64,000 nt of DNA from Anthoceros angustus (GCA_010909165.1 VJWM01000044.1:1984001-2048000), one strand, 5' to 3'. Shown: positions 1 through 64,000, counted from the stretch's first letter. Numbers and translations: made by a program. Notes: generated from the sequence alone by a model not told the origin.

Positions 1-1081
1 CCCGGAAGCAGGCTGGTTGCTGCGTGACAGATCACCCCCGAGTCCTTGGACGAAGGATTCTGCCTCCGCCTCTCAGCAACCTCACCTTCCCTGCTCTCGG
101 GCACGTCGGCGTCTGAAATACTCCGACATCCAGCCCGGTCAGTACACCCACCTCCACACTGCAATGCGCAACCATGCCTACACTCCAAATCCAGCTCTCA
201 CCAGCTGATGCCCGCGCCCCCCGCCAAAGCCTGCCGGACACCAGCCTGCTGCTGCCAGTGCTACAGCTCCTTGGCGCAGCAGCGTCGAGCCGAATCCAGT
301 ACTTCCGGAACAACACCACCAACGGCCTGGCCCTGGCGCAGCCGTGGCCCTCGCTCACCTGGTGCTTCCCTGCCAAAATCCTGGCCAAGCTGCGATTCGG
401 CGCGCAGCACGCGCCCGACATTGCGCCGGCTCCCGCCTCTGCACGCCAGGCTTCAAGCTGAGCCAAATCAGCCGCAGCAGTCGAGTGCCACAAGGTTTCT
501 GAGCGGCAATTTCAGGCTCCCATGCATTCGAATGAGACCAGCTCGCTCTTCGCAGATCCGAGACGATAGTGTAGTGTTTTAGGGCTCCAGTCGACGGAGC
601 GTGATTCGAGCTGGCGAGCAGCTTTGGCGTGGTATGCATGTAGATCTCGGACATGGTAGACAGCGCCATGGTGCTGTTCTTGACTGGTACCACATGTTCG
701 TGCGGGGACGAGTGCAGAACCAGTAGAAATGAGGAGAGGCAGTGGCGTGGGCGGCGGCTGGGCGGCCTTGATCCTCCGTGACCGCAATTCCAGTCCACTG
801 AGATGTCTCGAGCAATGGTTGAGACGTGGGTCCTCCGTCTGCCCCGCTGTGGAGCAGTGGAATTGTGCGGCTGGTCCCCGTGAGTACTGGGTGCTCTTGT
901 GATGGTATTGCAGGTGTTGCCGGCTCTCAAATTCTCACGTTTGCCGGCTTGCAGTGCAGCCAGGTGCACGGCAGGCTTTGGGGGACAGGGTTGTGGGCAA
1001 GCGCTCAAAGTGGGGCAGCACGCTGGATGAGGTGATCCATGCGCCTTCGAATTTGTTCTGTTATGGAGTTGCGTAGGCTTC

Positions 1082-3536
1082 ATGGGATCTGAGGCGGTGC
1101 GTGAATCTGTGCAGACGGGGAATTGGAATGGTTATTTCGCGGATTTCATTCGGAGCACAGAAAGGGACTCCATGTGGATTGGGTCGGAAAATGCAGGAAG
1201 CTTGCTGGTGTCACGAATTGCTGGACTCGGGGCATTCCATCGGCCTGGTTTCGACCCTGGAGGGTTGCGAGAGGGCTCTGGCAGGTTTTCTTCCAGCTTC
1301 TTGTTTCTTCGTAATTTTCGCCAGCTGTGGTGTGTTGTAGCATGAGTGGAAGGAAAGGCTGGCTTAACTCGACGGCTCTCACCATTGCAGGGAGGCCATT
1401 GAGGAAGAAGTGTTAGTGATTGGAGCTTGGAATGAACTGTGCGAGGAGAGGGGGCTGTATTGGGCCGTTGAAGTGTTGGACCTCCTGGTTCAGCGATTCG
1501 GATCTCAAGTTCCTGCGTCTTTTTTCTACTGTGTTCTCAAAGGGTGCATCGCGCAGAAGGATTTGGCTGTTGGCAAGCGTGTGCATGCTCTTGCTCTTAC
1601 TAGTGGGTATGAGTCAAATAGTTTCTTGGCCAACCATATTATCCGGATGTACGCTTCCCATGGCAAACTGGAGGAGGCAATGCTAGTGTTTGATAGGGTG
1701 GCTGTGCCCAGCATTTTTATGTGGTTTTCAGTTATATCAGCACATGCTGAGCAGGGACTTGCAGCACAAGCCCTCGAACTATATGGACGGATGCAACAGG
1801 CGTCTGTGAAGCCGAATAACTACGTGTTTGTGGCGGTCCTTAAGGCATGTGTGAACGCACGAGATTTGGCATCTGGCAAGAAAGTGCATGCTGATGTCTT
1901 GGGACAGTTGCTTGAGGCCAACGTTTTTGTCGGCAGCAGCCTAGTGGACATGTATGTCAAATGTGGTAGCTTAGAGGATGCTCAGACTGTGTTTGACAGA
2001 CTACCTGCCAAGAATGTGGTGACATGGAATGCCTTGCTTGGCGGATATGCAGAGCGAGGGCTCTGTCATGAAGCCCTTACTCTACATGCTAGGATGCAGG
2101 AGGAAGGCAAAACTTTAGCTAATCGTGTCACATATATGTCCCTTCTGAAGGCGTGTGGCAGCATCGGAGCACTACATGAGGGCAGGCAGCTTCATTCTGA
2201 AATTGAAGGGTCGGAGCTGGAGGCTGATGTTACTGTTGGAAATTGCCTTGTGGATATGTATGCAAAATGTGGCAGCCTAGAGGATGCTCGCAGAGTGTTT
2301 GACAGTATGCCGACAAGAGATGTGGTTACGTGGACATCCATGATTGGAGGATATGCTGAGCACGGGCTCGGGCAAGAAGCCCTTAGTATTTACAGCTGCA
2401 TGCAAGTGGATGGCATCACACCAGCCAACCGCGTGACCTTTTTATGCCTCCTGAAAGCATGTGCCGATGTGGGAGCTTTGCATCAGGGGAAGCTGCTTCA
2501 CTGTCAAATCCAGGAACAAGGTCTAGAAGCGGATGTGGTTGTTGGTGGTAGCCTAGTGGACATGTATGCAAAGTGTGGTAGTTTAGAGAATGCACGCAAA
2601 GTTTTTGACAGACTACCCAGACGAAATGTGGTGACGTGGACTGCTTTGTTGAATGGCTACGGCCAAGCTAATGACAGCCAAATGGCAATGCAGTGTTTCC
2701 AAGCGATGCAGAGGCATGGGGTTGAGCCTGATGAGTTCACTTTCACATGTCTTCTTGTGGCATGCAGTCATGAAGGCCTTGTGACTGAGGGTCAGCAGTT
2801 TTTCAGGATGATGGTGGAACGGGGCATTAGGCCCAATGTCTATCACTTTAATTGTATGGTTGATCTTCTTGGACGGTCTGGGCGCTTACATGAGGCAGAA
2901 CAGACGTTGCGATCTATGCCCTATCATGATGATGTTGTAGGGTGGTTATCTTTGCTAAATGCCTGCAAAAGCCATGGTGATGTAGATTGTGGAAGGCGAT
3001 GTTTTGACCATATTACCCAGGCTGAGCCTCAGAATTCAGCGGCCTATGTGCTGTTGGGTGACATATATGCCAATGCTGGTAGGTGGAGGGATGTGGCAAG
3101 GATAGAATACTTGAGGAAGTCTGTAGGTGCTTACAAAATGCCCGCTAGGGCCTGGATTGAGGTTAACGACAAGGTTCACACCTTCGTTGTCGGGGAAGAC
3201 AGAGACGATGTTACCTCCAGGATCAGGAGTGCGAATCTGCGGTTGGAGGAGGATAGTGGCGGTGAACCACGGACGGAGTTGGTGCTGAAGCAAGACTACA
3301 AAGAGAAGGAAGATCCCTTGTGTGGTCATGCCGAGAAACTGGCATTGGCGTTTGGTCTGCTGAATACTCCACACGGCCAAACTTTGATAGTTACTAAGAA
3401 TCTCCGAATGTGCAACAATTGTCATGATGGCACCAAGATCATGTCTAAAATTGAGAAACGTGAGATCATCGTCAGAGATGCACATCGCGTACACCATTTT
3501 GTTGATGGGTTCTGTTCTTGTGGAGATAAGCATTAA
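1082..3536 (+). CDS. PLS-class PPR protein with E1/E2 and DYW:KP-type deaminase domain (organellar RNA editing factor); predicted exons 1082-1284 and 1391-3536
   Basis: 708-aa ORF with repeated P-L-S motifs (LVDMYAKCGSLEDARRVFD, DVVTWTSMIGGYAEHG) and E motifs. The C-terminus reads KMPARAWIEV...HAEKLALAFG...CNNCH...DGFCSCGDKH. An in-frame stop lies just upstream of 1391 and there is no nearby ATG; a phase-compatible intron GT(1285)..TTGCAG(1390) links to ATG 1082. Exon 1 is less certain than the rest. Confidence 0.93.
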
Positions 3537-3856
3537 AGAACGGCGGTTATCAAGCATGAGAATGTGCCGCAGGATAGACAGTTTCTTTGTTGACTGCTGT
3601 GTAGACCGCCCACCATTAACTGATGGGGTAATAACGTAGCGCTAAAGGGAGACAGCGGCATAGCCCCTAAACGACCTCTCCTATTTTTCAAGAAATTTGT
3701 GGTTTCTAATTCTTTGTAAGCGTTGTAGGCAGACATTATTTCCGAGAAAATAGGGTAGTGCCAAGCTCTCCTCCGGGGGCTTTCGAACAAGACTATGGTT
3801 GCCTTCATCGGATCGGAATTATAGTTTCGATTATGAAAGGAACCTCCTCGGAGTTC

Positions 3857-4045
3857 CGGTCGGGATGTCCTTCTTTGGCCTCTTTCAAAATGTTCTTGGC
3901 ACGGTCGGGATGTCCTTCTTTGGCCTCTTTCAACATGTTCCAGGCACAGGCTCAGGGGCAAAAAATGTTCCAGGCACGGGCTCAGGGGCAAAATACATGT
4001 GCGGATGCAAGAGGATCACTTGTGCGGATGCAAGAGGATCACTGC
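3857..4045. repeat. Cluster of short local tandem duplications (~43 bp x2, ~28 bp x2, ~22 bp x2)
   Basis: GGTCGGGATGTCCTTCTTTGGCCTCTTTCAA twice; TGTTCCAGGCAC(A/G)GGCTCAGGGGCAAAA twice; TGTGCGGATGCAAGAGGATCACT twice. Confidence 0.85.
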
Positions 4046-4354
4046 TAGTCACCGGATGGGGCCGGGATGCTCGGGCCCTCGCATGCGTGAAAGAACGGGA
4101 TGAAAATGCATCCACCATTCATCCAAGAAACCGACAATCTCCCAGATCTGCCAAGTTGTGTTACTATCTCCTCTCTTCAGCCTGTCATTAATGGCCATGG
4201 CAGCTACATGCAGATGAGGAAGCGGTGTAGGCGGGTTCGAGATGGTGGCCGGTGTAGAGTTGGAAGACGCTACCATGACGACGATGGCGATCTTGAGATA
4301 TGGTAGAGTGGTTGGCGGGGAGATGAGAGGCAAGCAGGCCGAGGGTGGTTAATA

Positions 4355-4892
4355 CAGTCCACCCCCCCTAATTGGGACTGGTTCGGAGTGCCTTTAGAGG
4401 TCCCATTAAGGGAGGTGTCCCGATTATATTTTCCCTATTTAAAAATAATAAAAATATTATAAAATCTAAAAATCAAAAAATCAAAAATATCCAAAAACAA
4501 AGAAAATTTTAAATTTTGATTGATAGGTTTCACTAAAAATAACTTTTACCACTTTTCTATATAGTTGTTTGAAAGCTAGCGCTTTCTCTAAGCAACATAA
4601 AAACCTATACCTATCATAAAGGAAAAGCTTAGCTTAAGAGTCTTCAATCACACCTAAAAGTCTATTGTGCTCAAATAATCGATTCTTTTTCTTTCTTTTT
4701 AATTTTTAGTAAAAAAAATAAAAATCCTATTTAGGGAGGTGAAACTAACATGAATGTATGTTTCAAAAGGTCCCAATTATCATTTAGGGAAAAATCCCAT
4801 TTATTACATTGTAAACTAAAGGGAGTAGGATGGGAGGTCCCATTTAGAGAGGAATCCCATTTATAGAGTTCCCAATTAGGGGGGGCCGACTG
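4355..4892. mobile_element. 538-bp MITE, Tc1/mariner-like (TA target duplication)
   Basis: Left end CAGTCCACCCCCCCTAATTGGGA versus reverse complement of right end CAGTCGGCCCCCCCTAATTGGGA (21/23 match). TA flanks both sides (4353-54, 4893-94); AT-rich non-coding interior. Confidence 0.85.
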
Positions 4893-4990
4893 TAGGTAAG
4901 ATGGATGGAAGGGCGGGCGCGGAAAACTAGAGATTAAGCATTAAAGATGCAGATTTGGCAGGTAAGTTGATCCACACACCAAAATGAGTA

Positions 4991-5322
4991 CCGTACCCCG
5001 AGGTGTGATTCGGTGTTAATTAATTAAAATTAGTAAAAGTTAAAAATTTGGAAATTATTATACTTTAAATATTGAATATATAAAAATTTATGAGTTTAAG
5101 ATGCCAAAAACAAGGAAACTAGGGTTTGTATGGAAAATTAGGACCTGTTTAGGGGAGGTCTATACATATTCATTATTTTTATATATATACCTATGTATTT
5201 TAATAAATTTTAAAATTTGATAAATTTATTTTTAGTAAATATTGAAATTTTGAAAAATATAAATATTTATGTTGAACCTTATTTTTTTCAAATATCTTGT
5301 TGAAGCACCCTTTGGGGTAAGG
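4991..5322. mobile_element. 332-bp MITE, Tc1/mariner-like (TA-flanked, degenerate TIRs)
   Basis: TA-CCGTACCCCGAGGTGTGATTC versus reverse complement of right end TA-CCTTACCCCAAAGGGTGCTTC (18/23 including TA); very AT-rich interior. Confidence 0.7.
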
Positions 5323-5529
5323 TATTATCTTAGTGAGGTGGATTAGCTTTCATTGGTTTACTGTTTTTTCTTCCGTCTCACAAAGCAGGTTTAGCTCTCC
5401 TCATCCCGCTGGAGGACACTTTGTTACACGTTAAATAAAGCTCGAGTTTATCACCAAAAAAATCGGGACATGCTCCTCATCGAGGTGAACCTTGTAAGTG
5501 CACAAGACAAGTGGCCGTCTTCCATTGGA

Positions 5530-6428
5530 TCTTACTTTTCATAGAAATGTGAGTACAGCATCTTCAGGGCATACTCCCGGACCAGCGTCACGCTATTGAA
5601 GGTCCACACCGCCTGGAAGATGTCCAGGTGCCTGTCCTGCACCAGCTCCTCTGCCTCCGCCAGCCAGGGTCCAAAATCTGGATAGCGCATGGTGACAATG
5701 TTCTTCTCTACTAGGCGCCAAGGCTCCCAGACCTCCGCCGCCTTCTTGGGTCCCATATTCGCGCGCTGGCTGGTGTGCTGCTGTGAGGTGGTGGGCGACA
5801 ATGCTCCCGTTAAGTTCCGCCGCGATAAGCGCTCAGTTCGGAGGCGATAGCCGCCCGTAGGTGCGCTTGGGCATCGGAAGAGATAGCGCCAAAGAGCGGG
5901 ATGCCTAAGCACAAGTGATCGCGAAAACTGTCGGGAAGTCGGTCGAGAGAATGGCCTTCTCGGTTTCAACGCTTGGATCAAGCGCGGAGGACGCCTCACG
6001 CCTGTAATCGCGAGTCTTGCATCGTGTACTCTAGCCTTACGCCGCCGCCGCCCTGGCGCATGTACTTGGGTCGTGGTTACCTGCCCATAACGGGCGCTGA
6101 CAACCCTGCGGTCCTGGTCCGCTGCATGTCCGTTCTCCTCTCAGCTCCGTCCACGTGGCCCCCTTGCCAATTGCGCTCCATCCCTTTCCCGAAGTTACTT
6201 TTCCTGGCGGACTTATCACGGCCTACTCCGGAGTTCAGTCTGGAGCGGCCTACTCCGGAGTTCATTCCGGAGTGGCACTGCGGAGTTTAGTCCAGAGTGG
6301 CCTACGCCAAGGTTTCCTGCTACCCGCCCTCATCACTTCCTATCGCCCATCACCATTTCCTCTTTTCACAACCTTATTTCCCTTTCCCGCCTTATTTTCC
6401 ACTCCACACTAACGAAAAAAAAAAAAAC
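5530..6428. mobile_element. Probable degenerate transposon remnant: short minus-strand ORF, ~25-bp tandem repeats and a terminal poly(A)
   Basis: Minus ORF MGPKKAAEVWEPW...TLVREYALKMLYSHFYEK resembles retroelement accessory ORFs only weakly. GGCCTACTCCGGAGTTCA repeats at ~6220-6300; pyrimidine tract followed by an A-run at ~6416-6427. Confidence 0.3.
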
Positions 6429-6431
6429 GGT

Positions 6432-7115
6432 TTATTACCTTTCTAAGGGGGAGAGTCCGCAGTCCACAACGCTGTTCGCGATGTGATATTTTTGTTGGCA
6501 AAGGAGGGAGGCTTCTTTCCTTACAGGGAGCGCCCTTATACTCTGCCTAACGGGGGCGAACCTTTTTTTGGCCTAGGGGGACCAGGTTTTGGTTGCCACT
6601 AACCCTACTCGGGATTCCGTCAGTGAGCATGTGATCCTCAACCCTCCGGGGTGGGCGGCGGAGGGATGTGCCACAGCGAAGGTTCGTAAGTACTCTCCTA
6701 TGGAGCAGGGGCATGCCTTCATCCCCCTCGCCATCGACATCCATGGGGCCATGGGCAAGGCCTTATCTAGGTTCCTTAAGACCTATGCCAAGGAGGACCA
6801 CACCTGCAGGAATGGGGTTGGCCTCCCTCTTTCATGTATCCTGGCTTTCTACAGGCAACAGGTGTCTATTGCCCTGCAGCGCGCATTAGCCAACATAGTG
6901 TACAGGACGACGACAAGCGCAGGGCAAGCGGCTTCTTCAGCACTGATGGTGGGTAGGCCCTTTCACATCCCCGATTTTTATATCCTTGGTGCAGTAGGCA
7001 GTTACAGGATTGGCGACAACGGGGGTTAGTGCCCCATGGTCTGGTGCCCTCCTAAGGGTTGTTCCCCCTTCTCTTGGGGTAAATGGGGTTTTACATCTCT
7101 TTTTCATAATAAAGT
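6432..7115 (+). mobile_element. 5'-truncated, degenerate non-LTR retrotransposon 3' end with restriction-enzyme-like (REL) endonuclease (CRE/R2-like group)
   Basis: Reads GGESAVHNAVRDVIFLLAKEGGF (degenerate zinc-knuckle tail), then after a frameshift VATNPTR...AAEGCATAKVRKY...FIPLAIDIHGAMGKALSRFL...RQQVSIALQR, typical REL-domain motifs. AATAAA at ~7109. Confidence 0.75.
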
Positions 7116-7646
7116 CTTCAGGTGTAGTCCAAGACTATTGATGGATCTCGGCATCCCTTATTGCATAAGGATTTTTAGTACCCTTGGGTTTAAAACAATG
7201 CGGTCTCCATTGTAATGAAATAGTTAAACTTCCTCTTGCCACCATTCATCTAGTTGTGTGGCAATTGGTGGTCACTCATAACTTTTTCTTACTTCTTTAA
7301 GAGATGGGCCGTGAGTATTTCTTCTCCAATTGTGTGGTATAGTGGTACGGTATAACCATGCCCAATTTTAATCCGGATCATGTGATTGTGTGCATCTTCT
7401 AAAACTTGTTCGCATGTATGCCAGGGTGGAGGGCGAAGTTGTGAAGTTTTTTTTTAATGATAAATTTTATTGCATTAAAAAAGCCATTACAAATGCGCCT
7501 CACTTCTTGTGGTAAATGTGTTACTTGGCACTTAGTCTCATATCAACTAGCATACAGGAGATCCTACTGTTGTGTAGAGCGTATCCAAAATGCTCTACTA
7601 ACATGCAAATGGAAGGACCTTCGAGCCCCTAAAGCCCTTGTCAATC

Positions 7647-7995
7647 GCTTATCCGAAATGCTATACTAGCATGTGAATGAAATCGCTTATCCAAAGTGCT
7701 ACACTAGCATGTGAATGAACGGATCCTCGAGCCCATCAATTGTATCATCAGTACATGTTAGTGATTCAATGCATATTGACATCTTTTTAACATGCCCAAC
7801 TTGTCCCTAATCTTTATTTAAGTTAAAATTTAAAAATAATTGGCGGAGCTTCATTCCGCAACTGTATCCCCTTATTCCCTAAACCTCGAAGGTCTTGGAT
7901 CGAGACTTTGGACTTACTTTTTCTACCGTAACTAATTCATAGAAATTCAAAAAATAATTCATAGAAATTCAAAAACTAATTCATAGAAATTCAGA
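7647..7995. repeat. Two small tandem repeats (~38 bp x2 at ~7647-7720; ~23 bp x3 at ~7934-7995)
   Basis: AATCGCTTATCC(G/A)AA(A/G)TGCTA(T/C)ACTAGCATGTGAATGA twice; TAATTCATAGAAATTCA three times. Confidence 0.8.
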
Positions 7996-9125
7996 ATTTT
8001 CCGTTTTTATGCCCACGCCGAGGTGGGCGTGGAAAAGAAGGGAGCGCGAGGTTAAACTGCGGCGAGCAAGGGGAGGTGGCATGGTCCAAGCGCGGTAGAT
8101 CGTGCCATGTTGGCTGGACATCGGGATGTCCACAGCGTATCTGCATCTGCATCCACATGTGAGAAGAAAATGACGCGCAGAATTTACACCAATACCGACA
8201 TACCTGGATCTCCGTCCATTTGGGTAAGACGTGAAAGGCTTACGAGATGGATGGGCATTGGACACAGCGAAGCCTGGAGGAGGAGATGACTGCGGTAGGC
8301 GTGGAGGTGGCGCGGTGGGCGGAAGTGGGCGAGCGGGGCCAGAAAATGTTGGAAGAAAACAGTTGGTAAACAAATATGTAGAAATTCCGGGCGTGGTTTA
8401 AAAATTCCCTGTGCGGGAGGCGGGGTGCGGGGTGCGGGGGCGTTGAGCACGTTGCTCTGCGGTACGAGGTGAGGAGCTTGTATGGCGCAGCCTCCATTCC
8501 GGCGGACTCTGCGCTACGCCGCGCGCCGGTCCTGACGCACAAGCCACTGCGCTCTCTCCGTCCCGCGGGCCGGAAATCAGGGACGCGACGAGGCCATACC
8601 GGTGGAGAGACTCTGCAGGCCAGCCCACGGGCCTCCAGCCCTCCACCCGCTCCCGGCCCAGCGCGCTGCCGGGATCCCTGGGTCCCTGGATCTGCTCTGC
8701 TCGTCGCTGCTCGCCCGCGCGGGCTCGGTGCTCGGTCTGGATCCTGCCCGGCCATGGCCGCGCCGCTCTCGCACCGGCGCTCTCGCTCGCCCTGGGCCGC
8801 GGCCTCGGCGCAGCACGCGAATTCGGTAGCTCCGCTGCAAGATCCCTAGAGCCTGCCATGCGGGGATTCCGACTCTCTTCTTGGAGCGGCAGGGGCAGGG
8901 GCAGCGGGCTGGGACTGGGGCTGGGGCTCGGGAGGCGGGTGCTTGAGGCGCAGGCTGGGGATTGCGTCCGAGTGTGGGAAGGCGGCAGGAGAGCATGAGC
9001 GTGCCTCGCGTGGGAGGCGGATCTCGGCATTGGCGCCGCGGGCGGGACTGGGGCAGGGGTTGGGTTGGATCGCAGATCTAAGGGCGCCTCGCGCGGCTCG
9101 GCTGGCCCCGGATCGCGCCATCACC

Positions 9126-11322
<2,197 letters not shown>

Positions 11323-12534
11323 GGAACGTCAAATAATTTGTGCCATCAGGACAGCAGTCCTCTGACTGCTCCAGAAAAGCTGCGAGTGAAGGAATTGGGA
11401 ATCCGTGGTTTTGGCAGACTAATCCGGAGGTCGGAGTCAGAAAGTCGGGATGTGCACACCAGACTCATTAGTCGTAGCTGGAGGAAAAGCTGCAGCGATT
11501 GAGAGCAGCAACAAATTTTTCTCTCCGCCAAGCTTTACCCGCTCTGGCCGAGGGCCTGCACAAGCTTAAAATTGAGAGACTGTAATTGTACTTATTCCAG
11601 TATATAACTTTGTTTCCTTTCATCATGTAGCCACTCGTCCGCCGGCTCGCTTTCCTTGCCGGGTCACCTCGCTTCGCTCATTAATTCCTCTTTTCCTGCC
11701 TCATGCCTCAATTTTCGTTTCCGGGTTAGAAAAATACCGAAAATTACCCGATCTGTAGGGTAGCCCCCGAGGCAGGCATATAACCAATCCCCTAGGGGAA
11801 AGTGCTCCTAACTCTGTTGCTCTTAGAGACTGGAGTGCCGCGCTCTCGATACATGCATGTGAGCAGGCAGTCTCACAGCCAGAGCTTGTGATAGAATCTT
11901 CCGTGTCTTCAGCACCCCTGCTGCGGTATGCTCCGCCCCCGCCTCCACCTCCGCCTCCTGCTTGTTGCATGTGCTCCTGCAAACCGAAGAGGGGCAGAAT
12001 TGGTGGGGTTGAAGCTTAAGCTTGTTTGATCCCTTTCACTCTCATCTGCGTGGTGAGTTTTTTGTTTGGCTTCGGTTTGGCGGATGCAGGCGCTGCGTCA
12101 CTGCGCTTGGCCCCCAGCCACCCTGAGCGTGTGGAATTGGAGCCTCAAGCCTGGTGCGACTCTCATCTCATGCCCTCTACTATCCTGCTGTTGCCTACGT
12201 GCATGCTGCGTGCCGTGTTCCATCCGGCGTGAACTCTTGTCGTGCTGCTGAAGCTTCTGTTCTGGTTGCCTCTGCTTTGCGTGACACAAAAGCTAGTTGG
12301 CTCTGGGGTCCTCGGGGAGCTTTGAGTCGGTATTCCGAAACGACAAATTCTGTGCGACATATGAGGTCAGTATCTGCTGAGAAAACTGAGGTACGGCCTG
12401 GCATGGGTTGTGTTATTCTATGTTACTGTCGAGCTGACTGGATGCATTGGGGAGTTCTGCGATTGTTTGGCGTGCTAATTGTGGATTAGTTTGTGTTGCA
12501 TCCCTACCGGCTGGCCGAACCTAGATCCGGCAAG

Positions 12535-13419
12535 ATGAGTCAGGTTCCGAATTCCTACTCAAGCGCAGGTGCACATTACCGTCGTAAGCTTAGGCACCTC
12601 GGTGCACCGACGGTGCCGAGTATGGTGTTCGCAGCAGCAACTGTTCTGCTGGGTGTGCTGGCTGCCATAGGCGGCTTACGCCTTCCGTACGCCTCCTCAT
12701 TCTTTTGTCCCGTCATCAGGGCCCAGCGCCTGGTCCGGGGCCAGACTGTGCAACAAATTGTCTCACCTCTCCAAGCCTTGGTCACGGAAAATAATATTAA
12801 GGAGCTGCTAGGTGAAGAGGACCGAATTCTGGTGCAGAAGATTAGCGACCAGTCCAGCTTGGAATTCAAGACCCTGCTCATCTCCGAGACAGTTGTCCCC
12901 AAAGACTCTGCAGACAAGCTACTGGACTTCGTCAAGACTCAGCTGCTCGCCAAGGAAGATGTCATCGCCCCTAAGCAAGCGGCTGCGATTCTGGAGATGG
13001 TTCGTCTGAGCCCTCGGGAGTCCGTTGTGGAAATCGAGGCCATTGGGGACAGGGGCAGCTTGAGTAGCTCCATTGCTCTTGCTCTCATCAAGCAACACGA
13101 GGATAACATCCACTACATGCTGGTGGCTGTGAAGGCCGAGCCGCACTTGGGAATTTGGAAGCGTCTCTCTCAGGCAGAAAGGAATTCGTGGAACGGGGTC
13201 ATCTCGAAGATGTTGAAGGAGAAAGTGGCCTTGGAGACCAACCACTACCTCAAGCATGGCAACGGTCGCGCGGTGGAGCCCATCTCTGACGTGCGGAAGC
13301 CCGCCTCTGAATTGCAGAAGACCATCCCTGTCCCTGAAGATCACAAGCCCGCCTCTGAATTGCAGAAGCCCATCCCTGTCCCTGAAGATCACAAGCCCAT
13401 TCCTTCGGATGAGGCGTGA
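12535..13419 (+). CDS. Hypothetical 294-aa protein with an N-terminal hydrophobic segment and C-terminal 16-aa repeats
   Basis: Long single ORF with GC3-rich codons. Hydrophobic stretch VFAAATVLLGVLAAIGGL; repeat KPASELQK(T/P)IPVPEDH x2. Upstream splice signals at ~12053, 12088, 12389 and 12524 suggest 5'UTR exons. No family recognised. Confidence 0.6.
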   Translation: MSQVPNSYSSAGAHYRRKLRHLGAPTVPSMVFAAATVLLGVLAAIGGLRLPYASSFFCPVIRAQRLVRGQTVQQIVSPLQALVTENNIKELLGEEDRILVQKISDQSSLEFKTLLISETVVPKDSADKLLDFVKTQLLAKEDVIAPKQAAAILEMVRLSPRESVVEIEAIGDRGSLSSSIALALIKQHEDNIHYMLVAVKAEPHLGIWKRLSQAERNSWNGVISKMLKEKVALETNHYLKHGNGRAVEPISDVRKPASELQKTIPVPEDHKPASELQKPIPVPEDHKPIPSDEA

Positions 13420-13695
13420 CGTACACGCACATTTCTGGCCCATTTCTGGTGGCAACTGTATGTCCAACCGGAGTTGGGTTGTCGTACATAGCTAGCTAGG
13501 TAGATTAATCTCGTTCTAGGCTACAGATCTTTTAAACATCGTGGCTAAGAAGGCCGTGTACATTTTGGCATGACTGTTTGTCAATGTGTTTACGTTGTTT
13601 CACCGTAATTAGATCATCAATTGTTCTACTCGGTTTGGAGACCTAGCCAAGTGTTCGAGCTTCGAACTTTCGCAAGACGGGCTGACAGTCGATCG

Positions 13696-16600
13696 ATGGC
13701 TTCGGGCTGCGGCCTGTGCTTGGGGCTGTCTCGTAGCTCCTGTGGCAGTTTGGCCTCCCTCTCCATTTGCCACGACCGCGAGGGCGTCGGACTGAGTGCC
13801 CAATGGTCACTCCTGCTTCACGACAAGGACATGCTGAATGCGAAGCAGCTCGGCAGAGCAAGGCTGTCGCTCCCAGCCCTGGGCCCGCTGGTGCAAGCAG
13901 CTGCTACACGGTGGCGGGCCGTCAAGTGCTTGGCTCCTGCAGGCGCGTGAAATCTCGCCAATCCTTTTGCTCGAGCTGCTCTTCTTTGTGGTGTGGGATG
14001 GTTGGTTGACAGTCGTGATTGCTGCTGCAACAGGGCTGCCTGCTGTGTTGCCGGATGAGGGAATGCCGGAGGAATCTGACCTGGTGGAGATAGGGTTCAT
14101 TGCTGGGACGCACGGTGTTCACGGGGAGCTGCGTGTGCAATCCAAGACGGATTTTCCGGAGGAGCGTTTTGGAAAGGTCTGGTCTGGATTGGAACTTGGC
14201 ATTTTTGGGTCATGGGTTTAGCTCAGCTGAAGGGTTTTGGTTCATGATTGCGTTGCCCGCTTCTGTATCCAGCCAGGGGTTCGATGGCTCAGGTTACGAT
14301 CCATGAGCACGGAGCGAATACTGCCTGTCCAGTTGGTTGGGGGGAGGGTGGCTGCTGGCAAACAGCCGTCCTGGTTTGTCAGTCTGAAAGGTGTCACCAG
14401 CCCAGAGCAGGTAGGCGGTTGCCTGTTGTTGGACGTCTGAATCTGGTTGCACATGGATAATGCATCAGCTGGAGTTGGAGTGTGCGGCTATATATCGGCG
14501 GTATCTGTGTTTTGGGCAGGCCAGTGAGCTGTTGGGGGCAACCATGCTTGCAGATTCAACCTCAATTCCAGGTTTGTCGGATGATGAATTCTACATACCG
14601 GATTTGGTTGGCATGAAGGTGGCGTTGCAGGTGAGGGGTCATAAGGGAATTTGATAAAGGTGCAGGTCTGTGGATGAGCTGGCGGGGTATGATTGTTCTC
14701 TTTGTGTCGATACTTGTCCAGGAAACTGGCCAACAGATTGGAGTTGTCGAGGACGTGTTCAACAGTGGAGCAAGTGATTTGCTTCGCGTGAGGTTGTTGT
14801 CTGGGTCGAGGAAACCAGCAGAGACGGGAAAGGGTCAGCTGGTTTGGATACCATTTGTCCATGACATTGTCCCTCTTGTGGATAAAGAGAAGAGAAGAAT
14901 TGAGATAACCCCACCAGCTGGGCTTTTGGAGTTGAACGTTCGTAAAGGCGCAGAATCCAAAAGCGAACTGCGGAAGCAGGTCAGCAAGCTTTCCTGGCAA
15001 TGCTGCAGAAACAAGGACTTGAGGTTTCTGAAGGAATGCACTTCTGCAGGCTACTTGACTCAGTTGCCAGCTGTTACTTGCTGTCTCAACAGGCTGTGAG
15101 GGAGATGCGAAAGTCCAGAGAAGTGCTAACTGCGATTAAGAAAAAGATACACAGATTGGGGCAGGATCATGTGCTGGCTGAACTTTCCAGCCCTGATGCT
15201 GCCCAGAAGAAGCTCCTTATGGAAAGTCTTTTTAGTATAGACTTTAGTCAGTTTGAGCGGGCATTGACTCAATTCAAAGCTGCAACCGCATCCAGGTGAG
15301 GCCTGCTGCAAAGTTAATCGGTGCTGATTCTATTTCTTGAATACTGTGTTCCATTGGAGGCATTGACACCTGCATGGTTTGGACCTCACAGTGGGGAACA
15401 AGCGTTGCATGGAATACCACAACCACCTCCAGAGTTTCCTTCTGTAGATTGGGAGGGGTTTGAGCAATGGCTGGACCCCTGTGATCAATCTCGTGAAGAC
15501 CAGAGTGGTGGGAATACAAAGATGGAGAATGCGAGGTGGTGGAGACGAGGGTTACAGCTTGTGGCTAAAGGCAAAGTAGCTGTTGCAGTGCTGGCAGGTG
15601 GACAAGGTACACGGTTAGGGTCAGATGCTCCATCTGTCAAAGGAATGCTTGACATAGGTCTTCCTAGTGGCAAGTCCCTATTCCAGCTACAAGCCGAGCG
15701 CCTGCTTCTTGTTCAAGAGCTTGCATTGAGTGTAAGTCCTGAGAAAGTGCTTGTGCTCCTGATTGAACCTGTACGTGCTGGAGAAGATGAAGTCATCATT
15801 CAACAATACAGTTGTTGAGTTTACTCCCACTATATGTGACATCCATTGCAGGAATTCTCAGGTGTGATGTCACCAATTCCGTGGATCATCTTTACTAGTG
15901 ATGCAACAGATGAACATACCAAAGGGTATTTTGAGAAGAACGACTTCTTTGGGTTGGAACAGTCCCAGGTATACTGAAAGTTTCAGTCCAAATTCTTTAT
16001 TTTTGTGTATTTGTAATTACGTCTCGCCAAGTTTTGTGCTTTGCACACTTCAGGTGGTCAGTTTTACTTTGTTGTGACAGGTGTGGTTCGTAAAGCAAGA
16101 AAGCTTGCCCTGTGTGGATGGCACTGACCACAAGATCCTGATGGAAAGACCAACAAAAGTGTCGCTGGCTCCGAATGGGAATGGTGGCCTGTTCCGAGCC
16201 CTCAGCTCTGAGGGAATTCTGGAAAAGCTTGAGGAAAGAGGGACAGACTACGTGCAGGTCTGTATGAAGTTGTAATCTGGCCAGCTTAGCTGAATCTGTG
16301 ATTACATGGTCAATCTTACAGGGTAGCTTTTGTCTCTCACAGGTCTATGCGGTGGACAATGCACTGGTGAAAGTTGCTGATCCGGTGTTCTTTGGCTTCA
16401 CTGCGGAACGGAAAGCAGAAATTGGGGTGAAAGTGGTCACTAAACAGCACGCTGAAGAGTCTGTTGGTGTGTTATGCTTGCAACAGCGGATGTCTGCAGG
16501 ACCCAGTCAGGCAGCACCAGGAGTAGAAGATGACAAGCAGGGTAGCAGTGACAACCAAGCATATTATGCTGTTCTGGAGTACAGTGAAATGCCTGAGGCT

Positions 16601-17259
16601 CTTCGAGCTGCTAGAGATGAGAATGACGGTCAAGAAGATGACGGTCGTAGCAGGCTTCTTTTCCGAGCAGCTCACATCTGTATTAACATGTTTTCAGTAG
16701 ACTTTCTGAAGCGGATGGGTGGATCTCAACATGAACTTGGATTCCATGCAGCCCACAAACAGATACCTCATGTGAAGCAGGATGAAGAGGGGAATTGGGT
16801 ACAAGTAGATCCAGAGAAGCCAAACGGAATTAAGTTTGAACAGTTCATCTTTGATGCTTTCAGATTTGCTCAACCAGAGAAGGTAAGAATGCATTTTTAT
16901 GGATGGTCTGTATGCAGGGAATGCTTCAAAGTTTCCGACCTAACTTGCCGATCATTTCTCTATTACAGGTAGCCATTTTAGAGGTCAAGAGAGAAGAAGA
17001 GTTCGCCCCAATTAAGAACGCTTCTGGTCCAGGAAGACCAGACTCGCCTGCAACTGCACGTGACCTGGTTCTTGGTCTGTACAATAAGCTTGTTTCAGAT
17101 TTGAGGCTCCAGAGGTCTACAGAACGGCAACATTATGCTATGATTGCATATGCAGGGGGACTGTATGGAGATGATCCTCGCCACAAAGAGTTTACTGGTG
17201 TTGGAGCTAATGATGAAGATGAGAGGCCAGAGTACGCAGAGGCGTTTTTGTCCTTGTAG
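13696..17259 (+). CDS. 16S rRNA processing RimM-family protein fused to a UDP-N-acetylglucosamine pyrophosphorylase-like domain (multi-exon, probably plastid-targeted)
   Basis: RimM motifs [55 protein letters not shown] and [13 protein letters not shown]...[13 protein letters not shown] motifs [15 protein letters not shown]...[64 protein letters not shown] and [10 protein letters not shown]. Ser/Cys/Arg-rich N-terminus. Exact last-exon structure uncertain. Confidence 0.9.
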
Positions 17260-20200
17260 GGTTTCAGGCTAGTCAAAGCAAGCAGCAGTGACATTGCAGC
17301 CATAAAACTTAAGCCTGGTGATCTTACTTGTAACACGAAACAGTGCCTCCCAATCGGCAGAGCACGTCACTGACTTCCCACTGAAACACTAGTGGTCGGA
17401 ACTTCCATCTGCTTAGCTGTCGCTAATCTATGCTGGAGTATCCGACCTTCGGGTGAGAACTTCCGGCACAAGCGAACCTGGCGGATCAACCGATATTTTC
17501 GTGGTGGTTTAATGAGGTCCAAAGTTCCAACTGTTCCAAAGTGTAACTCGGAAAATGGAATATGAAAACTTCAGTGGCCTGAGCAATTCGAAATGTTCCC
17601 CTGGCAAATTCCCTTTCTACTGTAACGCTGGCGGGATGGCTGTTCATGGGGAATGCAGACCGGCTGGATCGTTCCAATCTGTCAGGCCATGCCGGGCTTG
17701 CCGAACATCGGGTGCATATATGGTATGCGCGAACTACGAGACTGCACAATGCATACGCTCTGGAGGGAAGTGGGCGGGAGCTCGGTCTGGGAGGAGTAAA
17801 GTCTCCCCGGGTCAATGATGTAGCTCTCTATGAGCCCATGTGCCCATGCATTTCTCAATTCAAAGGCTGGTGCGGGCTCGGGAATCCCAATCCTTAGCCT
17901 CCTTCAGGTACATCTGATGGAAGTGCCCGATCAGATGCGAGCATCAGTCCAGCACATACATATGTTGTGCAACAAGTTGGCAAATCTCTGTAGACAAGCC
18001 TATCTTCTTCAGCGTCCCGCTGGTGTGCAGTGTACGATCCGGAGGGGAGAGCATCAAAGATCTCGTACTGGGAGGCGACAGGGGCAGAGGTATGTATGCC
18101 ACATGTTGCTGCGTATTCACCCAACTCTTCTCCTCCTCTCTCCCCACCCCATGGATGCATGGATGCCTACATGGCCTTACCGTCTCCAGCGAAGCTACAG
18201 GCGTGTACACAGTGTTGCCGCCCAAGGTGATGTGGCAACGTGGTGCACGAGTGCCCAACCCAGGCCTCTAGCTCCGGCTGCCAGCGCCAACAGAAAGCCC
18301 TTCATCTCCACATTTTACAAAGGAATCCGGACTCCATCCCTGCTGCCTCTGCAGATAGTGGACAGGAACGATTCCTGATATAGCAAGGAACGGGCCTGGA
18401 CGCCAATGACACAAATATCACGCACGCTCCACCAACTGGCGACTGGCTGCCTGCTCCTGATGGATAGGGGTTGAAAACCCGAAAGCCCAGCCTCCCCTGT
18501 TTAACGGCTTGGTTACCTCGTGTAAGCTTTTAGGGCCGGGCCACGCGCATTGATTTACCTGCGAGCAAAAGCTGACAAACAAGGCAGCTCAGCAAGGCTA
18601 CAGCCTGAGAGAGGAGTTCGAGAGCGGACCGCCTCATTCAATGGCCCGACCCTTTCAGGAATCCCGCATTCAATGCCCAGTTGCCCGCTTTGACACTTCC
18701 GATGGGCCAGGACGGGGCGGGCATGATGACCTCTTGTGCCGGGGGTAATATGTCTTGGCGCCTCCACCAACTGCCTGTACCTACCCGGTTGGATCATGAA
18801 TCGATGATGGGTTCCAGTGACTCCATCCCCAGGCCCCCAGCTGCAGCCTGGAAGGCCTGGAAGGACAGTCTGCAACTCGTGAGCTCTATTCATGGCGACG
18901 GTGATTAGATCCCACTAATCCCATCCCTAAGCACGCGTTCACGTGCAGATTAAGCTTCCTGCCCCTGCGTGGTAACAAAGTACACAGAGTTGACAAGTAG
19001 GCCCTCATAGCTCACACAGAAGCCCGATGATGACCAGTCTGACAGCAATGAACGGCGGACCCGATGATGGACCTGTAGCCTGGCAGAAAGAAAGAGTGGC
19101 AAAAGAGTGGGCGAAAGGGGAAGGAGAAACACCACTCTGCTCTCTGCACTCTGCACTCTGCACTCTGCCTGCCTGCCATGCCTCATCCCCGTCCTTCTCT
19201 GCACCCTGATATTTCGCTTTGCAGCCCTTTGGCTTGGGCTTGCATGGAGCACACAGAAATGGCCAGAATAATACCACGGCAGCCTACCCCGTTGCATTAT
19301 GCATCACGGATCCTGGAGCAGTATTTTATCTCGCCACCGTCATCTGGACGACAAAGATGGGGCCACCGCGAGCATCCATCGGGATTAGCAGGGCAATGCA
19401 TATCTCCCACACCCTGTTTCACCGTGCTGCCCTCTTTCAGACACGTTCCGTTGCTCCTGCCCTAATATCAAGGCCCCCGCCAATGGCGCAACTCCACGGA
19501 ACGGCACGGCTGGCCCGCGCCTCGAGACGGAACGGCCTCGACCCTACACCGTCCCGCTCGCTTCTCTTTCCCGCTTCCACGCTGGTGCATTTCCGATTCC
19601 CTCTCTTCGGCTGCCTCCACTACAGTACTCGGTGATGGAGGACTCGGAGGGAGAGGAGAGGTCGGATCCTTCTGACAAATACGCAGCACTGTGAGAGAGC
19701 GCATCCTTGCGAGCTATGTACTGTAGCCTGTGCTGCTGTGCAGTGCACCAGAAATGTCCCAGCCCACCGGTGGCCACTTGGGAACGGAATGGAAGCACAA
19801 CGGAACACGCCACGCCAACTCCGCCTTCCCTTCTGCCCCGCCATGCTTGAAGTTGCTCGCTTCCCCGATGGAACAGCTATCCGACAAGACGACAACCGGG
19901 GGCATGCATGGATGGATGTGAGCAGTGCTGCCCGCCACACAGCCTGTCGGCCGTTCCTGTAGCAACGTCCTGTTCTACATTAGGGTGATGTCACAACTCC
20001 CAGTCCGCACGGTGTGCTGTTGCGCCCTCCGCACCTTAATCACCCAACGTGCGTGCAAGGTCGGCTGGGCTTTGGTCAAGCGGCATGGCGTGATGCGAGC
20101 GTAACTACTACCTCTCCTTGCTTCTCGCCACCGGCAAGATCTCGTTACGGGAAGGCCTATCAAACCTTCCTTTCTCTTCTTCCACCGCACCGCTCCTAGT

Positions 20201-20907
20201 TCTAACAACAGCATGTGATGTCATGTGGCCTAGGGTTTCACAACAGTCCATGCATGTACTACACTCCCACGACGATGCACCTCCTCCTTGCTTGTCCCTC
20301 TCTTGATGAAGGAATCCAGGGTTGCAACCTTTCACCTCCGATCTGACCTAACAGACGGGGCAAAAAACGAGTCGTGCAATTTCCTATCCCGTGCGTGAGA
20401 GGCAAGGCTGAAGCTGGGTTTTGGAGGCCTTTGGCCGTAGTTGTGCGCGCACGTTCCAATGCGGAGCAGGGTGATCGTACTGAAGGCTCCGAGCAAGGGC
20501 AACGGTGCCCAACAACAACTACGGGAGAGGAGAGGCCTGGAGGGGAGCGCGGAGATGGGGCGGGCAATTGGAATCACAAAATCCGGGTGGGCACTGGGCC
20601 TCGGGCACAGCCGTCGCCACCGCCACCTGACGCTCCCTCTCCTCCCCCGGCCCCACGTTGCATTACCGACACTTCCTTGTCTGCCGCAAGTCGTTAACGG
20701 AGCGAGTGACATTTCAACGCGACGGGGTTGTCCTGACCAGTGACTGCTGTGACCATCATCCCTCGTCTTCCCCAACGGCCCACATGCGTCTTTCGTCATC
20801 TCTAGCTCTACCCGACCGTGGATACATCCGGTTGCGGATAAAACATCACATGTACTGCAGGTAAAGTATCCCAAGTACATAGAAAATGATGTCATCCCCA
20901 GGTTGGA

Positions 20908-23088
20908 TCATATCTCGTATTGAATAACAATAGCCTCTTCTACAATAGTCCACTTCTCCTTGTTGGCATCACTTTCACTACTGGAAGGTGCCTGACTGCA
21001 GCTCTGCACAAGTTATAGACAAATAAGCAACTTCATCCCTTAAAGCATGTGTAAAAGGTGCACCAAAGATGAATCTCTAGCATATTTTATGCATATATGT
21101 ATGGTGGATATAGAAAAGCATTTCTGTTTTGAGAAATTATGCCTGGGAACATGTGAACACAAGCAAGGTGAGCCATTCCCAATCTATAGGTCCGTATGAA
21201 GTTGGCGGTCCCTCTCTACAAGCTTGTTGTAGAAAATAGAGCAAAGGAGGCATAAGCTGCATTTCATAAACACGTGGCCCGCCACACTGTGGACAAGGTC
21301 CTGGTTCCTCATGTTGTTCAGAAGCCCACAATGCTCGGCCTCGAAAGCATGACCTATGTGAAAAGAGTTCAGACGTATTTAACACTTGTTCCCCTGTTTT
21401 AATTAATTATGAAATTGTGAAAAAGAAAATTTACCGTAGACATTGCTCTGGATAGCAATCCAATCGCTTCTTAAACTTCATGTACGTACGATCTGCTAAC
21501 ATTGCCCTGGTGCTTTCATAATCATCATCTTCCCATGAGTCGTCGTCTGCTATAGGCCTGTCATTGTCCTCAAATGCATCAAATTGTGGCAAATCGTCAG
21601 TTATCTCTCCAGGTTCTTCCAAAGTGGAAGATTGCGCCCTTCGATTTCGAAAAGCTCTTGATTCATTATGCGAATACATATAAAAGCATGGGAGCACTGG
21701 AAAAGGAGGTTCCCAAATTAGTCTACTGTGGGAATGCAAAATCAAAATCTACACAAAACACAATAATAGCTACAATAAAATAAACACATACATGCCTGGA
21801 AAATCGTTGAATGACAACCCTGTACTGGATGAGCTGGTATCTTCATTTGCATTTCCAGAAGCAAAGCTACGAAGAACCTCAGCTTGACCATTTGGTTGGA
21901 GAACTCTTTCCTCTTGAGAGCTTGATGGTTGGTTTGCACCAATATTGCTTGGTTGGATCTCTCCCATGCTCACATTTTCTTCCTCTGTAATGTCAAATTG
22001 CTCACTGGGTCTAATTTCCCAGGGACTATCATCCCACCATTCACTTGCCCTTCGTTCTTCAAATGACTCATATCTTTGCCCGGAAGTTTCTCCTTCCACC
22101 AATTGTTGGAGTTCTTCATCAAAGGGAACTAAAGCGGCATTTGAATCAGACGATGTTGATCCTGAACCATGTGCATTTTCTTGTAATAATTCCTCTGACA
22201 TTTGTCGTTGAAACCTTATGGTTCGCCAACTACATTGGTGTGGAATCAATACATGAACAAGAAATTGGCATCTAGAAAATTTGGTATAATTTCATAATGC
22301 ATTTTTCAATAAGGAATTGAAAAAAAGGATGAGTTACCTTAAGGGATTGAAACCACACAAGGATGTGGGACATCCAAAAATATAAATGGTGCGTTCTTCA
22401 AATCTTAGTTCTTGAAGATTGAGTGGTGCATAAACCTGAGGTATATGAGTTAGCTTCCTCATGATTAACCTAGCTCAATAATACTTCAATTAAAGATGTA
22501 TATTCAAAATAGGAAAATCCCATGAATGTACAATGCAATGGAAAAAGAAGGTAGAAGGCCACAAAGAATACATGAATAGAACCTGTGCAACAAGTCCAAG
22601 ATATCCACCACAATTTCCACATTTAAGAAGCTCAATGTTAACCTCTTGTAATGGTATTGGAAAATCCTAAAAATTGTATCACATATTTACTAATTTAATA
22701 ATTTAAATATATTTTTATAAATACTCAAATGTCATAGCTTAAGTTTTATTAATCATACAGGTTGACCCCCAATTTTTGTGGTATAATGGTCACTGCATTC
22801 GCGTACATTTTCAGCCCATGCGCCAGGCATTCCAAGCACTACATTGTCCAAGTCCTGCCATTTACTAATTCACTTGTACAAATAATGATGAAGACTGAAT
22901 TTGAGATCTTGAAAGAGTTTAAACTAGACGTCATAAATAACATGGGATGTACAGGGAGTATATCTTATTCACATTCAAGAGTACGGATATTAGAGACATG
23001 TACATGTTAGAACTTGATATGCATTGAGCTCATTTTTGGAATTCAATATTACCTCAGAGACTAAATCTGCTGGCAAAGGACGTCCCAT
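20908..23088 (-). CDS. PDCD2-like (programmed cell death 2 C-terminal domain) protein, multi-exon
   Basis: Spliced translation: MGRPLPADLVSE|DLDNVVLGMPGAWAENVRECSDHYTTKIGGQP|DFP...KCGNCGGYLGLVAQ|VYAPL...[27 protein letters not shown]...DDDYE...DRTYMKFKKRLDCYPEQCLR|...CPQCGGPRVYEMQLMPPLLYFL...WEWLTLLVFTCS...WTIVEEAIVIQYEI*. Confidence 0.88.
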
Positions 23089-23828
23089 AGTATGCTCTTC
23101 ACAATCACTATGTAGTCTATAAGATGTCAAATAACACCTGAGTCAAACAAAAGATTAGGATATCAAGAAACATAACTAAGAAACAAACAATCACGTATTA
23201 GATAGACTAAAATTGTTGTAGACTTTGACTGAATAGATCAGCACACTTTTGCTTCTCAACCTTTGAGATTTGTGCATAAAGTACGTGTAACCATAAGTAT
23301 ACACCAATGCATCTTACCTTCAGGAAGTGCATGGTACTTGCATAGAATGGAGGCCTTGCAAACAAGAATTTTTTCATACATGTATAATTTAAAGAAATCT
23401 GGATATTTTTTATCAATAGTTTTTAAAATCAATAATTTCATAAATATTATTTATTTATTTATTCATATTACTATATACAAAAGATAATGGTATTATATCT
23501 TTCAATAAGTATTTATAAATACTCTAGGGCCCTTTAGAGGGTTGTTCCTCATGGTCTCGGTGTGACTTCCCATCTCTGCATATTTATAAAGTCTCCATGT
23601 TTACATTTACATTTATAACTATATTAAATAATATTATTTAAAATGATGAAAGTCCAAAGTAAAGACAAACACAACTGTTTAAGAGCTAGAGCTCTATAGC
23701 ATGAAAGTTGAAATCTTACCTTCAGGAAATGCCATGTCATCCATGACCACATCTTATATCCTATCATATCTAAAGAACTAGTTGAAATCATTATTTTGTG
23801 ACTCTTTCCAACTGGAGGGAGACTATGA

Positions 23829-25854
23829 ATGGAGAACAAAGTAGGAATTGTGAACTTGATGAGTTATTGATTACCATTATTGAAGTATATCTTTAATTAA
23901 TATTTATTTACAGCATCTTTTATGGAATGGCGGAGAGAAATCTGGTATCTTGAAGAAAAGAGGGGGAGATTATAGATCATGGAAAAAAAGACAATTCATT
24001 GTGAAAGATACATATCTATTCTATTTTAAGGTCCTCGCAACAAAGGTAAAATCTAGTCTAAATATTTTGTCTTTGCAAACTTCTTGATTTATAACTATGA
24101 ATAGTAGTAGCCGAACTTTTCTTTTTTGAAAAGTTAATAGTGAACATAGTTGTATGAGCATGCTGCAATGACCATACTAAAATTGAAACCTATAGGAGCA
24201 AGCTGAACCAACTGGAGTTATTCCACTACATGGTTGCACCGTAGATGTTCCTCCTCCAGGATCGGATCCTGAACGAGAAAATATTTTTATTATAAATCTT
24301 CCTGAAAAATTAGTCGCAGTAGGTATTGTAAAACGTTCACAATATGTATTATGTGCGACTGATCCTGCAGATGCAAGATCATGGATAGGTAGGGAGCTTT
24401 TTCAAATACTATTCAAAAGATGTAGTTATTCATTGAATAATGTAAAAAAACTTTTGTAACCTTGACTTTTTTTCGGTGATGTGTTTGCAGAAACTATTAG
24501 ATGTGCTGCAGAATCCAAACGCAATATAAAGTCACAAGTTTTGCAAGCGCGCGCAGAGGTGTGAGCTTAACTAGCTTTCAAAAACTTTTGCACAAGACCA
24601 TACACATAAAGTTTCACAGTGCTAAACTTCTTGTTAAATACATAGGTGCGGGATTTGGAACAGCGATGGGCATTGGTTGGTGGGATGTCCACTGGTCGGG
24701 TAAAATATTTTAATTATATGAATGCTTAATTTGTGTCCTTATAAAAGTACAAAATGAACTTTTCAAACATTACAGGCTCCGACAATGCCTACCGAAACTC
24801 AAACTGTCATTATTTTACAAGCTTTAGCAGAAGAGATGATGCTTATGTATCACACTGCAGAGGCCACTCAAGAGGTAATGTATAAATATAATGAATCCCA
24901 TGAATCACATCTATGAGATTAATAGTTTATTCAGCTTTCCTACATGTCAAATTGTTCTACAGCACTTGACTTATTTACAAGATTATGTGGGAAAGCTGAC
25001 TATGCAACTTGGAGCACTTGAAAAGGCTGGAGCGATGTATGGGGGATCCCAACCCTTTCGAGTCTAGATATTGTATACAACTTACTGCTTCCGAATAAAT
25101 TGAGTTATAAACTTTTGTTATAATGGCTGAATATACTTACCTGGAGGAAGTGCAGGCTTCAACAGAAGATCATGACAAGACCAAATGTTGAGGAGATTAT
25201 CCAATTCATACAAACAGGTGAGAATCCTTCTTGACATGGCGACTTTAGATGAAGACAATATCAAACTCTTGTGAGGTCTAAAGATTTGGACTCTTTCCTT
25301 TTGTAGATACAAAAACTTGTCATGAATGTATGGAGTGGTTGGTGAATGCAAGAGTGCAACTCACTTATGTACAACATCAGGTATGTTGTTTAAAGAACTA
25401 GATTATAATTAAAATATATAAAAATTATAAAATATTTTATCATCATGTTTAGATGGAAGCTTTGATGGGGATGAGGGAAGCTGGTGGAGAAGGGGTGCCA
25501 ACTCCAGGGGATGCTGCAAACATATTGAGAAATACCATATTGATGATAGACTCTTTGGAGGTAACTTAATGCCGCTATAAATATGTTATCTGAGATAATA
25601 TTTTTTAAAAAGTTTTATCTCTACATATTTATTAAATTTTATATTATTTTTAAAAATATAATTAAAAAGGTTTGTATGTGTCCTTCCAGTACCAACCGCC
25701 GGGACCCGATAGACTACCAAGCGATGGAAGAATAGCACAACTTCAGAGTAGTCTTGCTCAAATTCAAAAATTCCACGATGATGAGGTAGCTCAGGCTGGA
25801 TCAAAAACCGGTGCGTTAATGTCGAATTCCTATCAACGGCAACAAAGACGGTAA
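23829..25854 (+). CDS. PH-domain protein followed by a helical/coiled-coil region, about 10 short exons
   Basis: Exons joined at phase-consistent GT-AG sites give MENK|HLLWNGGEKSGILKKRGGDYRSWKKRQFIVKDTYLFYFKVLATK|EQAEPTGVIPLHGCTVDVPP...YVLCATDPADARSWI|ETIRCAAES... These are classic PH motifs (LxKxG, WKKRxF, GVIPL, terminal-helix W). The protein ends YQRQQRR* at 25854. The start exon is the least certain part. Confidence 0.8.
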
Positions 25855-27477
25855 GTAGTTGGTAGAGAGCAGAAAGTTACCGCTGCACGGGTGACGGGAC
25901 GCGGTGGGTCAACCCAACCCAGTCCCCAGTCGGGGTCGGACCCAACCGGTGGGCTTGTCGCCCGCTCCCCTGTCCGCCGTGTGAAAGAGGATGTGGAGGG
26001 ATCTTTATGGCGGTTTCGCCCCGGAGGTGGCGAAACCGGTCCGGGCTGCGGGCAGCTGCCCGGCTGCCCTGCTGCCCTGCTGCCCGTTGGCCGGGCCAGG
26101 CCAGGCCAGAGGCCAGACATGTTGGGCCCCTTGTCGCTGGATGAAGGCAGCCAGCTGCTTCGTCCCAGAGTCCCCGGCAGTCTCTCGGAGAGCCAGACGC
26201 GCAGGCACGACGTTGCGGACTCTCCCTCGCCTCTGCAGCCATCGCACGCTCCTTCACGTAATGCTCCTTTCCTCCTCCTCCTCCTCCTGTTGCTGTTGCT
26301 GTTGCTGTTGCTGTTTGCAAAGCAGCTGCAGCACCTCCTGCTCCCGCCTCCCCCTTCTCCGGCCCGGCCCCTCGTCCTGTGGCACCGGCTTTTGGGTGCG
26401 CAGTCTGGGATATTATATTTCTGAGGACCTCAGCGCCAGTGACGCCTTTCCCACCCCCGCCCCCACCTCCCGCGGCGCCCGCCCGGCCTGCTGCAGCGCC
26501 AATTGTTGGGGCATTCCGCTCCCTTAGCTTTGTGTGTGTTTGTGTGCGGATTTGTGTGTGCGGGGTCTGGGCGTGGTGTGGGCGTTTGGTCGCCTCACGC
26601 AGGGAGAGGATTCCGCTTCCCGCTTCCCGCTTTCCGCTTCCCGTTTCCCATTTCCCATTTCATCCTCCCTGCCGGTTTGTGGGTGTAGGTGTAGGGCCTG
26701 CTTGGTGTTGTGGGATTTGTTGCTGCAGGCCATGGTTTGTGTGTGTCGAAAATATTTCATCCCGCTGACGTTTTCCGCATACCGCTTCACACATTGTGGT
26801 CGTGAGCAGCCCACAAAAACCCGCCTTCCGCTCCCTCCGCCCCTGGATTCGTAGCACCCGCCACCCGCCAGCCGAGCCATCTGGTGCATTCCGCAGGGAT
26901 TGGGTCGTAGTGGGTTTTTTTTTGTAGGTAGATATCCTGGCGTACGCAGCAGCAGCAGCAGCAGCTTTCGTGCAGGGTCCCGTCTGATGTCTTGCCATAG
27001 GATAGCAGAAGGCTTTGCGTTTTGAGTTGATGCTGCAGGCAGGTGAAGTTTTGGCCTTCGGTTTCTAATCGTAGCAGTGCTGATTGCCAGATGCATTGCC
27101 AAACAGAGCCTGGCAAGGGTACCGTAGGTGGCTTGCATTGCCGAAATATCGTTCTGTGCTGCCTCCAATGGCGTCGCCTGATAGCGTCCGTCGCCAATTT
27201 CGCTGGCGTTTGTCCTTCCTTTCAGACTGAGATGACAGGCAGACAGGCCGCCAGCCATTTCTGCTTTCGTTTTTCAGTTACTGACCCGAGTCTGGGGAGC
27301 GTTAGGAGGCTATGGTGGCGGCACATGGAAGGGGGCTATCAGCAACCACATGGCACCGAGCTATGACAGAAAATTAGCGTAGCTTGATTTCCCCGCTCTC
27401 ATCCTCCTGCCCTGCTGTCTGCTCCGAGTATTGTCCAGGCCCTGAGACTCCAGGTTTTCGCATCTCTCGTGTTGCGT

Positions 27478-27809
27478 ATGATTATGTCAAAAACTGCCAG
27501 CAAAGCTGCTGCTGCTGCTGCTGCTGGATCTCCTAGCAAGCGTAGAAGTCATCTTGCTCACTACAGTTCTCACCTTCATTTCTCTAACTTGATTCACATG
27601 AAGAATCATTTCCACATGCAGAGGCTCAAGTCGATGTTGGAATCCAAGGCAACAGGCGAGCTCCCTCTGCTGAGGGAGTTGAGCGCGCTGCAGAAGGCCC
27701 GAGCCCTCCGAGACCCCTCCACCGCCTCCGCCCGAAGCTCCCACTCGGTGAGAGCGGGCTCTGCCGGCAGGAGAGTCACCAGGGACAGAGCCGCCAGGAG
27801 AGACGAGCT

Positions 27810-27849
<40 letters not shown>

Positions 27850-30800
27850 TGGAGCGGGGACTTGGCAAAGGACACGCTCTCCAAACCCAAGCCCGCCAGG
27901 AAAGGCAAGGTCCGCCCCACAGAATCCGGCAATGCTGACGACCACTCCCTCACGGAGTGGAGCGGGGAATTCTGGGCGGAAGGAGATGGCTTTGCTCGGA
28001 AAGGAGATGCTGCGGAAGGGACTGCTCCAGCCCCAAAGCAGAAGCCTCCTCGCCCACCGCACCCGAACCGGCCGCAGCCACGGGGCAGCAAAGCGTTGGA
28101 GAATTGGGAGTCCCAATCCTGGACCCAAGATCCGGGCGGTGATGGGAGAGATCGCAGCAGGGCGGCGTCCAGGCGGGAGGATCCCCCGGCGGGATCCCGC
28201 AGGAACGATGAAGCGTGGCGGGAAGAGGTGGCGAGGAGGAAAGAGCGGCTGCTACGGGAGAACGCCAGGCGGGTCTACCGCCGAGCTGCGGCGGAGAAAG
28301 AGAACGGATCTGCGGGAGATGTGCACACGGACGAGGAGCAGGACTTTACCGACGCCAGCGAGGTGGAATTGAGCACGGACATGATCGAATTGGACAATCT
28401 GACCCCTCGCCCACGGCGGGACCGGGATCCCATCTCCCTTTCCCAGTCCCCGCTCCTGCTCCGGGACGGGATGCGTGACAGAGACAATGCGTCCGCCAGC
28501 AGCAGGAGGAGGTCCCGGCGACAGGCCCTGGAGGGGCTGGGCATCCATGCCGCCCTCAAGGCGGAGGAGGAGGATCTGGATGTCTCCGCCCACTTCCCCA
28601 GGAACGGCTGCGGGATGCCCTGGTACTGGAGCAAGATCCATAAGTACAAAGGAAGGAATATCCTGGATATCGCCGGCAGGAGCCTGGCATGCGGCTCCCT
28701 CCCGGAGCCCCGCAGGCATGGGCATGGTGGGCGGGGCGCGTCTCGGAGGAGATCGTCGGATTCCCTTGCTGGGTTCGGCGGGGGAGGAGCCGGGGACTCC
28801 GATCATTCCCACTCCGACCTGGATACCGACACGGACGCATTGCTGCGGTCCGCAGAGAAGTATGGGAGGAGGGACAGGCATCGGAGGTTGCAGTCCGGGT
28901 CGTTGGATTTGGATGCGGATGAGGAGGCCAGGAATTACCTGACGGATTTGGGCTATGCTGCTCCTGACGATGGAGCCAAGAGCTTTCTGCAGCTGGGTTC
29001 TCTCTTCTGGACGGGGCAGATCGGGGCTGCTGCTGACAGCCGGCACAGGAGTTTGAGCCAGAAGTACCGGCCAAGGTCGTTCAAGGAGCTGGTGGGGCAG
29101 AATCTCGTGGTGAAGGCGTTGTCGAGTGCGGTGGCGCAGGGGAAGATCGCCCCCGTGTATCTCTTCCAGGGGCCCAGGGGGACCGGGAAGACGTCCACGG
29201 CCAGGATCTTTGCTGCCGTGCTGAACTGTTTGGCGGATTCTCTGGCTTTGCGACCATGTGGGAACTGCAGGGAGTGTCTGGCTCTGGCTAGTAGGAGGAG
29301 TTTGGATGTGACGGAGCTGCATGTGGCTACTAACAGTGGAATAGAGAGCATGAGGGAGCTGGTGGCTAATGTGCTTGTGCCTCCTACTACTTCTCGGTTC
29401 AGGATTTTCATCATTGATGAGTGCCATATGCTGTCGAAGGAGGCCTGGAATGGTTTTCTCAAGTGCTTGGAGGAGCCCCCCGAGCGGGTTGTTTTCTTGT
29501 TGATCACCACTGACCCTGAGCAGCTCCCGCGGACTGCTGCGTCCAGATGCCAGAAGTTTTCCTTCTTCAACATCAAGGAGTCGGAGATTATTAGTAGGCT
29601 GGCCACGCTGGCGGCCAAGGAGAATCTCATGGTGGATGAGGAGGCTCTCGCTCTCATCGCGTCTCAGTCTGATGGGTCCCTTCGTGATGCTGAGACGATG
29701 CTTGATCAGCTGAGTCTTTTGGGGAAGGACATTTCGCTGGACATGGTGCAGGAGCTGGTATGTGTGGTGTGTCATGATCTTGGTTTGGGGTGGTAGGGTG
29801 TGGTCACACATGGTGTCACTGAGGTTGTTTGTGTTTGTTGTCAGGTTGGGCTTGTTGCAGATAGCAAGTTGGTGGATTTGTTGGACATGGCTTTGTCAGC
29901 AGATACAGTGAGCACGGTGAAGTGCATACGGGAGCTTCTGGAAGCTGGAGCTGAGCCGTTGGCGCTTGTTAATCAGCTGGCCACGCTCATCACGAACATT
30001 CTGGCTGGAAGTTACAAGCTAACCGAAGTCCAGCGCATGGCTGGATTTTTCCAGACCCACAATCGTGAGTGTTTTGTGTGTCAAGCTTGGTGTAGCCTTC
30101 CTGCACAGAAGACGGATCGTGGACTAGTTAGTTTGAAATTTGTGTTGACGGGGCTTTTCTTGTTTGATAATGTGCCAGAGCAAGAAGAATCGGAAAGTCT
30201 GCGGCAAGCTTTGAAGGTTTTATCTGAAGCGGAGAAACAGCTGAGGATATCAAATGATAGGACGACCTGGCTCACTGCAGCCTTGTTGCAGTTTGCTCCT
30301 GACCGGTCATCGTTGTTCCCTACTTCGTCTGGTGGTACTAGTGTGTCTGAGAGCCCCGAAGGCAAGGTGGAAGGCGGTGAGAAGGAGAAGGATACTGGTG
30401 AAGTGTACTCTTCAACCGTGGAGCAACAATGGGATGGACAGGGCAGGTTTCAAACAGCTCCTTCACCCGCGGCCCTTTCTCTGGGCCTTGAACCAAGGCG
30501 ATCCGTCTCAAAGAACGAGGGAGTGACATTTGTAAATTTTGCTGAAGCAAAGGTATATCCAGCAGCGACTTCCCCGCGGGACGGTGATCAAGTCAACAGT
30601 TCTGAGAAAAAGGCACCAAAAGTGGAAACAATGGCAGAGGGTGAGTTTTTTGATCCTGTCACTCAACCGGGATTGAAGGACTTCACAACGTTGAGCCACC
30701 GCAAGCTTGATGATATATGGAAAAGGGTTCTGGAGGGCATTCGGTCTCTTGTTCTCAAGGAGATTCTGCAGGTCCAGGGCAGGCTTCTGTCCCTGTCTTT

Positions 30801-32014
30801 GTCGGACAGTGGTATGTATTGCACTGTGTGCTCTGTCTGTGTATTAAATTACGGTGAGGCTGATGTGATGAACCCGTGAGAATGCCTGATCGTGTCTCTC
30901 TGTCTCTTGTTGCACAGGTTATGCCGTTGCTGTCATTGAGTTCCGCCACCCTGACCACAAGTCTAGAGCCCAAAGGTCAAGGTCGACCATAGCCCATGCT
31001 TTTCATATGGCAGTCGGTTGCCCGGTTGAAGTCAAGCTGAGCCTTGCGTGCATGCCAGAGGAAGGGGAAGATATTAAGCCTCGTAAAAGAGAGCAGCACA
31101 GTGGGCCTGTGCTTAATCATTCGGAGCGACAGACTGCCGCTGTGTCCGTGGCTTCAAGGCTTGAAGACGCTGAGATCCCACTGGATAAGAAGTCTGATGT
31201 ACTCAATGTAAGGAGGCAGCTGGCGGATACTGCGTACAGGAAAAGCCAGCAGGGGTATCAAGGTGCTGAGGCTGATAAGGGTCCTTCTGTGAGTTCCTCA
31301 GTGACTTGGAACAGCGGAGTGTTACCCTCCGCAGATGCCCAGAGATTCAATGCCCACGGCTCTGAAATATTACATGCCCAGGAGGAAGACCATCTCGAAA
31401 ACTTGTGGACAAGGGATCATAAATACGCTCCCACAGTGCAGGCGACTAAAAGTCCAGAACAGTTATGGGGGTTGAAAGATGGACAGGAGTTGCAGAAGGA
31501 AACAGTCTTCTCCACAGGCACTAAAAAAGTATCGTTAGGCACAGTCATGAGACAGGCCCAAGGCTTTGAACCTGAGAATGACTATGCGACCAGGCTTTCG
31601 AAACGGAGGGTAGCAAAACACTTCCAGACAAATGGAGATGAGACCATCAGAGCTATTGAGCAAGAAAACTTGTAAGCATCGAGTTTGTCTTGGCCAGACT
31701 GAAAACTTTGTACGTATGCCTTGTTGGCCAGCGACTGAAACGCTGCTCACACATCCTATTGCTGATTGACATGAACAGGAGGTTGGAGTCCCGGGTGAGT
31801 AATGCAAGTTTACTCTGTTGGAAGCCTTCTACACAAGAGGAGGAGGAGGTGCGTTGTTGTTTCTGGGTATTAAGTTCTGTCACTCATCTGAGAGCCTTAG
31901 TTTCATCTTGTCTGATTGCCTTATTTGGTCCAGGTGAAGCACAATTATCATCGGAGGCAAAGAAAAGTGGATTTCTTCCTTAAGCTTGTACCTTGTGCCA
32001 AGAAGTCGGAGTGA
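27478..32014 (+). CDS. STI: STICHEL-like protein (DNA polymerase III gamma/tau-like AAA+ domain)
   Basis: RNGCGMPWYWSKIHKYKG, RSLSQKYRPRSFKELVGQ, Walker A GPRGTGKT, zinc motif CxxxxxxxPCGNCREC, FIIDECHML, ASRCQKFSF and SDGSLRDAETMLDQLSLL. Further: EAEKQLRISNDRTTWLTAALLQ and C-terminal EQENLRLESR...LLCWK...LVPCAK; stop at 32012-14. Poly-Gln (CAG)n at ~27809-27849. Confidence 0.93.
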
Positions 32015-32476
32015 CAAGCAATAGATAGCGTGAAGAGGAGGATAGAGTAACTGTATCAAGTCATGGCCCGAGTCGGGACGGTAGGTACCATGCCTGGTGC
32101 TTTCCTCCAACTGTTAGCTGCTTATGATTCAAGAATCTCACGGGTCTTGTTGGCTGCAGGTGTGTACATTACGACGCTTGTGATCAGCAGTTTTTTTTCG
32201 CTGACCAGGTGGTGCTGGACCACCCATCAGGTGGAAATGGCGGAATATCTGATTGAGGCAGGACTGTAGTTTGTAGGCTCATGTCGCAAATTTCACTACC
32301 TAGTTACTTCGCACTGGTAGCATTATCACTGAGCAATAAGGCTTATTATAAAAACATTCTTACAGTACATTCCTTACTCACAGTTCAGTCCTGACCAATT
32401 ACATCTTACAGGCTACTCTCCTTCCTACTACACCACTGGTTGCATTAGCGTCTACTCACACTGCGATTTGGAAACC

Positions 32477-32612
32477 GACGACCTCTAAAAGTGGCTCAAG
32501 TCTAGTTATTGACGACCTCTAAAAGCGCTGAAGTCCAATTATTAACACCTCTGAAAGTGATTGAAGTCTAGTAATTGACGACCTCTAAAGGTGACTGAAG
32601 TCTAGTTGGCAT
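32477..32612. repeat. ~33-bp tandem repeat x4 overlapping the GDSL stop codon
   Basis: GACGACCTCTAAA(A/G)GTG(G/A)CT(C/G)AAGTCTAGT-like units. The rightmost unit is the last codons plus stop of the GDSL gene on the minus strand. Confidence 0.8.
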
Positions 32613-33943
32613 GATGCAAAAGCATCAGGAGGATCAATATACAGGCCATCGAAGATGAACCTTACCACCCGTCTGTTGACTGCTTCGGTAGGATGGATGC
32701 CATCCCAATTAGTGTAGACATTTGGATTAGAACATACAGTGGCTATTATGGGTTCTCCATTGCTTGCTGTATAGCCTGGATCCCCACATGATGCCAAACG
32801 GTCGTAGTTGTGTTCTCCTCCCGTACCACAACATGCATCTGTAAGGTTTTTAAAACCATATTTTTCAAAGTTTTTAGCAATATCAAATGTGGCATTATAA
32901 TAATCAACATAAACAATCTTTGAAGATTCAAGTTCATTGCGCAAGGTTTGGACCCCATCATGTAGTTGATCATTGTGATTGTTAAATACATCATTAAAAG
33001 CGGTATAGCAACCAAATTCATCGACATCCCCTGCATTTCTTGGAGGTACAAATGTAAGAAATTCAGGAGTGCAGGAAACTGGAGGTATGTTGAAGATCAT
33101 AAAATTCTTCACCCCCAAATGATGCAAATCTCTCACATATTGGAGAGTTTGGGAAACAACAATCGGGGTGAAAGTTGTCAATTCAGATAATGTAGCATTG
33201 TGCATAAATATTGCCGCATCATAGTCATTTCCACCAATACAAATCATATAAAGCGCATCACTAAGATAAGATGCTTTTGGCAGCAGTTGATTGGCCCACT
33301 CAAAATTTCTAGGTTGTTCTGAAATCTTTTTTTGAAACCTTTCAAACCATCTTGTTTGCACTCCAAAGTTGAATGGTACCAAAAATGTGATATTAGTTAC
33401 AGTAGCTCCCGATGTAGCAAAATTTACACCATGTTCGAAATTCATGCCCACGTTGCGCAAGTATGGATCAAGCAAAGGAAGACCAAATACTTGAGCTGCA
33501 AACAAGTCTATGCAATTTTCAATCTAGTATGGAAAAAATATGGGATAAACATTCAATGATTTTCAAATTATAACAAGTTAAAAAAATTCAAAATATACAA
33601 ACATTCATTCAAACTAAAAATTCAATAAAATATTGATGATTAAAAAGCACGTACCCAATAAATCTATTATTAATCGTCCATCTGAAAACCGAGAAACCGG
33701 TCTGCCAAAATAAGTTATTCCATATGGATCTCTAGTGGGAGAATGTTGCCATGAAAATACACATTGACCGTTCCCGGTATCCGTTAATGAATCACCAAAT
33801 GCAAACAATGCGGGAAATGAACATTCTTTAGCCGTGAAGGCATTTTGTGAACTACTAACTGCTAACGTTAGAGAGATCATAACAAACATAAAAAATAAAA
33901 TCCTCCGCCACATAATTCTCCACCATGGCGCATAGTATCCCAT
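32585..33943 (-). CDS. GDSL esterase/lipase, secreted, 2 exons (33943-33655; 33495-32585)
   Basis: Signal-like N-terminus, block I FAFGDSLTDTGN, GRPVSRFSDGRLIIDL, GVNFATSGA, block III IGGNDY, NIPPVSCTP and block V WDGIHPTEA. Confidence 0.95.
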
Positions 33944-33962
33944 GGTTCTGGTTACCTATATG

Positions 33963-35460
33963 CTACAAGAGGACGAAAATCAAGTAGGTTAGCACATAAG
34001 CCGCACTGAAGTTCAAGATAGGGAGCCGATACATTCCATGCTCAAAGATCTCCAACCTGAGGTGCAATATACGTATGCGTTGGGATATATATAGAGACGA
34101 CGATGACGGCCTGGTAGAAGGAGAAGCTAGTGAGCTCTGAAAGGCTGCGATCCGAGCACACAAGGCCTCAGTAGCTTGCGCACATTCCCGCCAGAGCCTA
34201 AAATGCTGGAACCTGGTGGCCTGTATGCCGTTGCAACGGGCCGCAGAGATGCAGTCGTAGGTGTGCGAGAAGGCACTGCAGTCGCATGAGTTTGTATTTG
34301 TAACCGCTTCCAGGATGGCCGCGTCCTTTCGCCTCCCTTGGAAGGTTCGTATGCGTGTGTGCCAGAAGGTTCGAGACCTCTCTTCGTACCAGACCTGAAG
34401 AGCAGATGTGGCCGGAGAAGCGCAAGGGTTGTGAATAGTCAGGTTCTGGAAAGTCCGCAAGGGGATCCAAACCTAAATGTGAGTCTTGCTGAAATCCGTA
34501 AGCTCTACCGATTGAGCGGCTACAGGGACATGTCCGAATGCATCCTGTCCAGAGTCCTTTGTCATGTCCAGAGAACAGTGGCGGTGGGACAGACCTGTGC
34601 AGCAGGTCAAGGTGTAGGGTGCAGCTTACAGTTATGAGCTGTCTCCCACTCTCCATGGCGTGCTTTCCTTTTCAAAGTATGCATGAACAATGGGAATGCC
34701 TAGATAGGGTTCACCTCTCCTTTCAATCGCCTCTGTCATTTCAGATTCGATAGGATCAGCTATAGAATCAGCACCAGCTTGTGGACAGGCATGGTTGAGC
34801 TGCCAAGCGTGGTCACGTCACTTGTGTGGTGTGTGGTGTGTGGTGATAGAGCAGGCTGCTAGTGGAAGTTGGCAATGCACAAGCGTAACCTCGGAAGTTT
34901 GATCCCAGCTTAGTTAGCAAGTCATCAGAGAAGAGTTGTCCCAACAAGTGTAGAGTGTTCTGTTCACATTCCTGGGCTTGCCAGTCGGATTTCCGCAAGG
35001 GAATTCTGACCTGTATGCGCTGGAGGCTTAACGAATTCTGCTCAGCTTTGCCTGAAGTCGGGAAGCTCAACCGATCGAGTGAGTGGCTACGGCGACAGAT
35101 TTGATATCCTGGAGTTCTTTGTCATGTCCAGAGAACAGTTGCGGTAGCAGGCTGCAGGTTGTAACTGTGTGCTGCATCCTGCACCTGGACCTCCTGCACG
35201 GGTCTGTCTCACCGGTCTGCACCATATAGTTTACAAGCTGCCTCCACTCTCTATGCGTGCCTGGAGTGCCTAAATCAGCTCTCCTTTCCATTGCCTCCTT
35301 CATTTCAGATTTGACAGGATCACATACTTATAGAATCAGCAGGAGTTGCGGACTGCCACCGTTGGTCTGCCAAATGTGGTCAGGTCAATGGTCTGGTCTG
35401 TGTGATGGAGCGATTCTGCAGGTCGGAATTGGCGGTGCAGAAGCCCATGATCTATAGAAT
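33963..35460 (-). pseudogene. Degenerate, internally duplicated coding-like sequence of unknown family
   Basis: Two related segments about 560 bp apart (TTGTCATGTCCAGAGAACAG at ~34559 and ~35118; TCATTTCAGATT..ATAGAATCAGCA at ~34737 and ~35300). Broken ORFs share LFSGHDK and IPLR; possible splice donor near 34032. Confidence 0.35.
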
Positions 35461-35754
35461 TCAGCAAAGGATTGATAAAGTAATGGGGCTGCTAGAGAAA
35501 AGAGCCGTTGCGGGTTGCGGGTGGCGGGTGGCGGGTTGCTAACGATAGGTGATAGAGGGCGCGCAACAGGCTTTCCTCAAGCGGAAGACCTTGGAAGTAG
35601 CACTATAGATGCATCGGTCCTAACTATATGAAGCGGTCTCTTTGATTGTACCCATCCGCCAGTTCTCAATCCAGTTATCCTTCATAAGCAAATTCTCATG
35701 CAGTTATGGTCGAGTTCTCTCCTATTGTGTATCCGTGAGCAAAAGCGTTCATTG

Positions 35755-36055
35755 TATAGACTCGAAGTAGCAAGGTATATTGAGAGATGAACTCGGAGTA
35801 GCAAGGCATATTGAGAGATTGTATAGACTCGGAGTAGCAAGGCATATTGAGAGATTGTATAGACTCAGAGTAGCAAGGCATATTGAGAGATTGTATAGAC
35901 TTGGAGTAGCAAGGCATATTGAGAGATTGTATAGACTCGGACTCGTAGCAAGGCATATTGAGAGATGAACTCGGAGTAGCAAGGCATATTGAGAGATTGT
36001 ATAGACTCAGAGTAGCAAGGCATATTGAGAGATGAACTCGGAGTAGGAAGGATCT
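35755..36055. repeat. 36-bp minisatellite with a 31-bp variant unit, about 8 copies
   Basis: GACTCGGAGTAGCAAGGCATATTGAGAGATTGTATA units interspersed with ...GAGAGATGAACTC variants. Confidence 0.92.
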
Positions 36056-36234
36056 ATAAGCAAAAACGCCATTGCCGGAAGACATATTCCAGCACTATCA
36101 CCACCCTCCATGGTGATAGCGCTAGTTATAGGGCGAGGTTAATATGTTGTATAAGATTGGTACTTTGTAAGTTCCCAAGTATGGGGCGAGCTTGACTGGT
36201 AGAGTCATTCGGCTAAGAGAGATAACGAGAGACT

Positions 36235-36992
36235 ATGCATTTTATTTTTCATATGTTAGAAGAAGAAGAAGAATATATATCTAACAGGCCTTCATGAAAA
36301 TAATTTATCATATTTTAGATCAGGTAAATTTATAAAGATTATTTTACAATTAAAATTAAAATTAAGTTTATTTATATATAAGTTAATTAGTCCAACATAA
36401 ATCCCACTCCTATCCTTACCCTTCAAGAATGACATCTAAACAAGGGTCCATTAAAACTACACAATGGGACAGTTGTTATCCATTCCCGGCTACTACCTAT
36501 AAAAATGTACCTAAATCCGCAATCAAGTTCACTGTAAAAACCCTGGTGCTAGTTCACAAGAATCACAACCGTTCCAGCATCCATTAAAACTACACAATGA
36601 GATAGCTGTTATCCATTCCTGCCTACTACCTATAAAAATGTACCTAAATCCATAATCAAGTTCAATCAGAAAACCTCGTGCTAGTTCACAAGAATCACAA
36701 CCGTTCCAGCATCCATTAAAACTACACAATGAGATAGCTGTTATCCATTCCTGCCTACTACCTATAAAAATGTACCTAAATCCGCAATCAAGTTCACTAC
36801 AAAAACCCCGGTGCTAGTTCACAAGAATCACAACTGTTCCAGCATCCATTAAAACTACACAATGAGATAGCTGTTATCCATTCCCGCCTACTACCTATAA
36901 AAATGTACCTAAATCCGCAGTCAAGTTCACTATAAAAACCCCAGTGCTAGTTCACAAGAATCACAACCGTTCCAGCAATTGCAACCTCTATG
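36235..36992. repeat. Dispersed repeat block, copy 1, containing four tandem ~133-bp units (36448-36978)
   Basis: Units start CCATTAAAACTACACAATG at 36448, 36581, 36713 and 36846. The block is homologous to 54610-54962 in the same orientation. Confidence 0.9.
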
Positions 36993-37139
36993 TGGCAACA
37001 ACATGCCATGTCATCACTTGGTGATGTGGTGGTGATGTGGCACCACATCACTTTATTGACATGGCACTGGAACTGGCTATGTCAATAAAGTGGTGACGTC
37101 ATGAAGCTCTCGGTTTTACAACGGTGTTGTTGCGCTGTT

Positions 37140-37502
37140 TTACAACGCCGCATTGTAACACCCATTGTAAAAGCCCTCATTTTCTTGTAGTGAACGTTGC
37201 TCCTGAAATCGCACTTTAGTCAGCTTCAGTAGACACATCAAGTTACAACAAGGCTTCTTTAAATCCACTGTCATTATGTCCCCATCACTTTTTTTCAATG
37301 ACACTCCAGCACCGAGTGTCTGGTAGTCGTCCGCATCGTCTTCGTCCCCAATGGGCCATTCATGAACCGGTGTGTGCAGGCGACTAACATCAACTACATG
37401 AAACAAGCCTTGACGTGCAACCGTCGACCCATCTTCACGGGGAGCGTCATTCACACCTGTCGCACTAGAATCTTGATGGCATTTAGATGGGTTTCCCTCC
37501 AA
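37140..37502 (-). pseudogene. N-terminal fragment of a third Sola-like/DUF7869-type transposase
   Basis: KKPCCNLMCLLKLTK matches SKPCCNKLCIRKFTR of the transposase at 48.6 kb. The ORF truncates immediately afterwards, next to hairpins at 37032-37092. Confidence 0.55.
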
Positions 37503-39538
37503 AGCAGCTGTGGGGCAACTTTTGCTAGCGGACTAGTAGGGTGCCCACTTATAACCCAATATCGATGTGGTACTGGGGTTCATTCCACAGGGAATGGACT
37601 TGCGATTGGCGTGTGTCACACAGCAACTCAACGGACCAGACACACAACCCCCTTGGACCTTCCACAAAGCTTCGCTCATAGTATCTTAAACATTATTCAA
37701 GGTCCGACGGACCAGAATAGGTTTAGTGACGCGTTCCTTTGTCAGCCTCCGTACCCTAGCGCCTCGGTGCACATACCTCCTTAGCTCCGCATCTTCCAAC
37801 CCACAACCCTCGACTCCACTTAACAGCAACTCCAACGCAACGCACAATCTGCGATGCCTTCAACATGGTATCTTTCGAAGGGGTTGAATATCTAAGAAGA
37901 GGGTTTTGTGACTTTTATCTTCTAAAGGAGGTTTCACATGGGTTTTGTACTCGTGGTTTTTGGGGTACGGGTGAATTTAAGGTAGAAAAGAAGGGTGACA
38001 ATTCGTGTGAACTAGTGATACAAGGTCCATTTCATGCCAGTGAAGGGTTATGGTCTAAGAGTTAACCTTATTTGGGGTGCATTTAAGACCCATGACAAGG
38101 ACCATGGCTGCCGGTCATTGCCGGTCATTCTTCAAAACATTGCAACCAATGGTGTGACACCATGTTTTTGTGATAAATTTTTAGAGCATGCCAAGAAAGG
38201 TTAGTTTTAGACCCATGAGAAACCCTCTTCGAAGGATAAAAGCCACTAAACCCCCATCGGGTATATTACGCCCCTTGTAAAATTATCGTGTTGAGGTATG
38301 TATGAGCCAGAAGGACTCTTTGAAAGCGCAAGTGGTTTCTTTGAGTGCTCGTAGGATGAAGACCAAAATTGGAGCATTCTTGGCACAGGGCCAACAAATT
38401 TAAACCCTTGATAATGTGTGGCAGCCTTCCCAAACTCCGAATGATGATGAGACTGGCGTGAACGAAGACTTAAGGGCTTTGGGTGAGAACGACAGCTTCG
38501 ATGAACAAGAACTGGAGCGAATTCAAAATTTGGCCGTTGACAATGTTATGGATTTAGAGTCCGCTCAGGCACCGGATGAGTCACAAGTTAGCCTTGATGA
38601 ATAGGTTTTTCTTTTTGTAGGCACCTCCATGTGCTTGTTCTCAAAGTCATTTTTCTAGCAATGTTGGATGGGATGTGAGCTTGTCAGCAGTTGCCCATAC
38701 CTTTCACGTGTTAGTTTTAAATTGTGGACCAGTTGCATTGTGACAATGGATTTCTTCACTTTGCCTCTTTTCTCAAAAGACCAGTCAAGGCGCCGGCCGC
38801 TTTGACTGGGTTTTCTAGTCGTGATGTGTTCAAAACAAGCCTTTACATTTGCCACGTTCAGACAAAGGGTTATATTTACATGCAAAGAGCTAAAATGCAT
38901 ATTTTGGGACTGTGTCGGATGTGAGAAGGGGGTTCAAAACCCAAAGAAGCTTAAGGGGGTTTGGATATTCACCCCCTTCAAGAAATACCATGTTAGAATC
39001 GCATTGCAGTGGTGAAGGTGGTTGGTGCGATAACAAAACCCCGTATGCATGGACGAGCTAGGAGCCAAGCACCTGCTCCCTTACCAGAACAAGAGCGAAG
39101 CCGAGCTTTGTGGACCTAGGGATGGAGGAGTCCAAGAGGACAGACTTGAAAGCCAGGCTAAGTTGCTTCTTGAGCAGCGATGCCTGCAACCCCCTGAAAC
39201 CTTTGGTGATGAAGGTCGAAAAGGGAGGTAGTTCCTACCGAGCGTCCGCAAAAAGTATACCCCTGGCCTGTCAAGGAAATTTGGAGGGGGAAGGTTCCCT
39301 CCTCCCCACCAGTTACGAGATCCTCCAGAAAGGGCCTATCCTGAAGGATGAAGCGAGAGGCCAAAGCAGGGGCTGAGAGGGCCCAGCTACCTAAGAAAGC
39401 CGCCAGGAAAGAAACCTCCTGTGAAAGTAGGCCGGTGCCCCCAAATTGCATTGGCATTGTCGCACGAGGTAAGCACTTGAATTCATATAAGCACTTCCTC
39501 GACAAACAACCAAGCAAAACAAATCTAACACGCAGATA

Positions 39539-39742
39539 TGTAGTGTTTTGGGAATATCAGATCAACAGATCGCGTACTCAGCAGAACTTGCAACGTGAGA
39601 GTGTATGTTGATTAAGGAGAGAACACAGATATGAAGTCCAAGTCTCATAAAACGGTTACAATAGAAAACTACCTAAAGGGTGCCCTAATGACAAACCCTA
39701 TGTATATTACAATGAACTAATAAACAACTATTATTTCTAACA
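39539..39742 (-). repeat. 3' LTR (204 bp)
   Basis: On the minus strand it starts TGTTAGA immediately after the polypurine tract CAATGAGAGGGGG (39743-39755). Confidence 0.95.
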
Positions 39743-40010
39743 CCCCCTCTCATTGAATATACGGTATATTAGCAAAATGACGATTAAACCAAAGTAATTG
39801 TCAAACTCTAATTAGGGCGTGTACTCATTCACAAACGATGATCAGGTCTTCGTTAGTCTTACGCTCACTCCGCTGTGTGTGCCTCCAGCTTCTGAGACTG
39901 TGCACGATACGCTCCTGTCTTCGTGATGTCTGGTTCCAGAGCAGCTCTCATAGACCTATCTGCTTCTGAGGACACTCCGCCAGCTGAGGAAATCCATAGC
40001 GCATCTGAGG

Positions 40011-40786
40011 ATGAGGTGCAAACACAGGAAATGGAGGACGCTACTCGCCGCCCACCGCTGCAATCTCCGGCATGGCGGGCGCTGTGACGACGCCGCAAGT
40101 GTCCGTGATTTCCTCCTGCCCTATCCATCCAAAGGAGGCTATACGCAAGATGACCGTGAGGTGACCGACACGCAGAGATGCCTGCAGAACGCGAATGAGA
40201 GGGAGGCAAAGCTGGTGCAAGAGGTTGCTTATCTCAAGCGAGCTACTGCAACATCTTCCAAGCCTTGCTCCACCATAACTATGCTAAGACGCATGAGAAA
40301 CCATGATGAAGGACACAGTGGTAATTCCTGAGAACTATGAGCCCAGAGACTTCAAGCTACCTCTAGGTCACCTGTACAAGATGAGAAGGGTAGTGACAGA
40401 CGGAGATGGTGCCAACGATCCTGGAACACCTGAAGTTTATATCTGTCCTATCTCAAAGGTGACCATGTTCAGGCAAAACTGGTGGAGATGGGGAGGACAG
40501 GATGGAAATTTTGTGTCCTATTATGGTAAGGTTTCAGCATGTCTAATTTGTGTGCCCACTGTTGTTGTGGTTTGACCCTGCTATTGACATATGCATCGGG
40601 TGTCCAGTATCACGAGAGAGGATGGCTGAGGAGTCAGGCATGGTCTGGATGGACGAGAATGAAGACGTATCAGAAGATGACAAGCCTGACTTTGACCCTA
40701 ATTCCATTGGGCTCCAGAAAACGAACAAGAGAGGAAAGTCAAGGGCTCTGTCCCCCTCTACCTCCGAAGGTTCTGAGAAATTCTAA
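40011..40786 (+). CDS. Spliced, frameshifted accessory ORF antisense to the LTR element; unknown product
   Basis: Overlapping ORFs 40011-40331 and 40303-40525, a phase-consistent 82-bp intron GTAAGG(40526)..TCCAG(40607), then VSRERMAEESG...SEGSEKF*. The true start is uncertain. Confidence 0.5.
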
Positions 40787-41490
40787 CCACTCTAAGGGAT
40801 GGTCACATAAATAGAAGCTAGTATTAAGTGAACTTCAGCTTGTCTACCTACAGACTCCTCTGACAAACTCTCTTACTTTTTGTGGGACACGTTTGGTGTG
40901 TGAAGTGGTTCTAAGACACCCAAGGCCTCTTTGAATTGATAATGCTTCGCCCTAGGTAAGGATTTGGTACAGTATATGACATTTGGAATCTGTGGCTGTG
41001 ATTGTCGGGTTTGACATTCCGCTATTTTGGGCTTTTATGCAAAACAACCCAATTTTTCCTGTAAAAACAGGCCAAAACTGAGATACAACAAAATCATGGC
41101 CTTACATGCTGGGATCCACAAATCTGCCAACTCTGGATCCGATGGAACGATGGAAGTCAAGAAAACTACATTTTATTGTCATGATAAACTTGTACCCTGT
41201 TTACACTGTCAAAGGCTGGAATCCATTTACCCGCATCGGGGGTGGTGTATGAGCTGTGACATGTACTCCAAACACAGAGGCGACTTGGACATGTTTGTGG
41301 GATATTAGCACAAATTTCTCGTACTTCCCTCTTGTCCTTCCATCATGTTCCACTCATGTGTGTCGTCCAAGGGCATACACGCGTTTGAATGGTTGCATTT
41401 GGCTTCATCGGTATACATGAATGAGAGGGGCGCGTGCATACCGCGCCCACACACTCATGTAAACCGGTCAAGAAAAGGATGTACATGAAG

Positions 41491-44400
41491 CTAAGGGTCG
41501 TCTTCAATAGCCACATGAGCGTCATCTTCAATAGCCACCTGATCGTCGTCGTTGTTCGCCCTTCCATGGTCTTGGTTCGCCTCCATTGGCACATCTTCTT
41601 GCACGGAGCGGGCGTCATAAGATTCGCTGATGATTGAGCGTGTTTGGGCCTTCAATTTGTTTAGTTCGAGTTAGTTCAAACCCATAGGCCAAAACAAATG
41701 TATCGACAATGATCGACATCGCACATTCTTCTTGACCTTCTAGTGCCTCGCAACGCCTTGTCCGTGCCCTAAAAGCACTTGCAGCAATATCATCTCTTCC
41801 ATGTACCTTCCTTCAAAAGCGTCGTGTTCGTGTCACCCACGGTGAACTTTCATGAAAGGTGATTCGCTTTTCGAAATCTATGTGAAGGACCTTTGCAATC
41901 CGAAAGGACGATTGGTGCATCATTTTCGCAAGGCGCTATCATATTTCCGCCGCAATCTCAAATATCACCATTTAACCTCTCTTGCTCTTAAGTCGGAAAT
42001 AGCTCGATAGGTTCCTACATACATGTCTCGTCTAGGCACTTCTCGCACAATGGATGAGGAAGGACTTCAACATCCGGAGCAAGCCAGATCTTGCGGGATC
42101 TCTCTTCTTCTTGATTATACCATCGCCAAGGATTCTTCAATTCCTGTAGGGACCCTGAATTTATCCTTTCCACAATGCCCTCTTGTTCTTCCCAAAACGA
42201 TTTCCACCACACATCTTCGCCGTCGCCCAAAATGTCTTTTAATTTCTCCTCCAATTTGGCCTGGATAACTGACAATGACCTTCCAGCATCTCTTCCTTCA
42301 GCATGTGCGTTTTTGCTCCTTACTTCCAAAGACATCAGAGGGGCAGCAAAAATTGGTCCTTCGCACATGCTTCAAGAACTCGAGGCCTTCATTGGTGGAC
42401 CAGTAATGTCAGTTGAATATTGTTTACCTCGCATCAAGTAATGAAACCGCGTTCCTCCCTCTCCTCTCGAGTTATTTTGAACCGATCTTTGAAAAGAAAT
42501 GTTGTGCAAGCGATGCCGGTGACTACAGTTGGTAGCCACTACCATTAGGGATGGGCCAAACATACCTTCTAAAATCGGGGACTTGCACCAATACAATCAT
42601 GGGTTTGGCGTATAAGCACTTTCCAACACAGGTGAGTTTGGGCAAGGTAAAAGCCTCCTTATGCCTTAGCACGTCAATCGGAGAACATTTGGTCTACTGA
42701 TCATGGGTGTGCCCAACAAGGAGGAAGCCTACCTTGATCTTCTCAAAGACTCGCAATGACACCAACATGTTAAGGTAGGCGAACAGCAGAGCGTTTTTAT
42801 TTTCACGTGCCGTGTTGTCCAGTTGCAAATATAACACCTTCGGAAGTAAACCCTCGTAGTTCAATATAACATGTTGTATGACGGCGATTGTCAGGTTTGC
42901 GTCGTTCCTGATATTTCCAAACTCGATGAACAATTTTGCTGACATAGTATAGTTGTATACAAGACAGCCAACAACATGGACGTCAAGAAGCGGAGTGTCG
43001 CCATATTCTTTGGCGGATGCATGAAATGTGGGAAGGTGTCTGGTCCATTCCGTCTATAGAGTCCGAGATACCGTGGGTTTGCATAACACTTGACCCGATG
43101 CTTCATGCACTTTTCCTCTCGCTTTTAAACGCTCTGTGGTTTCGCAAATCGGCTTCATATTCTTCTGCACGCTCAATGAACCAAGGAACAACGCAACTGT
43201 TTAGTATGGCAACAATCTGGGAACATGGCATCTGTAGTAGCAAGTGCAAATGAGAATGGCCAAGTCTTGTTGGTATCTGCGCAGCCTGACCAGTGCGCGG
43301 TATCTGGCGCACTTGGCCATGACCTTTCCCGGATCGCGGTATCTGCGGCTCAATTTTCAAACAACATCGTACCTTGTTTCACGCGTTCTTTCTCGCTCCT
43401 GATCTTCCGTTTAAGGTAGTCGCATGTAGCACTGCTGCAAGCGATTATTTTCGGGATCCTTACTTTGAAGTGATTACGCCACAACCGCAAAAGTAGGAGT
43501 GTGAAATATTGTCGCCAGCCCGCGCATTTGTTGCTTGTATTCTTGAAATATTTCTCCTTTGGTATAAGAGTCCAGGAAGGTGATACGCTTCAACATTTGG
43601 CATCCGCTCTGCGATTAACATGAACAACTGGTTCATCCACGTCACTGCAGTGGAAGCATGGTACGTCGGTTGCCTCTCGTACCGGAGGAGGGCAGACTAT
43701 GGTATATTATCTGCGGCTCTCTCCTTGGCTGCTTCGTACCGATTTGAACCTATACAAAACACCCTCCTAAATGCTTCGCGACAAAGATGAACTCTGTCTC
43801 TTCCAACTAAAGTCTCCACCTTCAATCCGCCATGTTTACGCTTCGATGAAAAGAAAAGTGATTGCAAAAACGTTTCCTGCTCCCGCCTACTCATCCGAAG
43901 GAAACGATATCTCAGGTCTCGGAAGGTGGGTTTACCTAGCAGGCGCAAACAGCATTTAGCACAATACAACTTTCTGAAATCACGAGATACCCGACTTTCC
44001 AAGCATTTGAGTTCCGGCACCTTGGATTTCTTTTTTCCCTGTCGTTGGGTCCGCGTTTCAATAAATGTTTCTGATCTTGGCTTCATATTAAAAGTCCGTC
44101 TGCGGGGTGGCTCGACTTGGAAATCACCTGAGTCACTGCTGGAAAGATCATCATCACACTGAAGTGTATGTGCCTCCAGAGGTTTAAACAGATGTCGTCG
44201 AGATATGGGGGGCCTGACATCTGCATTCACGTTTACGCCGAGAGAAGCACTGAATATGATACGAGGCTCTTCTTCTTCCCGTCTTCGCATTCCCAGCGGC
44301 GTGGTCTTTTGAACTTCCGGAACGTATGGTGGCAATACTCTTGGTGCGGTGGGCTGTGAATGGCATCCAAAAGGCGCTCTTCGGGAGACATCATTAAGGA

Positions 44401-44556
44401 TTTGGAGATTGCTGGAGATCCGCCAGACAGGCCTGCAGTTCCTGTAGCATACAGTCCCATGACATGAAACATATTACACGACTTTAAGCGATGTGAAGTC
44501 GTATTTGCGTTGTTGGATGCAGTGGCCTCACCTTCATCACTTTCATCTTCGGTCAC
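41491..44556 (-). pseudogene. Transposase T1, Sola-like/DUF7869-type DDD transposase, frameshifted, with intron 43165-43372
   Basis: MPPYVP; CAKCCL...REQETFL...LCREAFRRVFCIG; WMNQLF..IAERMP..YHLP; KVRIPK...TCDYL; IDGMDQ (~43040-58); LYLQLDNTARENKN; FLLVGHTHDQ(V)DQMFS; WWKSFWEEQ...NPWRWY; acidic tail with stop at 41491-93. Confidence 0.8.
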
Positions 44557-45151
44557 TTCGTTAGGAGCCCTTTGGTCACCATCTCGCCTCTGTAAACAAG
44601 GACGTCCGGAGTGTCAAAGAAATGAAGACATCATCAACAAATCACAACATAATGGCTCAGCGTTTCCACCCGTTTCCCTCCGCTACTTTCAGCACATATA
44701 TCGCCAACTTGTTCTGCAGACTTCTCCATTTGTCTTCCTTCCTCCAAATGGTTCACAGTGGGAGGAATGGGGATGCTTTGTACGAACTCTTTCCAAGCAC
44801 GCAACATGTTCGTGATGTGGATTCAAAGAAACCGCGAGGATATAATTGTACAACGGGAAACCCCATTTCTTAATGAGTGTTTCCAGATTTGGAAGATATG
44901 TCGGCAGTTCGTGTTGTCATTCTCTTGGTGCCAACAGGATCCATTCAAATGTGATCCGCCTTCAAAGGTTTGTTGTTTCATTACTAATTTTGGTTGCACA
45001 TGGATATGTTTCCGTTCCCTAATATCCCGACGAATTCGGGTGTTTGAAATGAGTGTTCCCTCCAATTCATTTTGGTGAAGGGACAAGACACTCTTACCAG
45101 CGCATGCCACCTTCCTTTCTTTTCCCTTCCTAGACAAGGCCGTTAGTTTCC

Positions 45152-45910
45152 ATGGCGAGCGGACGCAGGAGCAAGAAAGCTGTAGATGCAGAGGTGGTTG
45201 AGGCTCTGGAGCTGCCCAAACGGTTGAAGAAAACAAGGAATGAAGCTCAGGCAAAGGCAAGAGCAGCAGGCGTCGCAACGAATAAATCCACAGTGCTCAC
45301 GGCTGTGCCATCTGCCCCTCCAATTCCAGCACAGGCGATTTCGCAGAGGAAAGATTCGTCTCATGGAAGTGTGCGTGCTTCCACATCAAAAGCGTAATGT
45401 GGACATGATTGGGGATGCACAATGGAATCCAGCAGGAGGGAGTACTGGGGGAAGTGGAACTGGATTGGGTTCGCTCCCTAATCCTTACAACTTCCAAGAA
45501 TTGCAGAAGGTGAGGTGATTGCAGGAAAGTTTGAAAAAGCGCTTCTTAATAGAGAAGGAGTGGTCTCACGATGACATGGAGCCGAAGACGAGTCAACTCC
45601 TTGGAATCCACTTATGGCGTTATGGGTAAATGGCTATGAAGGAAATCCGAGGATGAGAAAGCGCGTGTAGGGTGGATCATGTGGGTGACGGTGGATGGAG
45701 TGGATGACGAAATGTTCCTTCACTTTTGGTAACTTTACATCCTCGGTTTCATATGATGATGTAGATAGTCATATCATGTTTGTGCTAGACGCAAACAAAG
45801 CGATTCGATGTGAACCGGCGTACATTAGAGACCCTCTTCGGTTTTCCGTTCGATTGGAAGACGTAAGTGCAGACGTTGCCATACCTGACATGCATGTTTC
45901 GAATTTTTAG
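45152..45910 (+). pseudogene. Frameshifted coding-like region upstream of the ParB-like gene; unknown product
   Basis: MASGRRSKK... basic N-terminus, then frameshifted pieces NPYNFQELQK, LKKRFLIEKEWSHDDMEPKTSQLLGIHLW and ARVGWIMWVTVDGVDDEMFLHF. Confidence 0.35.
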
Positions 45911-46031
45911 GGTTTGTAAGAACTTATGTTGTGGTGAATGACAGGGAGGGGAGCAATTCTATCGAACGCTCCTAGGGTTTGTTTCACAAGGAGTCACATC
46001 AAACCGTGCGGAAGTCGAGCGCCTTGCAGTC

Positions 46032-47701
46032 TTGGCAAGGCAATCTTCTGCTCAAGTCCAGTTTGCGCAGCCTCTCACAATCGAGGAAGAGGAAGGCATA
46101 ATGGTCAGGAGAATGCAAGCCGAGGTTGAAGAGGATGAGGTCCCGTTACGCCTTTATCCACAGGCGAAGGCGGCAGCAAAGCTCGGGTCATGTGTGGCAA
46201 GCTCTGGGCGAGGCCTTGGGTCAGGGCGGCGGGGATGAGGGCGAAGATGTTGAAGAGTCTCTCCCGGTGAAGAAAAAGAAGGTGCGCCGGCCTACCGGCG
46301 CACATGAGGGGAAGAAGAAGGGAAGACAATCAAAATCTCCGTCGAAGACGAGGAGCAAGCAAGGTGGTAAGTCCAAGCATGCTTTCAGCCCTAGCAGGCG
46401 ACCCAAAAACATGGAAGAGTTGAATCACTTTCGACTATCATGCATTTGACACCGTTGAAGAGACGAGCGGATGTGGAGCAGGTGCATGTAAAAAAAGGGA
46501 AGCGAGGGAAGATACCGGTAGTTGGTGATGTCGCAACACGTGCTGTGACAACAGATACTGAGAGACTCCAGCAAAGCTATCAGGGCCGGGACAATTTACA
46601 GAGGATCAGGAACTCTGCACACAAGAAGAGGGCCCTGAGCACAACTGTAGATGTGCATGTGGAAACATTGCGGCCAGCTTCTTTCTTAACTGCGGATGCT
46701 CAAATCCGAAAAGTGGATGAGGCATGGATGAAGTCCCTTGTGAGGCAGATGCAGGTGGGGACGGTAAAGGAAGGAGTTTTGCCCCTACTATGCATGATAG
46801 ACCCTAGCGAGTGCGACAAGGTAGAAGAGGTGTCAGAGAAGAGACTGCGAGAGAATGGGTACACACTCGGAGTACTGGGGGGCAATCACTGTTATCAGGC
46901 GATGAAAACCTTATGCGAGATGCACCCAGCAGAGGATAAATATCAATGGATGGAGGCACATGTGTATGCGGGTTTAACAGAACCAGAGATGAGAGTCTTG
47001 GCAGTGGACCACAACGTCACTGCAGATAGAAGGAAGAAGCTCAACTTCATAGAACAAGTGCGATACATTCATGACGAGCTTGAAATCCTTCGGCGAGCAG
47101 ACCCTACTGCCAAACCATCACTGCGGTGGAAGTTTGATATTTATCGCCTTCTTGGTATGGTTGACGAAGATGGAGACACGGAAGACACTGATTTTGTGCA
47201 GAAAATGGTTGACCGCAAGACCCTACCATTGAGGATTGCCAGGTGCCAAGGAAGACTGTGGGAAAACGTGGACACTATTTTTGCTATGTGGGAAAGATGT
47301 GAACTCTCGAAGCAAGCAAACCAGGTGGCTCCAAGCAATGTGAAGAGGTCAAAGGCAAAACGGAAGCCTGTTCCGGCAGCTCCCGTGGGGACAACTAGTA
47401 CTTCGAGTGCTCCCCCTAAGCCAGCAACTTTGCAGTGAAAACCATTTCGAGCATTCCAAGGAATTCCTCCAGGCGACAGAGGTGAAGACATACTGATTGC
47501 TGCAACGCAAAAGGTTATCCAAGGAGACATTCCTTTGATGGGTATTGTAGAAGAGGTAACAAACAAGAAGACTCTTCATCTGATCCAAGTTGCAATTATG
47601 ACGCATTTGAAGTGTACCAGTTTCGAGTCCTGCTGCGAATTATATCCAAAGCATACGACAGACAGCGAGCTAGCCAAATTTCAGACGGCATTCTCCAAAG
47701 T
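46032..47701 (+). pseudogene. Gene with a basic low-complexity N-terminus and a ParB/Sulfiredoxin-like domain (core ~46647-47015), frameshifted
   Basis: 332-aa ORF 46440-47438 contains VDVHVETLRP...IRKVDEAWMKSLVRQMQ.G..LPLLCMID...LGVLGGNHCYQAMKTL...MEAHVYAGLTEPEMRVLAVDHN, which follows the ParB N-terminal pattern. Flanking frames continue the protein both ways; splice donor at ~47702. Confidence 0.65.
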
Positions 47702-48336
47702 TGTGAGTAACATCCTTTTTGTTTTCTTTGTTTGCTTCAACTAATCGCAGAGTGCGAGACACCGGCCATCGATTCTAGACGGAGTGCGCCGGCATACCAA
47801 CGACTGCTCGGCCCCCAGAGTGCGCCCGGCATACCGGGCGCACACGGGCGCTGCTCGAGTGCGCCCACGCGCACTGCATTCCAGATGCGCCGCATACCAA
47901 CAGACTTCGGCAAGACGCTGGGCGCGATACCGGGCGATTGGCGTCGGCTCGAAAAGCGCCGCATACCAAGACATAGACCCAAGGCGCCCAGAGCACCCAT
48001 CCTTGCCCAGCCTGCAGATGCCGGGCGATTGAGGCTTTCAGAGAGTGCGCTGATAGCACCTTCACTGTCATAGTGAGTTTGTAGTAACCCACCTTTTCGT
48101 TTGAATTGCAGAAAGAGTACCTGATCCCCGTAAACAGAGTGAAAGGCAAGCGGGCCCTCCGCCTCGCCAGCAAATGCAAAGTCCTTGCCACTCTCCACGC
48201 CACAAAGTATGTATTCTTTGGCCGATAGCTGAGTCGTCGAGGTGTCGCCTGCCATACTCATTGGCATAGGTTTGTGTTAGTGGCTCGATCCTGTGATGCG
48301 TGTGTCCAGGTGGAGAAGAACTCACTCACGCCTCGT

Positions 48337-51300
48337 ATGCCCAGCTATGTTCCCCGACTTCGTGAACCCGAACCTCTACTCGCCATAGATAGAAGCCCGT
48401 CCGGAAGGAGGAAAGTTGAAGGGTGGAGTGTATACCGCGAGGGATTGTTCACTACTATTTCCAAAGATCAAGATGCGGGACGCCCAATGCAGATGAGGAC
48501 AATGTCTTCCGAGACCCCCAACCATTGAGAAGTTTGGACCGGCCGATCCGTCACTTTCCATCCAAGCCTTTGGCCGATACCTTTCAGCCTAGCAATGTGG
48601 GCTTCGTGCGCGAGCGGCTGTGTGTCTTTGAGGAAAAGTGAAGGCGATTCCGTGGGAGAGGATTTCAAAGCCTTGTTGCAACAAATTGTGCATCCGCAAG
48701 TTCACAAGAAGCTTTTCAGCAACGAGTTTTCGAGAATGGGCACCCGAGCAAGAGACATTTCGCATCACAGGCGGCCCGACTTGCCACAACAAGGGATGTG
48801 GTTTTCACTCACCTCATGGGTCGATTCCTATGCAATGTTGTTTGAAAGCCTTCCGACGGTATATCTTGAGGGTCCGCAAGGTACGAGGAGTTGAAGCGGA
48901 GGGTTATTCAACGCACCATGGGACGCTAATAAGGCCAGCCCTCGTACAATCCTCCCATGCTTTGGCTGCAATTGCACGGATGGATGCGACTTTCCTTCAC
49001 TTGGCCGAGCGCCGAATGTGGAGGTATACAATCTACGACACTTTCACGAAGCATGAGGTTTGGATACAATACAGAGTGGAATGGAGTCAAAAGGTGAACG
49101 CTTTGTGTCGTATGCATATTTCTTGGGGTCGAATTTCAAGCGGTGAAGATACCCAAGTCAAATGCAGATTCGACTTGTTCCATATGCTGGCTGAAGTTCA
49201 ACATACGGAGCACCGATCTGGAGTTGACCAAGGTAGGCCTCCTCCCGACTATCTGGTCAGATGCATGGCATAAAAGCATGTGGAGTAATGGAGGAGTTAG
49301 CGGATGTACGCCATCATGCTCCGGCGGGCGGCGATGTCTCGAGTCGCCGCCTCCGTTGCTTTGTGGCGCGCGGGAGCCCTCCACCGCAGAAAAAGGAGCC
49401 GCATGGCGGCACCATATTGTCTGGTGAAGGGTACTGCATGGCGGCGCCCCAAGTGACAAAGGGATGTCGCCGTGCCGCGCCGTTTTGTGCCGTGGGGGCT
49501 CGGATGGCCTTGCCTCAATGGCGTATGCGAGCCGGGCAGCCGCGCCCTCATTGTGGCGGAGAGGGCGTTATGGGTGTTATCCACTCCACATTACAGCGCG
49601 CATGCCGCGCCCCAAATGTGGAGTGCACGAGGCATGGCGATGTTCCCCCAATGTAATCGCAGTCGTGAACTACGGGTGCTTTGTTGTGCAGATGAGGAAG
49701 CTTGCGCCTCCTCGGCATGCCGGTGCCCGTGATGCCCGAGCCTCCAAGCCGCGGAGGTTCACCGGCAGCTGGAAGGGGCATGTCGGCGCCCGCGTGGGAA
49801 CCATGGTTTGGGTACTCCCGTGCAACATTGACTTCTTGCGTGCGTCGCCGATTGTATGCATTCTTGTCACTATGCATTTGGACTGTGGAATAATAGGCAG
49901 CAGTATGCGTATGTCCTAGTTTCTGATCTCAGTTTCAATGCACGACACTCCAGTCTTCCCAAATAGCTCTGCTGTCTGCAAAGATATTGAATTTCGGTGC
50001 CCACAAGTCTCACAATGGTGTTCCATGACATACAGCTATGTATCAAGAGGCACTCAACAAGCATCGGATACGATTGATGGAGGAACGGAAGAAGTTGACG
50101 AAGCATCGGTCGAAGTCGTACAAGGAGCCGCAGAAATATATGTTGTTATCTATCGACGGCATGGACCAGAAAAAAACTTCTCTGCCGCATATTTTGCGGT
50201 GGCCAAAGGACTTGAAGGAGGATAGTCGGATCACAGTGCATGTTGTTGGATGCATGATACATAATTACACGTTCAGAGCGCGCGATTCGCATTATGCCAA
50301 TCTCGTGAATGATGCAAATTTAACAATAACTATTATCCGTGACGTTATACACACGTATGAAGGGATACTTCCCAAAGTCTTATACCTTCAGCTGGACAAT
50401 ACATGCCGAGAGAACAAGAACCAGCTTCTATTTGCGTACTTGAACATGCTCGTTGAACTCGGGACGTTCGAGAAGGTGAAGGTTGGATTCCTCCTCGTGG
50501 GGCATACGCACGACCAAGTGGATCAAATGTTTTCATGTTTTCTAAGCATTTAAAACATAAGGAGGCCGTGACATTGCCAACTATGGAGGACATATTGAAG
50601 TCCTCGTTCACGAATCCAGAGGTGAAAGTGTTGTGAGGTGGCGACTTCCGGACATACGTATGGCCATTACAGTTAGTGAACGCGTCGGAAGTACAACCGC
50701 GGTCCGGAAGTTGAACAACCTTTCATTTCAGCACCAGTTCAAAATCACCCGCGAGGACAAAGTTGGGCGGGGAAAGGTTACCGTTATTCGTAAAAGCAAT
50801 ACTCCACTTCCCCTTGTGGGAATCAAGATGGGCTCGAATTCTTGACTTTTGTTCCGACACACGCCATCGGGCCCGCTCCTTTGATGGCATTGCGGCGAAG
50901 GACAAGAAAGCTAGTGATGGTGGTTTGACCGCACGTGAAGGCGTGGATCACTTGAAAAAGGATCGTGAAGCGCCAACATATTTGACTGTGGAGGAAGAAT
51001 GGTGGATGGATTTCTGGAATGATCAACACGAAATCGCAAATATTGTGGATCATAACATTGGGCTTGTTCTGCAAAACCCCTGGAGATGGTACGATAGGGC
51101 TGCCGCTGAAGCCCGAGTCCCCCCTTTGCACATACCGGAAGAAGCTGTACTGGACGAGGCTCTTTTGCGTGACATACCACACAGGGACATGTATCTAGGG
51201 GCCTACCAAACTATTGAACGCCAAGAAGAGGTGGCAAGAAGGATGGATGGTGATATTATGGAGATACAGAAAGGAATGTTTATTGTGACACCGTGCGAGG

Positions 51301-52277
51301 GTGACACACACAATAGGCGCCTGGGTAGCGAAGGTTGTAAGTGTGCACCTTTGAACCGTATTTGCTTGTGCATGGTGGCGAATCGAGCACACGGATGCTT
51401 ATGAGGGCAAGTATGTTGGAGAATTTTTCAAAGGAGAATGACAATGGACCACCCAAAAAGGTCGGAAAGGGAAAGGGCCCCAACATCCAAAAGGTTTTGT
51501 GCGAAAACCATTATTATATACTACGGGTTTCATCACTTGAAAAAGGATCGTGAAGCGCCAACATATTTGATCGTGGAGGAAGAATGGTGGATGGATTTGG
51601 AATGATCAACACGAAATCGCAAATATTGTGGATCATAACATTGGGCTTGTTCGCAAAACCCCGGAGATGGTACGATAGGGCTGCCCGCGGTCCCCCCTTT
51701 GCACATACCTAAGAGTCTTGGACGAGGCTCTTTTGCGTGACATACCACAGGACATGTATCTAGGGGCCTACCAAACTATTGAACGCCAAGAAGAGGTGGC
51801 AAGAAGGATGGATGGCGATATTATGGAGATACGAGAAGGAATGTTTATTGTGACACCGCGAGGGTGACACACAATAGGCGTTAGGTAAGGTTGTAAGTGT
51901 GCACCTTGGGGCCCGTATTTGCTTGTGCTGCGGTGGCGGGCGAGCACACGGATGCTTATGAGGGCAAGTATGTTGGAGAATTTTTCAAAGGACTAAAATG
52001 GACCACCCGCCAAAAGGTCGGAAAGTGAAAGGGCCCCAACATCCAAAAGGTTTTTGTCGAAAACCATTATTATATACTACGGGTTTCACTCACTTCAGAA
52101 ACATCTATGCAGCAGATAAGAAAGCTATAAAGGAAAAGTTGAGTGCGCTCGTCCTCACATTCAACCAAACACTTGGATGAGGCAATGGAGAGTGATGAAG
52201 ATGGAGATGAGGCCTGTGTGAGGGACGAGGGTCTCGATTCAAAGCGAGTAATGACATGTGCTAAGCAACTGAAATAA
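48337..52277 (+). pseudogene. Transposase T2, Sola-like/DUF7869-type DDD transposase, frameshifted, with intron 49233-50035 and an internal 585-bp duplication
   Basis: MPSYVP; KPCCNKLC...EQETF; VKIPK...TCSIC; YMLLSIDGMDQKKTSLPH; LYLQLDNTCRENKN; FLLVGHTHDQVDQMFS; WWMDFWNDQ...NPWRWY; acidic C-terminus. Confidence 0.82.
50947..52092. repeat. 585-bp tandem duplication inside T2
   Basis: ATCACTTGAAAAAGGATCGTGAAGCGCC at 50947 and 51532; the second copy has many 1-3 bp indels. Confidence 0.9.
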
Positions 52278-53076
52278 CAAGGGAACCTTATGTTTATCCC
52301 TAATTTCTCTTCATGGCATAGGGTTTGAAAGTCGGACACCAGAGGTGTCGGGCATAAGTTTCATGTTCTTGTCATACATTGTTTTTAAGACATGCAGGAC
52401 CACCATGCCGTCGATGAGTACATCTTAAATGTCACCTTGTACCGTCTACCATGTTTTGGCATGCGAATACACCGCGCAATACATTTCATGATTACACAAT
52501 TGCACTAGTCATAACATTTGCCGTTATATAAAGAATCGTGACGGCGACATGGATCGCTTGTGCTCCACTTTCCACCCTCTAGACGCCATATGCTCCCATC
52601 GTGTTCGCTTCCGCCATCGATAACATGCATACATATCCGCTTCATGCGCCGTCAGAGCTCTCAAAAAGACGCCGATGCCGCGCCATGCCACACCCAACAA
52701 TCGCCAGATACATTTTCTACCGATATGACAACCTCTACAAAACCCATACCATAGTTGTCTCCATGTGTCTCCATGTGATTTTAAATGCGTGATTTCGTTT
52801 GGCCACAATGATTGCAACACAAGCCACCGAAACTCGAACGACGCCTTTTTTCCCCGCAATGAGGGGAGAGAACATGGGTACTTTTCTCGAAACGCATGAT
52901 AAGCCAGAGAGCACCGCTTTTCCGAATCAGATGGCACAATCCGTGTCTGACGGTGATCTTCACCCTTATTTTCTCGCCGTCACGCCTAATCCCAAACATG
53001 CCGCTTTGATAACCATCTTAAACCCCGGATCCACGATATAGACCGCACCGCTTCATGTATATTCACCGCTCAAATA

Positions 53077-53631
53077 TTATGAGGTTAGACCCATGATGCT
53101 CATATTACAACTTCTCGACTTAAAGAGGAATGCATTTACGGCGAGCCAACCGCTCCTCGAGGTCACAATGTCTTGTTCTTGCTTCGCCATTGTCATAAGA
53201 TCAGAAACCCGCAATCTCTCAAGTCGATCCTGTCTTGACTGTAGGTTATCAGCACACGTGGTGTACTCCAGCAAAGTGCTCCGCACATTCAAGATGGAAT
53301 TGAGAATAACATCATGTTCAGTAAACCTTTCTTGGTAACGCTTCAGATTACTGGATTGTGCAGAGTTTGATGGAATTGGATTTGTATGCTAATTCCTGCA
53401 GACAGACCTCCTCCTTTGGGGTTGATCAAATTCTGATTCAGAATCCCGGCCTTCCTCTGCAGGGAATTGAGAATTGATAAGGACGTAGAGGAAACGTGAT
53501 CTTTCAATCCTTTCTGCAGCGGAAGCTCCTTTCTTGAAGTATTTTCTCTCAAATGCAGTCTGAGACGACTGTCTGAATTTTTCCGTATCAGACTCAGGCC
53601 AGGATTGCCTAAGATGATTTCTGCGAGGCAT
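53077..53631 (-). pseudogene. Short interrupted ORF just downstream of the PBS (gag position), coiled-coil-like
   Basis: ATG 53631 lies about 90 bp after the PBS: MPRRNHLRQ...*...LKRYQERFTEHDVILNSILNVRSTLLEYTTCADNLQSRQDRLERL. No CCHC knuckle seen; the gag identity rests on position only. Confidence 0.35.
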
Positions 53632-53722
53632 CCTTCCTATACGCAGCTAGGGTTTCAGCTATCTTATGCATGTGACAATGGCTAGGGATAAACTAATGCA
53701 AGCAAGGCACAGGCCGCACATG

Positions 53723-53734
53723 GCTCTGATACCA
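53723..53734 (-). promoter_or_regulatory. Primer binding site complementary to initiator tRNA-Met
   Basis: TGGTATCAGAGC on the minus strand, directly after the 5' LTR. Confidence 0.93.
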
Positions 53735-53938
53735 TGTAGCGTTTTGGGAATATCAGATCAACAGATCGCGTACTCAGCAGAACTTGCAACGTGAGAGTGT
53801 ATGTTGATTAAGGAGAGAACACATATATGAAGTCCAAGTCTCATAAAACGGTTACAACAGAAAACTACCTAAAGGGTGGCCTAATGACAAACCCGATGTA
53901 TATTACAATGAACTAATAAACAACTATTATTTCTAACA
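53735..53938 (-). repeat. 5' LTR (204 bp)
   Basis: 199/204 identical to 39539-39742; followed by the PBS on the minus strand; flanked by TSD AGATA. Confidence 0.95.
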
Positions 53939-54609
53939 AGATATATAGGTGCAAACCAATAACAATAGGAGCGAGTAGCTCGCACATTGTGACACAAACA
54001 CACTCCCCACGAGAACAACACGCAAATTACTCACACATTGCTCTCGGAGTCATAGCTTTGGCCCCCTCACAACATCTTTGCATTGCATATCTAGAGGACA
54101 AGCTATGATCTTAGCTTGTCCTATGTAAAAGAGTCTATATATACTAGCTCTTGGCATCGGCACATTCCTAAGATATCCTATTGGCATCGGCATATGCCGG
54201 AAATATTTTAAGAATACACTATAATATGCAAGGAATATGCCAAAGCATATTACTTGAGCTTATCCACTTAGCTATTACTAACAATGTTTAATTAACACTA
54301 ATCAATGCTTAATTAACATAAGCACCTTAGATTAATTAACACTAATTACTTACTTAAAGATAAGTAATGAGATTAATTAATGCTAATCAAACACTAAACC
54401 CAAGTGCAGAGATTAGTGTCACACAGCATGACAAAACTGCAGAGTGAGGAGGATCCCAGACGAGGACTAGACATGCACTTGGAGAGCTTGACCTTTAAGC
54501 CCACCAAAGAAAGCTCATTAGAGAAAAGCTCGAAGGCCTCCTTGACCTTGTCTCAAGGCCTGAGGATGTGAGAGTCGTTTGCCAGTGACGGTCTGATAAT
54601 TGAGAGAGT

Positions 54610-54962
54610 ATGCATATTGTTTTTCGAATGTTAGAAGTGTATAATCTAACAGGCCTTCATAAAAATAATTTATCATATTTTAGATCAGGTAAATTTATAA
54701 AGATTATATTTATAATTCATATTTATTGAAATTAAATTTATTTATATACAAATTAATTAGTGCAACATAAATCCCACTCCTATCCGCACCCTTTGAAGAA
54801 TGACAATCTAAACGAGGGTCCATTGAAACTACACAATGGGGATAGCTGTTATCCATTCCCGCCTACTACCTATAAAAATGTACCTAAATCTGCGGTCAAG
54901 TTCACTATGAAAACCCCGGTCCTAGGTCACAAGAACACAACCGTTCTAGCAACCTCTATGTG
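54610..54962. repeat. Dispersed repeat block, copy 2 (single ~133-bp unit)
   Basis: Homologous to 36235-36992, including TCTAACAGGCCTTCAT, TTTTAGATCAGGTAAATTTATAAAG, CTACCTATAAAAATGTACCTAAAT and the common end GCAACCTCTATGTG. Confidence 0.88.
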
Positions 54963-55038
54963 ACCACCGGTTAAGGTAAGGCGCACAATCCCAATTGCAC
55001 CTAACTTCCCAGAACTCTTCCGGAAAGATGTTCCAGCT

Positions 55039-56745
55039 TTAATTGTAGATATAAACAGCTCCAGCCCAGTTGCAAGCAGCTACCACAGAAGGCATGAACG
55101 GGTGATACACAGCGTCTGTACAAACGGACTGGACAGACTCTGGAGTTGATAGCTTCCTCAACATTTTAGATGTCCGCCAGCTGTAGAAGCATGTAGCCCC
55201 ATCCGAGGAGCCTGTCACGACGTACTCTCCATCCGGACTGAAGTTGCAACGAATAGGGAAACCGGCAACCTGGTGTCCTTCAAATCGTGTGTACTTGTTC
55301 ATTTTGAAGGGGGGACGTGCTGAGAAGATTGCTATGTAATTTCCATGTGATTGTGCTATAAAGCTGTCTTCATGTGGATGATAGCGAACTGCTGGACACG
55401 TATAAGCCTCGAGGTAAACCTATATCAACAATGCAAAAGCGCAAAATAGCAGTGTCAGTGTCGAAACAAACATCAATCTCTCTGCAAGTCAGTTTTCCAT
55501 TCTAGAAGAGTGAGTACTGAATCATCCAATAAGAGAGGGTTCACACCGAAGCCCATTACTTGATTTGACAAAGGGACTTGTGTTTCAAGACTCCACACAA
55601 TCAGTCCTTTCTCGCCAGAATTTTGCTGAGCTAGATCTGAGCTGGAAACAAACTGCCTGCCATCCTGGTTGAAGTCGAGATCTAGGATCTGTCCCAGGCC
55701 CCTGGATAACTGCATCACTGTCGAACCTGATCTCAGGTCCCAGAGCCTAAGCAAACCCTGCGATCCTCCTGTGAGGAAAGTGTCATGCTGCAACGGGTGG
55801 AACTTTGCCACGGTCACAAACTGATCTTCTGCGAACATTTGCTTCTGTGCGCCTGTCTCTACATCTGTCAACCGGGTGGTCTTGTCGAATCCACAAGAAA
55901 GCACAGAATCTCCATGACTGGACCACTGCACATCCTTTACAGATGCTGTGTGCGCACTAATTCTTCGGACACATTGCTGCCCTGCCCCCTTCCAGACATT
56001 CCAGATTTTTGCCACCTCATCTACCCCAGCAGTGGCCAGCAGACAACCTGCAGAGCTGCCCATCAGTGCATAGCATGGCACGGCCGCTGCAGAAGTCTCA
56101 CACACAAAATCCTGTAACTTAATCTGAGCCCAATGATGAAGCCCCTTAGGAATTACCATGGGTGGGCGACCACCGAACTGCATTAACACCCTTCTTATGC
56201 CCGTCAAGTTGAGCGAACAGACCCTTTGGCAGATAGTTCTCCAACGAAGCCCCTTCTTCTAGATACTGGAGCCTCCGCTGCATATGCTTAGGCAGCCGGG
56301 AGCTGAGGACCTGCCTGGACTCTGCAAAACAAGAGGCATCCAGGGTTGGCCACTCCGCGCATTCCCCACCAGCACAAGCAGTTGCCGTCAAGAGCAACAA
56401 GGCAGCAATGAATCAAGGGTACAAGGGAAAGACAGAGGAACCAGGTAATGGCAAGACCGGAGAAGTAGATTGAACAGCAGGGCCATCAGAGGCCGCGGCT
56501 GCGGCTGCGGCTGCTGCCAGGGCCCTCTCCCGCTTGGAAACATAGCGGCCCGGATGAGGCCGCAAAGGCTGCCGCGCCGATCCTCCACCGGCGGCATGCT
56601 GGGTAGTGTGAAAGGGCGGGCAGTGGCCCAGCCCACCAGGCAAAGGCCCAATCAGCTTAGCCCGCTTGCCAGGCCTGTCGCCCCCCTCGCCCTCACTGTC
56701 GCTCTCATTGTCCGAGGCCTCATACGCAGACAACAGCGCATCCAT
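55039..56745 (-). CDS. WD40-repeat protein, WDR25-like, multi-exon
   Basis: MDALLSAYEASDNESD, PGRYVSKRERA, LDGHKKGVNAVRWSPTHG, LLATAGVDEVAKIWNVW, VKDVQWS..GDSVLSCGFDK, VAKFHP, LRLWDLRSG, ILDLDF, FEGHQVAGFPIRCNFSPDG and DAVYHPFMPSVVAACNWAG; stop TAA at 55039-41. Confidence 0.92.
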
Positions 56746-57334
56746 GGCATCCAAACCTCATCCGCTCCGCCAGCAATTCACGTATCCTGAGCGAGCACCA
56801 GCTTAGGCAAGCACAGGCGTCGGGGCCGAGCAAGCAGCAGGAGCAACAGCAGCTGACACGAGTTCGGCGGGATCGCGATCTCTACTCCACCTCCCCCGCG
56901 ATGCTCGCCCTGACCCGTAGGGTTGGAACTGGAGGTTCCACAGCAAACGCGCACCTGCTGTCGACAAAAGCTGAAAGAGAGAAAGCAAGGGGCAAGACAA
57001 TTGACTTGAGACAGAAGAGGCAAGAGCGCCGAAACAGCAAACTGACACCAAAGCATGTCTTCTACCATCTCGTTAGATATCCGCTACGTAATTACGTAAC
57101 TACACTACGTTACAGGGCCTTTCCTTTCCTTTCCTTAACACAACCACAAAGTGGTCTCTCATAAACACCAGCTCCCTAAGCTCTACTACCAAAATGTGGA
57201 GAGTGTCAGACAAGAATGTACAGTTGCCTTGGCCATGCCGGACAACGTGAGGAGCAAGCTATAGGGGTATAAAAAACTCTCACTCCAGTCCCTCCATGTT
57301 GCTGAGATGTAAGGTGCCTAACTGGATAGCATAT

Positions 57335-58465
57335 TCACAAGAGAGTGAGAGAACTGGAAGTCAAGCTGTCCAGAACATTGATCCGACTCGTAACCAAGGC
57401 CTTGAACAAATCGTTGATCTGGTGCTCCAAGGGCGCCGATCCTATCTTCAATTCCGTGGCTGATGTGCGCAAAATCTCCACCAGCTTCCCGAGATCGTTC
57501 ACCTGCTCCTGCGTAAGAGGGAACGGCGCTCTGCTGGTGAGCAAAGAATCCAAGAAGAGAAACGCCTTCCTGACCGCAGTATCCACGGCGTCCAGTTCCT
57601 GAAGCAGGGTAACAGGCGACCTGGCCCTGCGGCTGTCCGTCTCCTCCTTCACCTTATGCTGCAGAGTGACAAAGGCATGGGACCAGAGGTGGCCATGGCC
57701 GACGCTGAAGTGCGGCGGGGGTTTCCGCGGCCGGAAGGAGATGGCGGCCACGATCAAGGCGCACACGAAAATTGTGATCACCTTGGCGCCGTAGGCGGCG
57801 AGTAGGAATTCCTGGCCCTCCCGGACAGTCCCCTGGTGCGGCCTGGACGCGGCCAGCTTCTCCCCCATGGTCCGGAGGATGGAGCCGTAGCTCTCCAGCC
57901 GGGACTTGTGGTTCTGGTGCGAGAGAGAGTGCGAGAGGGATCCGTGCAGCGGGAGGCCGGGCCCGGGAGGAGCCTCGTCCCGCCGCACCACCGCCTCCTT
58001 GCAATCCACCAGCGTGCTCCTTGCGCGAAGGTACTGCACCTCCGTCCCGCGCTCCTGCGTGCCGGGCCCGAGCGCATGCAATGCCAGATGCACCAGGCGG
58101 AGGTAATTGTCCAGTTCCGCCAGCCCCTCCCGCAGCACATTGCAACAGTCCAGGAGCTTGGCGCTGTCGTCCATGTAGTCGTCCAGCCACTTGTGGTCGA
58201 TGGCTCTGGCGGCCCGCAGATGCGGCAGCGCCTCCGCCTCCGCGTGCGTGTCCAGCGCGCACGCCAGCGCCTGCTGCAGCCACGGCAGGCTGAAGTAGGC
58301 CGCGTCCGCCGCCATCTTGAGCGCCTCCAGCCGGGCCGCCAGCCCCTGCTCGAAGGCGTCCAGCGGCGCCGGCCTCTGCTTCAGCGACCCGCCACTCCCT
58401 CCCCCCCGCACCGGCAAATGCAACGCCGCTCCCAGGGACGCCAGCAGCGAGCTGTGCTGCGTCAT
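57335..58465 (-). CDS. BPS1: BYPASS1-like / DUF793 family protein, single exon
   Basis: LDAFEQGLAARLEAL, FSLPWLQQAL...THAE, KWLDDYMDDSAKLLDCCN and C-terminal LEHQINDLFKALVTSRINVLD. The TH and KWxDxYxDxSxKLLD motifs favour the BPS1 over the ROH1 subgroup. Confidence 0.85.
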   Translation of the reverse strand: MTQHSSLLASLGAALHLPVRGGGSGGSLKQRPAPLDAFEQGLAARLEALKMAADAAYFSLPWLQQALACALDTHAEAEALPHLRAARAIDHKWLDDYMDDSAKLLDCCNVLREGLAELDNYLRLVHLALHALGPGTQERGTEVQYLRARSTLVDCKEAVVRRDEAPPGPGLPLHGSLSHSLSHQNHKSRLESYGSILRTMGEKLAASRPHQGTVREGQEFLLAAYGAKVITIFVCALIVAAISFRPRKPPPHFSVGHGHLWSHAFVTLQHKVKEETDSRRARSPVTLLQELDAVDTAVRKAFLFLDSLLTSRAPFPLTQEQVNDLGKLVEILRTSATELKIGSAPLEHQINDLFKALVTSRINVLDSLTSSSLTLL

Positions 58466-59287
58466 CTTCCCTTCCTCCTCCTCCAAACCTCCTTCCGTCC
58501 TTCCCTCAATCCCTCAATTTGCACTCCGCCTCTCCGCCGCACAGCAAAGCCTGCAAGCTCAGCACCACCTCGCCCCGCCTCCGCTCACTGCAGCACCAAC
58601 CCTCCCCATCCTCGGCCACAGCACACACTGCTCCGCCATAGCCAGAATTGACCACCTCCTTGCTCCTTGCTTCTCCTCGATCCTTGCTCCTTCTCCGCCA
58701 GCTCGAGCTTCCGCGCGAGACCGTGCAGTAATTCGGCCGGCCGCGGAGAGAGAGAAGCGCGGCGGGCGGGCGGACGGGCACGCGAGTTGGAGGGGAAGGC
58801 ACAGAGAAAGGCGTGCTGCCTTCTTCGTCTGGCTGGCAGGGGCAAGGGCGCCAGGGGAGATTCCGGCACCCAGCCACCCCGTGCGTAAGAAAACCCAGCT
58901 GCCGGGGGCGGCCCAGCTGTCATCTCGTGTGAACGGAGCGGGATATTTCACTTCGTCCCGAGACCTAAACATGTCACAAACACCCAGACACGCCAAGGAG
59001 TCCAACAATAATGTGTGAAAATGTTTTCGGGGTAGGGACAAAGGTGCATGCGTATCTGGAGAGCGATTCGGTCTTTTCGGATGCCAGAAAATGCGTTAAA
59101 CTACAATTCTATTGCACTGTTAAAATGCGACCGATGACGAAGACGGGACAAGGCGTGCTCCGCCCTCCTTCGCACTTATCATCATCATGCCATGCAGCTG
59201 TCGGAAAATGAAATTTCAATACATAGGAAGTACATACCACTCGGACCACTCCCCTATCACGACGCCCGCGCAGGCGGGTGGGTGGGC

Positions 59288-59325
<38 letters not shown>

Positions 59326-59400
59326 CCTGTTCCTGTTCCTGTTAAGCTAGCTAGCTCCGCATCTCATCTCATCTCATCTCAATCTCATATCATATCATCT
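59288..59400. repeat. Compound simple repeats (GCTGTT)n(CCTGTT)n and (ATCTC)n
   Basis: Directly visible. Confidence 0.9.
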
Positions 59401-60929
59401 CAGGACAGGACGCTTCTAGAACGTGCGCTGTCTGGGATGACAGCGCACTCATGGGCATATAACAACTTTTGCATGATGCCCACATCAAATAGGTTGGTGG
59501 ATACGATAGTCTGCGTACCGTATTCATACCGCATCGTTCTCCTTCACGAGGCGGCAAGCGACCCGCGAGACCAATTCAAGGAATCAGAGGTCGATTCGGA
59601 CCGCGGTGACCTCGCGCTCTCTCTCTCTTTTTGGTCAATGGTCACGGATACATACGTGTACCGGACGCTTTTTAATTATACGCTCACACGTCACACCGCT
59701 GCCTGCCATCCCACCCTTTCCCGAAGCTTTTCCCACAGAAGCACAGTCTCCACGCTACACACAAACGGACAAATCGAGGCAGAACAGATTACCGCCACAA
59801 ACAAATGACAAAGTCCACAAATATGTACTTTGTATGGAATACCGACCTGGTCACGCGGCATCCACATTTTTTTAGGGTTATGGACAGAAAGAAATAGTCC
59901 CGCTATGCGGCGGAACTATTTCGGTATGTCATGCATGACCACATCGATTGTGGCTACGGCCCCCGGTGTCCCGATGTGGTCAACTTACCACATGATACAC
60001 AAAATGATTCCACGACACACAAAAACTTTTCTTCTTTTGGGGTTAGGGTTGCGTTGCGGTCATTTGCGTCGCCGCGCCATTGCGACGCAACATACCATGT
60101 CCAGCAACATCCCAAGGTGTAAGGTTGCCGGTTGTGTTAGGCGCATACGGTGTGTGCAATGGCGTTTGCACTACAATCATCGTCTCTGTTTGCAGCGCAG
60201 CTTAGTGCGTTTGCCCTTGCGTGCAAAACTGCAATGTTTGGCACTGGCTGCATCCAGGGCTGCAACGTTTCCTGCACCTGCTGCCTACGGTGGTGCAGTT
60301 TCACATGGCACCAACTTCCCCAAAACAAGCTTGTACTAGAAGGACCAACAAAGGCGGGCTTCCATGAAAACAACGCGCATACAATTCTTGCACCCAAAAG
60401 CTGCAGGCTGGCGTCTGATTCAAAGGGCCTCTTGGACTACGTAACGCAGCAAAGTGATCACATCACGCCTGGCGTGGCTGACATCGTCCGCTGCTTTGGA
60501 GGTACTCGGGCGGTTACCTCTCTCTGCTCTCCTGCCACACAATGTTGGTGCAGTGCGGGCGGTACGCCTCGGGAGGAAGTCCATGCCCTCTGTGGCGCGC
60601 CTTTGATGATGGTGTGAGCGCGCACAATCCCGTGTCGTTGTACTAAGGGTCCGTTCCCAAGAGAATGATAGGCTCCGTTTGCCACGTTTCAATCGTTTCT
60701 CACCTCACTTAATCAGTTAGGTCTCAACATTCACGTTTGTTACGTTTCACCTCTTTACCCATAGCGTTCGCAGCCCGAGGCCGGTGCGGCCAAGCGTTAA
60801 GGACCCGTTGGCGTCCGTGTCGTTCAAGTTCGCCACTCGTCCCTCTAGTCCATTCCTCTCACCACTCTCACTACACTCATCGTCCTTGGGAAAACGCGGG
60901 TGGCTACGCGGTCCGGACCTCCTCCGTCG

Positions 60930-63900
60930 CTCTGCCGGGCCTCTCCGTCCGGCTCAGACGCCTCTGAGTTCCTCCGGCTCACGCTCCGGCCCCGACTGGG
61001 CCGCCTCGACGCAGCAAGGGTCCCTAGTCGCTCTTCCCTGCACACACCACCACACGTTAGGGTCCGTCACCAGGACCTTGATCGCCTCCGGTGTCGGCAC
61101 CGCCGATGACTCAGACTCAACAAGAAGGCAGGGCACTGCAAGAAGACGCAGCATCAACACCAAGAGAAAGATACTTTACTTAGAGCGACCTCGGCCCTCT
61201 TATACTACTCAAGGTCGCCATTATTACACCTATTCGGTGATGGCCAGTGCCCTAGTCGGCCGCCTACTATTTCCCCTTATTCCCCTATCTACGTCGGTGG
61301 TGGGGTGGGTTGCCACGATTCCGCCTCGGCACTGTGGCCCAATTCCCGACGGCGGCGCACGCAATCGGATGATCCGCGAGGCGGACCCTTCCTTCCGGAA
61401 TCCTCGTCGTTTACACGGGCGGTCGACGACCGCGGTCACCACGACGCCTTCCTCCCTCGCCCCGAGTGGGTCCCTCTCGGTAGGGCCACCGACCGTTGCT
61501 CCCCCTGTAAGCCTGGAGGGCTCCCCTCGCCTCCCGAGTCCGGACCTCGGGGTCCGCTACGGAGTCGGACCTCGAGGTCGGTCTCGACTGAGTCCGGACC
61601 TCGGGGTCAGTCTCGACTGAGTCCGGACCTCGAGGTCCGGTCTCGACTGAGTCCGGACCTCGAGTCCGGACCTCGGTCCGGTCTCGACTCCGAGTCCGGA
61701 CCTCGGGGTCCGGTCGACTCGAGTCCGGACCTCGGGGTCGGTCTCGACTCGAGTCCGGACCTCGTGGTCCGGTCTCGACTCAGTCCGGACCTCGGGTCCG
61801 TTCCGCTCACGCCGATCTCCCTCGGATCCATCCACGCAATGCCCGCCCCGGACTCGTGGTGTCCATCCTCAGCCAAAACCCGCAACAAAATGAGCTCAAA
61901 GCAAGTAACCCAAAGCCAAAACCCCGGCGTCTAAATCACACACAAAGCTCCTGCCCCCACCTTAACAAACAAGACCAGCCAATCTCTTTCTCCAACAACC
62001 AAGACGATCGCTCCGATCCAATGGCAACAGGCAATAGCAATGGCTACGGCGATGAAAAGCCGAGCACTCCTCCTCCCCTCCAACGAGCTAGCTCAGAATG
62101 AAACAATCACTCTCCTTCTTGCGTGCAAGCAAGCAACCTCCTCCGTTCCCTCGCCTCCCCTCCTCCCGTCCACGGACTAGAGACAAACCAGAGCTCCACC
62201 GAAATAGGCTCCCAGGTGCACTCCCGAGTCCGGACCTCGAGGTCTGGTCTCGACTCGAGTCCGGACCTCGAGGTCAGTCTCGACTCGGTCCGGACCTCGA
62301 GGTCAGTCTCGACTCGGTCCGGACCTCGGGGTCGGTCTCGACTCGGTCCGGACCTCGGGGTCGGTCTCGACTCGAGTCCGGACCTCGGTCGGTCTCGACT
62401 CCGGTCCGGACCTCGAGTCCGGTCTCGACTCGAGTCCGGACCTCGGTCCGGTCTCGACTCGGTCGGACCTCGGGGTCAGTCTCCTCTCCGTCCGGCTCAG
62501 ACGCCTCTGAGTTCCGGCCACACGCTCGGCCTGGTCTGACGTGGGCCGCCTCGACGAGCAAGGGTCCCTAGTCGCTCTTCCCTGCACACACCACCACCGT
62601 TAGGGTCCGTCACCGGGACCTTGATCGCCTCCGAGTCCGGACCTCGGTCCGGTCTCGGGACTCGCGTTAACAAGAAGGCACGCAAGCTGCAAGAAGACGC
62701 AGCATCAACACCAAGAGAAAGATACTTTACTTAGAGCCATTTCTTATACTACGCCAAGGTGGCGTCATTATTACCCTATTCGGTGATGGCCAGCTGGTGC
62801 CTAATCACCGCCTACTATTTCCCTTATTCCCCTATCTACGTCGGTGGTGGGGTGGGTTGCCACGATTCCGCCTCGGCACTGTGGCCCAATTCCGCTTGAC
62901 GGCGCGCACCCAATCGGATGATCCGCGAGGCGGACCCCTTCCTTCCCTTCTCAGTTACACATGGCCCCGACGACCGCGGTCACCACGATGCCTTCCTCCC
63001 GGCCCCGAGTGGGTCCCTCTCGGTAGGGCCACCGACCTTGTTGCTCTGTAAGCCTGGAGGCTCCTCGCCTCCCGAGTCCTGACCCTGGGTCCGGTCCTCG
63101 ACTGAGTCCGGACCTCGAGGTCCGGCTCGACTGGAGTCGGACCTGGTCCGGTCTCGACTCTGAGTCGGACCTGGTCCGGACCTCGACTCGAGTCCGACTC
63201 CGAGTCCGGACCTGGGTCCGGCCTCGACTCCGAGTCCGGACCTGTGGTCCGGTCTCGACCTCGAGTCCGGACCTGGTCCGGCTCGACTCGAGTCCGGACC
63301 TCGTGGTCCGGCCTCGACTCCGAGTCCTGGACCTCGGTCCGGTTCCGCTCCACGCCGATCTCCTCGCATCCATCCACGCAATGCCCGCCTCCGCAGCCTC
63401 GTGGTGTCCATCCCAGTTACCAAACCCGCAACAAAATGAGCTCAAAGCAAGTAACCCAAAGCCAAAACCCCGCGCCTAAATCACACACACAAAGCTCCCG
63501 TCACTGCCCCCACCTTAACAAACAAGACCAAATGTAATCTTTCTCCAACAACCAAGACGATACGCTCCGATCCAATGGCAGCAAAGTGCAATAGCAATGG
63601 CCATGAAAGAAAAGCCACAGGCACTCCTCCCCTCCAACGAGCTAGCTCTAATGAAACAATCACTCTCCTTCTTGCGTAAGCAAGCAACCTCCCTGCTCGC
63701 CTCCCCTCCTCCTCCCGTCCACGGACTAGAGACAAACCAGAGCTTACTCGAAATAGGCTCCCAGGTGCACTCCGAGTCCGGACCTGGGGTCGGTCTCGAC
63801 TCCGAGTCGGACCTCGTGGTCCGGCCTCGACTCCGAGTCCTGACCTGGTCCGGCTCGACCGAGTCCGGACCTCGTGGTCGGTCTCGACTCCGGTCCGGAC

Positions 63901-64000
63901 CTCGGTCCGGACCTCGGGGTCGGTCTCGACTCCGGTCCGGACCTCGGGGTCAGTCTCGACTCGGTCGGACCTCGAGGTCCGGTCTCGACTCGAGTCCGGA
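60930..64000. repeat. ~1.55-kb tandem repeat (two copies, continuing off the edge), each with two arrays of a quasi-palindromic ~30-bp subrepeat
   Basis: Landmarks recur at about +1545-1550 (CTCTCCGTCCGGCTCAGACGCC ~60941/~62484; AAGAAGACGCAGCATCAACACC ~61140/~62691; GGACTAGAGACAAACCAGAGC ~62174/~63723). Subrepeat arrays at about 61540-61800, 62225-62480, 63070-63340 and 63770-64000. Confidence 0.92.

Follow-up and report, generated by a model that had tools for sequence, protein, structure and literature searches.

The block of DNA described here, which lies in a window of 64,000 nucleotides from Anthoceros angustus, is best read as a graveyard of mobile elements, all of one known kind, rather than as a working module, at a probability of roughly 0.8. 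A transposase pseudogene (T1) and a ParB-like open reading frame (ORF) would both derive from one decayed cut-and-paste transposon of Sola1 type, and a second pseudogene (T2) would be an extra fragment of another, divergent family member that abuts the point at which the ParB gene is truncated. In this family, a DDD transposase gene is placed head-to-head, at about 2 kb, with a gene that fuses a ParB/Srx fold with a DNA methyltransferase of the phage N4C/N6A type. In the window, this accessory gene is reduced to the ParB domain and the middle region, with a premature TGA and with the methyltransferase part lost. None of T1, the ParB gene, and T2 can yield a full protein. The whole block makes up the interior, 13,992 bp long, of an LTR retroelement that lies on the minus strand, is non-coding, and resembles a TRIM. 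The coordinates are collected in Table 1.

Table 1. Features of the block and of the enclosing LTR pair, in window coordinates
Feature	Position	Strand	Basis
Target-site duplication (TSD) AGATA, left copy	39534..39538	.	Sequence read
204-nt LTR, TG...CA, 3' LTR in the element's own orientation	39539..39742	-	Direct repeat with 53735-53938
Polypurine tract (PPT) GAGAGGGGG adjoining LTR	39743..39751	-	Sequence read
T1, DUF7869 (Sola-like DDD) transposase pseudogene	41497..44335	-	Pfam, frameshift-aware alignments, tblastx vs T2
Divergent intergenic region, 2.1 kb, T1 start to ParB start	44336..46439	.	Only short ORFs
ParB/Srx-fold ORF, 332 aa	46440..47438	+	66 homologues, AlphaFold model, fold matches
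ParB/Srx-fold domain proper, model residues 1-130	46650..47039	+	Alignment, VIA-align
In-frame continuation of the gene past the premature stop (ParB-methyltransferase middle region)	47439..47715	+	P0002 and P0005 alignments
Cluster of four to five GCGCC(G)GCATACC-type motifs	47786..47969	+	Just downstream of truncated ParB gene
T2, second divergent DUF7869 transposase pseudogene	48337..52277	+	Pfam, alignments; 3' end coordinate from the original prediction
GC-rich ~830-bp interruption of T2	49212..50037	+	Position common to T1 and L003
Tandem duplication of T2 C-terminal region	50947-51544 and 51532-52101	+	Period ~570-585 bp, 89% identity
Primer-binding site (PBS) TGGTATCAGAGCCA adjoining LTR	53721..53734	-	Sequence read
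204-nt LTR, 5' LTR in the element's own orientation	53735..53938	-	Direct repeat
Target-site duplication AGATA, right copy	53939..53943	.	Identical to left copy

Transposase Pseudogenes

The two transposases of the original prediction were located as pieces of reading frame, at 43697-44335, 42694-42945, and 42015-42368 on the minus strand for T1, and from 48274 onward, at 50038-50553, and at 50763-51404 on the plus strand for T2. The proposal that they are paralogues with a shared motif order also holds. The two are collinear by tblastx, with 58 of 75 residues identical in the core (the earlier count was 57 of 70), and both follow the order MPxYVP, Cys clusters, IDGMDQ, LQLDNTxRENKN, GHTHDQVDQMFS, WW..FW, NPWRWY. 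At the DNA level, self-BLAST at E 1e-10 detects no similarity between them. About 120 relatives can be aligned to both loci.

Pfam searches of T1 and T2 had been proposed as a check on their identity, and these match the two catalytic cores to DUF7869 (PF25273), with values of 3.8e-28 and 1.1e-35, respectively. In the T2 core, D40, D120, and D162 are 98-99% conserved among 117 family sequences, together with a GHTH motif. The DDD motifs are all present in T1 as well, yet they are split by frameshifts. A profile search of PDB sequences with the transposase returned noise only. The Sola1-3 groups are classed as RNase H-like in the statement of PMC5751038 that cites Majorek 2014. The DUF7869 matches, the conserved DDD and GHTH motifs, and the Sola2-like spacing support the assignment of T1 and T2 to a DDD-type, Sola-like transposase family, as first suggested, the Sola membership being based on motif spacing, compared at the motif level with one Sola2 sequence, and on the name given in the literature to an element like it.

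Relative to a 908-aa relative (P0082), T1 contains at least 11 frameshifts and 2 in-frame stops, and frameshift-aware alignments of T2 give at least 8 frameshifts and 1 stop, a density of roughly 3-5 lesions per kb in either gene, where some of the frameshifts counted could reflect alignment or assembly artefacts. At equivalent positions the coding sequence is interrupted by ~214 bp in T1, by ~400 bp in the gene of the metagenome contig L003, and by ~830 bp in T2. Since this position is shared by all three, the interruption is probably a conserved intron that has become enlarged in T2. The pseudogene status of both heavily frameshifted genes, the tandem duplication in T2, and the 204-bp LTR pair with its TSD are features that the original prediction did not contain.

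The ParB/Srx-Fold Gene

The ORF located between the two pseudogenes is predicted to have a ParB/Srx fold. Its AlphaFold model was obtained from the alignment with a pLDDT of 87, the model from the single sequence (pLDDT 40) being unusable. In Foldseek, nearly all of the top ~50 matches in the PDB are ParB, Noc, KorB, Srx, PadC, or SerK. The VIA-align Z scores are 9.5 for PadC, 9.0 for KorB, 7.5 for sulfiredoxin, and 7.3 for both pNOB8 ParB-N and SerK; the top eight matches all belong to the ParB/Srx superfamily (Z 9.5-6.2), while the next one, which is unrelated, has a Z of 4.8. The neighbors of the model in the ESM Atlas are ParB_N and DndB clusters, including phage proteins with ParB_N plus N6_N4_Mtase. 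Residues 130-222 of the model constitute a helical domain, for which the matches are weak (Z 3-4.8) and mixed, several being winged-helix or HTH folds.

The conserved motifs of the ParB/Srx-fold domain are GG[NG]H, VYAGLT, and HN. The first of these occupies the arginine position of the ParB GxxR/GERR motif and reads GGNHC in the window ORF, the residues G, G, and H being at least 90% conserved in 36 family members. In our assessment, this motif looks closer to the sulfiredoxin GGCHR pattern. The ORF has no Pfam match, and the ParB_N model is reached by none of 67 family members. Searches of PDB sequences with the family by phmmer and hmmsearch were negative, and a scan of metagenomes with a narrower ParB alignment found nothing. 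The 66 homologues come from an exhaustive search of representative proteins, and 7 of them contain N6_N4_Mtase (PF01555).

The original prediction of a ParB/Srx-like gene at this place stands as regards the fold, but the gene is incomplete. A premature TGA at 47436-47438 falls inside conserved sequence, and P0002 and P0005 align across it, with homology in the same frame to about 47715, near a splice-donor-like GTGAGT at 47704. The segment at 47.4-47.7 kb is matched by 13 family members and the sequence further downstream by none; no methyltransferase similarity was detected anywhere in the window, the gene breaking off at ~47.7 kb. We have also considered the TGA as an intron artefact (an acceptor-like TTGCAG lies just before it), and this possibility was rejected because only the read-through frame retains the homology. 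In the motif cluster that follows the truncated gene, a 14-mer occurs in two exact copies, with no closer match elsewhere in the window.

With one lesion in 1.3 kb, compared to the 4-6 expected at the rate of T1 and T2, the ParB frame may be younger than its neighbors or may have been constrained for longer. A 999-bp ORF that stays open amid such decayed neighbors could also be an exapted host gene, kept because a ParB protein without the methyltransferase is useful. We consider this very improbable, as the ORF is terminated by a nonsense codon within conserved sequence and is located inside a retroelement, the one sequencing run found to hold its sequence consists of DNA contigs (8% word share) with no RNA run among those found, and an ordinary protein homologue search gave no close full-length relatives.

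Gene Pairing in Related Loci

A scan with the transposase alignment was used to gather related metagenome loci, and these show a family layout in which a single transposase and a single ParB-N4/N6-methyltransferase fusion gene are arranged head-to-head. In the closest clade, the ParB-type gene lies upstream of the transposase in all 9 loci for which the upstream DNA exceeds 3 kb; the arrangement is head-to-head with the ParB-methyltransferase gene in eight, while the two genes have the same orientation in the ninth. The head-to-head layout is also found in L003 and in a locus from Cymbomonas (L005), and in Chara (L001) the two genes are 8 kb apart on the same strand. The suggestion that a ParB-fold gene is the regular partner of the transposase agrees with these loci. 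The linkage is tight in this one DUF7869 clade and rare in more distant ones, where it occurs in one or two of nine loci.

In the window, T1 starts at 44335 on the minus strand and the ParB ORF at 46440 on the plus strand, and this divergent pair fits the family layout, its spacing agreeing with the 1.9-2.4 kb of L003 and L005. An unknown ORF had been placed between the two genes; the region contains nothing but ORFs of 60-107 aa without family match or counterpart in the related loci. Likewise, the middle ORF of L003 has no counterpart in the window. When the segments at 39.7-41.5, 44.4-46.4, 47.4-48.3, 49.3-50.0, and 52.1-53.7 kb were compared by tblastx with the related loci and the rest of the window, no matches were obtained, and the Rfam and tRNA scans were empty. 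Segment 44459-44995 recurs in contigs of another sequencing run. That other run has related copies of both T1 and the ParB region at 90-99% identity, which indicates that the family was active fairly recently.

The original prediction went further and took the block to be a composite module of two transposases flanking the ParB gene. A functional transposon of this type would use T1 and T2 as arms to mobilize the gene between them, and the two are indeed mutually inverted with the ParB ORF in the middle. However, every related locus with both genes has a single transposase beside the ParB-methyltransferase gene, frameshifts and stops run throughout both transposase genes of the block, and the pair has neither DNA-level similarity nor terminal inverted repeats. 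The functional composite is therefore extremely improbable, and the reading as a graveyard is preferred.

Ends of the DNA Transposons and the Enclosing LTR Pair

The earlier statement that no TIRs or TSD could be identified is matched by our searches of 39.7-53.8 kb, which revealed neither an inverted repeat of terminal type flanked by a direct repeat nor a 4-bp TSD. The long inverted pairs in this region are mostly due to the coding homology of T1 and T2, and none looks terminal; the TIR motif AACAYGATAATTTT has its only exact match at 38279-38292, outside the block. Since TIRs and TSD are missing for the DNA-transposon units, we infer where each of them ends and that they were inserted separately.

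The LTRs are 97.6% identical over 205 nt (~2.4% divergence), are the only two copies in the window, and enclose an interior, 39743-53734, that holds T1, the ParB ORF, and T2, with T1 in sense to the LTR transcript. We take the PBS, TGGTATCAGAGCCA, to base-pair with the 3' end of the initiator tRNA-Met of plants (tRNA-iMet). No gag or pol was found in ten interior ORFs, the scan covering ORFs of at least 60 aa and leaving room for decayed relics. The unit thus has the paired short TG...CA LTRs, the 5-bp TSD, the PBS, the PPT, and the lack of detectable gag/pol of a TRIM, but its 13,992-bp interior departs from the short one, of hundreds of bp, that defines such elements. The lesion load of T1 and T2 is higher than the LTR divergence permits, and both genes must therefore have been dead before the LTRs were last identical.

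One way in which the block could have come to lie between the LTRs is that a 14.4-kb non-autonomous LTR element of TRIM/LARD-like type moved the already-dead Sola-type DNA in one piece by way of an RNA intermediate. This is consistent with the single matching TSD around the whole unit, with the PBS and PPT adjoining nearly identical LTRs, with the earlier death of T1 and T2, with the lack of gag or pol in the scanned ORFs, and with the lack of any TIR or TSD trace of a recent DNA-transposon insertion inside the unit. It has against it the interior of 13,992 bp, compared to the few hundred typical for TRIMs, and the presence in the window of just the two LTR copies, which make up a single LTR-bounded unit. 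In addition, T1 retains its ~214-bp interruption at the conserved intron position in spite of its sense orientation, and thus shows no trace of having been spliced while in RNA form; removal of the T1 intron by a passage through RNA is unsupported. We regard this route as a tentative proposal, at somewhat less than even odds. It bears on the way in which the block arrived between the LTRs, and the graveyard reading of the genes themselves can stand beside it.

Alternatively, a small TRIM-like element may have inserted first and defective Sola-type elements may then have entered its short interior, their ends being lost later by deletion or rearrangement. Nested transposable elements are the commonest cause of such arrangements, the 90-99% identical copies in another run speak for fairly recent activity of the family, and giant Sola1, KDZ, and EnSpm elements of Ectocarpus have pseudogenised transposases and are mobilised in trans (PMC12477816). 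However, at an LTR divergence of ~2.4% the TIRs and TSD of later entrants should remain recognisable, and none were found, so that we judge this sequence of events unlikely.

Implications

Where a transposon carries a ParB-linked amino-DNA-methyltransferase of its own, it may bind its own DNA and mark it. In the family, the transposase would cut and paste the element by means of a DDD active site of RNase H-like type, and the ParB-methyltransferase protein would attach to the DNA of its own element through the ParB part and mark it with N4-methylcytosine or N6-methyladenine. Marking by N4mC and N6mA in eukaryotes is contested and poorly understood. As the window copy is dead and its enzyme half is gone, its value is that of a genomic fossil, and an example of such remains within an LTR-bounded unit, rather than that of a functionally testable system. 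If the transfer through RNA is true, the block would be a land-plant case in which an RNA-based element moved the remains of DNA transposons.

Comparison with Known Systems

The enclosing unit resembles plant TRIM and LARD elements in its 204-nt TG...CA LTRs, 5-bp TSD, tRNA-iMet PBS, PPT, and lack of detected gag/pol, and differs from them in an interior of 13,992 bp made of DNA-transposon remains. The interiors of TRIMs normally measure a few hundred bp, and LARDs have long LTRs.

The Sola superfamily (Sola1-3) comprises DDD transposases with a 4-bp TSD; TIRs and such a TSD were not found at the window locus. The aspartates of Sola2_DFa-2 (D326/D413/D456) are spaced by 87 + 43 residues, compared to 80 + 42 in the T2 core, and the two share an H-x3-D-x-D-x2-F block at the third Asp. 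Both are large elements with accessory genes, the Sola2 elements of Dictyostelium fasciculatum carrying Fanzor1 (PMC3627910). The motifs themselves differ, IDGMDQ / LDNxxENKN / GHTHxDxDQ in the present family corresponding to MDFKEN / SDGAKHFKS / YHGKSDVDRHF in Sola2.

The accessory gene is similar to the fusions of ParB_N with N6_N4_Mtase in phages and prophages, where a ParB N-terminal fold is followed by an N4/N6 amino-methyltransferase (the eukaryotic relatives match PF01555). Methylases of ParB-terminase loci have been discussed by Iyer et al. 2016 (PMC4738411). Unlike the phage fusions, the eukaryotic family falls below the Pfam ParB_N model, has GG[NG]H in place of GERR, and is intron-bearing and transposon-borne.

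Plavaka transposons are a CACTA-related group. Their giant members in red algae carry PAG3, a ParB-domain accessory gene (Bostrychia preprint, 10.1101/2025.02.11.637652), which likewise encodes an accessory protein of a DNA transposon with a ParB-like domain at the N terminus joined to a nucleic-acid-modifying enzyme. PAG3 is adjoined by repeat arrays, and the window ParB gene has its small GC-rich motif cluster just downstream. The partner is, however, a 2OG-dependent oxygenase in PAG3 and an amino-methyltransferase in the family of the window, and the transposon superfamily is different.

Sola1-1_Ec32 of Ectocarpus, compared here by its published description rather than by sequence, is a giant Sola1 element of 21.5 kb in which the strand opposite the transposase carries a gene for a ParB-like domain and a DNA methyltransferase of N4C/N6A type (Genome Biol 2025, PMC12477816), and similar proteins are reported there from green and red algal transposons. 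The window locus shares with it the Sola-type transposase, the ParB-like gene on the opposite strand, the large size, and the pseudogenisation that is frequent in Ectocarpus transposases. It differs in having no methyltransferase half, a premature stop, no recognisable ends, and a second transposase fragment joined to it, and in its host, which is a land plant and not a brown alga. The original prediction knew of no description of the pairing in plants; we found no description from land plants, but the pairing itself is already known from the Ectocarpus work of 2025, to which the window locus adds a land-plant record.

Locus Layout and State of the Transposases

The locus carrying the two DUF7869 transposase copies T1 and T2, with a ParB-like ORF between them, is a dead and rearranged remnant of an element type that is already known, and it lies within an LTR-bounded unit. 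The original prediction was largely right in what it observed and half right in how it interpreted it.

Features of the T1/ParB/T2 locus, in window coordinates
Feature	Position	Strand	Remarks
LTR pair, direct repeat	39539-39742 and 53735-53938	minus (element)	204 nt each, TG...CA, 97.6% identical
T1, transposase pseudogene	MPPYVP start 44335, down to ~41497	minus	ORF listing
ParB ORF, 332 aa	46440-47438	plus	ORF listing; between T1 and T2
GCGCC(G)GCATACC-type motif cluster	47786-47969		four to five copies in ~200 bp; directly 3' of the truncated ParB gene
T2, transposase pseudogene	MPSYVP start 48337, to ~52.3 kb	plus	ORF listing; start from sequence reading

Both catalytic cores match the Pfam family DUF7869 (3.8e-28 for T1 and 1.1e-35 for T2). 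The two genes are collinear in eight tblastx blocks, and 58 of 75 residues are identical in the core block, against the 57 of 70 counted when they were originally proposed to be paralogues. Self-BLAST at E 1e-10 gives no match between them at the DNA level, which indicates that the pair either consists of old paralogues or comes from different subfamilies. Their closest full-length relatives, the metagenome proteins P0081 and P0082 (905-908 aa), share 52-55% identity with the cores.

A frameshift-aware protein-to-DNA alignment with P0082 as the reference shows that both T1 and T2 are pseudogenes. T1 has at least nine frameshifts and one stop over residues 309-727, with two frameshifts and one stop in its N-terminal part, while T2 has at least six frameshifts and one stop over residues 330-847, with two frameshifts in the N-terminal part. 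These figures are conservative, because a lower frameshift penalty raises the counts. The shifts are not introns, since the frame changes between adjacent codons within conserved motifs; in T1, for example, the motifs RYLGL, SIDGMDQ, and TFPHF stand in three different frames. T2 is further marked by a tandem duplication of its C-terminal region (~570 bp; 50947-51544 and 51532-52101, 89% identity) and by ~830 bp of GC-rich DNA that interrupts it at 49212-50037. The same site is interrupted by ~214 bp in T1 and by ~400 bp in the metagenome gene of locus L003, and this shared position suggests that the interruption is probably a conserved intron.

Three aspartates and a GHTH block characterize the DUF7869 family, each Asp being 98-99% conserved among 117 aligned members. 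In the T2 core these are D40 (IDG), D120 (LDN), and D162 (DxDQ), spaced by 80 and 42 residues. The corresponding residues of the Sola2_DFa-2 transposase are D326 (MDFKEN), D413 (SDGAKHFKS), and D456 (YHGKSDVDRHF), spaced by 87 and 43 residues (PMC3627910 supplement), and the pattern H-x3-D-x-D-x2-F at the third Asp is common to Sola2_DFa-2 and the DUF7869 family. The predicted assignment to a Sola-like DDD family is thus supported in its spacing and motifs, that is, at the level of motif architecture and by comparison with one published Sola2 sequence rather than by a scored match. A profile search of PDB sequences with the transposase family returned noise only. The hosts of the family include Chara, Cymbomonas, molluscs, cnidarians, echinoderms, amphioxus, and many plankton metagenomes, a range that fits a eukaryotic mobile element.

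ParB-like ORF and Its Truncation

The ParB ORF finds nothing in Pfam, in PDB sequence searches, or in a word-indexed protein search. An exhaustive search of representative proteins yielded 66 homologues, of which 17 reach E 1e-10 or better; several of the 66 come from Chara braunii and one comes from the fern Adiantum. In seven of the 66, the shared region is followed on its C-terminal side by an N6_N4_Mtase domain.

An alignment of 36 sequences shows the conserved motifs GG[NG]H, VYAGLT..EA, and HN in the ParB domain, and gives a confident AlphaFold model (mean pLDDT 87). The top ~50 Foldseek matches in the PDB consist almost entirely of ParB, Noc, KorB, sulfiredoxin, PadC, SerK, and pNOB8 ParB. 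With a second, all-against-all structure aligner, the top eight matches belong to the ParB/Srx superfamily (PadC, Z = 9.5; KorB, 9.0; Arabidopsis sulfiredoxin, 7.5; pNOB8 ParB-N, 7.3; SerK, 7.3; human Srx, 6.6; SbnI, 6.3; Atu1540, 6.2), the ninth reaching only 4.8. The ESM Atlas neighbours of the model include ParB_N, DndB, and phage clusters of ParB_N plus N6_N4_Mtase. At the level of the model, these matches confirm the predicted ParB/Srx fold for about residues 71-200 of the ORF, in agreement with the original reading of this gene. GGNH stands where the ParB arginine motif would be, and the second, helical domain has only weak winged-helix/HTH-like matches.

In the closest homologues, P0002 and P0005, the alignment crosses the TGA at 47436-47438 without a change of frame and reaches about 47715, and thirteen family members match the 47.4-47.7 kb region. 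Past the TGA the frame is open, ending close to a GTGAGT donor-like site at 47704. Methyltransferase similarity is absent from the whole 64-kb window. The same-frame homology past the TGA, together with this absence, shows that the gene is truncated to its ParB domain and middle region: one nonsense codon has entered the frame and the enzymatic half has been lost. The possibility that the TGA is an intron artefact was also considered and is ruled out, as no intron reading rescues the stop.

Linkage in Related Loci

The prediction that a ParB-fold gene is the regular partner of the transposase holds within one clade. When metagenome contigs were scanned with the transposase alignment, 80 loci were obtained. 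In the group nearest to P0082, nine loci have more than 3 kb of DNA upstream, and all nine carry the ParB gene there, eight of them on the opposite strand; the closest-clade loci without a ParB match have less than 2 kb of upstream DNA each. The ParB part lies nearer to the transposase, with the methyltransferase part farther out wherever the contig is long enough. In more distant DUF7869 clades, nine loci offer comparable room, and something similar is seen in no more than one or two of them. The metagenome contig L003 carries a 789-aa ParB-methyltransferase gene on the strand opposite to the transposase gene, with starts 2.4 kb apart, and a Cymbomonas locus (L005) has the same head-to-head arrangement; in a Chara locus (L001), both genes are on the same strand, 8 kb apart.

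The recurring layout indicates that the family design is one transposase and one ParB-methyltransferase gene, head-to-head, rather than the two-transposase module flanking a ParB gene that had been proposed. T1 and the ParB ORF match this design, their starts being 2.1 kb apart. T2 is on the wrong side for partnership and adjoins the truncation point, the order downstream of the truncated gene being the GCGCC(G)GCATACC cluster and then T2.

A few loci show other arrangements. L021:902-3380 is the sole closest-clade metagenome locus with the upstream ParB-methyltransferase gene on the same strand as the transposase. The Chara braunii locus L002 has two ParB-methyltransferase copies (10115-12168 and 36058-38094) and additional fragments in a span of 50 kb. 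They are annotated as one 1825-aa gene across 29.5 kb, which probably reflects several transposon copies fused into one gene model; L002 itself showed no DUF7869 similarity. On a marine metagenome contig (L007:1087-9177), a Ty3/gypsy-type pol with protease, RT, RNase H, integrase, and chromodomain is immediately preceded, in the same orientation, by a distant DUF7869 gene; a faint Dam-methylase match is on record for the second ORF.

LTR Frame and Origin of the Block

The whole block is enclosed by an LTR element (39534-53943) with an AGATA TSD at both outer ends. On the minus strand, the polypurine tract GAGAGGGGG adjoins the left LTR, and TGGTATCAGAGCCA adjoins the right LTR, the latter being the classic plant tRNA-iMet primer-binding site. 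The LTR-retroelement frame is complete, and its 13,992-bp interior is filled with DNA-transposon remains. None of the ten interior ORFs matches gag/pol, and Rfam and tRNA scans were empty.

The lesion load of T1 and T2 far exceeds what the LTR divergence of ~2.4% could account for, so both genes were already dead when the LTRs were last identical. On the one copy in hand, the block could have been retro-mobilised as a unit, moving as the interior of the element, or could have nested into it later. No TIR/TSD signature was found inside the interior, which makes recent nesting somewhat less likely and travel as the interior somewhat more so. T1 retains its intron-like interruption despite its sense orientation relative to the LTR transcript, and thus gives no positive sign of passage through RNA.

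Related repeat DNA occurs on either side of the element, at 36227-36994 and 54602-54962 (same orientation, 85-89% identity), with ~133-bp tandem units at 36424-36977, suggesting that the element lies in or near a satellite-like array. An exact match to AACACGATAATTTT is found at 38279-38292 (minus strand), 1.2 kb outside the element. The GC-rich stretch 60940-64000 (59-62% GC) holds a ~1.5-kb direct repeat (60940-62440 and 62483-64000, 84% identity) made of ~110-140-bp tandem units. One public run contains short contigs that match the T1 core, the region 44.46-45.0 kb, and the 3' portion of the ParB frame at 90-99% identity, showing that the sequences exist in multiple copies; this bears on copy number, not on expression.

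Comparison with Known Systems

The pairing of a transposase with a ParB-methyltransferase gene, originally thought to be undescribed, is already published for algae; our literature search found no report of it in land plants, and the term "DUF7869" in no paper. In Ectocarpus, the 21.5-kb Sola1-1_Ec32 family has been described (Genome Biol 2025, PMC12477816, in a passage citing Iyer et al. 2011 and Petroll et al. 2025), with the proposal that proteins of this type bind and modify their own element. Its gene for a ParB-like domain plus DNA methyltransferase is encoded opposite the transposase, and the paper mentions similar proteins from transposons of green and red algae. Eukaryotic methylases have been traced to phage ParB-terminase loci (Iyer et al. 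2016, PMC4738411). In Bostrychia, giant Plavaka elements carry ParB-domain accessory genes with adjoining repeat arrays (10.1101/2025.02.11.637652). The GCGCC(G)GCATACC cluster, whose exact 14-mer occurs nowhere else in the window, could, by analogy, be a candidate binding-site array as proposed for ParB-bearing algal transposons, or could be due to chance.
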